Positions 1-64,000 of a stretch of DNA of 64,000 nt are shown here, in pieces. The stretch is from Octopus bimaculoides (lineage: Eukaryota), in assembly GCF_001194135.2 (NCBI RefSeq), contig NC_068991.1:6029834-6093833 (forward strand), written 5' to 3'. A program made the translations under genes and the position numbers. Under the pieces are notes generated by a model that worked only from the letters and a program-made list of their open reading frames with translations, had not been told where the DNA came from and searched no databases. Position 1 is the first letter of the stretch. Every line of letters starts with the position of its first letter.

Positions 1-78
1 GTCGAGGTCGGCAACAAGTCAGAAAATAAAAGCTAGAATCACAGTTCATTATATATATATATAACCTTCTACATTATA

Positions 79-109
<31 letters not shown>

Positions 110-1089
110 GGATCTTTCTGTATATATATATATATAACGTGTATGTATATATATATTATAATGTCTTATGTTTGGGTTAAATTTCAAACTAATACTTCCC
201 AAGATTTGTTTGAGAAATGAATAACGAAACCTCATTTAGAATTGAAGCTCTGCTCAATTTGTTATTGTGTAGTGCGTGTGTACATGTATGTGTGTATGCA
301 GACAGAGAGAGAGAGAGATGTTTTCCCAAGACACAATATAGAGAGAGAGACATATATTGCAGACACACATACATAAAACTACAGATATTTTATGCATAAA
401 TTTCCTCTCAGTTGTGAGTGTATGTAAATATCCATGCATGTAAGGCATGCCAATACACGTCGTATGTGTTTGATACAGTGAGGCGAGTGAGGGAGGGGAC
501 TGATTCTAAAAATTCTAGCCATACGAGGCATTTTCGAGTCTTAAACTTAACTCTTCATGGCTGAGAGCGAGCACTAATAATTGTAATTTATTCAGTCTTT
601 AATATCTGTATGTTTATTTTTAGGTTTTTCATCAGTTATTTCACACATAAAATTCATCATGTAGACCCTGATTTTATAACTAATCCTATATAAATATATA
701 TATTTATATATGTATCTATATGTACATGTAGATGAAGGTATGTACATATATATGCATATACTCATATATTGTTTATATATATGTATATGTATCGTGTGTG
801 TGTGTATTCATATATTTAGTGGTGGTCTGGAGAAATGTCTGTTTATATAGTCAGCCCGTTCGCATGTGTATTGAAATGTGGTAGCTTTTCTTTATTTGGA
901 AATTTAATGTCGAAATTTTAAAAAAATTAACACAGAAATGCTATTAGTTAGAAATATTCCTTCTAATATACTGTCAGAAATTGTTTTGCAACAATAATGG
1001 TAAAAAAAAAGTTTTTATTATTATATTCTGCGCGAAGTGTGTCTTTCACTCCACCTTTTCCCGAATTACACGACATTAAAGCTCTACTT

Positions 1090-1173
1090 CCGGAATCCAC
1101 ACAGTAGCAGAGAGAGAGAGAATTAAACAAAAAAAAACCCCTCACTTTAAATTAGAGATAACTTTGTAAAATG
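1090..1173 (+). other. Candidate first exon ending at a strong donor (start boundary unknown)
   Basis: ATG|GTGAGT donor at 1174, just downstream of the ETS-like motif. Confidence 0.3.
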
Positions 1174-1299
1174 GTGAGTTGGAATTTTATTTAGTAATCA
1201 TAATCTACTAGCTATGGGTTTGCATTAGACAACAGACACTGTGTTTTTGAGTGATGAAGTTGGCCCCAAAACAGCCAGATAAAAAGCCAAGTTGGTCTT

Positions 1300-1374
1300 T
1301 TTTGGTCGTCTTCGAGGCGCAATGCATGCTGGGGGATTGCGAACTTGTTTAATATGGCGCTGACCAGATGGGAG
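1300..1374 (+). other. Candidate alternative first exon (start boundary unknown)
   Basis: CpG-rich segment with AATATGGCG. ATG at 1354 reads MALTRWE, then GAG|GTAATG donor at 1375. Confidence 0.25.
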
Positions 1375-1581
1375 GTAATGTTATTTATTTCTACTAAACA
1401 CAGCTTTATTAGCTTCAGCTTTCTTTTCCAGAACCATTACGTGCATTCTAGAATTCTATTAACGGATAGCTTTCTCACTTCCATTCATCTGATTGTCTAT
1501 ATTCACTTAACGATGTTGTTAGCTCGATTCTAATGTTGCTTTGCTGCACCAACACACATACACATATATATACATACATAC

Positions 1582-1612
<31 letters not shown>

Positions 1613-4600
1613 ATTAGGGACAAAATCCAAAATTACAGGTAAAAACTCAATTAAAATCAATTTATAAAAAATTAAAATTAAATTGAGCTTTACAGAGTAA
1701 AATATATATATACATATACATACATACATACATATATACATGTGGCTACTTATGCACACCCTCTCGTCTATCTTGAATTTTTTTTCTTTTAATAAATTGT
1801 CTTCCTTAATCGTAATTTTCCCTCATCTCCAGATGTCTATGTAAATACACAAACGGCTTTTTTTCTTTCTCTCCCTGAAATACCATTTAAGCATCCAGAT
1901 CGATGTCTTGTATGGCATTAAGAGGCATCCCTCCTCTTCTAGTTGTAACTTGTTTCCTCGACTCTGGATTATGGCATCGTTTGTAATTTCATTCCTACAT
2001 TCATACACGACTATATTTCTTCTTGCAATGTCTAATTTCTCGTTTCTACACCTAAAATCAACTGCATTTATCCTCGACTTTCTCTCACCTATCTCCCACT
2101 CACTTCCTACGTGTCGCAGCCTGCTGTTTTCAACATCAACATTTGCCAGAATTTCTCCTTTTCTATTTAAAAACGAAACCGAATTTTTCGAAACTTTCTT
2201 AATTTACTAATAGAATAAAATACGTTGAGTCTATTCCGTTGTTTAAACTCACTTATTATATCCTCTTTTCTATCGAATTTCAACTTCTCGATGTCGATCT
2301 GAGACAAGAAAGTCAGAAAGGTTAGAAAATTTCCATGATGCGGCCATTTCTTGACATCTGGTTTACAACCAGAGCTAATTTGTTTCTTATAACTTTCAGT
2401 TTTATGTTTTAACAAAATGATTTTACAAAGCTCTTCTTCCTACCAATGTACAACGATGCTATGACAGTAATTACTTTTAATCTTCATTCTTGTTGAATCG
2501 TTAAATTTCCTTCTCTTAAATCCTTAATTATAACTGTTTAGCAAGAACTGTTATCTCTAGATATGGAAGCCGAAAAACTGTTTTATTTCACGGTTTGAAT
2601 TATTTTCTACAATAATCCTACCCACAGCAAAGATTTTGATGAGAAAATATTACACAGCTTCATTGTCTTTCAAGAGCTATATATATTTTTAATTTATAAA
2701 AAAAATCCTTTACTGCAACCAACCTCCACGTCGGTGTGTTGTTTCTTTTTAGCTGGTGCCATCCTTTTGAAATTTCTGTTTGTATTGAAGAAACATCAGT
2801 GAAGCGTTGAAGACGCTTTTCGAAATAGTTTTTCTTTAACATTTCTCAAGAATAGAGCGATGCTTTCAAAGATTTCCACAACAACTGAACACCATAAATG
2901 TAGTTTCGCAGGGATTTTTTAAAAATTTCTGTTGCCACCTCTCTTGGAATGAATTCCAGTTGTATTCCTGAATATTACCCCGTTACTCTACTAATAAATT
3001 GTTCAAGAACATATTTATTATTCAGGTCAAACTTGTAAGATTTTATTCTTCATTCTGAAAAGAAAAACACCACGACCAATTAATATTTTACTGACGAAAC
3101 ACTAATTAAATATTGTTTCTAGTTTTCGCGCATTCTATTGTTTCACTTTAATATAATTGTCAAGTTTCTTTCGCTTGATGTTTAGCATCGTGCAACATCT
3201 TAATTCTTAGAATAAACAAAAAAGATTTTCATACATGTCCCATTGATGAAGATGTCAGTGTGTGTGTGTAATGTTTTTATTGACTATAAATGTGATGTTA
3301 TTTGATAAAGAGATATTGAATGTGGCTGTTGTAAACTTGTGCACAACATGTATATCAGTTTCGAAGCCGAAGCTTGCACGTTTTCCACGACGTTTATAAT
3401 TAATTTGGTGGGAATTTATTATTATTATTATTATTACTACTACTATTATTATTATTATTATTATTACTACTACTATTATTATTATTATTATTATTGCTAT
3501 CGTTGATGATGAAAGTTGAACTGGGCTGATTGTCAAAATTCACTTTCGTCGAGGCACAGAAAGAGAGAGATATATATATATAGAGAGAGGGAGTGGTTGA
3601 GAAAGATATATATATATAGAGAGAGAGGGAGGGGGTTGAGAAAGATATATATAGAGGGAGGGGGTGGAGAGAGAAAGAGAAAGAATAAGTGAGAGAGGCG
3701 GAGGGAGAAGCGACTTTAATATCTCGTAAACATCAGGTGTTTTACTACTACTACTACCACCACCACCACTACGACTACTACTAGTCTTTACTACTATTAC
3801 CACTATTACTGTCAGCAACAACCTCTGCTCCATTTTAACTTTTCTCTCTTCAAACAGCCTGTCTCATACAAACACATACACGCACTCTCTCTCTTTTCCA
3901 CTTGCTCTACATCAAAACAACAAACTAACCCCATAATACTTCTCTTTCTCACTCTCTTCTTCTACACCAATATTCCTTCATTTTAAGTCTAGATTTATTA
4001 TTATTGTTTTTGTTATTAACGTCGAAGTCTGAGCGAGGGGTCACTGCCTCTTATTATTAATTGTGTTGTTGTTCATGATTTCGGGTAATAAAACGAGGGG
4101 AGGGACTTTGATTTTTATTTCTTCATTTATGTCGGGTCTATTCCCGTTTAGTTGGTTGTTAGTTACAAACTTGTGTGTGTGTGTTATGGCACTATTTTCA
4201 TCTCAGTTGACGACTCCATCACTAAATCCTATGGTATTTTTTTTCTTTTTCAAATAAAATGGTGATTTTCATCGTGTTTCTATACAACATATCTAGTTCT
4301 GGCAAGCTTTTCTTTAATATATTTCTATATATTTTATATATTTCCCGTTTATCATTGACATTTGTCTTATTAACCTTCAGTGAGAAATAGGGGAAGGATT
4401 TTTGTCTTTTTTAAAAAAAAATTTAGTCGTACAATTTTTAATGCGATTTCAGTTAAATTTTTTAAATTATTATAAAAAAAGTTGGTTTTTTATTGTCAAA
4501 TGTTTAAATGATGTTAAAAAATGTTGAGAAAGTGAAGAAAATGGAAATTTGATTTTGATTTTTGTAACAGTTATTAGGGAGAGAGAGAGAGTGAGACTAA

Positions 4601-4897
4601 AAAGTTGGTGGCGAACTTGTTGAATATAATTGTTGTTGTCATAGTTCAGTGTGGGTCGAGGAGAAAGCTCACTGGGAGACTTTTAGAGATAAATATATAA
4701 TGAAATAGTGTAGTGTACTTATAAAATGAGCACACTGACTAAATATTAATAAATGGGCACAGGCTGATGTGAAATGATGTCGGTGGTTGCGCAGTGATGT
4801 GACAAACGATGAGAAGTTCACATGGTTGGAGTTGGTGTGTTTATTCTGCCACAACATTTTTAAAGTGGGTCACTGCAAACTTGAGATAGTTGCTTAC

Positions 4898-5120
4898 CTT
4901 CTCAACACTACTGACCACCGTTCGTTTACTTGTTGCCAGCACAAGCAAAGACCTGCTGCTTTTTAAACCGAGCTACATATACGCCACCAGCACAACAAAC
5001 CTCTCTTCGAGACCAGCCAACAAATAAATTTGGGAAGGAGCTTGCTTGTGGCTGCCTGACATATTGCAGTCGGCAACCAAGAATTAGTGCTAAAATAGAG
5101 TCGGCAGCGAACATCATGGT
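4898..5120 (-). other. Candidate first exon of a divergent minus-strand transcript (upstream boundary unknown)
   Basis: Minus-strand GAGAAG|GTAAGC donor at 4897 in CpG-rich sequence. A strong minus-strand acceptor (GTGTTTTTCTTTTCAG|AATG) lies downstream at 3055/3054. Confidence 0.4.
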
Positions 5121-5428
5121 TCATAAACTAACAACACTTTTATTTTGAAAAACTAGATTCAAACCCAATTTATTTTCCCCGTTAAATAAATAAAATAACA
5201 ATCAAATTCTGATTTCAGTTATATTTCAAGCCAACTCTCTATGGAGTTTTAAAGATTTTTGTTTCTATGAATGCCAATTTTTCATAGTTAAAAATAACTA
5301 GTAATCTTGGTTGAAAAACGAATTGGTTTTATTATAAAGATTTTTCCACTAATCTCGCACTAACATTACTTGTGTAAATAATTGTTTTGTTTACTAAACT
5401 ATAAATTATTTATTTGACTTGCTGTAAG
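5100..5428 (+). other. Candidate non-coding first exon of the plus-strand gene (start boundary unknown)
   Basis: Consensus donor AAG|GTGAGT at 5429, followed by a T-rich, intron-like stretch. Confidence 0.4.
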
Positions 5429-6899
5429 GTGAGTCAAAAGAGTTTTTTTTCTTATTTTGTCTTTTATTTTTCTTAACTTCAGTTCTTCCTAACAGTTTTT
5501 TTTTTCTCTCTTAGTAGTAACCTCAATTTCTCTCTCTCTTGACAACTTTTCTTTTACTTACTCCCTTTTCACTGTTTTAGACCTTGCATGACCCAGATAA
5601 CTAAATGTAGGAGATCCAAAGGTTCACAAGTGTTTTTATTTTGTTATTTTAACCGACGTTAGTTGTTGAGTGGAAAAAGATCTTTCATATTATTTTAAAT
5701 ACAAGTTTAGAAGTAGAGGTCGAACACAAAGTGGTCGCTTGTCGAAAAATCAACACTTTAAATTCTTGCTTGATACCAATAGAAGTTCTCTTTCAACACT
5801 TTAAAAACATATAGTGTGTACATGTATGTATACATGTATGTGTATGCCTGTGTGTGTATATATTTATAATGATTTAAGAGAATTCTATTTTCATACATCA
5901 CTTTAAAGTGAATTCTTCTGCATTTATTATTAATTCAAAGATTTTCAGACGATGTAATATTTCGAGGATTGAGAATATTTTTAATTAGTTTTAGGCGATG
6001 AGAATTGTTGCATTAGTTTGCAGCAACATAATATTCTAAAAAACGAAAATGATATTAGTTTGTGTCAAGACAAAATTTAGCCTCCTTCATTCATCCACAA
6101 TAAACCTTATCAAAAGTGAAGACTTGTTACTGTCTAAAGGTTTAAAATTGACTCTGATTAAATTGCTCTAATTGTAATTTCCAATGTCAAGCAATTAACA
6201 TTTAGAATATGTTGTATTTATTCAAGTTATAGATTATGATAAAATTCCCTAATTATATCTAGTAAGTATGATTATCAAGGATGTACCAGCGTGTTTTTTT
6301 AACTTTGTAAAATAAAGACAGAAAAATTACACTATGACACAAACTGAGAATTAACGTGCAAAATTATATTTACATAGTATCTAATAAATGAATTTATAGC
6401 TAGGTGTGTGTATAAGTAACGCCTGGCCCATAGCACAGCATTGATCATTTTTTCACAAGTTGCATATGAGTTTTTTAGAAACAATTAGCACAAACACACA
6501 CACACACACACACACAGAGATATGTAGAACGTTCTCTGATGTATTTCATCCTCAACCCCTATTGACGTGTGTGTGTGTGTGTACACGCACAATACATACA
6601 CGTGAAACTGGTTGACATAGGCGACACCTTTATATTTCAGCAAGCACAAGGGATAACTGCAGGGTGAGAGCTGTGGCCAATATTGCTAGGAATGTAGGAC
6701 AAGTAAATACATAGCAAGCCTTCGCTGACATGAGACTGAATTATGATTAAATGAAAAGAAGAAAAATACGAATTCTTTAGCCTTTATGTTTCTCTGGAAC
6801 GTTAATATTTTGCACCTATCCACATGAGCTGTGGCCATTCAAAGTAGGGGGGCGGGTAACAGATAAAGAGGCAGGTATCATAAATCTATCGCATAGTCA

Positions 6900-7330
6900 T
6901 ATATATAAGAAGTTCACCATATGTGTGTTTGTGTGTATTGCTCTCTTGTGTGCCTATGTACATACGTGTACATGATTTATGTTGTGTAATTAGGCCTCTG
7001 TTTGTACAATCTGTGTATGCACGTGTATATCACACGTGTATGTAGATAGATATGCATATGTGAATGTGTGTTCGTGTATATATTTGTGTGTATATGTATA
7101 TATATATATATATGTATGAACGTGCATGCATACATATATGTATATACATGTGTAAATGCAGATATGCATGTATAAATGAAATTTGTATATATATATATAT
7201 ATGTGTATTTAATTGATAGATACATAGATGTGTGTGTGTATGCGTGCGTGCACATGAATATGTAATTGGATATATTTGACTATATTTGCATGTGTGTATA
7301 TATAAATATATTCAAGTATAGCTATGTATG
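6900..7330. repeat. Degenerate alternating purine-pyrimidine microsatellite, (TA/TG/CA)n
   Basis: Seen directly. Confidence 0.9.
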
Positions 7331-7344
7331 TATAAATACATTTT

Positions 7345-7488
7345 GGCGTTAGGAAGGGCATCCAGCTGTAGAAACTCTGCCAAATCAGATTGGAGCCTGG
7401 TGTAGCCATCTGGTTTCACCAGTCCTCAGTCAAATCGTCCAACCCATACTAGCATGGAAAGCGGACGTTAAACGATGATGATGATGAT
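7345..7488 (+). mobile_element. SINE 3' part with RTE-like tail ending GGACGTTAAACGATGATGATGAT
   Basis: Same motif recurs at ~13848-14030(-), 14685-14880(-), 19620-19870(+), 24183-24396(+), 25178-25500(-), 27512-27680(-), 27790-27985(+). Confidence 0.85.
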
Positions 7489-7924
7489 ATATAATATTAT
7501 TATAATGTTCATTACGTGAGTGTTCTGTGATCCATAATATCCCCTTGTCAATGTATCTATGTGATTGGAATCTAATAATGAGCAATGCAAGATGAGTGGC
7601 AGCTACATAAACTTCAGGTTTGATTTCAGAGTGCTTTCTCTAGTACTTCTCACGTCAAAGGGTACCTCGAAGTCAGCCGGGTTTTCAGAAGAAACATATT
7701 TGTGTGTGCTGTTGGATGGCCATTGGTTCTCTTAAGTTCATTCACTCTTCAAGTGTTCCTGTATTTTACCCCTCTCTGTCCAAAAATCACCCTCTCCATC
7801 ATGTAAGCCAGGCAACCCAGCGATGCAACAGGTTGTAGTGTGTTGTATTTACCAGCAACACTGAAGAATGATCTTGCACTCTGTGTGTGTGTGTGTGTGT
7901 GTGCATCTCTATTTCTTTTTTTTT

Positions 7925-8215
7925 AAATTCGTTTATTTGTCTCAGTCGTTTGATTGCGGCCATGCTGGAGCACCGCCTTTAGTTGAACAAATCGACCCCA
8001 GGACTTATTCTTTGTAAGCCTAGTACTTATTCTATTGGTCTTTTTTGCCAAACCACTAAGTTACGAGGGACATAAACACACCAACATCGGTTGTCATGCA
8101 ATGGTGGGCAGACAAGCACACGCACACACACATATGACAGGCTTCTTTCAGGCTTTGGTCGACTCCAGGTGCCATGCAGTGGGATGAGAACCCAGAACCA
8201 TGTGGTTGGTAGACA
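7925..8215 (-). mobile_element. tRNA-derived SINE, partial
   Basis: Aligns by eye with the copies at 57815-58178 and 58870-59232. Confidence 0.8.
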
Positions 8216-8269
8216 CACATGTATGTGTAGTGTGTAAATATTTATATACACAAGTATATTAGAAATATA

Positions 8270-8271
8270 TA

Positions 8272-8311
<40 letters not shown>

Positions 8312-8344
8312 AAATGTTTTTTTCTGCTTGTGTGTGTGTGTGTG

Positions 8345-8412
<68 letters not shown>
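8270..8412. repeat. (TG)n/(TA)n microsatellite tract
   Basis: Seen directly. Confidence 0.95.
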
Positions 8413-8413
<1 letters not shown>

Positions 8414-8439
8414 ATATACATCTATATAGTGTCTATGTA

Positions 8440-8815
8440 GTTGTGCAGCAAGAAGTTTGCTTCCCAACCACATAGTTCTGGTTTCAGTTTCACTGAGTTT
8501 TCTGCGATAGCCCTGGGCCAACAAAAGCAATACTTGTGAATTTTTGTAGATGGAAACTGAAAGAAGCCCATCATGTATATGTGGGAGTGTATATATGTGT
8601 GTTTGTATCTTGACATCATGTAACAGTTGCAAATGCATGTCACTGTCATGTAAGCAGTGTGTCATTTGTTTTCCAATAACCTACAAGAGCATGCCTTGAC
8701 ATGGGGAAATATCTTGCTTGGAAACAGGGAAGTGTTGGCAACAGGAAGGGCTTCTGGCCATTGAAAATCTGCCTCAATCTCCATCCGACTCAGGCAAGCA
8801 TAGAAAAGTGGATGA
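8440..8815 (+). mobile_element. tRNA-derived SINE, degenerate
   Basis: Head AAGTTTGCTTCCCAACCACATAGTTCTGGTTTCAG and core ATGGAAACTGAAAGAAGCCC shared with other copies. Confidence 0.75.
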
Positions 8816-9062
8816 TAGCATATATGTGTATATATGTATTGGTGTATGTGTATATATATATATATATAGCTGGTGCATGATGCAGTAGTGTAAAATAAAC
8901 CAACTTTAGATCAGTTCAAACATGTAGAAAGGTAGTTTCAATTGTGGTCTGACAGAAAAATTCTTGCTTTAGGCAAAAGGTATTGAATACCAAAACCAGT
9001 TCTGAGCCGCCTTTATGGACTGGTAGATGCATTTTGAGCTTCTTTTGTTTTCTTCAGTACCA

Positions 9063-9096
<34 letters not shown>

Positions 9097-11219
9097 CGTC
9101 ACCTGAATTTTACTTTGGTCCAGCAGCATATGATGCAACTTCTGTGCACCCTGTATTGAAATTGATATGAATTTTTGTACTTGTGACCACCTGGTTTAGT
9201 GCTTTTAGACTCAGCCTGCTGCAGGTCTAACCTGACATGGTCACAGCCCAATGACTGAAACATGTAAAAGATGAAATGTTTTGCCCCACATCTCTTTATC
9301 AGTGAAAAGACAAAATGGAGTTTGCTTCCTTTGTTGTAGTGTTGCACAAGCTTTAACTGTTTCAGAACATCTCTAAAACCATGTAAACAGCTTCCAGTCA
9401 ACCCAAAACAGTAATTTAACATGCTTGTGACTTCCTGCTCCCAACTAAAAATGCTCCCTACCATTTGGCTCAATTCTTAGGCATCACTTATTATTCTATT
9501 CACATCTAGGATGCACTATAGCTGGTTTTCATGGGACAAAACGAGTTTCCTGGGCTGTTATGGGGATAGAATAATAGTATGAAGGCATGCGCTGTAACAG
9601 CTTGTTGCTACATCCACCATCTGTTGGTGATTCCTTTCTCCTTGCAGATGATATCTTTGTATGTACCACTTAGTTGACAACCCTCCAACCTAATGTCTGT
9701 TTGGGTACTTGTTACTGATGAGGGTTTTTATGAGGTCAAAGTGCAACTTCTACCACATCCTCTTATTTGTTTTTTTGTGGCACACAGGAAATGATGGGTG
9801 TATTCTTTGACATGCCAGTCCCCACACACTGTGAAATAGGAGCCAGGCAAATTGCCATGTTTTAAAACAAGTGAAGCATTTGAACCATTTACAACTTAAA
9901 AAATTGTCCCAACATTGTATTGACAAGGGGATTTTGTGGTGTGCTCAAGGTGTTTTCTTGAGAATATGAATGTAATTGGACCCCTTTTATCTCAAACTGA
10001 TAAATTTGTGTTAACCTCATTCTGGATGGTCTCATTTAATTCATCTACTGCAGCTTTGTTGCCAATGTTTTCCTTTGTTTTGAGTTCCTCTTTGGCAGTT
10101 TTATATATATATTAGTCTTTGTCAAATTGTAAAATTTCCTCTTTTTTTTTTTTTTTTCCAATTTTTTTTTTACTATAGTTCAAAATTTTTAAAAAAAATT
10201 AAATTGTTTTCATGTTTTATAAATAACATTGCCTGTAAAAAGAGCGAACAAGAAAGTAAAGAGCAGGCTTAGAAATGATGGTGTTCTTGTTTAATCGAAC
10301 CAAAAGTTCAGGATTAGAAGTGGCAGCTCAAGAATATTAAAGCTGAAGTTGGAATTGAAATTTAAAAAAAAAAATTGTTTTTACTTGTTATGTTTGTCTA
10401 CATAGAAACACTACAGAACAGGAATGTCAGCTCACAATATCAAGCCATCGAAGACTTCCTGAATTAGGGATCTTAACTTTGGAATGCAAGATAAAAGTAC
10501 AAACCACTGACTTGTGTTATTTTTTATAACTATTTTGGTTTTAAAAACATTTAAAAACATCTGTATCCGACGGTACTTCATGCAAACGGTGTTGTTTTTA
10601 GTTCCAATTAAATGTTGAAGTATATCCCTCTTTTGGTTGCATCTCCTTCTATGAAGAATTTTATATGGAACTTTCTATATTTATTCTCTATAAAATAAAA
10701 TGGATGATGGGATAGGATTTGCAATGGAGATGGAGCCTGTCTTTCAAAACTTAGAAATGCTTAGCTACCTTCCTCATGTTTTTCCAACAATTGCTGAGTT
10801 GACATTTTATGCATACAGAAATTTGAGCTCATTTAGTGGTGGTGGTGGTGGTGGTGGTGGTGGGAGAGTGACTAGGATGCACTTTAACTTGTCTAGTAAC
10901 AGTCAACTAGGCAACTGAATGAGCGAATGTGGGAGGACCCTTTAGTTTTGCTTCAGACACGATTGCCTCTCTAGTGCTGGTAACACAAAAAAAAAAAAAC
11001 CTTCAGTACATTTTGTAAAGCGGTTGGGAAGGACCAAAAACAAAAAAACCCAAGTAAGATGATAGGTTCCTTTGATCTGTCCAAGTGAACAGCACTCCCT
11101 GGATATGTGCTGATTCCAGCCATGGCAACTTGTCCAATTTATGCCAGCATGGAAATCATATGTAATATGATGATTATATGAATATATATACACATGTATC
11201 GTGTATATATTCATCATCA

Positions 11220-11700
11220 GTTTACTGACAGTTTCTTTAATAGTATACCATCAATTGTCTTAAGATTGTCGAAGTTGCCAGTTCCCTTAGCATGAAACAG
11301 TAACAGTCTGAGACGAAGCCTTTCTTCTCTTGTCTTAGAGAAGAGTCTTACAATAATTTACTCCCCTCTTCTTTTGTCAAACATGAAATGACATCACCAT
11401 ATAACGACTGTCTTCCATTTTTATATTATTAAGGACAAACCATTCTGTGGAAGACTGTTGTCGGGAGCAGCTTTCCAATGCTTGTACCTTTTCACTTTCT
11501 TTGAAATAGGCAGATTCTTGAAGTTGCAAATGTACTGACCAGCATATAACATGTCGAGCGTTTTGTTTTCATGTAATTGCCATGTCACTTCAGATCCTGT
11601 ACCTTCTATCACGATGGCATTTTACTTCATCATATACAGCTTCCCTGTTTGCTAGCCTTTCATTTATATCAAAATTAATAATATATTTATATATTCATAC

Positions 11701-11763
<63 letters not shown>

Positions 11764-13600
11764 TATATTCATACCCTTTATATTTACATTCTAATGTGTA
11801 CTTCGCTACATTGACAGTTGAATTTTCTACATTTACATAGGCATTGGATTTACGATGTGACTACTTCATAACTACTGCATTTCTGTTATCAACTGCATGG
11901 TTACTAACTTGAATTGCTGTACCTAGCGTTGCCTGTAATATCTATAATACTAGGTTGGAGTCATTGAAATATATCTTTGTTGCTCATTGCTCTGATGAAC
12001 TTTCTGGTCTATCAAGATGTTTAATACAGTTCTATATTTAAGTGATGAGGAATTATGTACATTATTTACATTTGACGGATATTTGCCCTCATCTGGTTTG
12101 TTGTTAACACAAGGTTTTGGCTGATATACCCTCAAGCCTTCATCAGGTGTCTTGGGGAAATTTTGAATCTGGGTTCTCATTCCTAAGGTATTTTTCAATG
12201 TTGTTATTATTATTATTACTGGGCATATGGTGTAGTGATTAAGAGCGCGGGTTACTAACCCCAAGATTCCGAGTTCGATTCCAGGCATTGACCTGAATCA
12301 TAATAAAATGGAAAAATACCATAGGAATGAGAACCCAGGTTTGAAATTTCCCCAAGACACCTGATGAAGGCTGGAGGGTATATCAGCTGAAACGTGTTAA
12401 CAGNNNNNNNNNNGCTGGAGGGTATATCAGCTGAAACGTGTTAACAGCAAACAAGATGAGGACAAATATCCGTCAAATGTAAATAATGAAGATGTTTAAT
12501 GTTTCACCTGCTGAACCATTCCTTTGTTCCTGTTTCTTGTTGAAATACTTTGGAAACTTCTTTTGGTTGAGTTCATTCATGTATCATGCACTTTTTTTTA
12601 TAATAACATAAAGCAAAACTCAGTTTCTGTGTCAAAAATTTCAGCATAGACAACTTTATTTATTTGCAACAGGTTTTTGAACTTGTTATCTGAATGCACT
12701 ATTACTAAGATATGGGAATGTGGGAAACCTTTTCTGAAATTCATCATCATCATCATTCAGTGCTTTACAAAGAGCCTGCTTTTTGTAATACCATCTAAAA
12801 GTTCTCTTTGTTCTCACTGAAAATATCTTGCTGTTGGGTCTGGTTTATGTGAAGAATTTTGTCCTTGAAATAAGTTATCCTTAGTTCCTGGCCAGTTTGG
12901 ATTGCATGTCATAGTAACGAAAACATCAGATGTATCGCATTTTTCTACTGTTAGTCAATGTATGTCAATAGTATTTGCACATGTTTCTTGGAGATTCTTC
13001 AAATGAAGATGGGAGAATAACAGTGCTCCCAACTTGAACTCTGGGGGTTTTGGTGCAACATTCTTTAAATGATCAGCTAAACCACTGCAAAGTTCTACTT
13101 TCAGTCTTTGTTTTTGATATCAGACAAAATCCATTTTATTTGCTTCTTTAAGCAGGAGTTTCCTGCTCATTGCTGGAAGAGTTTCTCTCCACGAGGAATT
13201 AGATTGATCTTATTATGTCTGACTGCTGTGAGTGAAATTTTGTTGATGAATATCAGTCTGTTGTGAACGTCAGCCTTTACCATCCAGGTTCACTGAAAGG
13301 AAAAAAACTAAATGTGGTGCTCCAGCATGGCCACAGTCAAATACCTGAAACAAGTAAAAGAATAATAGAATATTCTTGATTTTTGTGTAACCCATTCTTC
13401 CAGCCTTACATCATCTTTTTCTGTTTTTGTGTTGATTTTCATTCTTTTGATTGAAGTGGTTTCCTGCATTCTACACCTCATAGCATCTCTTCTAACATTG
13501 GCTTGCCCTTCGGTTTCATTTTGAGATCTTTGGGCCACTCTTCCTGGCTTGAGCTCTTCTGCTCTTCTGCTCCAGTTAACCAACACTCAAAATCTGCTCA
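11220..13600 (-). mobile_element. Decayed Helitron Rep (HUH) coding fragment, interrupted by SINEs and microsatellites
   Basis: Manual minus-strand translation gives Helitron Rep motifs in canonical order: GSTVILPSSFEESPRNM (~13030-12980), DVFVTMTCNPNWP (~12928-12890), EFQKR/PHSHIL (~12742-12705, frameshifted HUH), VDNRNAVV..NAYVNVE (~11894-11825), LRLLLFHAKGTGNFDNLKTIDG (~11315-11245). Stops and frameshifts throughout. Confidence 0.85.
12026..12488. mobile_element. Inverted dimer of a tRNA-headed SINE with a Penelope-like hammerhead-bearing tail
   Basis: Arm 12026-12196 is the reverse complement of arm 12311-12488. tRNA-like A/B-box head at 12222-12286. CTGATGA...GAAAC core at 12361-12393. 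Direct repeat AAGATGTTTAAT at 12014-12025 and 12489-12500. Confidence 0.75.
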
Positions 13601-16600
13601 CCATTTAGCTTCTAATAGTTTTTTTTTTTCCATTTACATTGGGCTTCTCTGTTTTTCCCCTAGCTAATCTTCTTTTCTTCAAGGGCTGATTCCAGTTTTT
13701 ATCAGTTGCATTTTGCGATAACATGTCAGCAGTTGCGTAAATATATGACATACAATATCGAAGCGTGTGAACAATCAGATGTGTTTTTTATGTTTGAAAC
13801 TTTTTGTAACAACCTTTTTAAATATTTGTGTGTGTGTGTGTGTGTGTCATCATCATCATCGTTTAACGTCCGCTTTCCATGATAGCATGGGCTGGATGAT
13901 TTGACTGAGGACTGGTGAAACCAGATGGCTGCACCAAGCTCCATTCTGATCTGGCAGTGTTTCTACAGCTGGATGACCTTCCTAACGCCAACCACTCCGA
14001 GAGTGTAGTTGGTGCTTTTATGTGCCAGTCACTGAATAATTAAATGGGATATTAAATTGTTTCTTTTGAAAATAATTTCTGTTTATGTATGCATGTGTAT
14101 TTGCATCCATGTGCCTATATATGTTTGCATACACACACACACACACACCCATGTATGTATGAGTTTTTTTTTATATATATGTTTATGTGCATGCATGCAT
14201 GACTTTCTTTAATTGGATGCATGCTTGACCATGCTTGTGTGTGTGTGTGTGTGTATGCATATATGCACATCTGTTAGTGTGTGTTAATTGATGGGATGGC
14301 TATGTAATGATGTTTGGGTCTTTATTTACAAATTGGTGCAAAACCAATATTATTAATGGACACCTATCTGTCATATCTCAAACTCTTCTTAATTAATTGC
14401 CTCCGTCTGATCCCTAATCCGCTCCCTCCAACCTATTTCAATGGCGACCACTGTCTGTTATAAACACTATCATATTCCTCCTTGATTCAAACCCCTCTCA
14501 TTGAGTCAGTCTTCCTCCTCTTCGTAGAATAGAATCGTACTTGAAGGCTTTATTGCATGTCCCTAACAAGTCATATTCTCCACAAAACCCCCTTGTCCTG
14601 AATGTGTAGAATATTTGCAGTGGTAAGGTAGCATGCTTAATAAATAAGGAAGAAATCATGTGAGATTGATACTGACTCTTCATCATCATCATCATTTAAC
14701 AGCTGTTCTCTATGCTGGCATGAGTTGGATGGTATGACAAGAGCTGGCAAGCCAGAGGGCTGCACCCGGCACCAGTTGTCTGTTTTGGCATGGTTTCTAT
14801 GGCTGGATGCCCTTCGTAATGCCAACCACTTTACAGAGTGTGTTGGCTACTTTTATGTGGTGCTGGCATGCCTACACTGGAAAAAATATTTTCAAAAAAA
14901 ATTTTTTTTTTTTAATCAAGGTGGTTATATATATCTACAATTCTACAAAACTAATCTATGAGTTTTAGCAAACTCAGTAGACAAAGATATAAAATTCGGA
15001 AGAGTCTGATATGTTTTTGAAAATGAAATTAAATATTCTATTACATTTACAAATAGAAAATTGAAAAATATATAGTTAAAAGATAATAAACAGAAAAGCA
15101 AACTTGTGTGTGATAAACATTAAGCAGCAGGTGAGAAAATGTTCACTTGTTTGTTTACATTTGACAACTGCCTGTACATTGTCGTATGTTAGTAATCCAT
15201 TATAAAACGAGCTTATTGTCAAAGGAGTTGTAGGTGCTTTGTGGGAAGTGATATGCAAATGCAGTGAGATGGTAAAAATTAATCCTGGTGCTATTTTCGA
15301 TTAATGAGTAATGTTCATTCATATCAGAGGGACAGAGCTGTTTAAAGTGTAATAGTTTTTTAGTGAAATAGGTAGAGAAATTTTGTAAATAAACAAATTG
15401 CTGAGAATAGTAGTATAAAGGAGACGTGTTGTCTCTTATAGTTGGTTCTTGAAGATGTGATTGTTTTTTTTTTTGTTTTTAGAGACAGTTTGTAAACTTG
15501 CTAACTCTTGACTGTTGGTTGAAATTGAATTTCTGAACGAGTGCTCAAACTATATAGAATGCTTGATGGATATTGTCACATCTTAAGTGGAGAAAAGCTC
15601 TTAGAAGAGAGCTGTAATCAAAAGTGGACTGCTGCTGTTTCATTTTCCTGGGTGGAATTGCATCAAGCCATGGAATGTTCTATAGAATGACAGGGTTGTT
15701 TAAAGGTAGCTGTAGAGAGAGTTTTATTAAAAAGAAAAAAGTTTTGTTCTGAACAGAACATTGAGAGAGTGACTTAATGGCATGTGACAGTCAAATTTTC
15801 TCTGATTATGGAAGGAAGATTTTGCTTTTTATAAAGATTATTTTGCTGAAAACAGGAAATAGGTGTGTCTTGCAGTTGTTATGAACTAGTTCAAATCTGT
15901 AACAAGCAGGCATGTCTTGCTACGTTTACGAGGGACTTGCAGTGATTTCAAGGCAGCTTTGAAAACAAAGGGAATAGCTGTGTCTTGCAGCTGTCGTTAA
16001 CTGGTTCAAATCTGTACTAGTAAGCATGTCTTGCAAGTTAGTTCGAAGCCATACGTGTGCAACTGTCTGGTCTGGCCATCATAGATTATTACATTTCAGT
16101 TTGGTTGGAGTTAGTGAAGATGGAGAATATGGTACTGTTGTGGTGAGAGTCATGACACCCCTGCAAGAATAGACTTCACCGAATGACTACGAATAGTAGG
16201 GGTCTGAGTGAAAGACAGGGAGAGACGGCGATAATTGCAGGATGTCGTAAGGTGTTGTTCTAGTAGTTTGTTGGTTTGTGTATAGTTTGTGGGGAATTTG
16301 TTGGATTGTTATGTTGTTGTAACCCTGCTTTGTTTTGTATTTTATTGTTACTGCACGGTTATAGTGTAAACAAGTATTGTCATGATGAGTGGTGATACGA
16401 CAATAATTGGTGACGAGTAACTATGTTACAATAGGTACTAACAACTGTAGCTGTACAGACAGATGCTGAAATGAGATGGCATAAAAGTGCTTGGTTGTGA
16501 TTTGGTGTGGTGGTGATACTAGTCCTAATATAAGGTATGGAGTTGAATGTATTCTTGACAACATTAAACTGTGAAGTGATTTAAGTGTCAAGAATGGTAT

Positions 16601-17044
16601 GATGATCCCTTCGAAAAATGAATGGGCATTCAGGGTAGGAAACGGCATCAGTGCAAATATGGCCAGCTGATAAAGAAAGTAGATTCTTCTGGAATTTCAA
16701 TAGAATTCCAAATTCTCAAATGTTTGGTGTCCACTTGGTCAGTTTATAAACACACAGCTACAGAGTATGGTCACTCGGTTAAAAAGAATTTGCTTAAGTT
16801 TGAAAGCTGAATATAGAGACACTTTTATCTTTGGTGAAACCCTCATTTGACTATTTTAAGTTTTATTTGGAGAGTGAATTTGTTAAAAGCTGAATGAGAG
16901 TGGTGAATATGGCCTAAGTGAATGGACTTGCACTTAACATGCACCCAAATGCTGAGAGATGACATAACATAAAGGAAGATAGTAATTTGAATTTTTGATT
17001 TATTTTAGGAAAACAGGTAGTCGTTGAAACATTTGGTTTTTAGA

Positions 17045-17335
17045 TTGGGGGGGGGTTCACACAATGCTTTTCTTGTGGTTCCAACAATATTTTTACTTAT
17101 GGATCCCTTTGATCCCTATTTTATTCTGATGGACCCTCCTGGCCATTTGATGTTTAAAAAACCCTATTATATTTTGCTAATTAAACATTACATAGGAATT
17201 GTATTAAAAAAATTTATTAAATATTTTGTGTATTGTAAAGGTATAAGTAATTTGTTGCCAATAAATTTTAGCCACAAACTCTTACATGGACTTTCCCCGC
17301 AAGGACCATATGGACCCTGGTTGAGAACCATTGGT
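17045..17335. mobile_element. hAT-type MITE, degenerate
   Basis: Internal similarity to 62302-62542; right end GGTTGAGAACCATTG. Confidence 0.65.
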
Positions 17336-18715
17336 TTATATGAACTCCACACTTGCTTAGAACATTCGTCAAATTGACAGTGTTGCTAACTTGTGACAGC
17401 TAAACGGATAAAGCTGTTTGGAGTATTGTTGATGTTGGAGAAATAAATAGTATTGCTCTGGTGGCAGGACTTTGGATTATTTTACATTTTATTGACTTTT
17501 GCAGTTCATATTTTATCATTGAAACTTTATATTGAAGCAGGTTAGTAGGCCACGTAGTATTTGAAAACAAATTCATAGTTAAATTTGACTAATAAATATC
17601 TTTGAAAATAAAGACTTTGTTATTTATATAAACTAGTCATACTCTTCGAAATTCCATGTTTTATGTATTTTCTTTTAGTTTGATGTGTAAATTTATTTAT
17701 CTTGATAACATTTGTTTCAATATGTAGGAGAGTTTTATAATAAGCCAGACAATGTATTGAGGTTATTGAAAAATTAAGATTTACATAACTTAGAGTGTTA
17801 GTAACAATATAATAGATTCTGGTCTTCTCTAGCTGCAAGGTATTGTTACAAGTGTTCATTATATTGTTCAGCATGCAGTTGAGACTTGTGGTTTCTTGCA
17901 AATTGTTAATGACATTATCCAACCTTGACATGTGTGTCAATTAAATATTGTTGAGAAACAAGTGTTCCTGATTTGGAAATGACATTGAAGCCACCTCTCC
18001 TGTGCAAGACAGTAAAACTATTGCATAGATTCTTTATTTCAAAGCTGGGTTCATTGTTCTTCAACATGGTATACATTATTGTACCATCCAGTTTTATCAT
18101 TGTGAAATAAGAGCGTAACTCTTATGTCACAAAATCGGGTTAGGATGACAAATACGACATCGTTGTTGGTAACACATTTCTGAGATGAATTACGATGCCT
18201 CTATTTTCTCACGGAGTTCTATTTTCAACAGCGAGTTCATTTCTTGGAGGAAGATTATACTGACTGATGTTGGAGGCCTTGTCTTGTAGTTCTGTTGATA
18301 TTTACGAGGCTCTGTACTTTCCATAAGTGCATGTGCCTGTTCATGTATAGTTTTTTTATATAGTTCAGTGAATGTGTTATGAAAAATCATCTCTTGTTTT
18401 GTGTCCATACTAAGTAAACATTTTGAATTTGGAAGTACTGTTACCAATGATTTTGAACTTAGCTGACCATATTGCTGGGCTGTTTTTTCTGAGTACAGAG
18501 TAAAAATAGATGCACTCATTAGGCTTAATGTTGAATATTTTTACCCCATCTCCTAATTTTTTTTATTATGCTCTTTATTTTTTTAATTAGTCTTTGGATT
18601 TTTATGTTTTGAATGTCAGATTCAGAATTTGTTTTTAAAAAAAGTGACAGGAACTGATAAGAGTTAAATGGTTTAAAGCCACAGTATTGTTTATTTTTTC
18701 CTTTTTTCTTTCTTT

Positions 18716-18798
18716 NNNNNNNNNNNNNNNNNNNNNNNNNNNNNNNNNNNNNNNNNNNNNNNNNNNNNNNNNNNNNNNNNNNNNNNNNNNNNNNNNNN
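18716..18798. other. Assembly gap (N)
   Basis: N run. Other gaps at 12404-12413, 19972-20751, 52609-52618 and 62571-62612. Confidence 1.
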
Positions 18799-20904
18799 TG
18801 TTTTTGCATTTGAAAGCATTTGTTGTTTTACTTTCTGAAAATTTAAAGTGTTTCAGTTTCAATTTATTAAGGATGACAGTCTAATTAATTCAAATGCAAA
18901 TGAAATATTTATTAAAAAAGAAAAAAATACTTCAGCTGTAGATCCTCTAACCCTTGTTCAGTTTTTGATTAAAAAAGGAATCAAATTATTTTTTTAAATT
19001 TTAAAAAAATTTTTTTTTTTACACATTTTGAATCTGATCAAAATAAAAATATAAGAACCAATAAAAACAGTTAGAGAAGTTTAAAAATTCTCTGCTAAAA
19101 GGAATAATTACCAAAATAGAATAGTATGTCTGTCTATGAATTCTAAAACACTCTTCTGGTGTAGTAAATTTTGTACCAAATGAAAATGAAATTTTAAAAA
19201 AACTGTACAATTACAATTTTTGATATCTTTTCTCCTAAAATTATTAACATCCTCATTCTTTGTATATAAAAAAAAAAAGTTTCACTCCATCAAGGTCAGG
19301 ATGCAGAAGAGGAAGTTGTATTTTACTATTGACCTGGTGACAGTTTTGCTACTCATTTCTGAATTTCAGTGAGGATAGGATCTGTCCATTTCTCTAAAGT
19401 CTGCCACTTATTTTGTTCTCTTGTTTCATTTGAGCACCAAATTGTCTCTGATGTGACCCTCTTGTTTGAATATTTATCAAATTACGCAACTGTTTCTCAT
19501 TCATATTTTTTTTCGCCATACTTGAGTTTGTTCCTCAAGTTTATAGATATTTTGCTCACTGTTCCCCATTCAAACAATTCACCACACTTCTTTTCTTTAC
19601 CAGCATTAATACCACTGTGAAGTGGTTGACATTTGGAAGAGCATCCAGCTGTGAAAATCATGCCAAAACTAAACTTGCCTGTGCTAGTGCCACGTAAAAA
19701 GCACTAAGTCCACTTTGCAGAGTGGTTGGTGTTAGGAAAGGCATCCAGCCGTAAAAACCCTGCCAAAACTACCCCAGTTGCATGGGGTAGCCTTCTGCCT
19801 GGCCAGTTCCTGTCAACCGTCCTACCCATGCATGCATGGAAGATGGACGTTAAACAATGACGATAATGATGACACTCTGTCATATTGGTCTTTTTCTGTT
19901 GAGTTTACCTTAGACCTTCTCTTTTATTTCTTCTCTTTGTTTGTCTCTCATCTTCTGCCTGTATTACTCCANNNNNNNNNNNNNNNNNNNNNNNNNNNNN
20001 NNNNNNNNNNNNNNNNNNNNNNNNNNNNNNNNNNNNNNNNNNNNNNNNNNNNNNNNNNNNNNNNNNNNNNNNNNNNNNNNNNNNNNNNNNNNNNNNNNNN
20101 NNNNNNNNNNNNNNNNNNNNNNNNNNNNNNNNNNNNNNNNNNNNNNNNNNNNNNNNNNNNNNNNNNNNNNNNNNNNNNNNNNNNNNNNNNNNNNNNNNNN
20201 NNNNNNNNNNNNNNNNNNNNNNNNNNNNNNNNNNNNNNNNNNNNNNNNNNNNNNNNNNNNNNNNNNNNNNNNNNNNNNNNNNNNNNNNNNNNNNNNNNNN
20301 NNNNNNNNNNNNNNNNNNNNNNNNNNNNNNNNNNNNNNNNNNNNNNNNNNNNNNNNNNNNNNNNNNNNNNNNNNNNNNNNNNNNNNNNNNNNNNNNNNNN
20401 NNNNNNNNNNNNNNNNNNNNNNNNNNNNNNNNNNNNNNNNNNNNNNNNNNNNNNNNNNNNNNNNNNNNNNNNNNNNNNNNNNNNNNNNNNNNNNNNNNNN
20501 NNNNNNNNNNNNNNNNNNNNNNNNNNNNNNNNNNNNNNNNNNNNNNNNNNNNNNNNNNNNNNNNNNNNNNNNNNNNNNNNNNNNNNNNNNNNNNNNNNNN
20601 NNNNNNNNNNNNNNNNNNNNNNNNNNNNNNNNNNNNNNNNNNNNNNNNNNNNNNNNNNNNNNNNNNNNNNNNNNNNNNNNNNNNNNNNNNNNNNNNNNNN
20701 NNNNNNNNNNNNNNNNNNNNNNNNNNNNNNNNNNNNNNNNNNNNNNNNNNNTGTTTATAAATTATGGACAGTTGAAGTCGTTTATAGATTTTCAACCTCT
20801 TCAAAGTGAGCTTGTATCTAGGTGAGATGTTTTTCTTTATTCTATATAATCTATACCATGTTCTTATGTAATAATAATAATAATAATAAGAAGAAGAACT
20901 CTTT

Positions 20905-21112
20905 TTACTATAGGCAGAAGGCCTGAAATTTTGGGGATGGGAAAATGTCAATTCCATTGGCTCCAGTGCTCAACTGGTGCTCATTTCATTGACACCAAAA
21001 GGATGTAAGGCAAAACTGACTTTGGTAGACTTTGAACTTAGAAAGTAAAAACGAATAAAAGGCTGCTAAGCATTTCGTCCAGCGTCCTAACAACTCTGCC
21101 AACTCACCACCT
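20905..21112 (-). mobile_element. SINE of a third family (core CCCCAGT..CTGGTACTTA..AAAGGATGAAAGG)
   Basis: Recurs at ~21545-21800(-), 24975-25172(-), 29557-29760(+), 56915-57070(+), 59745-59990(+). Confidence 0.8.
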
Positions 21113-21798
21113 TAATGATAATAATAATAATAATAATAACAACAACAACAACAATAATAATTGTTGTTTACTGTCCACTTTTCTACACTTGCTTGGCTCA
21201 GGCAGAATTTGTTGAGGCAAATTTTCACAGCCAGATGCCCTTTTTGTTGCCAAGCCTCACTTATTTCCAAGCAAGGTACTATTTTTTCCCATGGCCAAAC
21301 ATGTCTTTTACAGAAGACTGGTATTGCTTGTGTGACAGTGCTGTCTGTTCACGACCATCATGTAATAAAAATACAAGGATCCCCCCCCCATACACACACA
21401 CACACACACAAAAGTTTCTTTCACCTTCCATTCATCAAATCCACCCACAGTGCCCTGGTTGGCCTGGGACTACAATAGAAGACATTTGCCATGAAGCAAG
21501 CTTCTTCACTACACAGCCTCTAGCTAAATATAATAGTAATAATGGTTTCAAATTTTGGCACAAGGTCAGCAATTTTAGGGAAGGACTAAGTCAATTGCAT
21601 CGACCCCAGTGATCAGCTGGTACTTATTTTATAGACCCCAAAAGGATGAAAGGTAAACTCACCCTCAGTGGAGTTTGATCTCAGAATATAACGACAGACA
21701 AAATGCTGTTGAACATTTTGCCTGGCATGCTAACTATTCTGCCATCTTGCCACCTTGTAAATATATGGAATATATTACCTCAATATAAGCTCGCCACC

Positions 21799-21831
<33 letters not shown>

Positions 21832-22999
21832 TTGATGATAATGATGTTAATTTTTTTAATATTCAAGATTTACTCTGGGTTATTTTTAATCATACCTTTT
21901 AAAACCAAACTGATTGTCTGATGAGATTTGTATATAATTAGTGAAATGCTAAGACAGAACTAGTTATCTTAATTTAGACGAATAATTATTTTTATATTTC
22001 CAACTACCTTTTGAAGCTATATTTTCATTTTTAATTAGATTTATTTTTAATTTGATTTACATAATTTCTTAGCATTTTAGTTTCTTTCCAATATCTTATA
22101 ATAATAATAATAATAATTTCTGCAAACTGAAATATGAAATAATTTAAATCTTTTTATTTTCATTGGTGAATTATAATGAAATTGTGGGGGGAGGAGGGGG
22201 AGAGAGATACGAGAGAGAGAGAGAGAGATGTGTATAAGTAACTCAAGCCATATTTTATATTGGTTGCTACTACAATTTGGTTGCTTTATTATTAGATATT
22301 TAATAAGTATAATTAAAACTGCTTATTAGCATAGTTGACTTGCTAATATGTAAGTGTAAATAAAATCTGAGGTAGTTATTTGAAAATGTCACTAATGTAC
22401 AGCATTAAAGTCAAGGTAGACCTTCAGTTATCAGTTAATGGATGACATTACATAGAAGATTCTTTGAAAATTACAATATTATAGAATTACTAATTGATGA
22501 TCAAACTACTAAAATGATACAGTAAATTGCACAAGTAATTCTCTTTATTTGTTTAATATGGTTTGATTATATCATTAGGTATTTGTTAATTCATTCAGTT
22601 ATAATAAAGAAAATATTCAACACCTTTAAATCAAATTCCTATCTTAAATAAAGGGGTACATTGGTCTTTGCAGTCTTAGATATATTGTCTGAAAAAGAAA
22701 AACAGAAAAGAAAAATAAGGCATGTTGTTGGTCATGGCTGATATGTTTTTCATACATAGATCTTGTGAAGGATGGGTGATGAGATGACCACTCATAGCCT
22801 GAGCTTCATAGATGGTGAGAAGATAAGAGAGAGAGAGGGGTATGAGTGCTAGAGGAATGAGATGGTTGAAGTGAATGGAGAGATGAGTAAAAGAGGGAGA
22901 GTGATCAGCAGATAGATGAGATGGGAGGGTCAGGGGTACGAATGAGTATCTGCAACAATAGGCTTGGCAGGATACAAACACACACACACATATATATAT

Positions 23000-23210
23000 A
23001 TCATATTGCATGGGTGCATTTAACCAAAAGTGACCAGGTCTTCTGCAGCACTACATATCACCAATCAGTATTCTCCTTTGCTTTCTCTGTAAGCTGCAAC
23101 ATCTTCTAGTCAGCCTTTACCACTTTGTCCTATGTCTTCCTTGGTCTTCCTTTTCCACAAGTTCCACTAATTTTGAGTGCACAGCTCTTCCTTATGTAGC
23201 AATCAACCTC
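23000..23210 (-). mobile_element. RTE-type LINE, 3' ORF-end fragment
   Basis: Minus strand reads GKGRPRKT*DKVVKAD, similar to RTE C-terminal GRPRKTW; similar to the 38200-38400 region. Confidence 0.55.
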
Positions 23211-26200
23211 TTGCACCAGGTTACCTTATGTTTGGCTGCTACGTTTGCTCCTGCCACGAAACTAGTCTGTAGCTTTCAGTAGATTGTGTTGTAAAAACCC
23301 TCCCAGTTTTCCTCTATGTTATAGGCTTCTGTGTCTATTGATAAAGAGAAGTTATTTTTCAGTGTTAGCATAACAAGGAACAAAATTCTTGTTTTAAGTG
23401 TTCTAGGACCCAGAAATGTACTGGAAGTTATTTTAGGCAAAAGGGGTTGTTTCAAAAAGTTACATTAGTAGAAACATTTCAGTGCCACATTAAACTGTTT
23501 TTGCTATAATTGCAGTACACACAAACAGAGAAATACACAGCCGATTTAGTATTATGCATATGAAAATAATGAAATTGGCATCATGAGACACTGTCTTTCA
23601 ATAATTTTAATAACATAGCTGCAATGGAACGGCAAAGAGATATGAATCAGTATTTTCTCATAGACAGCTTTGTATCACTCTTTCTAGATTGCATTCATTT
23701 CTTGACGTAATGATAAAAATAATTGACAAGTTTTCATTTAAAAGGGATGATAAATATATATAACAGACTATAATTTTCAGAAAACTGCACTTTCTGTACT
23801 ACCTGTGTGGAGGAGTACAGACTCTTGACAATGTAACTGTTCATGGAGAAGAAAAAAAAGAAAAGAAATTATGTAATTTTTTTGTCCTCTTTAGAACTTC
23901 CAACAATCTTGAATTTACACAGGTGCTGCCGTGTTATAAATGGGTTTACTGTCTTGCTACAATACTGGCCAGGAATCAATTTGTGTTGCTTAAGAACTAA
24001 GCTAAAAAGCATCTGATCAGGACTAACCTCCTTCCCAGTTGAGATCCTATCTAAACCACACTGTTAAAGCAGACATTCCTTCATTGTTTTTACTCCCTTT
24101 GTGAGGCCCTCCCTCTCCTATCCCTCATCAGTAATTTTTTTTTTGTCGTTTGTGTTGTAGTTATACTTGTCCTTATTTTGAGTGTGGCTGTTGCCAGTAC
24201 TGCCGGACTGGCCCTCGTGCCGGTGGCATGTAAAAGCACCCACTACACTCTCGGAGTGGTCGGCGTTAGAAAGGGCATCCAGCTGTAGAAACTCTGCCAG
24301 ATCAGATTGGAGCCTGATGCAGCCATCTGGTTCACCAGTCCTCAGTCAAATCATCCAACCCATGCTAACATGGAAAGTGGACGTTAAACGTTGATGATAT
24401 TATCTAAAAATCTTGCCTCCTTTTTTTTTTTTTTTTACCACACAAAACCTATATGAGTGTCACCAAGAACAAGAAATGTTCTGTTCCTTTTCTCTTCATT
24501 ACATGAAATTACCATTTCTAAAAACAATTAATCTTTACCATTGCTATGATCACATTGCAAAACACTTCTGCAATTCAGTAATGTTAGATTTTGCCTTACT
24601 ATATTTCTAACCATGATAGGCAAATTCATGTTCATTTTGCATAATATACTGTCTGTCTCTTTTGATTTTTTCAATAACTGCCGTTTCCTTTCAAGTCCCA
24701 GACCAAACCCTTTCTTACCCAATCAACTTATTATGTCCATTTGCTATTAAGACACTTCCTGAACACATTTGTATGTTTTTGTTAAATTATATATTGTATG
24801 AGGTTTGGTATAGTCTTCTGTTATTGATTTCATTTGAATGGCATTTTTTGGCTTTTAAGTATTTGCAAGAAACACTTAATTCTTCCTCTTACTGTCATGT
24901 ATGTGTGTTCAAAACTTATATCAGAAGATGTATCATTCAGAATATATGTAATATAATGATTACAAATGTTGACACAAGGCCAGCAATTTCGGGAGAGGGG
25001 CCAAGTTGATTACATCATCCCCAGTGCTTAGCTGGTACTTACTTTATTGGTCCCGAAAGGATGAAGGGCAAAGTTGACCTCAGCAGAATTTGAACTCAGA
25101 GGGTAAAGACAGACAAAATGCTGTTAAACATTTTGCTTGGCATACTAACAATTCTGCCTACTCACCGCCTTGTAACTATCATCATCATCATCATCGTTTA
25201 ACATCCATTTTCCATGCTGGTATGGGTTGGACGGTTTGACTGGGGACTGGCAAGCCAGTAGGCTGCCCCAGGCTCCAATCTTATCTGGCAGAGTTTTTAC
25301 AGCTAGATGCCCTTCCTAACACCAACCACTCCAAGCATGTAGTGGGTGCTTTTTATGTGCCACCGGCATGGGAGCCAGTCAGGTGGCACTGGATGGTGCT
25401 TTTTACATGCCACCAGCACAGGAGCCAGTCGGTGGGGGACTGGCATTGACCATGTTCGGACTGTGCTTTTTATGTGCCACCAGCATGGGAAGCCAGTCAG
25501 GTGGCACTTGCATCTATATGTAATATATTATCTCAATATTATTAACAGGACCCTGTTGTTAAGAATTTCATTTCACAACCACAGAATGTGGAGTTTGATC
25601 TCACTATGTGGCACCTTAGGCAAGTGTCTTCTATTTTAGCCTCAGGATAACCAATACCTTTGTAACTGAAATTTCATAGATGGAAACTGTGTCTTGCATA
25701 GATTTTTTAAGGAATCAATATTTCAAAGCCTAGGATTATACCACCATATAGCCTATCCGCTGTCTGAGAAATGAACCCCATGATGTGGAGTGGCTGTTGT
25801 AGCAAGTGTTGCTGGCCATTCTCTGTGGTAACACCTTTGCAATCATGTTTGTGTGGTGTGGCTAAATATGCCATTTGTCCTGTGGTGCACAACCCATATC
25901 TCCCCCACCCCCTAGCCCTTTTCTTTGTTTCCTAGATGAGGTAGTTATAGTTTTTTTCCCCCTTGATAATTTGACCTTTTATACTTTTAATGATTTTCTT
26001 TCTTTCTTTTCTTCCTGTAAAAATGCATTGTGAATAAGATTAGTGATAAACTGTTATCACCAATTCATAGCAAAATTTGCAGACAAAGCCTCACTGTCCC
26101 TTGCAGCAAAGAAGAATGTCCTTACTTGGGCAGCGCAGCAAGAAAAGTCCTTTAAGAGGAGAAAAGAACTTGCACAATACTACTATTTTGACAATATCCC

Positions 26201-28437
26201 TCATTGAAATGTAAAACAGCTCTTATTGAATTTGTAGTAGCAGGAATGATGCCTCCAGATGGGAAGCCCATGACATATGTTAGTCATAAATTTGCTGGTA
26301 CTCAGAGAAATTGGAACAATATCTCATAGATAGATATCATCTGATTCATGCTGGCTGGCATGGATTAAGCATGAAGATGAAAAAGCTCAGTTAACATTAA
26401 TTGTATAAATTAGCTCCTAAACATCCCTCGTCACATCTGCTAATCATGATCTCATTGAATGAGCCTCTTATCACTAACTTCTCCATCCTCTCTGGAGTCA
26501 CTGTTTGATCATGTGATCCTCCATAGTGATGTTTCTAACAAGTCAAAATCCACTACTACTACTACCACCACAGCTGCTGCTACTACTACCACCACCACAG
26601 CTGCTGCTACTACTACTACTACTACTACTACTCGGTTATTTCCTGTTCCTCTCATGCTGTCAACACTACTAAATCGTGCTGTCCCTCACGACTACTTCAT
26701 GCACAGCACAACACCACCACAGAACCACAAAAGAAATTTGGAAGCTACTAAGTTATAATATAAGACAACTTTCTCTGCTGGATTAATGTTATATTTTGTT
26801 TTTGTATTCTAAGTAGTTGCTTGTTTTGTTTTCTGTTCTGTTATTAATATGTAAACGTAACTAGTCAACATATGCACTCTGCGTCTGTCCACTCAAGTCG
26901 GTGATATAATCGTTTGCTAATGTCATTCTGTTGTTACATGCCTTTTGCATGTTTGCATGTGGTTCAGGACTTATATTGAACCGGTACTCTCAGGAAGACT
27001 TACCAGTTCAGTAAAAGAAATAGTTTGGGTGACATTGGTGAATCATGACCCTCCAGTGTGTCTGCAGATTTCATTGTTGAACTTATGTTGATGTCATTGT
27101 GAACATGGTAAAGCTTTAAATGAAGCTAACATTAATCACGGTAAAATAATTAGCCCCCCCCCCTCTCTATTTATTTATTTAAGGATTCCAATACTTTGAA
27201 ATATATAGGGAGTATTTAACTGAAAGCTCTGCCTGTCTTGAACATAGGCTCAAAGCACAAATAACAAAGTTACATGTTTTTATTTTTAGCAGTTGTTTAT
27301 GAGTATATCTAGTCAGTTCTACTTCATCAGACTGTATCATTGTTTATGACCAAATCTTAGAAATCATCTGTCATTCCATCATCTTCATCCAATCCTCTTT
27401 TGATTGATAATTAGCTGAATTAGTATGTCTAAAGTATAATCAAACAAATTTGTTTTCATCAAATTTAAAACCAAATAAAATTTTTATGTCTTTGCACATG
27501 CACGTTTTTACATCATCATCATCATCATTTAATGTCTGTTGTCCATATTGTCATGGGCTGGACGCTTTGACCGGGCTGGCATGCTGGAAGGCTGCACTAG
27601 ACTCCAGTCTGATTTGGCACGGTTTTCTGTGGATGGATGCCCTTGTTAATGCCAACCACCCCAAGTTTAATGGGTGCTTGGGTACTCTTTCTCCAACTGG
27701 AGTAGCCATGTATCTTTTCTTCTACAGCAAGCCACCTCCCTCAATACCATGTCCCCTCCTATCTAAGAAGTCATTGTCTTGCAAACTTGGTGGCTTCGCC
27801 AGTGCCTGTGCCACACAGAAAGTACTTATTACATTCTGTAAAGTGGTTGGGTTTAGGAAGGACATCCAGCCATAGAAACCATGTCAAAACTGATAGTGGG
27901 GCTTGTTGCAGTCCTCTGGCTTGCCTGCTCTTGTCAAACCATCCAACCATTGCTGGCACGGAAAAGAGATGATGATGGTGATGACTTTATCAAACTTATT
28001 GCATTTTGGCAAAAATATAATTTCATAATGTCCAGTCTGTTCTGTTAAAATATCATCATTTTTGGCCATTGTATCATATAGCATTAACAAAATTTCAAAT
28101 ATATGAAATTATGGTGTCCTTAAAAAAGAAAAAAGAAAAAAAGCTGCTTTTGAATTTTTTACTTGTAAACTTTCTAAAATTTGCTTAAAATTACACCATT
28201 AATGAGTGTCCTTTTTTTTTTTAATTCTAATTATTTTAGTTTTCAGTTTGCTTCAAGCAATTAAAATATTTTTGTATTTTTATATTTTTTTTTATAGGAA
28301 GCAATATTTCTGAAATGCTGCTGGTTCGTGTATAGATGAGTTTAAAATAAAACGTGAATCCCTCTCCATTACTGCCTGTATCATCTTTAGGCATTGCTAG
28401 ACCTGCTGGTGCTGCTGTTGGCTGGTACTGTCTCACC

Positions 28438-28567
28438 ATGGATCCAAACCACTGGAGTAATTACAATCAGCCCTACAGCCGAATTAACCATAATAGTACC
28501 ATGCCCTCAGCCCACAGTTCCATTAACCGTTATGAACTGCCACTTTTGGATCAAGGAATCGGAACAG
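28438..28567 (+). CDS. First coding exon of the large plus-strand gene (QSER1/PRR12-like, tentative): MDPNHWSNYNQPYSRINHNSTMPSAHSSINRYELPLLDQGIGT
   Basis: CACCATGG start context. Upstream acceptors at 28297/28298 and 28390/28391. Phase-1 donor ACAG|GTAAAA at 28568 matches the phase-1 acceptors at 46392 and 52813. Confidence 0.75.
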
Positions 28568-29879
28568 GTAAAAACATTTACTTCAAGAAATTTATAACTT
28601 TAAGCTGTAACACTCTTAATTATTTCTCAGTTTACATTCTGCAGATCAGCTTTTCTCATTTTTGCAACTCACAAGCATGTGTGCACTTTGTGCACATATT
28701 TCTCTCATTTTAGTTTCTTTAACATTTATAGACAATAATTTCATCTCTCTCTCTTTCTCTTATGAAATCTGTATTTACAAAAATTATGCAAAAATTGTCC
28801 CCATTATTACTATCATTATTGTTAATATTTAGAATTTAAGTAGAGAATGCTAACAGTAAAATGTTAATGTTTAAAATGTATTTACTATAATTAGGACATT
28901 TTGTAGTTGTATTGTTTAGTATATTATTTAACTAATTTAAAGTGTCCCCATGGTTTTAAAATTTAGCATTAATGAATGTTTTTCAATTAGAATCTTAAAA
29001 GAAAATGGGTGGATTTTTCTGCCTTTAATTTTGTATTATTCCGGTTTTGAAACAAACTTCATTTTCTGAACACAAATCAGATTTTTAAAAAATTCATTTT
29101 TTTTCTTTTCTCGTTTTTATTTTTAAATTGTATTTATTGTTCCCTGTGGCTTTTTAAAGAAAAGATAAAATAATTTGAACTTATTGCATCTCTACATTAA
29201 ATATAGTTGGACTATGAAGTGGTCTAAATACCATGGTTTTAAATATTTGTTTCCTAAATATGTTCTAAAAGCAAATTATCTTGTTTTATTCTTCTGTAGA
29301 AATGCACTTCACATCAGCTGCATGTGAAAAATGCGCAGAACTCTTTTCAAAAGACTTAGATATTCAAGGTTCTATAATTCTATAAAACTTATGTTAAAAG
29401 ATTCTTCAGTGGCTTGGTAATGCTACAGAAAGTTTTCATTGATACAATACAAACTAACATTTCTGTAAAAACAACAGAAAGTAACCAATAAGTTGATAAA
29501 TAATTCAGTTTTCTAAATTCCTGATAATATTTAATTATTGTAAAGCTAAAGAACAAGGTGAGCTGGCAGAATGGTTAGCACTCTGGACCAAATGTTTTGC
29601 GGCCTTTCTTCTGGCTTTACTTTCTGAGGTCAACTTAGCCTTTCATCTTTATGGGGTCAGTAAAATAAGTACCAGTTGTGGACTGGGGTCAGTTTAATCA
29701 ACTAACCCCTTCTCCCAAAATTTCAGGCTTTGTACCTGTTGTAGAAAGAATTGTAAGTGAATAGAACTTAAATTCAAGAGAACAGAGGCAGGAATGTGCC
29801 TTGAGAGATATGATTTTTTTCTCAAAAATTACTAGGAAGAAGTTGATGCTATGGAAGTCAAGAATCACTGTAGAGCTAA

Positions 29880-31560
29880 GCCAAGAAACGAAAGCCATTA
29901 TTAAAGTGGTTCCAAGAAATCATCTTATAAGAAGATAAATATTAAGAAAGCGAAAATTAATTTGAACAAAAGCAATAGAGATTGCTGAGGAATGCTAATG
30001 GACAAAAGCAATGGAAGATATTAAGGAATTTGAAAAAAGTGAATAGGGAGTTCTAACATGCCATAAAAAAGATAGACAATTATTTGAAGAAAGAATGTAA
30101 AAGTGCAGGAGAAAATCAGCAGAAAAGAAGCATTTACCCCTAAATATAATAAGAAATTTCTAGAAAGTTAGAGGCCTAGAATCAGTTTTCTACAGGATAA
30201 AAATGGGCAACATATTGATGAAAGAAGTACTATTAAAAAAGCACGATAGTTTATATAGAAGAAGACTTGTAAGATACACAAACTCTGTATAGAATAGATT
30301 TGGTTAAAAAGAGATGATGAGTGATGGTTAGAAGAATATTGAGCTTTATTTGATAACCAGTTGATCTTGGAAGCAGGGCCTCATATCAGTGAGGAGGGCC
30401 GGTGTGCATCAATGCCGTCGAGAGGTAGGCTCTGAAATGGCGCGCATTCTGTCCTGATGACCTCATACACTTACTGGCTTCCAGTATGCGGAGCCCTTGA
30501 CTGGTAGCACTTGCATGTGCAGGTTGTTTGTAAAACATATATACTAAAAGAGCTTGAGAAGTACCAAACATAATGGAAGCAGAACTAAGTTTGGCAGTTT
30601 TTGAAGTAGTGAAAGAAAAGAAGTACCATTGAACTGTAGGGAAACAGTTGATGAAGACACCTTTAAATTGCTTATAGAACAAAATTTGCAATTAGTTGAA
30701 TAATTTATTAAGCCCTATGAAAGTGGCTGAAAGAAATGGGTGTACCTAAACATTATAGTCTTTCAAATATGAAACCTTTATTGAGAACAAGAAGTTACAG
30801 TAAGGACAAATATTGGGATGCCATATAATTTATGGTCAAGGAGTGAGACAAGTTTGCATATTTTCCTTGTACTTTTTAATGTGTATAGAGAAAAATATGT
30901 GGTAAGCAGGGTCAGGTGAGATAAGTGGGGGGGGGGGTGTAAAATAGCAGTCAACAATCTGAGATAAGCGGATGACACAACATCGTTGATAGAAGTGCAA
31001 AGGTGAATTGGAATTAAAAGAAGCAAAGAAAAAAATTTCAGATTTAAATTTAAAAGAATTTAAGATGGAAGTAGTGGCTCATTTATTTTTACTTGGATGC
31101 AAGATTGAAAGAAGTGGGGAATGTCTGACTGAAAGTGAAAGGACAATAGCCTCATGGGAAGGCTGCATTGATAGGACTAGAGAAGATTATCAAAGACAAA
31201 AGCACATCATAAATAACAGTGGGAAGACTGTCTGATGTCTCTGGATACGAATTAATAAGCAAGGTAGATGGAAAATTAATGCGTTTGAAATATGGTGCTG
31301 AAGACTACTGAGAATGTCATGGACAAAAAGAACAAACAGATCAGTACCACTGAAAGTGAAGGAAGCAGTGATTGTCAAAGATTAAAATTCCTTGGTCATG
31401 TATGAATCAATGGTGGATGACATCAGAGAAGCATTATGTCAGAACTGAAGATTCAAAAGGAGAAAGACAATTGCACATGGGTGGATAGATGGGGGTGAAA
31501 GAAGTAAGGCAACATTCTTGAATCAGCTCAGAATGTTTATGAGAAGGAGGTAGAATTAGA
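29880..31560 (+). mobile_element. Decayed RTE-clade LINE (reverse transcriptase region)
   Basis: GVRQVCIFS (~30840), VNNLR*ADDTT (~30950-30982, YADD with a stop), FLLGCKIERSGEC, AFEIWC*RLLRMSW: the RTE motif order. Confidence 0.85.
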
Positions 31561-34500
31561 GATGGCAGTTATTAGTGCTTGTTTTAACCAAAATATTGTA
31601 GTTACCAGCTTTAAATGTAAAGAGCAACAAGAAAACCATTAAGCTGGTGCTTCAAAACAAAATTCTATTGTAATGTCTGCTCTGATTTGGTTACAAGACA
31701 AACTTCATTGGAAATGTATTACCAAAAATATCATCATTAATTAAAATGTGTTATAAAATTTAAAAAACAACCAATTATGTATTAAAAAACAAAAAACAAA
31801 TAGTTTGACATTGTTCCATCCATCTTAGCATTTAAATATTTAATCATATTGGTTAAAATTTGCTGGAAAAAAACAAAAATTCCATTTGGTTTTATAAAAA
31901 GTGTAATAAGTTTTGAAGTTGACTTGGCTTTCATATCCACAGGATTATCGAAATGTACCAATAAATTTTTTTTTAACCTGTTAAATTGAATTAGGTACAC
32001 CTTACTTCTACAAAAATTGGTCTTGTGCTCTACATAAAACATTTGATATTAGTTTAAACCAAACTATCTTTTATATTGCTTGGTTTTTAATTTTGCAACA
32101 GTCTATAAAAATTTAACTGTTTAAAAAAAATTATATAAGGTATGAAATAACTATAGAGTGTGATAGGCTGTGTTTTTCCAAATCACACCGTTGGGCTTCT
32201 TCTTATATAAATGACATAATGATTGGTTAATTAACTGATAAAAAGATAAAATAATATTATGTATATTTTTTTCTTAAAAAACATATTCTAAAACAAGTCA
32301 TCTTGTTTAATTCTTCTATAGATAAAATCAATTGTCTATCAGTTTCATATAAGTTAAAACAGACAATTATAACTTGGATAAATCATTGTGCAATTTAGGC
32401 AGAAAATGTTTATCTTAGGCTCACCTATATGTGCAAGCTGGAGCACAGTGTTTTTGTGGAAGACTTGGTGCTTTCCGTGCATTTAAATTTGTGTCTGTCT
32501 GTGTGTGTCTCTCTCTCTCTCTCTCTGGAAAGGGTGGCACTTCAGGGATGATATTATTTGTTATTGCAAGGGTTGCAAAGGGCCAGGACAGATATTGTTA
32601 GAATTTTTTTTGTCTGATGCTATAATAGTACTGCCAACCCACCAACTTGTTTTGACACTTATTTAATTGACCTTGAAATAAATGATCAACAGTAAATATG
32701 ACTCCAGCAGGATTTCAACACAGCACAGAGTTGAAACAAATACCACAAATCATTCTAGCCAATATTTTTCCCTCCCCCAACACCATCATTTAACGTCCAT
32801 GGCTTGGGCCATTTGACAGGGTCCAGTGTGTCCAAGGACAGTGTCACGCCTCAATGTTTACTCTGGCATGGCTTTTAAAGCTGGATATCCATCCTTACAC
32901 CAACCACTTTACAGCAAGTACCGGTTGCTTTTCTCGTGGTACATGCACTATTGGGGCCTCTGTGCAGTTGGCAGGACTTGGAACTCTGGGGGGAGTGGTG
33001 GGGACAAGGGGACCACTATGAGGGATGAGAGACAGAGCAGGCACCTGTTGAGCGTACTCTACTGCATGGATACTCACATTGTGTGTGTGTGTAAAATAAA
33101 ACAAAAGGAATAGAGGTGGTGCTGTTGCATTTATTTATTTATAATAGATGCAAGAGAGCCATTTTTATTTTCTTTGATTTGTTTTATTTTATATTCTGCA
33201 ATGACTGCTCTATTCTGTAAATCAGTACATTACCTGGATTTTCAATTTTTTTAAATACAATTCCTTGTAACATTTAATTAAAAATGCAATGGGATTTTTT
33301 GAAACATTGAATCGCTGCAGGGGCCTAGTAGAGTGAAATAGGGACCAGAAGGGCCCATAAGTAAAAAATGGTTGAGGGCCACTGGTTTAAAACATCAATT
33401 ACCATTCAGTTCATTTAGAGATTGGGCAAAAATGAAGAACAAACAAGATAACTTGTTTCAAATCAAATACACATTAATATTCAAAAATTATGTTTAGTAC
33501 ATTTAAAGTTTGTTACAAGTAACTACCGTCTTCCTTTCATATTTTGAATTTAAAGTATATATCCCATCATGCTCTTGCCTTCAGTTTTCAAACCCTTTGA
33601 AAACCTAACCCTGACACGTTTTTTATTTTTAATATTAAAGCTTTTAGTTTTGTTAATCTTAACAAGTTAAAATTTTCTTTATAGCAATTGTCAGTTGTCA
33701 TAGTAACTAAATAATAAAATATGAGTTTATATAGAGCTGGGTACTGGCTGAGCACTTTTATTCATTCTGGTAGCCAGTATTTTGTTTTCAATTATATTTT
33801 GGTTAGTTAGAGTAGGTATCATTATGAATTTTTGAAAATATTTAAATGTAATTTCTACTGTGCTTTTAAGAAACATTTTGATGCCTCATTTGTGAAATTT
33901 GAATAAATATTTTAGGAAATATGACAACTTGAATGGTCAGTGAAATGGTCAAGATTTTGCCTAACTTGCGTAAATGAATAAGTAGCTATATTTGTGATGT
34001 CATAACTTCGAAACTGAGGTGTTAATCAGTTTCAAATTACACAAATTAATAGTGACCATGGTATAGTAAGTTGCTTAATTTTTTTTCAGTTTCTTGGAAA
34101 GAAAACTTTTTTTTTCCCCGACAATATTTGAAATATGTAAAACCTATTTTGTTACATGTAACAAATGGTTGGTTTTTGCAGTGTTTTCATTCCTAGCTAA
34201 ATCTAAAACTACAAACCTTAGAAACTTGAGCTTTGGCACCTTTGTAGTAAGTTTGGAGGTAAATAAATCATGAGATTTTGGGACATGGCAGCATTTCTAT
34301 AAAATTTTAATTCGACCATTAAAAATGACTATAAATAGTGGAATTTCGGATCAGGATGCCCACATAAGTTGCATTTTCTTAGTTTTGACAGGGATTTTCC
34401 CCATTTTTTTCTCACCATGGCCTTGGAAATGAAGAGGGGGAAGCTTCTTATGAAAAAAAAAAAAAGATAATTAAATGAAATTACAGCTATTGCAAGCATT

Positions 34501-37500
34501 TCATATGCTTATATTGTGATCTGTTATCTGCAGGGGGCTCAGTTTTGATACACTGGTACAGGGTATAAAACTGAATCTTCTCCAAGTTTGGAGCTTTACA
34601 ATAAATTTAATAAGTATCCTTGGAGAGTTCTGTGGAGGGGGTGATACACACACAATTTGACCACACAAAAACCCTTTTTTTTTGGTACATCATTTTCATG
34701 ATAAAATACCAATTTTCTTTGGGAAATTATATATCATTTGAAAGTACTGGATGTGAACTTTGTTCTCATATAGTTTTAATCCAAATCTGACATTTACCCA
34801 AGATGTCAGGGTCCCTCAAACACCCTGGTGTTTCCACCCATTCACAAAGTTTATCCCATATTTTTTTTTTTTTTTTGACTGCTGAATGCTAGCTCTCGAT
34901 CTAGTTCAATGCTCTTGAGCACTATAGCTCAAGTTGTGTTAATAATCGTATATGCAGGTAGAGGATATTTTAATATTTATTTTTATATAAATCTTGGTGA
35001 TAGGTCAAATAATCGTTACGAAATATAAAAGTGAAAATCACATACTGCATTCACTAGTGAAAATGTAAACAGTGTGACAAAAATATCTGACTATATTTAA
35101 ACCGTGGGAAAAAAGTTTTAAAAATCACATAGCCTACAAAATAATATTCATTGTACAATATAATTTTTATTGATGAAAATATAGACCAATATTTCTTTAA
35201 GAAATACAAAATTCGAAGAATATGCGCAAGGTAAAAATTCATTGGTCACTTAGTACAAAGTGATAGGGAATAAACAGTATTATCAATATGATGATTACAT
35301 GCTAATTTTGGACTCTAGAGGCCCTATTTAACTCAATTTAGTGCGAATTCTTGTAGAAATATGTTTACTTAGCAATTAATTTGTTCATTTCTTGAAATTC
35401 TGGATCAAAATTGATATTTGAATCCTTGAATTCATCTTCCTCTTGCTAATTCTTGTCAAATATATGATATTTTAAATTAAAAATCTGAAGTTAGATAACT
35501 TTTGAAATTCAAAAACATCTTCAACAGAAGTAAATTTTTGGCATTCAAAATTGTTTCATTAGCAAATAAATATTTATGTCACACTAAATATTCTCATTCC
35601 TGTTTGTGGTTTAATGGTTGAATTTTGTTGGTTGTATTTGTGAGTTTACAAGACTCCTCAGTAGCTAAGTGCATTCAAAATACAATTCTGTCAGTAATTT
35701 TTAAACTGTTTGATTTAAATATTTTAAAGTAATGAATACATCATATCTCTGCTGTACATTAATTTCTTAATAAAACCTGTTCTAAGAACAATACTTTCTC
35801 TGTCAGGGAATTAGTAACAGCAAAAAACTTTTTCTTGGTTTTCCCTAAGCATTTGATATTGAAGTAATTCAGAATACTTTGTCAGATTCACTAAAGTAAA
35901 AATATAAATTTTAATCGTTAGATCACTGTAAACAACCAGTAATTGTAGTATTTGTTTGACAATTCTGAAGTTTTAAATTCATAAAAAGCTGGGTTAATGA
36001 TGTCTATTTTAAGATTGTATTTCTACCTTGGCAAACAAATGTTACTTCATTCTTAATACTGAGTAATTATCAGACTCTGTATTTAAGAAAAGTTTAATCT
36101 TAATTAAGGAATTTGGTTAAGAGGATGTCAAAGGTTTTGCTGATATGAATAATAATAATAATAATAATCTGGGTTTAGTTATAAAATGTTTTATGTGAGG
36201 TATACATGTCCATCACTTTTTCTTTATTTTTATATATTTTAAAGTAGTTTGTATAATGAAGTACTTCCTATTGTGGAAATATAACAAAGTTGAATGTATG
36301 AGCAAAATGCGGCCCCTTAACTTGTCTAGTGGGGCTGTAACTGCAAATAACTAGTTCAGTCCTGTCCAACTGTTGCCCAACCTGGAAAGCACACATAAAA
36401 TTCTGGTGATGATGCTCTTTCATCTCACTCATCTCCTCTCAAAATGTGTTTCTAAGGCTGCAGGTATTGTTAATTAAGCGTAATTGCATGTTGCACTTAC
36501 TTACAAACAAATAAAGTAATATAGTAGAGCTAAAAAAATTAATTAAAGTAATGTAGTAGAGCTAAATGACATGGTTTCATTCTTGTTCCCCCCCCCCTCA
36601 AATTCTTGGAAATGCTGAAGACTAAATACAGTATTTAGTTGCATCTCTTCTTGTTGTGAGTTTAACTTTGCCTATCATATTTCCTGTGCCTGTAAAATGA
36701 ATAGCAAGGTCAATGAAAAACTGGCTACACACTCTCCTCCCAACTTTTGCTAGACTCTACAAGAATCTAAAATCAATAGTGGCTTTTTATTATTAAAAAT
36801 ATTAATGATGTATAAATTATTAATTTGTGCGCACATCTGTTTGTTAGTGTGTATGTATAGTTGTGTCGTCTGTCTGATTTGGTGTATACCTCTGACATAT
36901 AACTGAAATACAGTTCACATATCCTCTCCTCCTTTAAAATTCTCTGGAATTTTCTCCTAGTCACAAGTTTCTTGCAGTTGTCAATCAGATCCTCAGAAAC
37001 TTAAATTGGTTATCATCTGTGTTTGCCTTGTTTGAGAAACCCTACAATGGTCGGGGCTACTGTCCCTCTCACTTCTTTGTTTAATAAAAAAAATGTATGT
37101 GTGTAGATATAGATTAATAGATAACTAGATGCACATTTTCTAGTTATTTGAACAGCTCTTCCATTATTCATAGTTAAAAATCAAGCTAACTTAACCTTGA
37201 AATCGTTTCATTCTACCATTGTCTTCATGACTTTTTCAATCTTAATATAATGCTGCAATGCTACAGACAAATCTTTCATAAGAAATCTATTAACATGGAA
37301 ATTCTAAGTTTCTTTTTCATTGCTTTTATATAAAATTTCAAATTGCTTAAACAGAAATGTTTTCATAAATAAAAGTTATGAGGAATATAAAATGAAATAA
37401 AATGAAATAAAATTGAAAATACGTCAAAAACTAAACTTAAAATATAAAACTTAATTAAAATTCAGGTTTAAAAGAAAAAATCTTTATATTGTAATTTGAA

Positions 37501-37732
37501 TTAATTTGAATTCTCCTGTTATTGAATTTTGGTTTATCTTTAAATCTTAATATTTTATTTTCTAAAGTCTTATAAATATGAAAAAAGATTTGAAGTGTTC
37601 ATCTATGGCAAATATATTTATTGTGAGTGTTATACTTATGTAACATAACAGTATTGACTAGATGATGGTGCAACTAATGAGTTAAGCATTTTGTCAGACT
37701 GGTTTCAGTCCCTACTTTGTGCAGTTTCTTAA

Positions 37733-37953
37733 CCCTTTAGCATTCCGATTACTCTGTCAAATGTAACATATAACATTCGCAATGATTTGAATTAATCATG
37801 CATTATCTTGTAGCTTTGAGATTTCTATGGTGTGGTCGCTTATGTTTTGAATGATATTGTTAGATAGATGTGGGAGGCCATATCTGGTTGGTTTGAACAT
37901 AAAAACAAGTAGAAAAATTTGGGCTGGATATGTCTGGTTTAAATGCTAAAGGG
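37733..37953. mobile_element. piggyBac-type MITE
   Basis: TIRs CCCTTTAGCATT / AATGCTAAAGGG flanked by TTAA on both sides. Confidence 0.85.
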
Positions 37954-38149
37954 TTAAGCACTTGGGTTGTTAATGTCATTGGATAAGGCCAGAATGTCAG
38001 AATTATTTTATTGTTGAACTCTGTAGGACACTTCAACCATACTTAGGCATATAACAGGCTGAAATAAAAGCAAAAATACAGATATTTAGTGTTATATGAA
38101 TACGAGATAAATGTAAATAAAAAAGTATAGGATGTGTGTGTTTCATCAG

Positions 38150-39600
38150 TCACAACCATCATCCGTTTACGTCAGTTTTTCCATGCTCTCATGGGTTGAA
38201 TGAGTATTCTCTAATGCCTTGTTCCATTCTCGTCTTTTTCATGAAGTTTACTATCCTCAGATTGATCTTCATCACTTCCTATGTCTCCCTCTTCCGTAAA
38301 TGTCTTCTACTTGGGGCTACTTGGCACTTCTTTACTCAGCTATCATCCTCATCTGTGCCATACATCTATATTGACATAGTCTTTCTTGCACACTACAGCC
38401 AATTCCACTTCTATCCAGTTCTTCTCTTAGCGCATTTATGATCATTTACACTCAAATTTACATTTAAATTTCGAACCATTCAATTAACACTAAATTTAAA
38501 TTCTTCGTTAACACTAAAATTATGCCCTCAGTGGAAGATATTAACTTCATTCTTTCTAGCCCTTTGCACATCCTTTGCATTCAGTGCTTGTGTTTTGCTC
38601 CTGTGCTATATTGCACTTTGCATACAAATATCAAACAATCTGTTCTTCACCCAAAGAGAGAAGTCCCTAGTTTATAACTCCTTGAACCTTTCCCACGGTT
38701 CTTATTTCATTCTCATTCTAGCTACTCTGCCATCAGAACATTCACCTCCACTACTGATTATGTCACATATATTAGTAGAAGCTATCAATTACTTCTATGG
38801 AACCTTCTGGGTATTTGAAACAATTTATTTCAGAGGTCACTTTCTGCTAACTATTCACATGCATATACGACATAAGCCACACCTGCTTGTGATTTTATTC
38901 CACCTGTGCAGCTATTGTTTACATTCAGCACACAGTATGGAATCATTATCAATTCCATTTCAGCATATTGAGCTGGGCCACTTCCCAGATAGCAATTAGA
39001 GTCTTGTCATTTCGGTGAAGGGAAACTTTTGTCTTGTCTGCTAAGTTTAAAGTTTTTTGATTCTTCATTTTGTTTCCAGACTTGTCTCTTAATTTTTATG
39101 GCTTCATCATTCCATTACCATGTTGCCTTCCAGCTGATTAACACCTTGCTCCACCTATGACTTGCTGCAGGCTCAAACCCCTATTTCCTCTATTTCCTCT
39201 TCATCGCGTGCCACCTAGTACTTCTCTGAGTCTGTCTCACTCTTATTCTGAAGCTACTGATCCTGGTCTATGCCGTGTGTTCATTCTTTAATGAAAGAGG
39301 TTTAAGTGTTTACAATCACTTGTTTGTCTTATTTCCTGCTCAATATGAAGTTTATCTGACTCGTGCTCGCCAGATTAAGAGCTGACAAAGTGGCTGAAGT
39401 AAGTGGCAAAATTGTGCCACACAATTCCAGGAAGCTTACTTCATCTCCATTCTTTGTTACATATCCCTAAGCTTCATGTACATTAGAGTAGCAATCTTGA
39501 TGTTACCAACATGTCTGTTGAGGTCACCAGTTATAGTAACTAGATTCTCAAATAAATAGGGCTTCAATCGTGAGACATCCTTAGGCTACTGGTGAAGTGA
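38150..39600 (-). mobile_element. Decayed, internally deleted RTE-clade LINE
   Basis: Endonuclease motif VTITGDLNRHVG at ~39540-39505. Its 3' end at ~38155 has the same tail as the SINEs. Confidence 0.75.
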
Positions 39601-39904
39601 AGGATGAGCTTACGAAAATCCTGAAAAAGAAAAGAAAAAAAAAAGCTAAAAATCATAAAAATTATTTAAAAGTAACGATAAAATAAATTACTGTAAAGGA
39701 TTTTATATGTTTGACCATAACAATTGCAATGTAACAATGCACCAATGGCAGGTGTTGGTCACCGACTATTGTATTATAAAGAGTTTTGATTGCATTGCTT
39801 TATAAATAATAGCAACCAATGAGTCGTAAGTATTCATGAATGAATGCATTTAATACTTTGGGAGTAAAACACCAATCTAAGCTATTAGCACAATTTAACT
39901 TGAT

Positions 39905-40166
39905 AACCTTAGACAAATCACCTGCTGGAAATAACAGCCAAACCCCTATCATTTTATACCATGCCCAGATTATTGTCAAATGTAAAGCTTATTTATTGTT
40001 TTGAATTAATCCTGCATTATCTCCTAGTGTTGAGATTATGATGATGTGATTGCATATTTTTAGAATGACATAGTAGGGTAGGCGTGAGAGGCCAGATACG
40101 GCCAGTTTGAACATAAAACCAGGTAGAATATTTGGGCTAGATATGGCTGGTTTAAATGCTAAAGGG
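39905..40166. mobile_element. piggyBac-type MITE, left end degenerate
   Basis: Body matches 37733-37953; right end AATGCTAAAGGG-TTAA. Confidence 0.8.
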
Positions 40167-40319
40167 TTAAAAAATACTTATGGAATGGCACATTGGATGT
40201 TTAGTTCTAGATGACCTGTCTGCAAAAAAAAAAAAAAAAAAAAAAACCCTGTTCACAGAATGGTAATGATTATAAGGCTGCTCATTCAGGTTTGATCTGG
40301 GACTACACAACAATCATAA

Positions 40320-40521
40320 TCTGGCCATATCCAGCCCAAATATTCTACCTGTTTTATGTTCAAACTAGCCAGATCCAGCCTTTCACACCTACTCTACAAA
40401 GTCATTGTAAAAATAAACGATCACATTGAAATCTTGAAGCTACGAGATAATGCATGATTAATTCAAGACAGTTTTAATAAATAAGCTTTACATTTGACAA
40501 AGTAATCTGAATGCTAAAGGG
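40320..40521. mobile_element. piggyBac-type MITE in opposite orientation
   Basis: Reverse complement of the same MITE body; ends AATGCTAAAGGG-TTAA at 40521-40525. Confidence 0.8.
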
Positions 40522-40589
40522 TTAAATTAAATCTTTGTTGTATTTTATAAGATTTGTATGATCATTTTTTTCATAAACTTTAGATTAAA

Positions 40590-43050
40590 TCATCATCATC
40601 ATCGTTTAACGTCCGTTTTCCATGCTGGCATGGGTTGGACAGTTCGACACAAATTAGTGTGGTTGTCAGAAATTCATCTAAACTCTTTGTATCACATGAG
40701 TGCCAGAGGATTAGAGGGAGACACTTTGTAGTCTCTTTATCTAAGCTTTTCTTCTGCAAGGTTTTTTTCACTAGTTCAGCTATGAGGGCTCTGTATTTGG
40801 TATGCAGAAGTTCCCATGGATAGCTGTCTTAAACCCCTCTGATATGGGCTAGATGATTGTAATAATCAAGAAGAGACATTCCCTGCCTTTGTACTGTAAC
40901 CATGCTTTCAACTGCTACAATAACGACTGGCCTGTTTGTTGGGTCTATTTAGGGCAGGCTCTCTCTTTTCTATGCATCTTTTGTTTCAGCATTAGTGAAG
41001 GCAAGTACATCACAGTAGTTCCATACACATTTCTCTTGAACAAAGGCTTAATTCTTTCTGGTACACTGCTTTGCAACCCAGAGCATTTTATGCCTCTGAT
41101 CCGCATTGTAGAACCTGCAAACCTCTTACTTTTGGCTTCTCCTCTTGTTATGTCTACTTCGTCTTCTAGTAAACAGATACTGGTTTTTCTCTCATTTTTT
41201 TTTCTTCCAGTCTTTCCAACCTCTTAATTTTTATGGCTCTATTGATTCACACTGTTCCTCATGCCTAGCTTGAACCTTGCACCAGGCACAGACCTGGGCT
41301 GTTGCTCGAAACAGGTCTCTAAAAATTCCCTGTTGTCTTCCATCTCCTCTTTTTGCCAGTCATATACACCAGCCAATCAAAAAGTACTTCCGCTTCTATA
41401 GTTTCCTTCACCAGATTGTCTGTCTTGCTCTTTTTGTATCTTGAGGGTTGCTGATCACCAGTCAATATTGTGTGACTCATTATTCTCCAAGGCAAGCCAT
41501 AGTATTCACAGCCAGTTGCATATCTTGTTTCCTGATGAATATGTGGTCTATTTTGGTTTGCATGTTTGCCTTAGTTGCAGACAATCAAATGGTCGGTCAC
41601 GTTCTTGAAGTTAGTGTTGCAAATAGTTAGGTCATTTGCATCACAGCAAATGGAGCTTTTATTCTTCTCTGTCCCTTACCATATCCATAGCCTGCATGTA
41701 CATAGAAGAAGCATGTTTAATAAGGACAACAGTCATGATAACAAAGTTGCTTTCATTTGTCAGTGAAATAGTCTGCAAGTGGGCCTTATAAAAAACCGTC
41801 CATTCATTCACCTGTCACCCTTCATTGTAGTTCACACGCAGAGACGTCACCCTCATGTTGTTTGTGACAAAGCTTAATTATTCTATCGCACACACTGATA
41901 AACCTCAGCCACCTTATCTGTCAATAATTTGCCTACTCCCACTCACTCCTCGTTGGTACCCACCCAAGAGAATATGCAACTCTGTTCCTTGTCGTGAAGA
42001 GTCTAGTTCAGCTTTGGCTTCATCTTGCTTGTTGTACAGATCATAATTGGCTCTGCTCCAGCCCCTCTATAATCTCTTATACATATAAACTTTTGTTGTG
42101 CTTATGTAAACAGTGACAGTGAAAGAGGTGAGGACTTTCTCTTGGAAGGTGAATAAATGATTTGATGTTTGTCTTCTGCGTCTCGAAAATAGAGAGTGTG
42201 TGTGTGGTTGTTTTGTTGGTGGCCAGTGGGTTCTCGTATGACCAGTTGTTTTCATGTACTAAATTATTTGTACAGCCGATCACTGATTACCTTTGGATCT
42301 GGAGAAGTGGGGGCATGCACATAAACACATGCACACACTGCAGTAGTAGTAGTAGTAGTAGTAGTGTGTTAAGAGGGGTGTTTACTGAATACCACACGTG
42401 GTAGCAATTGGAGATCAGGACTATATTCTTGATACTAGTAGCTAAGGGGATGCATCATGTATGATTCACGATACACTTTTATGGGATTGGAGGTGTGTAT
42501 GGGGGGGACAGGTTGCTGAGAAAGAAACATTTCCCCCCACCTCTTGGCAGTATGTAGATGTAAAATCTGCTTTCTCTTGATGGAATCTTTTTGCAAAACA
42601 CCAGACACAATGAAAGTATATAAAATCAACAAATATAATTTGTTTGTTTATGTAAAAAAAAAAAAAAAAAATCAATCTCCCTGTTCATTGAGGGGTTTCT
42701 GTCTTTTGAAGGTAGTGGCCTATAGAGCCACTCCTTAACTCGCTTTATGGTATCTTGAGAAACTACATAAGACTCGCAACCATTGGTTTCAACGGCTGCT
42801 TCATTCAGCATATGCATTCCTTCAGGTCCAAAGGACAAGGAAAACTCCATTTCCTTATCCTGTCTTAGCTGGAGGATTCAGGATGAAGGAAATGAGCTGG
42901 AACATTATTATCAAGGCTCTTCCTTTTAAAAACGAGCCTTATACATGAGCGAAAAATGACAATCAGCCGTATTTAGAAGGCACCACTGTCTTACCCATTC
43001 AGTATCGTTGCATCTCAATGGTCAAACATGTTTTTGCATTTGTGAAACTT
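40590..43050 (-). mobile_element. Decayed RTE-like LINE, possibly several nested fragments
   Basis: RTE-type tail at 40590-40640. Degenerate ORF-like similarity at 41000-41450 and 42000-42290; boundaries approximate. Confidence 0.5.
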
Positions 43051-43559
43051 TTAGCAATGCAGATCTGTCAGGTTCTTAGTAACAAATATTCCACCTTTAT
43101 GACAGTATTTTCTGTATACTTTTATCTTTTGTTTGTATGCTTAACCTGTGTGTGTATGTGTGTGTTATTCTTGTAGGCGTATATATATATGTTTAAGCAT
43201 ATGTGGTGTATTTATGTTGTCTACCAATCTAGATTCATAGATTCAAAACACAGCATACACTGTAGGGAATGTCCTTCATCTTTCGGCTTACCGTTACAGT
43301 GACTACCAATAGCACCATATTCTTTGATGTTGCTGAGTAATAATGCCACACATTGCGCACGCTTTTCTCTTCCTTCTTATCAGTGAAACCAAGGGAGCTA
43401 AAATCACTCTAACTGTACATTGACTATACCATTTGCTAACGGTGGTTTGCCTTCACTTTTTTTCACATACCTCCACCCTACCTATGGCACACACAAGCTC
43501 ATGTGCTATTCTCTCAACCAAAATTCCTGCTATGAATGCATCCATATAAGCTTCATTCT

Positions 43560-43772
43560 TTAACTCTAGCATTCAGATTATTCTATCAAATGTGATGCTC
43601 ATTTATTCAAATTATTTTCAAGTAATCACACATTATCCAAGTAGCCTTGAGATTTTAATGATGTGATTGTTTATTTTTAAAATGACATTGTAGGCTAAGT
43701 GTAAGTGGCCAGTTTGTGCATAAAACAGGGAGAATATTTGGGTCAGATATGGCTGGTTTGAATACTAAAAGG
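43560..43772. mobile_element. piggyBac-type MITE, diverged
   Basis: Same body, degenerate TIRs. Confidence 0.75.
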
Positions 43773-44399
43773 TTAAATCTATGCGATAAAATTTTTTTTC
43801 TTTTACATGTTTCATCCCCAAGGCTGTGGCCATGTTAGGACACCATATAATTTTTGTTTGGAAAAGTTTTTGATCTTGGTAGAATTATTTAGGATATGTA
43901 TATTTGAATAATTCTTGTAAGGTTCTAAATGTTGGTAAGGATTAGCATGTTACTTCTGAAGATAGTTTTGTTTATCGCTGGCATTTCATATTGTATACTT
44001 GCTGAAAGATACGGGATGTGGTCATTTGTCATTATCTTATATTCTAAAATGGTTCAAAGCTTGTAGGTTATGGAATTAAGCTGATAATGGCATTTGTAAT
44101 ATAGTATGCACGAGCACTGCTATAAAAACTAGTGGCAGCTTAAAAAGCTTAAATGATGTTGCACAGCATCTGATAAAAGCTTGTTAATATTAGTTGGGAA
44201 TATCATATGAAAATAAAGAATGTTTTAGAAATCTTGTTGGATGCAACTTTTCATTTGTTATGGAGAGAATTAGGGGAAAGTGGATTATAGAAGTGAAGTA
44301 TACAGTTTAAGAACATAAATTGCTGATCCGTGTTGAAAAATCAAACGTTCTGTATCTGGTTTGAAATCATGCTGCATAGCTTTTTCCTAATTATATGGT

Positions 44400-44776
44400 G
44401 CAGGAATAGCTGTGTAGTTTAAAAGTTTCCTCTCCAACCTCACGGTTTAGGGTTCAGTCCCACTGCATGGCACCTTGAGCAAGTGTCTTCTACTATAGCC
44501 TTGGGCCGACCATGATCTTTTGAGTGGACTCAGTAGATGGAATTTGAAAGTAGCCTATCGTGTGTGTGTTTTTATGTCTCCTTGTCTTTGCATCACAATG
44601 GTTGTAAGCGAGTGTCACCATCATACAAGCAGTGTCTTTCATTTCCATTCTTTTGTGCAAACATGTCTGGCTGTGAGGAACAGTAAGGGCATCTGGTTGT
44701 AGAAAATCTGCCTCAGTGAATTCCATCTGACCCATGCAGGCATGGAAAAGTGGGCATTAAAATAATGATAACGATG
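44400..44776 (+). mobile_element. Near full-length tRNA-derived SINE with RTE-like tail
   Basis: tRNA-like head with GGTTCAGTCCC B-box, core, and tail GGGCATTAAAATAATGAT. Another copy follows at ~44930-45340. Confidence 0.8.
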
Positions 44777-46391
44777 TCCTTTCTATGCTAACAGAATCTT
44801 TTAACAAACTTAGTTAAATGAATGTTTGAAATGAGCTTGAGAGGATAATTTTAATTCAAATGCAATCATGTTAAATTTCTAAGAATTGAGTCAACTTCAT
44901 AAATTCATGTTTAAACCAAATCTGATGCCCAACATGGTTGTGTGGTTAAGAAGTTTGCTTCATAACCACATAGTTGTAGGTTCCGTCACAGAGCACAGCA
45001 CCTTGGGCAAATGAGTTCTACCGTAACCTTGAGCTGACCAATGCCTTGTGAGTGAAATTTGATTGGCAGAAACTATATGGAAGTCCATCATGTGAGTGTG
45101 TGTGAATGTTTCTGCACATCTTCACATTGTTATCGTGTGAGCAAAAATGGTGATGGTGTTTATATCTGATAAATAACACATCCCATAGCTTGGCAACGTT
45201 GTAGCCTGCACAGACCAGTGGAGCAAAATTATCTTGAAAAAGAAGTAAAGGTTGGAAACAAGAAGGATGTTTTGTTCTATAGAACTCTCTCTCAGGAACC
45301 CCTGTCCAATTCCTGTAAAAAGTGGGCATAAAAATGCTGTTGCTGATATTAATAATGTCATTTGATGGGTTATGATATTTTTAATATAAACCATAAAATG
45401 AAAGGGTTTTTATTTTTGCTCTTTATTTCTTCATACTCATGTTTGAGTGTTATGCTTTAATCAACTTTAACTGTGGAATGATATCAAAACCATAATCAAC
45501 AAAATATATCGAAACATTATTATGAATTTATGCGTCAAAACAGAAATGAGAAAATTTATAAAATTGGAATTTCCATGGTCTTGCTAATTGAAAATAAGAT
45601 AGCAGTACATAGCATCTGAATATATTGTAATTTAACCGAATAAAAAAATTAATCATACACATGTTTAATGCAATGTATAAGTTAATAAATAATTTCACTA
45701 ATTGCTAAAATATATCTCCTAAAATACACACAAATCATAATAAAACTCAATATAAATGGCTTTTAAAATATATGTTGTTAGATTTCATATTATATTATTT
45801 CCTCTATGTTGTTTAGAATTTAATATCACATAATCATTAAAAAATTTTTATATTGTAGGAAAATAATTCTTAAAATTCTGAAGTGAAAATAAAGTTAATT
45901 AGGAAGAACTATTTTGTCAAATGCAAATCTTAAACAGATTTAGGTGTATATGTATTATGTTTAGTATTGAAAAAAAAAAAGAATTTAATGCCCATTTGAT
46001 ATAAAATAGTCTTTAAGGTTTTCAGTAAGTTCCTTTCACCGCTTTTATTTATTTATTTTTTTTTGCTTGCTTCATTAAAAAAAATTTTTACTTTTTAAAT
46101 TTAGCTTTTAAAAAACTGTGCTTCTGAAATATTAATAACTATAAAAACATTGGGAGTAAACGAAAGTCAAGATGTCATTTATGTAGTAAGAGTTTGCTCT
46201 TTATGACAAGTTGCTTGTGTTAATTGAAGCTTTAAAACAAATATCATTTCATTCCCAAAGCAATTTTGTTATGCATTTTATTTAAGAATAAACCATAAGA
46301 GTGAGTGGGTGGATGGGCGAATAGGTTGTGCTTTTCAGTAGCAATTAATAACTGAAAACTTACAAACTGCGTTAAAATCGTGATTTTCCAG

Positions 46392-46448
46392 CTGTTTCCT
46401 GCCTTAACCGTTATGACTTGCCGCTACTGGATCAAGGACTTGGAACAG
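46392..46448 (+). CDS. 57-nt symmetric (phase 1-1) exon encoding AVSCLNRYDLPLLDQGLGT, a paralog of the end of the first coding exon
   Basis: TTTTCCAG| acceptor, ACAG|GTAAAT donor, open in the required frame. 12 of 14 residues identical to NRYELPLLDQGIGT, with mainly synonymous nucleotide changes. Confidence 0.8.
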
Positions 46449-46916
46449 GTAAATAATCCTCCTTACTGCCAGTTACACTGTGCTCACTTAGTTTTTCCCC
46501 TTCCCCACATTGTCCCGTGCCTGAGAACTTGCAATTAAGTGACAACATTTCTCTCACAATCTTTGCAATCAAAATTAATTTCAACATTGGTTGTTATTTG
46601 GTGAGAGCAGCAGTTTCTCTGGTTGTAGCTCTATGTTAATTTCATCTTGTTTTTTTTTCCAATTGTGGATGCTTTTTAAGGGTTAATTTTTTTTTTTACC
46701 CCTGCTAGTAATGCAATTTTCTTTTCATATCATTACCCTTTTCTATTTTTCTGTTTTTATATCTTATTTGGTAGTTACAATTCCTCCATGTTCTAATTGT
46801 TTTTGTGCCTGTATTATTATTTTTTCCCTGAAAATATTTCTCAGCTGTTTTTATAAGTTTTTGTTCATTGCTCTGCTTGCAAATTAGTTGTTGCTGATTG
46901 CTGCTTAGTTTTGTTG

Positions 46917-46961
<45 letters not shown>

Positions 46962-47706
46962 TTTGGTTTAGTTAAAGAATGTCTTCTCAGTTATTTGTCA
47001 CAGGTCTAACACTAATCACAGAATTAATTTAAACAGAACATTTTTATAATTGCACTCCAAAGTACAATTATAATACATTCCTTTCTGGTGAATTATTCAG
47101 TATAAATTTATTATGCATTTATGATGAAATTCTTAGGGTGTTATTGCTTACAAACATAGAGAATACATGGTATTAAATGCATTTACTGAAACGTTGCTTG
47201 CTATAAAAACTTGGTGAAAGCTTGTTAAAAAGGGAATAGCTTTTATTATCTTTGAGAAATCTTTCTAAACTTTAATTTGTGTTTTGGATGAAGATTATGA
47301 GTAAATTGTTGAAGTAACTGACTCAGTAAAGCAATCAAGCTACCTCGTTAGGGAAACAAACTTTGACAACATTTCAATCAAGAAGCCATAATAAAAGCAA
47401 GCGCTTTCAAATGTGTTTATTTGTAAAATCCATGTTGCTATGGAGAGTATGTTAGCATATTATATTTATGAAGAAATGAAGATCGAAGATTGATATATAT
47501 CACAAAGAAGAAAAAAATACAAAACAAAAATAAAACCCTGTACACATATATAATATTGATTATATAGATTAGCAAACTGACATGAGCGTGATCTAATTCT
47601 AATTTACTGAGGTTGATGAGGTGCTTGACTGTAACTAACTCACAGCTCGTTAATGTGATCCGTCACAGCATCTAGTGTCATTAGGTTAAGCAAAAACTGT
47701 AATTAA

Positions 47707-47923
47707 CCCTTTAGCATTCAGATTATTCGGTCAAATGTAATACTTATTTATTCACATTGTTTTGAATTAATCATGTATTACCTTGTAGCTTTCAGATTTC
47801 AATGATGTGATTGTATATTTTTAGAATGACGTTGTAGGGTAGATGTGAGCAGCTAGATCTGGCTGGTTTGAAAATTTAGGTAGAATATTTAGTCTGGATA
47901 TGGTTGGTTTAAATGCTAAAGGG
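47707..47923. mobile_element. piggyBac-type MITE
   Basis: TTAA-CCCTTTAGCATT ... AATGCTAAAGGG-TTAA. Confidence 0.88.
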
Positions 47924-50900
47924 TTAAATTTACTATCCTATGTTCATCAGTTGATTTGTATAGCTACTTTATTGAAAGAATAAGTAACCGTTTCTTTAAA
48001 TAACAGAGTGTGGTATACTTCTTTGGTACATCATCTTTGATACCATTTCAAAACGAGAAGGGATCTTTTCCAGGAAAGATTCATTCTACAAGTTGAATTT
48101 GGTAGTTGATATCAGTATTCTATAGATATAATGTGATAATGTTATTGACGTCCGACAGTGAGTTGCATGTATTCCAATGTTATTTATTAAACTTATCAGT
48201 CTTGGTGAAGAAATTGAATGAGATGCTAAGAAAATTTATACTTTTTATACTAAATAAATCTCTTCTTTGTGCACATTTTGTGATTATGTTGGTGGTGTTT
48301 AGATTATCTAATCTGTATGTAAAAGATATCTTTTCAAATTATTACTCTGAAGGGGGGATGAAAAGCAATGTAACCCCTGTGTGGATTTGAAATAAAAATA
48401 CTGAACTACAGAATACCAGTGACTGGAGTATGAAGCCCTGTTACTTGCAGCAATACCACTACCATTTAGAAAAACTGGTGGTGGGGGCTTTTAAAGAAGA
48501 AAATGAAATTTAATCATTTGTACATACTTTTGCAGAACTGCAGTAAATTATTGGCAAACGGGGAAAAAATAGTTCAGTTTTCAATGATACCACTTTACTT
48601 TCTAAGAAATGTTTTATTTTTGCATTTTAATAGCTGTATATAATATATACTAATAAATAACTAGTAACATTATAAAGAAATTTCATTCATTAGTTATTTT
48701 GGTTTCTTGACATAGTATCATAAAATCCATTTATCGTTTGTTGTAACTGTTTAAGAACATAGTAGCTATTATTACTATTCAGTGAAGAATCAAAATGTTT
48801 GCAATCATGTCTCAAACCTTGTTTTTGTTGTTGTTGTTGTTGTTGTTATCATATCATCTATACTGTAATCATCATTATGTCCTGTTCTGTTTTTAACTAT
48901 CATTTTCATTTTGTATAGCCATTTTCATCTTGCATAGCCATTGAATTGGCACATCAGATTTAGTATCTCTGAATTATTGTATAGAGCCCCTGTGTACCTT
49001 TAGGAGTGAGTGTTTGCGATCTTTCTGTTTCTCACTTAATAATGTGCAATTTGGCAGGTTCTCTTTATGTGCCCTCAGAAATTAAGTATAAAAAATATTG
49101 ATTTTAACAAGAAACACATTTTGTTAGTGAGAAGCTTGGACAAATTCCTTTAGTTTTCCTCCTTTTCACTCCTCATAAGATATTCTTCAAATATGTCAGT
49201 CTTAAATTATGAAATTGTTGTGTCTGTTCATTTGGCAACAAGCTCATTATTATAAGGGGAATACGTTAGCAACTGCACAACAAAGATAATGTTAAGGTTT
49301 GGTCTGAGACCTGAAAATGTTGACCCACAAACCCATTTTGATGGAAATCGAAGCATTGCTTGAATAAAACATTCAACAATTTGTATGCGATCTTGGGAAT
49401 ACGTGTACTTCCAGTTGAGAATTTCAAGTCAAGTACATATTCGTCTGAATGAAGACCATCCTTCTATTTTAACGCATTACAAATGCTTGTCAGTGTATTG
49501 GTTAGAAATTGTCTAATAAATATTTTGTAAATGTGTTGCTATTGATAAACTCTCTTCCTTTGCTGCCAAGACCTAATCTTGTATTCTAGCACCTTTCTTC
49601 TCTTGAACTCTAAATTGGGGGACTAAACGTATACTAAATCCCTCTCCAATGTGAACACGTTGGCATAATTCTCATCTGTATTTTAATCTTAAGTCACTGC
49701 TATGATTCTTATATTTGTAATTCAGACAATCTATTGAATAATATAAGGCTAGATACCATCAATTCTTTTCGTTTATCTGTGTTGCTAGATAAGCACGGAT
49801 GGCACAACGTGAAGCAAACACCAGACAACAGCTGTTGTCCGTCACTTGACCAGAATAAGAAAAACTTAATTATTTCAGTCAATTATTGAACATTGTTCTA
49901 TGTTGGATGTGAATGAAGGAATATGGCCGGGGAAAACCCTCAAGGAAGGCTCTTGAAATCTTTTGCTACATGTTTTTAGTTACAGTATCACAGACAGGGA
50001 ATATTAAACTTAACAACAGATGGAGAAACTCATATCTGTTTTAAAAACTGCCCAAGCATGGTCTAAATTTTTTGACTTATAACGTGGCTAGCTCCCAACT
50101 TTGTGTATATCATCAAGCTCTTTATTGGACTGTTAGAAATTAATTTAACAGGAAAGATGCATGATCAGCTGAAAAGGTGTAGGGAAAATAACAAAACAAA
50201 AAAAAACAAAAAACCAAACCTTATGTTGTTATATTTCCAATGTAAAGAAAGCTTTTATCTGATTTTGAATTGAGTAATATGTAAAATGCATGTTATTTAA
50301 TGGTTTATATTTTAATGTTATTGATTTCCTTTATAAAAACAAATATAAGTATTTGAAGCATGGAAATATACTTTATCCTGACAACCAGGATTTGAAGTTG
50401 ATATAAATTATCCTAGCAGAATGCAGAATTTTCTGACACTAGGAAAATCACAATCAGTTTTTAGTTGCCAAATTAGATTAAAAATGTAAGTTTTCCTGGA
50501 GCCTTACACATGAGAAATTAGGCTAACTTTTAGCTAAATCATGATATATTGTTGCTACAAGCATATTGATGTTGCAGGCTTCTTTTTGAAGAGTTATTGT
50601 ATGATTAAAATAATCTCCACTAAGAGAGTTTAGTAACTTTTGTTTTATGAGTCTTGTTTTGTTTAATTTTTGCCTTTAAAAAAAAAATGGAGTCTTTCTG
50701 ACCCCCACCCGCCCTCTCTCTCTTTTCCTCTCTCAAACACACACATTCTCTTTCTCACACACACTCTCCCCACTCCCTAAACACCCTGGATGTTTTCACA
50801 CACAAATATCATGACCATACAATTTTCATTGTACCTACTGAACATACTGCTTCTGTCATGTACCCAGTCTTTTGTGGTTTCCTAGCAAGTTGTAGAAACA

Positions 50901-52000
50901 TTGCTTCCATGATGATATTATGTTTCCAGATTTCATTGTTTAAGTTTGTGGTCTTCAGTTGTTTTAACTGGATGTGTGAGAGGACTAATGGACATAGACA
51001 CACCACCACCACCATTGCCACCACCACCACCACCACCATTGCCACCATTACGTCATTGTTTTGTTGGTTTCCTTCCTGATGCTTCCATAGAACAGAGAAT
51101 AGGATACGATTCCATTGAGCTTCAGCAGTTGCTTTTTCTTGTTCATTTTGCTTCCTGATTTGCTTTTTCTCTCAATGACATTATGATATAAAAAAAATTT
51201 TAAAAAGTGGGTAGAAACTCATGTCTGTATATTAGGGTTGTCTATGGCTGTCCTGTCCAGTAGACACTTTCTATGTTTCTTTTCAATGTAGTGAGATATG
51301 TATTTTAAAATATGTAATTTGCTTTGAACAAGTTTGCTTGACCTCTGTTTTCAAATGTTTTAGTTGAACATTATTATGGACGACGTGTTAATAGTTAAAT
51401 TCAGATCAAATTCATTCGATGTTTTGGTGTCCCTTTTGCCTCTAAGTATTTAAGTTAAATGTTCTTAGTGCCTTGTCATAAAACACTGTAAGATACTGAT
51501 CCAAATTCCTTGTTGATAATTATGATAATAAAAATTTATTTTAGCATAAATAGTTTCTATATTCTTTACATATCAATATTTTGCTCTTTGTTACTTGATT
51601 TTCATTTTTAAAGTCTTCTGCAGGAAATAAAATTTTCTTTCCTCATTTAAATTCTATATTTTCAAATATTGTCTTTATTATTTTTTCTCCTTTCCGTATT
51701 ATAAAAATCAGTTATTTTCCCCTAAGTTTAAATTATATTAATGGTAACACAATGAAACTGTAATAATTAGAAGATGCCAGGCTATTGGTGATAGTTATGA
51801 GTTCAAATTTTTCTCCATATATTGTGAGATATCTTATTGTATGATGCAGTAAATTGACTGCTTTAGTTTATCCACCTGAAAATAGATTCCATCTTCACTT
51901 GCTGATTCAGAGATTAGCAACAAGAGTGCCATCTAGCTGTACAGAATGGTTGTTTCAGCAGCTTTTTGAGTCTTAACATTTGCAAAAAAAAAAGCAGCTA

Positions 52001-52038
<38 letters not shown>

Positions 52039-52469
52039 CAAAGTGATAACTTTAATTTTATAATTCATTGAATATTGAGATTTTGTTTGTGTTCAAGCTG
52101 CCTTTTTCTGGCAGGTATTTATCAAGTGCAAATTTTGTTGATTATAATATTTATTTCTCCCATCAACATTATTATGCTTTGATTAAATTAAAGTATCTCA
52201 CACTGTTTATTATAAAACTTTAAATTGTAAGGAACCAGCATGCTTGTACATGTTGGATTGATATGTAAATTCTGACCTGTTTATTTTGAATGTAGAAATG
52301 AAATCTTATATATTTGTTATGCTCATTACAAAAGAAAAACATGTCTTAAAGATGTTTGACTGATTAAATATTAACCATTGAAATGAAGGAATAGAAATTT
52401 AAAACTTCAATGAACTTCATTCATTTTAGTAAAAAATATTTTAGTTCTTAATGTTAAATTTATTCATTT

Positions 52470-52525
<56 letters not shown>

Positions 52526-52812
52526 CACACACACATATGCATACACACGCACACATAGTTTGTAATTTAGTTTTAAAAAGAAACTGTTAAAAATCCAAAT
52601 AGTTATGTNNNNNNNNNNATACACACGCACACATAGTTTGTAATTTAGTTTTAAAAAGAAACTGTTAAAAATCCAAATAGTTATGTATTTCAGAATCCTT
52701 TTCCAAATATAGACCTTTTTTTTTTTTTTTTGCTATCTAGAAATATGAACACAAATTCAATAACTTCCTTGGCATTTGTCTCAATGTTTTTTCTTTCTTT
52801 TTTTCTTTGTAG

Positions 52813-55800
52813 GTCTAGGGGCATTGTCCCCATCTCTCTCCCCACATACATCTCTACCACCAGCTCGTGGTCTTGGGGGCATTCCTCAAGTAAACTATGG
52901 CCATCCATTACACAATTCAGTCACTCAGTTTTTGGATAGTATGAATCTACAATCATCTTTCCCTAGCCAATCACATTATAAACCGGTTCCCACCTCTTTT
53001 CCTTTTGATTCAGCTCCTCGGTCATCGGCAGAACAACCAACCTGTTACAGCTCGGGGAGGTACGTAACCTCCTCTCACAGTGGAGTTCCTGCTCACAGTA
53101 AATCTCTCTTTAATCAAGATTTTCATTCAAGCAAAGATTTAGCCAGCAGTCTCACCCCATCTCCTATGTCACCTAATCCTCATGTTCCTGAAGCAAGTAG
53201 CAAAAGCTGGAGTCTGTCTAATTTTGTTCCAACTTCATCAAATCCCTTTGCAAATCTCACTAATGAGCTCTCTGGACCAGGAAATTATGCGCCAGCATCT
53301 CCTAGTCCCCAACAACACATTCCTCCCCCAGCTCACAGCACCAACAGAGCAATCAGTAGTCTTTCTCAAAGAAGCCCCTACCAGCCAGACCCTATCTACT
53401 GTTCAACTTCTCTACCTAGTAGTAAGTCGGTTCCATCTCCACAGTTACCGCCAGTCTATAGCCGCACCACTTCACAATCAACAAAACCGGCCCACTCGCC
53501 ACAGTTGCCTTCTTCATACAATATGTCCAACATGAATCATGAGCAACAACAACCTGCTACACCTCTCTCTCAACCTCCAACACCAAGACCATCAAATTAT
53601 TCTTCCCCCCAGGACTTGGAAAATATGTCTGGCTCGCAGTCACCCATGTATGATCCCTACAGCTGCATCAGTACTAAAAGTTATTCTGTAGCATCTAGTG
53701 CTCCCACTTATTCTTCTGTAAATCATATGACATCCGAGATGGGCTATGATCCTGTTAGTCCAACTCAACCACTCTCTGAACAACCATCTCAACAGCATCA
53801 ACAGGGGGATTCTTTCTGTACAGTCTCTTTGCAAGATTTGGCTTCAATTGGATCTAGTCAAGACCGCATGCAAGATATGAAAAATCGAGAAAGTGTGTTG
53901 CTTCAAGAAACCTCTCATATCATGCTGCACAGTACTGCCAATAAGGGAGTCTCTCCTTCACTTTCTGATCTGCAGCAGACTGTCCAGAGTATCACCTCAC
54001 GCCCTCAGACTATTCCAGCAGCACACAACATGCATAATGGCCAACTTTCTCAAAGTGTTCACAGTCCCATGCAGCAATCACCTATAAGTGTGGGGAGTCC
54101 GCAGGCTCCAATAGCACTTGGAAGCCCGCAGACTCCTCTTCCCAGTTCCACTATAGTGCAAGCACCTCCTCCAGTTCAAGCTGTTGCTGACTCAACAACT
54201 AAACCCAAACGTGGACGTGGACGCAAGAAGAAAGACATAATTTATGACAAAGCTCTTGAACTTGGACAAGAACATTTATTTAATGAAGAACCCCTAAATA
54301 TGACGCAAGGAACAGCCAATGTATTCCCCAACATGGCACAAGTGATGTCTCAACAGTGCCATGATACCCTTCCTCCACAACCATTAACTGAAGATACCCT
54401 GAGCCCCACTTACCAAGACCATGTTGAAGAACAGCGACTCAAAGTTCAAAACGTTAGTCCTGTTTTAGACCCTTCTTTATCTGTTGTTCGCCTAAATGAC
54501 CACCACCAGGATGCATCTCCTGCAAGTATGCATCAGTTTTCAGTACGAGGTAATGTTGAGAGCTCTCAGCATGGATCTGATCATGTGACAAACATGCATC
54601 CCCCATCAGTATCTGGTAGTATTGGTAGTCCACAAGGAGTTTTATCTGAGGATATGCCCAGTACTGCTACACCTCTTTCTGATCGTATTGAACAGCCAGC
54701 TGCCATTACTGACCAATACTCAGATAGTTTAACTCCACCCACAACAACGCCAGATCTACCAGATATTCAGAACTATGGTATGAGGCGCTTGACTGAATCA
54801 TCTTATGTTAATACGATGGCATCCCAACTTGGCCCCAACCAGATGAATTTGCACCAGCAGGATCCAATGTGCCAAGACAGTATGACTCTTTCTAAGCAGA
54901 ATGCATCTTTGCAAATGCAACCTCCCCCATCCTACATGAACTTCTCTCAGGTATCAACGCCAAAAGATTTGGTACCTGCTTCAAACAGTTTTGAAGATTT
55001 AGCTATGGATAAAGATGGTGATGCACCAGAATTTGATGATTTAGTTGATGCCAACACTGCTGATACGAAGCGACAGTTGCTCTCTCAAGAAGATGAGACC
55101 ATTGGAGCAGCTATGGCTACTATTTCTGCTGACTTCTCTTTGTCTGATAAAAAGCAAAAGAGAAGTCGTACTAAAGCAGAACAAAAACAAATGCCTACCA
55201 ATGTAATAGCTGTTACACTCCAGGCTGAGTTTGATGAGGAATTCCAACACTTGCAAGATAAAGTTATGCTTGATGGTGAACTGCTGAAAAAAACGGAGAA
55301 TAAATCCAAAAAGTGTTTTGATGCTTTCCAAGAAAGCTATATAAATTTCTTACAAGGTAAAAAAACAGAGACACTCTCCAGCCTGAGTTATTCTAATATT
55401 ACTAGACGCACCCATTCTACGAAATATGATCCAAGGTTTTATAATTCTATATTAAATAATTTGCCAGTTGGTGATTTTGGAACTGGGTATAAAAGACCTC
55501 TTACTACTACAACAGATTTGGGCAGTTCTAAATTGAATGATACACTGAGCATGAATCAGTCTTCGACCCCATTTTCTGATGAGGAGAACAGTATTAATAC
55601 AGTTGAAGATTTATTTCAGAATCTTTGTGATAACTTTGAATCTGACAATCAGATGCATAGACAGTCAGTAGAGTTTGGACGGGGTCCTCGTCGTGGGCGG
55701 GGAGGCCGTGGCAGTAGAGGTCCCCGTGCAAAACGAGCACGTGGTAGGAGCCGAACTTTCTCTGGTGAAAGAGAAGTTATGGAGTTCTTTGATAAAGGAA

Positions 55801-55908
55801 CATCAGAAAACGATGTTGAGAAACCCATTGTACCTGTGTTACCTTTAAGGCAAACTTCTTCTCGTAAGGCAAAAGAAAAAACCCTCACACGAAGAAAGCG
55901 CAAAAATG
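52813..55908 (+). CDS. 3096-nt internal coding exon, S/P/Q-rich probable chromatin protein (QSER1/PRR12-like, tentative)
   Basis: 1032-codon open frame. Polypyrimidine acceptor TTTTCTTTGTAG| at 52812 and donor AATG|GTAAGT at 55909, both phase 1. KPKRGRGRKKK at 54201-54233, FQESYINFLQGKK at ~55327-55365, RG-rich patch at ~55675-55755. Exon call is strong; family assignment is from recalled resemblance only (about 0.45). Confidence 0.93.
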
Positions 55909-56204
55909 GTAAGTCAGACTTTTAGTTCCATTTTGTAATATTTTTTTCCAGGTTTTTATGTTCTCAGAACCTGTTTTAAATTAACTGTATTGTTCTTTTT
56001 TTTTTTTAAATGCTAATTCCTGAAAGATTTTGAGTTATGTGTTTTTAGTTGAACCTTGGCACTGCCATATTCTGCTTGCTTAGGCCAACCTAGTTAATAC
56101 CCCCATTGACTTGAAAGTTGCCATGTATCAATTATTGATAACAATGATAGGTTTATGCCATTCATGCCATATTATGATGGAATTTGTTTATTTCATGCTG
56201 TGTG

Positions 56205-56424
56205 TGAGAGCATGCTGAAAAGTTCCTGGCTTTGGGTAAAAGAAAATACAGGAGGATCAGTTAATTATGATTTTAGTCAACACGTTCCACTTTGAGATTT
56301 ATACACTTATTGCAGCGGTTCTTCAGTTTTTCTAAGCCCTGTAAAAGAACTCAGAAAGTCTGGCCTCCAACCAGGCCCTTTGCGATACCCTTAAAGCCAG
56401 GAACTTTTCAGCACCCCCTTGTGT
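56205..56424. mobile_element. Tc1/mariner-type MITE
   Basis: TIRs TGCTGAAAAGTTCCTGGCTTT / AAAGCCAGGAACTTTTCAGCA. Confidence 0.8.
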
Positions 56425-56445
56425 ATATTTGCCATAATTTTAACC

Positions 56446-56476
<31 letters not shown>

Positions 56477-57814
56477 AGAAGAAATGATTCTAAAAAAAAA
56501 ATTTGAAACTATTCAGACTGATATCATGTTAAACTTAAATACATTATATGTTTTCCTGTGATTATAATTGTTTCCATAGCAATTACATGAGGTGTGAGAT
56601 TGTGTGAAATAGCACATATATTATGAGATCATTATTCTTAGATGAAGTTATTCGCTATTGTAATATTGTAATTTCTGAGAAAGGTGCATAGCATGCCATG
56701 GAGCTGTGATTTTCAGTCTGGTTTGATTCACATCTGTGTGAATAATGTGTGCCGGGAGTGTTTTGGCAGACCATCAGCTTTTTAGAAGTTTTGTAACATA
56801 TAAAAAAATAAAATGAGAGCATTAAAATTGTTTTAAAAACAAACATGAGTGCACACATTGCACTTTGTTTCAAAGGAATTTGCATTCACTGGTGTCGTGT
56901 CTTAACAAAATAAGGTGCAATAAGGGCAAATGACTGAAGGCAAATACTTGAGTAAGGGGGAAAGCTGGCAGGATTGTTACCATGCTGTTCTGAGTTCAAA
57001 TGCCACCAGGGTCCAGTTTGTCTTTCATTCTTTCAGGGTCTGTAAAACAAGTGTTAGTTAACTGAGGGTGGTAGAAGGTGAAGTGTTGAAGGAAGTAACT
57101 GAATGCCAAGAGATGAGAAATTGGAGTATGACAGAGAGACAGAAACGGGTGTTTTGCAGGAGAGGAGATACATTTCTACTTCAGCTGGAAAAGGAGAGAA
57201 GATGGTGAAGAAATGTCAGGATCATACAATCAGGTGACAGGCAGGGGAACATAAGAGAAGTGGCCCTTTGTACAAGGTGAATGGTTAGGTTAATTCAGCC
57301 GTGAGTACACCATGAACCCCATACACAGCTACTGTGTTGTATCATTGACAAAGACACCCAACTCAGTGGCCTAATTCATTTGTAATTTAAATTAGGTGCT
57401 GTTACAGGTATTGAATGATAGCTAATAGATATCTGGTTGATTTGCTGTATAATTACTCGTATTTCAGTACCCTGGAAACTTTGTTTTTTCACTGCTTTTA
57501 TTCTTTAATTCTTTCTAAAGTTGTGTTTTAACTCTACTGTAATGCAAATTGCCAAATCCTACAAAAGCTTTAACCAACTTTTTCAAAATTAAATAATAAT
57601 AAAGTCTAACTAATGCCTTCATTGTAGACTATCATTAAAGAAAAAAAAAACAAAAAAAGCAGCCTATTTTGGCCCTATCTAGCAAAAATTAAGTTGGTTA
57701 AACCAGTAATCTATATATATATATATATATATATCATGAAGTATATTTGCCACTTAAATGTGGCTATATATATATATATTTATTCTTTTATATTTGTTTC
57801 ATCCATTTGGCTGC

Positions 57815-58178
57815 GCCATGCTGGGACACCACCTTTAGTGGAGCAAATCGACCCCAGGACTTATTCCTTGTAAGCCCAGTACTTACTTATTCTATCGGTC
57901 TCTTTTGCCGAACTGCTAAGTTACAAGGGTGCCAACACACCAGCATCGGTTGTCAAGCGATGTTAGAGGGGGGCAAACACAGACACATAAACATGCACAC
58001 ACACATACACACGCACATGATGGACTTCTTTCAGTTTCCTTCTACCAAATCCACTCTCAAGTCTTTGGTCGGCCCGATGCTATAGTAGAAGACACTTGCC
58101 CAAGGTGCCATGCAGTGGGACTGAACCCGGAACCATGTGGTTGGTAAGCAAGCTACTTACCACACAGCCACTCCTGTG
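57815..58178 (-). mobile_element. Relatively intact tRNA-derived SINE
   Basis: Head with A/B boxes at the right end (reverse strand); CpGs partly retained. Confidence 0.88.
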
Positions 58179-58832
58179 CCTATTTATTCATGATCTTGTG
58201 AATTATTTTGAAATGCTTAGATGCTATGATATGTGGTTGAAGCAGTAGAAATGTAGGCTTTAGTGCCGTGTCTAAACATGGACTATGTTGTCTAAGTTAG
58301 TTTATTGATAACCTTACTTATCTTAAATGTAAATGAAATGAGATTATCTTTGAAAAAGAAGGCAAACAAACAGTTAACTGGTATAGGTTATTTAAGTTAA
58401 CTCAAACATCCATTTTTTATTGACATGTCTGCATAAGTAGACACATATGCAAAGAAGGACACCCATGTTCCACCCTGTTTTGATTCCATTTTTATAGACT
58501 CATCTATACATATTGATCAGGAAATGAATGATAAGAAAGTAACTGGGTTCTCTGATGTTGCTGTAATTTTGCTTTTGACTAGGATTACATGCACACTTTA
58601 GCTTCTTACATCTTAGGGAAATAAATTTACACTTAATGAAGGTAAGCTACTTAACAGTCCATCATGTTATATTTTGATGAGCATTAACTGGATATCAAAC
58701 TAGTTTTAAAGTATGTATATGAAAATATAAGTTGACAGGTTTGAATAGTTTTCTCTCTCTCTTATTTAAAACTAGTTATTTTATTTCCCAAAGTGTTCCA
58801 ATCAGACCATTCTTGCATGTGCGTGCACACGC

Positions 58833-58869
<37 letters not shown>

Positions 58870-58872
<3 letters not shown>

Positions 58873-59232
58873 AGTGGCTGTGTGGTATGAAGCTTGCTTC
58901 CTAAACACACGGTTCTGGGTTCAGTCCCACTATGTGGCACCTCTGGCAGTTATCTTCTACTATAACCTCAGGCCAACCAAAGCCTTGTGAGTGGATTTGG
59001 TAGACGGAAACTGAAAGAAGCCCATCATGATTGTGTGTGTCTGCATGTATGTCTTTGTGTATATGTTTGTCCTCCCATCACTGCTTGACAACCGGTAGTG
59101 GTTCAGCAAAAGAGACCGGTAGAATAAGTATTAAGCTTTAAAAAAATAAAGTCCTGGGGTTAATTTGTTCGACTAAAAACCCTTCAAGTGCTCCAGCATG
59201 GTTGCAGTCAAATGACTGAAGCAGATAAAAGA
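58870..59232 (+). mobile_element. tRNA-derived SINE, same family, opposite orientation
   Basis: Head GGAGTGGCTGTGTGGT...GGGTTCAGTCCC. Confidence 0.88.
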
Positions 59233-59247
59233 TTATATATATATATA

Positions 59248-59469
59248 TGAGGGGGTGCTGAAAAGTTCCTGGCTTTGGGTAAAAGAAACTACAAGAGGAA
59301 TGGTTAATTATGATTTCATCCAACATATTTCCCTCTCAGATTCATGCATTTACTGCAGCAGCCCTTCATTTCTTCTAAGCCTTGTAAAAGAACTTGGAAG
59401 GTTGGGTCTCCAACCAGGCCTTTCATGATACCGTCAGAGACAGGAACTTTTCAGCCTTCACCCCATGTG
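59248..59469. mobile_element. Tc1/mariner-type MITE, second copy
   Basis: TA-TGAGGGGGTGCTGAAAAGTTCCTGGCTTT left end; body matches 56205-56424. Confidence 0.8.
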
Positions 59470-61089
59470 TACGCACGGCGGCGCCGCTGCTGCTGCCGCC
59501 AATCAGGGCTGAAGAGGGAACCATCGTCTTTTGTGTGCAACCTCAGTAAAGTTGTATATATATAACAAATGATCAGAGAGTAATAAACCTTGCATTTGTA
59601 TCGATCATCAGTGATTTAGCTGTGAAAGGAGAGAGAGCTATAAGATTTTCTTTTATTCTTGTTTATTCCCATCATCATTGTCATTATCATCGCGTGTGTG
59701 TCCGTGTGTCCCCGTTTTCGGTACTTATATCTTGGTGTTGTTGAGAGAGGCTGACTGTTACGCTTTCAAATTCTAATCATTGTGTTGAAATTATGTTATA
59801 CAAAAGAAAGGTACCATTATGTTCTAAGTTCAAATTCTGCCAAGGTCAACTTAGCCTTTCATCTTTTCAGGATCGAAAAAATAAGTACCAGTTAACTACT
59901 GGAGTCAGTGTAATTGGCTTGCTTCTTCCCCTGAAATTACTGGCCTTGGGTCAAAATTTTAAGCCAATATTAGATCATGGAAGCAGACTATGTTCTTTCG
60001 ATGGCTAGGGTAAAAGAGCAGTAGTTTTTCTACATGGGTTGGGGAAACTGTACAATGAGCATTCAACTCAAAAGGCCATAGGAACATAATAATTAATTAA
60101 ATGCCTGTAACAGAAATAACATGTTTTAGAACCGGACATGTATTTGATTAACATTTGTATAACTTTGAAAAATTTGCAATCAATGTTTCCTTAAATGTTC
60201 TTTGTATTTACCAGCTTTATTTTTGCCACTAACAAGAAAGGGTTTCTTAACAAGAGCACCGTTTTATTTTTAAAAGCCAGCTATATTTTTTTCTTTCCAT
60301 GTTTTTGTGTTCACCTTATTTCATGTGCACATACCAAGCGATTCCCTTTTAATTCAATAAGGCACCATAATCTCTCCTCCCTTGTTGTCTACGACAAAGT
60401 TTGCAAGGTGGAATAAATTATTTTGCCATGTGAGAAGTTTTGGACAGAACCCTTCGTTGGTGCGTGTGGGAGTGCTGGGATGATAATGGTGAAGAGATTG
60501 GAAATAGTGAAAGAGAAATTCAAAAAAGAAAGAAAGAAAGAGAAGAAAAAAACACAAGTCAAGAATGAGGTGGTGATGCAACAAAGGGAAACGGATGTTA
60601 GTGGAAGATCAATAAAAGCTGAAGTGAGGAGTTAATCAACAAGAACACTTGTAAATTTAGGAGAGATGAAAGGGAACAGGTTCAGATCAGAAGGGAAGAC
60701 AATTGAGGATGAAAAGAAAAGCTTGTTTCGTGTTGGGAGGGGGGATGCCCGGTATGGAGTTGGGAAGACCATAGTTCAAATGCATACACAGTATAAATGT
60801 TGGGTAGAGTGGATTTGTCTATTACAAGCAAAATGCCATGCAGACAGTTCATCCATTTCTTGGGTCCAGTGATGTGTGTCTATGCACATATATATATATA
60901 TATATATATATATAGATATATATATATATATATATATAAATATAAATGGTGGTGCCCCAGCATGGCCACAGCTCATGAGCTGAAACTGGATAAAATGAAA
61001 ATATACACACACACACACACACATGCACGCACGCACGCGCTCGCGCATGCATGCATTAAAGTGAGCATTGGTTGCTGCTGCATAACTGG

Positions 61090-63000
61090 CAGTTGAGAAA
61101 AGGTTAGAGAAAATTAAAAGGGCAAGGCTAATGTAAACTTGGCGACTGAGAGGCATTCATTAGTGCCCGTGGGTGAGAAAGTGCTCCCCCCGCCATTACA
61201 TGCTATTGATGGAGTCAGAGTGTTTGATGTTGAAGAAGACAGAAAGATAAGCATGGTAAATGCTTCTTGAGCTGAAGTATTTACAGTCCATGGGGGTGTA
61301 TGTTTCTGTTCTAGAGCAGCACTCAATCTGTTAACTTGCTTTGACTCTACCAACTGGCCTTTGAGCAGAGTCCATTAGTGGAGTCCATTCTGTTGCAGAC
61401 ATGTCTAGTGACAGCCCTTGCATACAATTCTTCCCTTTCCATGTCACGGACCACTGATAATGTCTAAGTCAATACAACTTGGCACAATTATTACCACAAG
61501 TGTTGCCTTCAAGATGCAAAAAAAAATGGTGAAATAGATACTGCAAAGCTTTGATCATCTCATTTCTTTATCTGCTGTAGTTGGAATTAGCTTATCTTGT
61601 ATATTTTAACTATTTTAAAACTTCATTAATGTTTCAGGGAGAATTGGCTTCAACTTCTTTCAGGTCGGGTGTAAGCCTGTAGGATTTTCTTTCCCGGTTT
61701 GTGGTACAAAGTAGTTGTATATATTGATTAGTACAGTGATTTCTTTGTATCCTAGGTGTTTTAGGAATATTGTTTTTGATTTTCTCAGTTCCCGATACTT
61801 TTTCGAGTTATGAAATTCCTCTGTTGTTTTTTGAGTGTCTGTTGAAAATGTAAAGCTCAGAATCTTCCTGCCAGAGGAAGATGCATATTTGTGGTATGCC
61901 TCTCCGTTTTCAGGCCTTTGGTGGCACATGTCTGATGACAGTGTTCATGGTTGGAGTGTGGTTATTATTATTTTTCACATTCAGTGAATCCTCGGTTTAT
62001 GAACTCCTCTCATCGCAAACAGATCAGTCTACAGTTAATTTTTCAAACATAAAATGCCTCAGGTGACAAACTGTGTCTCAAATAACGAATGCTCAAGCTG
62101 GCAACAATGGTTGATGACAAGCTGGGAGTGTCAGCAGGAGAACATCAGATGCTGCCTTCTTTGAACTTCCTATGGGAAAAATTCTTTCACTTTACAACCA
62201 TTTCAGGTGATGAATGGCCTTCCAAGAATGAATTAAATTTGTGTTGATGCCACCAATTTGGTGCAGAAACCAAATCTCTCACGATCCTTATCTCTCTACA
62301 TCAGGGGTTCTCAACCACTTTTTTTTCACCTGTGAACTCCTTTGATTCCTATTTTGCTCAGATTGGCCCTCTTAGCCATTTGATGTTTAGAAAATCCTAT
62401 TATGTTTTTATAATTAAATGTTATAAGAAATTGCATAAAAAAGATTGTTTGGTGTGCTGTAGAAGTAAGTGCAGCCAATTTATTGCACACAAATTTTAAT
62501 TACAAAATTTTATATTGAACCTTCAAGGGTTGAGAACCACTGTTCTACATCAGTTAATTCCCCCCCCCCCNNNNNNNNNNNNNNNNNNNNNNNNNNNNNN
62601 NNNNNNNNNNNNACATCCCTAACTGACACAGAGATCCTGAACACCCTTTACCATCATTGAAGTTTTCTCTCTCAGCAAATGCACATCATCAGAATAGTAA
62701 AAGACTGTTTCACTAAAGCAGAAAGTACCTTAGCTCCCTACAACTGTTAACCGTTTCCAAAGTGATCCCTATAGTGGAGTGTTGTAGCTGTGCTGAGAGA
62801 CATCCAGAATAGGCTGCCCAGCTGATTGGCATGAAGTCCACTAGCCAAACCACTCCTGTGCTTGACCCACAGATATATAATGCATCCTTTCTATCTTATT
62901 GCAGTGGCCTCTCCGCTCAGGCATTCTTGACTCAATCGTGCTCCCACCCATATTGGCAAGCTCCACACTAACCACTACTCTCTGTCCTGTCTTTCTGGAA
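61090..63000 (+). mobile_element. Heavily decayed LINE (CR1/L2-like), tentative
   Basis: Weak motif resemblance only (DRKISMVNAS*AEVFT at ~61240-61290; frameshifted IQNRAAQLI-like at ~62800-62828). Confidence 0.35.
62302..62542. mobile_element. hAT-type MITE with 8-bp TSD
   Basis: TIRs CAGGGGTTCTCAACC / GGTTGAGAACCACTG; flanks CTCTACAT (62294-62301) and TTCTACAT (62543-62550). Confidence 0.88.
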
Positions 63001-64000
63001 TTCCCACCCTGCCCATGTTTTTCTGGTAGCTACTGACTTGCAGTTGTACCGAAGGAACATTAACTGCATTGGTTTCAACTTGTCTTGGAGGGTCTGTGAA
63101 GGTCTTGTCCATAGCCTTTCCTTCAAGTCAGTCCAATCCAGTAACCTAATAAGGCAAGGAATAATCATCATCATGGCTACCACAACCATCACCACTACTG
63201 TGACCACCACCTTCATCGTGTTTGTTTTGCCCCCCCCCCCCACTGCGTGTGTACTGGCATGGGTTGGATGGGTCTGTTCCAGCACAGTATCTCACCACTT
63301 ATATCTAATGATAACCATTAAAAATCCAGTAATCCAATCTAATTAGTAAATAATAGTAGCTGTCAAGGGGAAATTAATGTTTTCTGAAGTAACTGATGCT
63401 GTATGCAGCCAGCAACAACTTCATCAGGTTTAATCCAAACCTAATAACAAGATAGCCCTGCACATTATATTATTAATGAGTTTGGTCAATGATACTTGTA
63501 TATTTGATGCTTTTTGTTTCTTATGTTATAAATATAGTCACTGGTTCCTTGTTTTTGGATATTTGTTATAATTTTAGATTAACCAATACCCAACTACAAT
63601 GGATACAACAACAAAATTGTAATTGGTTGCAAGTGATTGAATATGCTAAGAATACATGGCTACCAGACAATTTGGACCACCTTCTGCAGAGACACTGAAG
63701 CAGATGCGAAGACAACAAGCGCACTAACTCACACAGGCTGGCTGAACTTGAGAGAGATGGTTTCAGATTTGTGTTGCGGGTAACAGAAATTCTGGTAGCG
63801 TGGTGTCGACAGAAGAACTATTTTTTAGATCTTAAGGACGTGGATTGTCATCGGACCATGGAGCTTTTAGCAATTTTTGTAAAAGCTAGTGTTATTTTTA
63901 TGGAGAGAAATAGGATTTTCTATGCCTAAAAATAAGATCTCTTTAAAAAAAAAAAAAAAAGAAAGAAAGAAAGAAAAAGTGAAAGAGAAAAAGTTTTAAT

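What the first reader, a model, noticed from the sequence alone, without database searches (positions are those of the whole stretch)
46392..46448. A duplicated short exon, 18 kb downstream, repeats a peptide motif under apparent purifying selection
Seen: 46405-46453 aligns ungapped to 28524-28572 (TTAACCGTTATGA...GATCAAGGA...GGAACAG|GTAAA), including the donor. Of 7 substitutions, 4 are synonymous (CTG/TTG, CCA/CCG, CTT/CTA, TTG/CTG) and the rest give conservative E/D and I/L changes. The copy has its own short-tract acceptor, is 57 nt and phase 1-1, so inclusion or skipping keeps the frame. Inference: an old partial exon duplication lets the protein carry one or two copies of an NRY[DE]LPLLDQG[IL]GT linear motif, i.e. 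splicing-controlled valency of a docking motif in a disordered protein. I do not recognise the motif.
Basis: partly seen in the sequence, partly recalled or inferred. Interest (0 to 1): 0.75.

Follow-up and report, generated by a model that had tools for sequence, protein, structure and literature searches.

The report
Duplicated cassette exon doubles a motif
A 57-base exon in an octopus chromatin-protein gene is an old partial copy of the preceding exon; including or skipping it gives the protein two or one copies of an ancient short motif, and both forms are already in public gene annotations, so it is a tidy example of a known mechanism.

Summary
Window 28523-28572 and 46404-46453 align without gaps at 43/50, including the GTAAA donor, far above chance. 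The gene is Octopus bimaculoides LOC106877154, a QSER1/PRR12-like protein with DUF4211 and an AT-hook. Exon B (46392-46448, 57 nt, phase 1-1) is a real exon. RefSeq XP_014781450.1 contains its peptide AVSCLNRYDLPLLDQGLGT at the predicted junctions. An intronless transcript from a deeply diverged cephalopod also carries it, at 55/57 nt and 18/19 aa identity. Isoform pairs differing by exactly these 19 residues are annotated in O. bimaculoides, O. sinensis and O. vulgaris, so it is an alternative cassette exon. All non-cephalopod spiralians checked have a single motif copy, so the duplication is cephalopod-specific and older than the deepest split sampled. Exon B is the most conserved stretch of the alignment even at synonymous sites (17/18 codons identical against 49% in the large exon). 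Constraint therefore also acts on the RNA, and a simple dN/dS reading is not valid. The N-terminus is predicted disordered, which fits a linear motif, but the partner and any tissue regulation are untested. The kind of event is known, the instance is undescribed, and interest is moderate to low.

The parts
28391..28567 (+). Exon A, the first coding exon of LOC106877154 (QSER1/PRR12-like). It carries a 5'UTR tail, the start codon at 28438 in a caccATGG context, and 43 codons plus 1 base. It ends in phase 1.
   Evidence: Its translation MDPNHWSNYNQPYSRINHNSTMPSAHSSINRYELPLLDQGIGT equals the N-terminus of P0001 / XP_014781450.1. The same exon end is seen in other molluscs, whose short gene models run into the intron right after the motif.
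28523..28572 (+). Source copy of the duplicated block. It covers motif copy 1 (INRYELPLLDQGIGT, 28523-28567) plus the donor GTAAA (28568-28572).
   Evidence: 43/50 ungapped identity to 46404-46453.
28568..46391 (+). Intron between exon A and exon B (17.8 kb). Together with 46449-52812 it forms the single ancestral phase-1 intron that is spliced out in the skipping isoform.
   Evidence: Splice junctions inferred from protein isoforms with and without the 19 residues.
46392..46448 (+). Exon B, a 57-nt phase 1-1 cassette exon encoding (A)VSCLNRYDLPLLDQGLGT, which is motif copy 2. It has a weak acceptor (gattttccag) and a GTAAAT donor.
   Evidence: It is included in XP_014781450.1, XP_052827457.1, O. 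sinensis X1/X3, O. vulgaris CAI9730707.1 and A0A0L8GFL2. It is skipped in O. sinensis X2, O. vulgaris CAI9730706.1/708.1 and A0A0L8GFS9. The orthologue in Logan transcript L001 is 55/57 nt identical.
46404..46453 (+). Duplicated block within and just past exon B: 45 exonic bases plus the donor GTAAA. The first 12 bases of exon B (46392-46403) show no significant similarity to exon A.
52813..55908 (+). Exon C, a large exon (3096 nt, enters in phase 1) with a strong polypyrimidine acceptor. It encodes the S/P/Q-rich disordered body with an AT-hook (KPKRGRGRKKK) and is the acceptor for both exon A (skipping) and exon B (inclusion).
   Evidence: identical to P0001 residues 63-1094.

Best explanation
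Exon B is a real, cephalopod-specific alternative cassette exon of the Octopus bimaculoides QSER1/PRR12-like gene LOC106877154.

Origin. At least 50 bp comprising the 3' end of the first coding exon and its donor site were copied into the downstream phase-1 intron. A weak acceptor 12 nt upstream of the copied block made it a 57-nt, frame-neutral exon.

Effect. The first coding exon holds the start codon and is always used, so the splicing choice is B in or B out. Skipping gives the ancestral protein with one copy of the spiralian N-terminal motif (L/I)NRY(D/E)LP(L/I)LDQG. Inclusion gives two copies 19 residues apart in a disordered N-terminus.

Shown: the duplication, the exon's use at these junctions, annotated isoforms of both kinds in three species, deep conservation, single copy outside cephalopods, and predicted disorder.

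Inferred: the motif is a short linear binding motif, so that inclusion changes avidity or stoichiometry for an unknown, probably nuclear, partner; and the unusually strong synonymous-site conservation reflects splicing-regulatory sequence in a weakly defined alternative exon.
For: - Duplication.
- Gene identity: 100% match to XP_014781450.1, Pfam PF13926/DUF4211; relatives are named 'glutamine and serine-rich protein 1-like'.
- Exon B peptide at the predicted junctions in RefSeq models.
- Isoform pairs differing by exactly 19 aa in O. sinensis, O. bimaculoides and O. vulgaris.
- An intronless 5.5-kb Logan transcript contig from another cephalopod carries both copies.
- Orthologue conservation of exon B is 55/57 nt and 18/19 aa. 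Four-fold sites are 10/11 identical against 148/361 in exon C (Fisher p = 0.0011). Synonymous codons are 17/18 identical against 377/764 (p = 1.2e-4). Of the 10 19-codon windows (of 869) with at least 55/57 identical bases, nine overlap exon B (starts 36-44, including the two best at 56/57) and one lies at codon 897.
- Paralogue-specific states (E vs D, I vs L twice) are shared by both lineages. B-B differ at 2 sites, A-A at 5 and A-B at 8-11, so the duplication predates their split and there has been no later gene conversion.
- A single copy is found in Haliotis, Mizuhopecten, Lottia, Potamilus, Sinanodonta, Babylonia, Nucella, Batillaria, Solemya and Biomphalaria, in the nemertean Lineus, and in an unidentified spiralian genomic contig whose 1.5-kb intron has no B copy.
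- AlphaFold2 on the N-terminal alignment gives mean pLDDT 52 and no secondary structure around the motif.
- The acceptor is weak compared with exon C.
Against: - No RNA-seq junction counts could be examined. Evidence for skipping rests on annotated isoforms, not reads; that the NCBI pipeline and the original O. bimaculoides annotation base isoforms on transcript evidence is my own knowledge.
- The newest O. bimaculoides RefSeq model lists only the inclusion form.
- Both contigs from the distant cephalopod (P0003, P0028) are inclusion forms, so alternative use is documented only in Octopus.
- No binding partner or known motif class could be assigned.
- Because synonymous sites are also frozen, peptide-level selection on copy 2 cannot be isolated.
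- The distant cephalopod could not be named, so the age in years is not fixed. Nautilus was not sampled.
Confidence: 0.72

Rival explanations
1. The exon is real, but there is no regulated switch. One isoform (probably inclusion) is the functional default, and the other is low-level splicing noise that annotation pipelines happened to record.
For: The current O. bimaculoides RefSeq entry XP_052827457.1 and both transcript contigs of the distant cephalopod carry only the inclusion form. A weak acceptor would be expected to give some accidental skipping.
Against: Skipping isoforms were annotated independently in three species by three different pipelines. Skipping recreates the ancestral protein, which is functional in all other spiralians. 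Extreme synonymous conservation is a known hallmark of regulated alternative exons rather than constitutive ones (my own knowledge; data).
Confidence: 0.2
2. Exon B is conserved mainly for an RNA-level function, and the second peptide copy is a tolerated by-product. Candidate functions are a splicing-regulatory element, a substrate for cephalopod A-to-I editing, or another structured element.
For: Synonymous sites in exon B are almost invariant between lineages whose neutral sites are near saturation. The cores AACCGTTATGA and TGGATCAAGGA are identical in all four A and B sequences.
Against: - No unusual local fold was found (z = +0.74).
- No exon-intron duplex within +/-3 kb beats shuffled controls.
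- The exon has stayed frame-preserving.
- Its peptide NRYDLPLLDQ equals the form in Solemya (NRYDLPLL) and nearly that in Lineus (NRYDLGLLDQ), the likely ancestral state, even more closely than copy A does. That is hard to explain without selection on the peptide.
- The two explanations are not exclusive.
Confidence: 0.12
3. The similarity is a chance match, a pseudo-exon, or a recent duplication or gene-conversion tract with no history of selection.
For: Only 50 nt are similar, and the within-genome 4:3 synonymous/non-synonymous count is not significant by itself.
Against: Chance is excluded. The exon is in RefSeq proteins and in a spliced transcript of a distant species. Paralogue-specific differences are shared across lineages, which excludes recent duplication or conversion.
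Confidence: 0.01

Closest known systems
QSER1 / PRR12 family (DUF4211, PF13926) of nuclear, largely disordered AT-hook proteins
   Same: The host protein has the precomputed PF13926 domain. Relatives are named 'glutamine and serine-rich protein 1-like' or 'DUF4211 domain-containing'. It has an AT-hook (KPKRGRGRKKK) and a long S/P/Q-rich region in exon C. The literature describes the AT-hooks and DUF4211 as the conserved parts of PRR12 and QSER1 (PMC11050278).
   Different: The N-terminal MDPNHW...NRYDLPLLDQ region was detected only in spiralian members; a profile search of 1.84 billion representatives gave 25 hits and no vertebrate-like N-termini. Its duplication into a cassette exon is restricted to cephalopods. 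No function has been shown for the mollusc protein.
Alternative splicing derived from tandem exon duplication (e.g. Martinez-Gomez et al. 2021, PMC8373072; Kondrashov & Koonin 2001 and Letunic et al. 2002, from my own knowledge)
   Same: A duplicated exon sequence in the adjacent intron has become an alternatively used exon that is conserved over a very long time.
   Different: The classical cases duplicate whole exons and are mutually exclusive substitutions. Here only the 3' end of an exon plus its donor was copied, the source exon is constitutive because it holds the ATG, and the copy is an additive cassette. The outcome is one versus two copies, not A versus B.
Splicing-controlled repeat number in a disordered protein, e.g. 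MAPT (tau) exon 10 giving 3 or 4 microtubule-binding repeats (my own knowledge)
   Same: A frame-neutral cassette exon that is itself a paralogue of neighbouring coding sequence adds one more copy of a binding repeat, changing valency.
   Different: Tau's repeats have a known ligand and known regulation. Here the ligand, the regulation and the consequence are unknown, and the unit is a 15-residue motif rather than a 31-residue repeat.
Short linear motifs switched by alternative splicing of disordered segments (e.g. Colak et al. 2013, PMC3635989; Buljan et al. 2012 and Weatheritt & Gibson 2012, from my own knowledge)
   Same: A short conserved island lies in a predicted disordered region and is encoded on a small, symmetric, conserved alternative exon.
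   Different: The usual case toggles the presence or absence of a motif. Here the constitutive copy always remains, so the exon changes copy number.

Membership tests
QSER1/PRR12-like (DUF4211) protein family | C-terminal DUF4211 domain (PF13926) | tested here: met
   PF13926 is precomputed on P0001 (100% identical to the window's exons) and on most of the other proteins listed; relatives are named QSER1-like. The domain itself is encoded beyond the window.
QSER1/PRR12-like (DUF4211) protein family | AT-hook(s) and a long low-complexity disordered body | tested here: met
   KPKRGRGRKKK and a second RGR-rich stretch sit in exon C. There are no Pfam hits over its 1036 aa.
QSER1/PRR12-like (DUF4211) protein family | Orthology to vertebrate QSER1 or PRR12 specifically | not tested
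   The third homologue search returned no vertebrate sequences. Only source names of mollusc relatives support the link.
Alternative cassette exon | Canonical AG...GT boundaries and a length divisible by 3 with symmetric phase | tested here: met
   AG at 46390-46391, GT at 46449-46450, 57 nt, phase 1-1. Both splice products are open.
Alternative cassette exon | Both inclusion and skipping products observed | tested here: met
   Annotated isoform pairs differ by exactly the 19 residues in O. sinensis, O. bimaculoides and O. vulgaris. This is annotation-level evidence; raw junction reads were not available.
Alternative cassette exon | Tissue- or stage-regulated inclusion | not testable with these tools
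   There is no access to RNA-seq read alignments.
Alternative cassette exon | Conservation of the exon, including synonymous sites, across species | tested here: met
   55/57 nt identical. 17/18 synonymous codons identical against 49% in exon C, p = 1.2e-4.
Tandem-exon-duplication, mutually exclusive exon pair | Two homologous neighbouring exons of similar length | tested here: not met
   Only 45 exonic nt of the 177-nt exon A (130 nt coding) are homologous to exon B.
Tandem-exon-duplication, mutually exclusive exon pair | Exactly one of the two exons in each transcript | tested here: not met
   Isoforms are A+B or A alone. Exon A carries the start codon.
Short linear motif (SLiM) in a disordered region | Short conserved island within a region lacking stable structure | tested here: met
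   P35 and L37 are invariant, and the [FL]P[LI]L core is conserved across molluscs and near-identical in a nemertean. AF2 mean pLDDT is 52 with no secondary structure at the motif.
Short linear motif (SLiM) in a disordered region | A defined binding partner or modification enzyme | not testable with these tools
   Recalled motif classes (LxxLL, DxxLL, PxDLS, SUMO-interaction-like psi-x-psi-psi with flanking acids) were considered from memory only. None fits across species except loosely the last, and none was tested.

The most novel reading that the evidence does not exclude
The cephalopod lineage remodelled its QSER1/PRR12-like chromatin regulator by two internal duplications, each coupled to alternative splicing. 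One is the N-terminal motif described here. The other is a downstream module of about 85 aa, 'FIIExKD...YPxWKIE...', seen. Under this reading, exon B is a tissue-regulated (for example neural) switch that converts a monovalent ancestral docking motif into a bivalent one. Its frozen synonymous sites would then mark a dedicated splicing-regulatory or RNA-editing element.
Probability: 0.2. Interest if true: 0.5.

Novelty: new member of a known kind. Interest (0 to 1): 0.3.

Why it matters
This is a clean, datable example of how a partial exon duplication can become a frame-neutral cassette exon that changes the copy number of a conserved linear motif, rather than switching it on or off. The host is the invertebrate counterpart of QSER1 and PRR12. 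The literature ties QSER1 to maintaining a poised chromatin state in development and PRR12 haploinsufficiency to a human neuro-ocular syndrome (PMC11050278). The N-terminal region of the spiralian proteins has not been characterised in anything I found. The finding marks a 15-residue motif as a likely interaction site and supplies natural 1x and 2x variants to test it. It is also a caution for dN/dS on short alternative exons, because here synonymous sites are as constrained as the peptide. It does not challenge any existing concept, and the exon and both isoforms are already in public annotation.

Tried and rejected
- A second homologue search with only the N-terminal 146 aa gave no scored hits, and a third with the DUF4211 region gave only two unnamed fragments. 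I therefore could not add more cephalopods or check vertebrate N-termini.
- Octopus genomic DNA from a second species could not be fetched. The O. sinensis gene range of 136 kb is too long, and the other isoforms are not on record. Flanking-intron conservation is therefore untested.
- The genomic contig of a second distant cephalopod (L002, 88% identical in protein to the transcript species) has no exon B within the 10 kb upstream of exon C that could be fetched. This is uninformative, since the intron may simply be longer.
- Local RNA folding of exon B +/- flanks (z = +0.74) and a duplex scan of exon B against +/-3 kb of intron (no better than shuffles) gave no support for a structured or editing-type dsRNA element.
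- The profile hits P0030 and P0033, with 10-11 matched stretches, are translated satellite-like repeats and not relatives.
- A possible extension of homology into the first 12 nt of exon B (AGT-TCC-ATT vs GTT-TCC-TGC-CTT with a 3-nt indel) is not statistically supportable, so I dropped it.
- Motif classes recalled from memory (nuclear-receptor box, GGA DxxLL, CtBP PxDLS, clathrin box) do not fit the residues conserved across species.
- Literature searches found no description of this exon or of QSER1-like genes in cephalopods.

Full report
**1. Observation**

The two stretches are in the window as described. 28523-28572 (TTAACCGTTATGAACTGCCACTTTTGGATCAAGGAATCGGAACAG|GTAAA) aligns without gaps to 46404-46453 (TTAACCGTTATGACTTGCCGCTACTGGATCAAGGACTTGGAACAG|GTAAA) at 43/50.

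- A pattern of the shared bases occurs exactly twice in the window and never in 100 shuffles.
- The gapped local alignment returns the same 50-nt block, with score 65 against 19 +/- 2.3 for shuffles.
- blastn gives E = 1e-9, and neither copy belongs to a dispersed repeat.
- The boundaries 46392-46448 are flanked by AG and GT. The exon is 57 nt and phase 1-1. Both the inclusion and the skipping products are open reading frames.

**2. What gene this is**

The spliced product of exon A (ATG at 28438 in a caccATGG context, ending at 28567), exon B and the 3.1-kb exon C (52813-55908) is 100% identical over 1094 residues to XP_014781450.1. That entry is 'uncharacterized protein LOC106877154' of Octopus bimaculoides. 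It carries Pfam PF13926 (DUF4211), and its mollusc relatives are named 'glutamine and serine-rich protein 1-like' or 'DUF4211 domain-containing protein'.

Exon C encodes an S/P/Q-rich body with an AT-hook and has no Pfam hit of its own. The gene is therefore the octopus member of the QSER1/PRR12 family. In that family, AT-hooks and DUF4211 are the recognised conserved parts (PMC11050278). The next exon lies beyond the window.

**3. Exon B is a real exon and is alternatively used**

The 90%-identity cluster of this protein contains isoforms with and without precisely these 19 residues.

| Species | Includes exon B | Skips exon B |
|---|---|---|
| O. sinensis | X1 XP_029642576.1 (1668 aa), X3 | X2 XP_029642578.1 (1649 aa) |
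| O. bimaculoides | A0A0L8GFL2 (1095 aa), XP_014781450.1, XP_052827457.1 | A0A0L8GFS9 (1076 aa) |
| O. vulgaris | CAI9730707.1 | CAI9730706.1, CAI9730708.1 |

Three annotation efforts therefore recorded both forms. From my own knowledge, these pipelines create alternative isoforms from transcript evidence. I could not inspect reads. The short pyrimidine tract of exon B's acceptor, next to the long tract of exon C, fits a weakly defined cassette exon.

**4. Age and direction of the duplication**

A 5.5-kb intronless contig assembled from run SRR24189500 (L001) encodes the full orthologue of another cephalopod and has both copies...INRYELPILDQGIGT AVSCLNRYDLPLLDQGLGS GLGALSPS....

That species is deeply diverged. 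Aligned protein identity is 79%, and only 148/361 four-fold sites in exon C are identical, which is close to saturation. A genomic contig of a second species of the same clade is 88% identical to it in protein. Neither species could be named.

The copies sort by paralogue, not by species:

| Comparison | Differences (of 45 nt) |
|---|---|
| B vs B (between species) | 2 |
| A vs A (between species) | 5 |
| A vs B | 8-11 |

The E/D and I/L differences between A and B are the same in both lineages. The duplication therefore predates the split, and there has been no later gene conversion.

Outside cephalopods there is one copy only. This holds for Haliotis (INRLDFPLLDQA), Mizuhopecten (LNRFDLPLLNAD), Solemya (NRYDLPLLAA), Lottia, Patella, Potamilus, Sinanodonta, Babylonia, Nucella, Batillaria and Biomphalaria, and for the nemertean Lineus longissimus (LNRYDLGLLDQSGIGT). 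An unidentified spiralian genomic contig has exon A and exon C separated by a 1.5-kb intron with no B copy.

Short gene models of several molluscs run into the intron immediately after the motif. The phase-1 intron that received the copy is therefore ancient. Copy B (NRYDLPLLDQ) matches the Solemya and Lineus form, the likely ancestral state, more exactly than copy A, which carries D->E.

**5. Selection**

The within-genome 4:3 count does not by itself demonstrate purifying selection. The orthologue comparison is much stronger, but it changes the picture.

| Measure | Exon B | Exon C | Fisher p |
|---|---|---|---|
| Nucleotide identity | 55/57 | 2241/3009 | - |
| Amino-acid identity | 18/19 | 786/1003 | - |
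| Four-fold sites identical | 10/11 | 148/361 (41%) | 0.0011 |
| Synonymous codons identical | 17/18 | 377/764 (49%) | 1.2e-4 |

Of the 10 19-codon windows (out of 869) with at least 55/57 identical bases, nine overlap exon B (starts 36-44, including the two best at 56/57) and one lies at codon 897. The cores AACCGTTATGA and TGGATCAAGGA are identical in all four A and B sequences.

Selection therefore acts on the nucleotide sequence as well as on the peptide. From my own knowledge, that is typical of conserved alternative exons, where exonic splicing enhancers and silencers are constrained. In cephalopods it could also reflect RNA-editing substrates. I found no unusual local fold and no exon-intron duplex beyond shuffled controls within +/-3 kb. 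The splicing-code explanation is therefore the more economical, but it is untested.

**6. What the motif is**

A profile of the N-terminal ~129 positions was searched against 1.84 billion representative proteins. It found 25 proteins. Those that could be placed are spiralian QSER1/PRR12-like N-termini or fragments of them, and only the octopus protein matched in two stretches. The two multi-repeat hits are translated satellite-like sequence.

Within the motif, P35 and L37 are invariant in the mollusc alignment. AlphaFold2 with that alignment gives mean pLDDT 52 and no secondary structure around the motif. This is consistent with a conserved island in a disordered tail, that is, a short linear motif. 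I could not assign it to a known motif class, and the resemblances I recalled do not hold across species.

**7. Mechanism, with what is shown and what is inferred**

Shown:
- A partial exon duplication (3' end plus donor) landed in the downstream intron.
- It is spliced as a frame-neutral cassette.
- Its inclusion yields two motif copies 19 residues apart, and its skipping yields the ancestral single-copy protein.
- It has been retained essentially unchanged across the deepest cephalopod divergence I could sample.

Inferred:
- The motif binds a partner, so that inclusion changes avidity or stoichiometry.
- Inclusion is regulated.
- The frozen synonymous sites are splicing-regulatory.

**8. Comparison with known things**

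This differs from the classical tandem-exon-duplication class, in which whole exons are used in a mutually exclusive way (PMC8373072). Here only part of an exon was copied, and the source exon is constitutive. The closest functional analogy is splicing-controlled repeat number such as tau exon 10 (my own knowledge). It also fits the general pattern of linear motifs on small symmetric alternative exons in disordered regions (PMC3635989). No held paper describes this exon or cephalopod QSER1-like genes.

**9. Verdict**

The functional reading (docking-motif valency) is plausible but untested. The exon and both isoforms are already in public annotation. What is new is the recognition that the cassette is a partial duplicate of the preceding exon, and that it doubles an ancient spiralian motif under nucleotide-level constraint. 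It is a new member of a known kind, of moderate to low interest (0.3).

Noticed in passing
Outside the window (exons beyond 64 kb); proteins P0001 residues ~1190-1275 and ~1355-1440, P0003, P0019, P0022, P0023, P0018: Cephalopod orthologues carry two copies of an ~85-aa module (FIIExKD..NY..YPxWKIE..G....YEL..EDGKIRHRAVPTY...) upstream of DUF4211. Every other spiralian checked has one. O. sinensis isoform X3 and O. vulgaris CAI9730706.1 lack the core (46 aa) of the first copy. This is a second cephalopod-specific internal duplication in the same gene, again with alternative isoforms.
   Followed up: partly
Proteins P0001 / P0020 versus P0023, just after '...SADSAENYD' (downstream of the window): The two O. 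bimaculoides RefSeq models diverge from each other and from O. sinensis and O. vulgaris at this point (WQHEEWDLQKLN... and SYLNQMLKFVLK... versus SDKDPAWTPFAMEKK...). The conserved SDKDPAWTPF exon is probably mis-modelled or missing in the O. bimaculoides assemblies.
   Followed up: no
window 55909-55925 and Logan protein P0027: A Logan contig product (P0027) reads through the exon C donor (AAAAATG|GTAAGT) into the intron (…RKRKNGKSDF…), as does the window ORF ending at 55925. This is either an unspliced or intron-retaining RNA, or genomic reads in that run.
   Followed up: no
window 28391-28437 versus L001 ~152-216: The 5'UTR part of exon A (GCATTGCTAGACCTGCTGGTGCTGCTGTTGGCTGGT...) is recognisably conserved in the distant cephalopod transcript (GCACTGCAAGACCTGCTGCTGCTGTTGCCACTGGCTGGT...), up to the caccATGG start context. 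The upstream UTR exon of L001 has no convincing match in the window.
   Followed up: partly
window 12404-12413, 18716-18798, 19972-20751, 52609-52618, 62571-62612: There are assembly gaps (runs of N, the largest 780 bases). One lies only ~200 bases upstream of the exon C acceptor. The introns are rich in microsatellite-like (TA/CA)n tracts, which produce the many spurious repetitive ORFs in the ORF list.
   Followed up: no
P0030 and P0033 (from the profile search, not in the window): Two proteins matched the motif-region profile in 10-11 tandem stretches (FPLMAVDDAAIWSGLGSGECLSSHSWLS...). They look like translated satellite repeats and are not relatives. This is a reminder that the G/L/S-rich segment after the motif attracts low-complexity hits.
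   Followed up: yes
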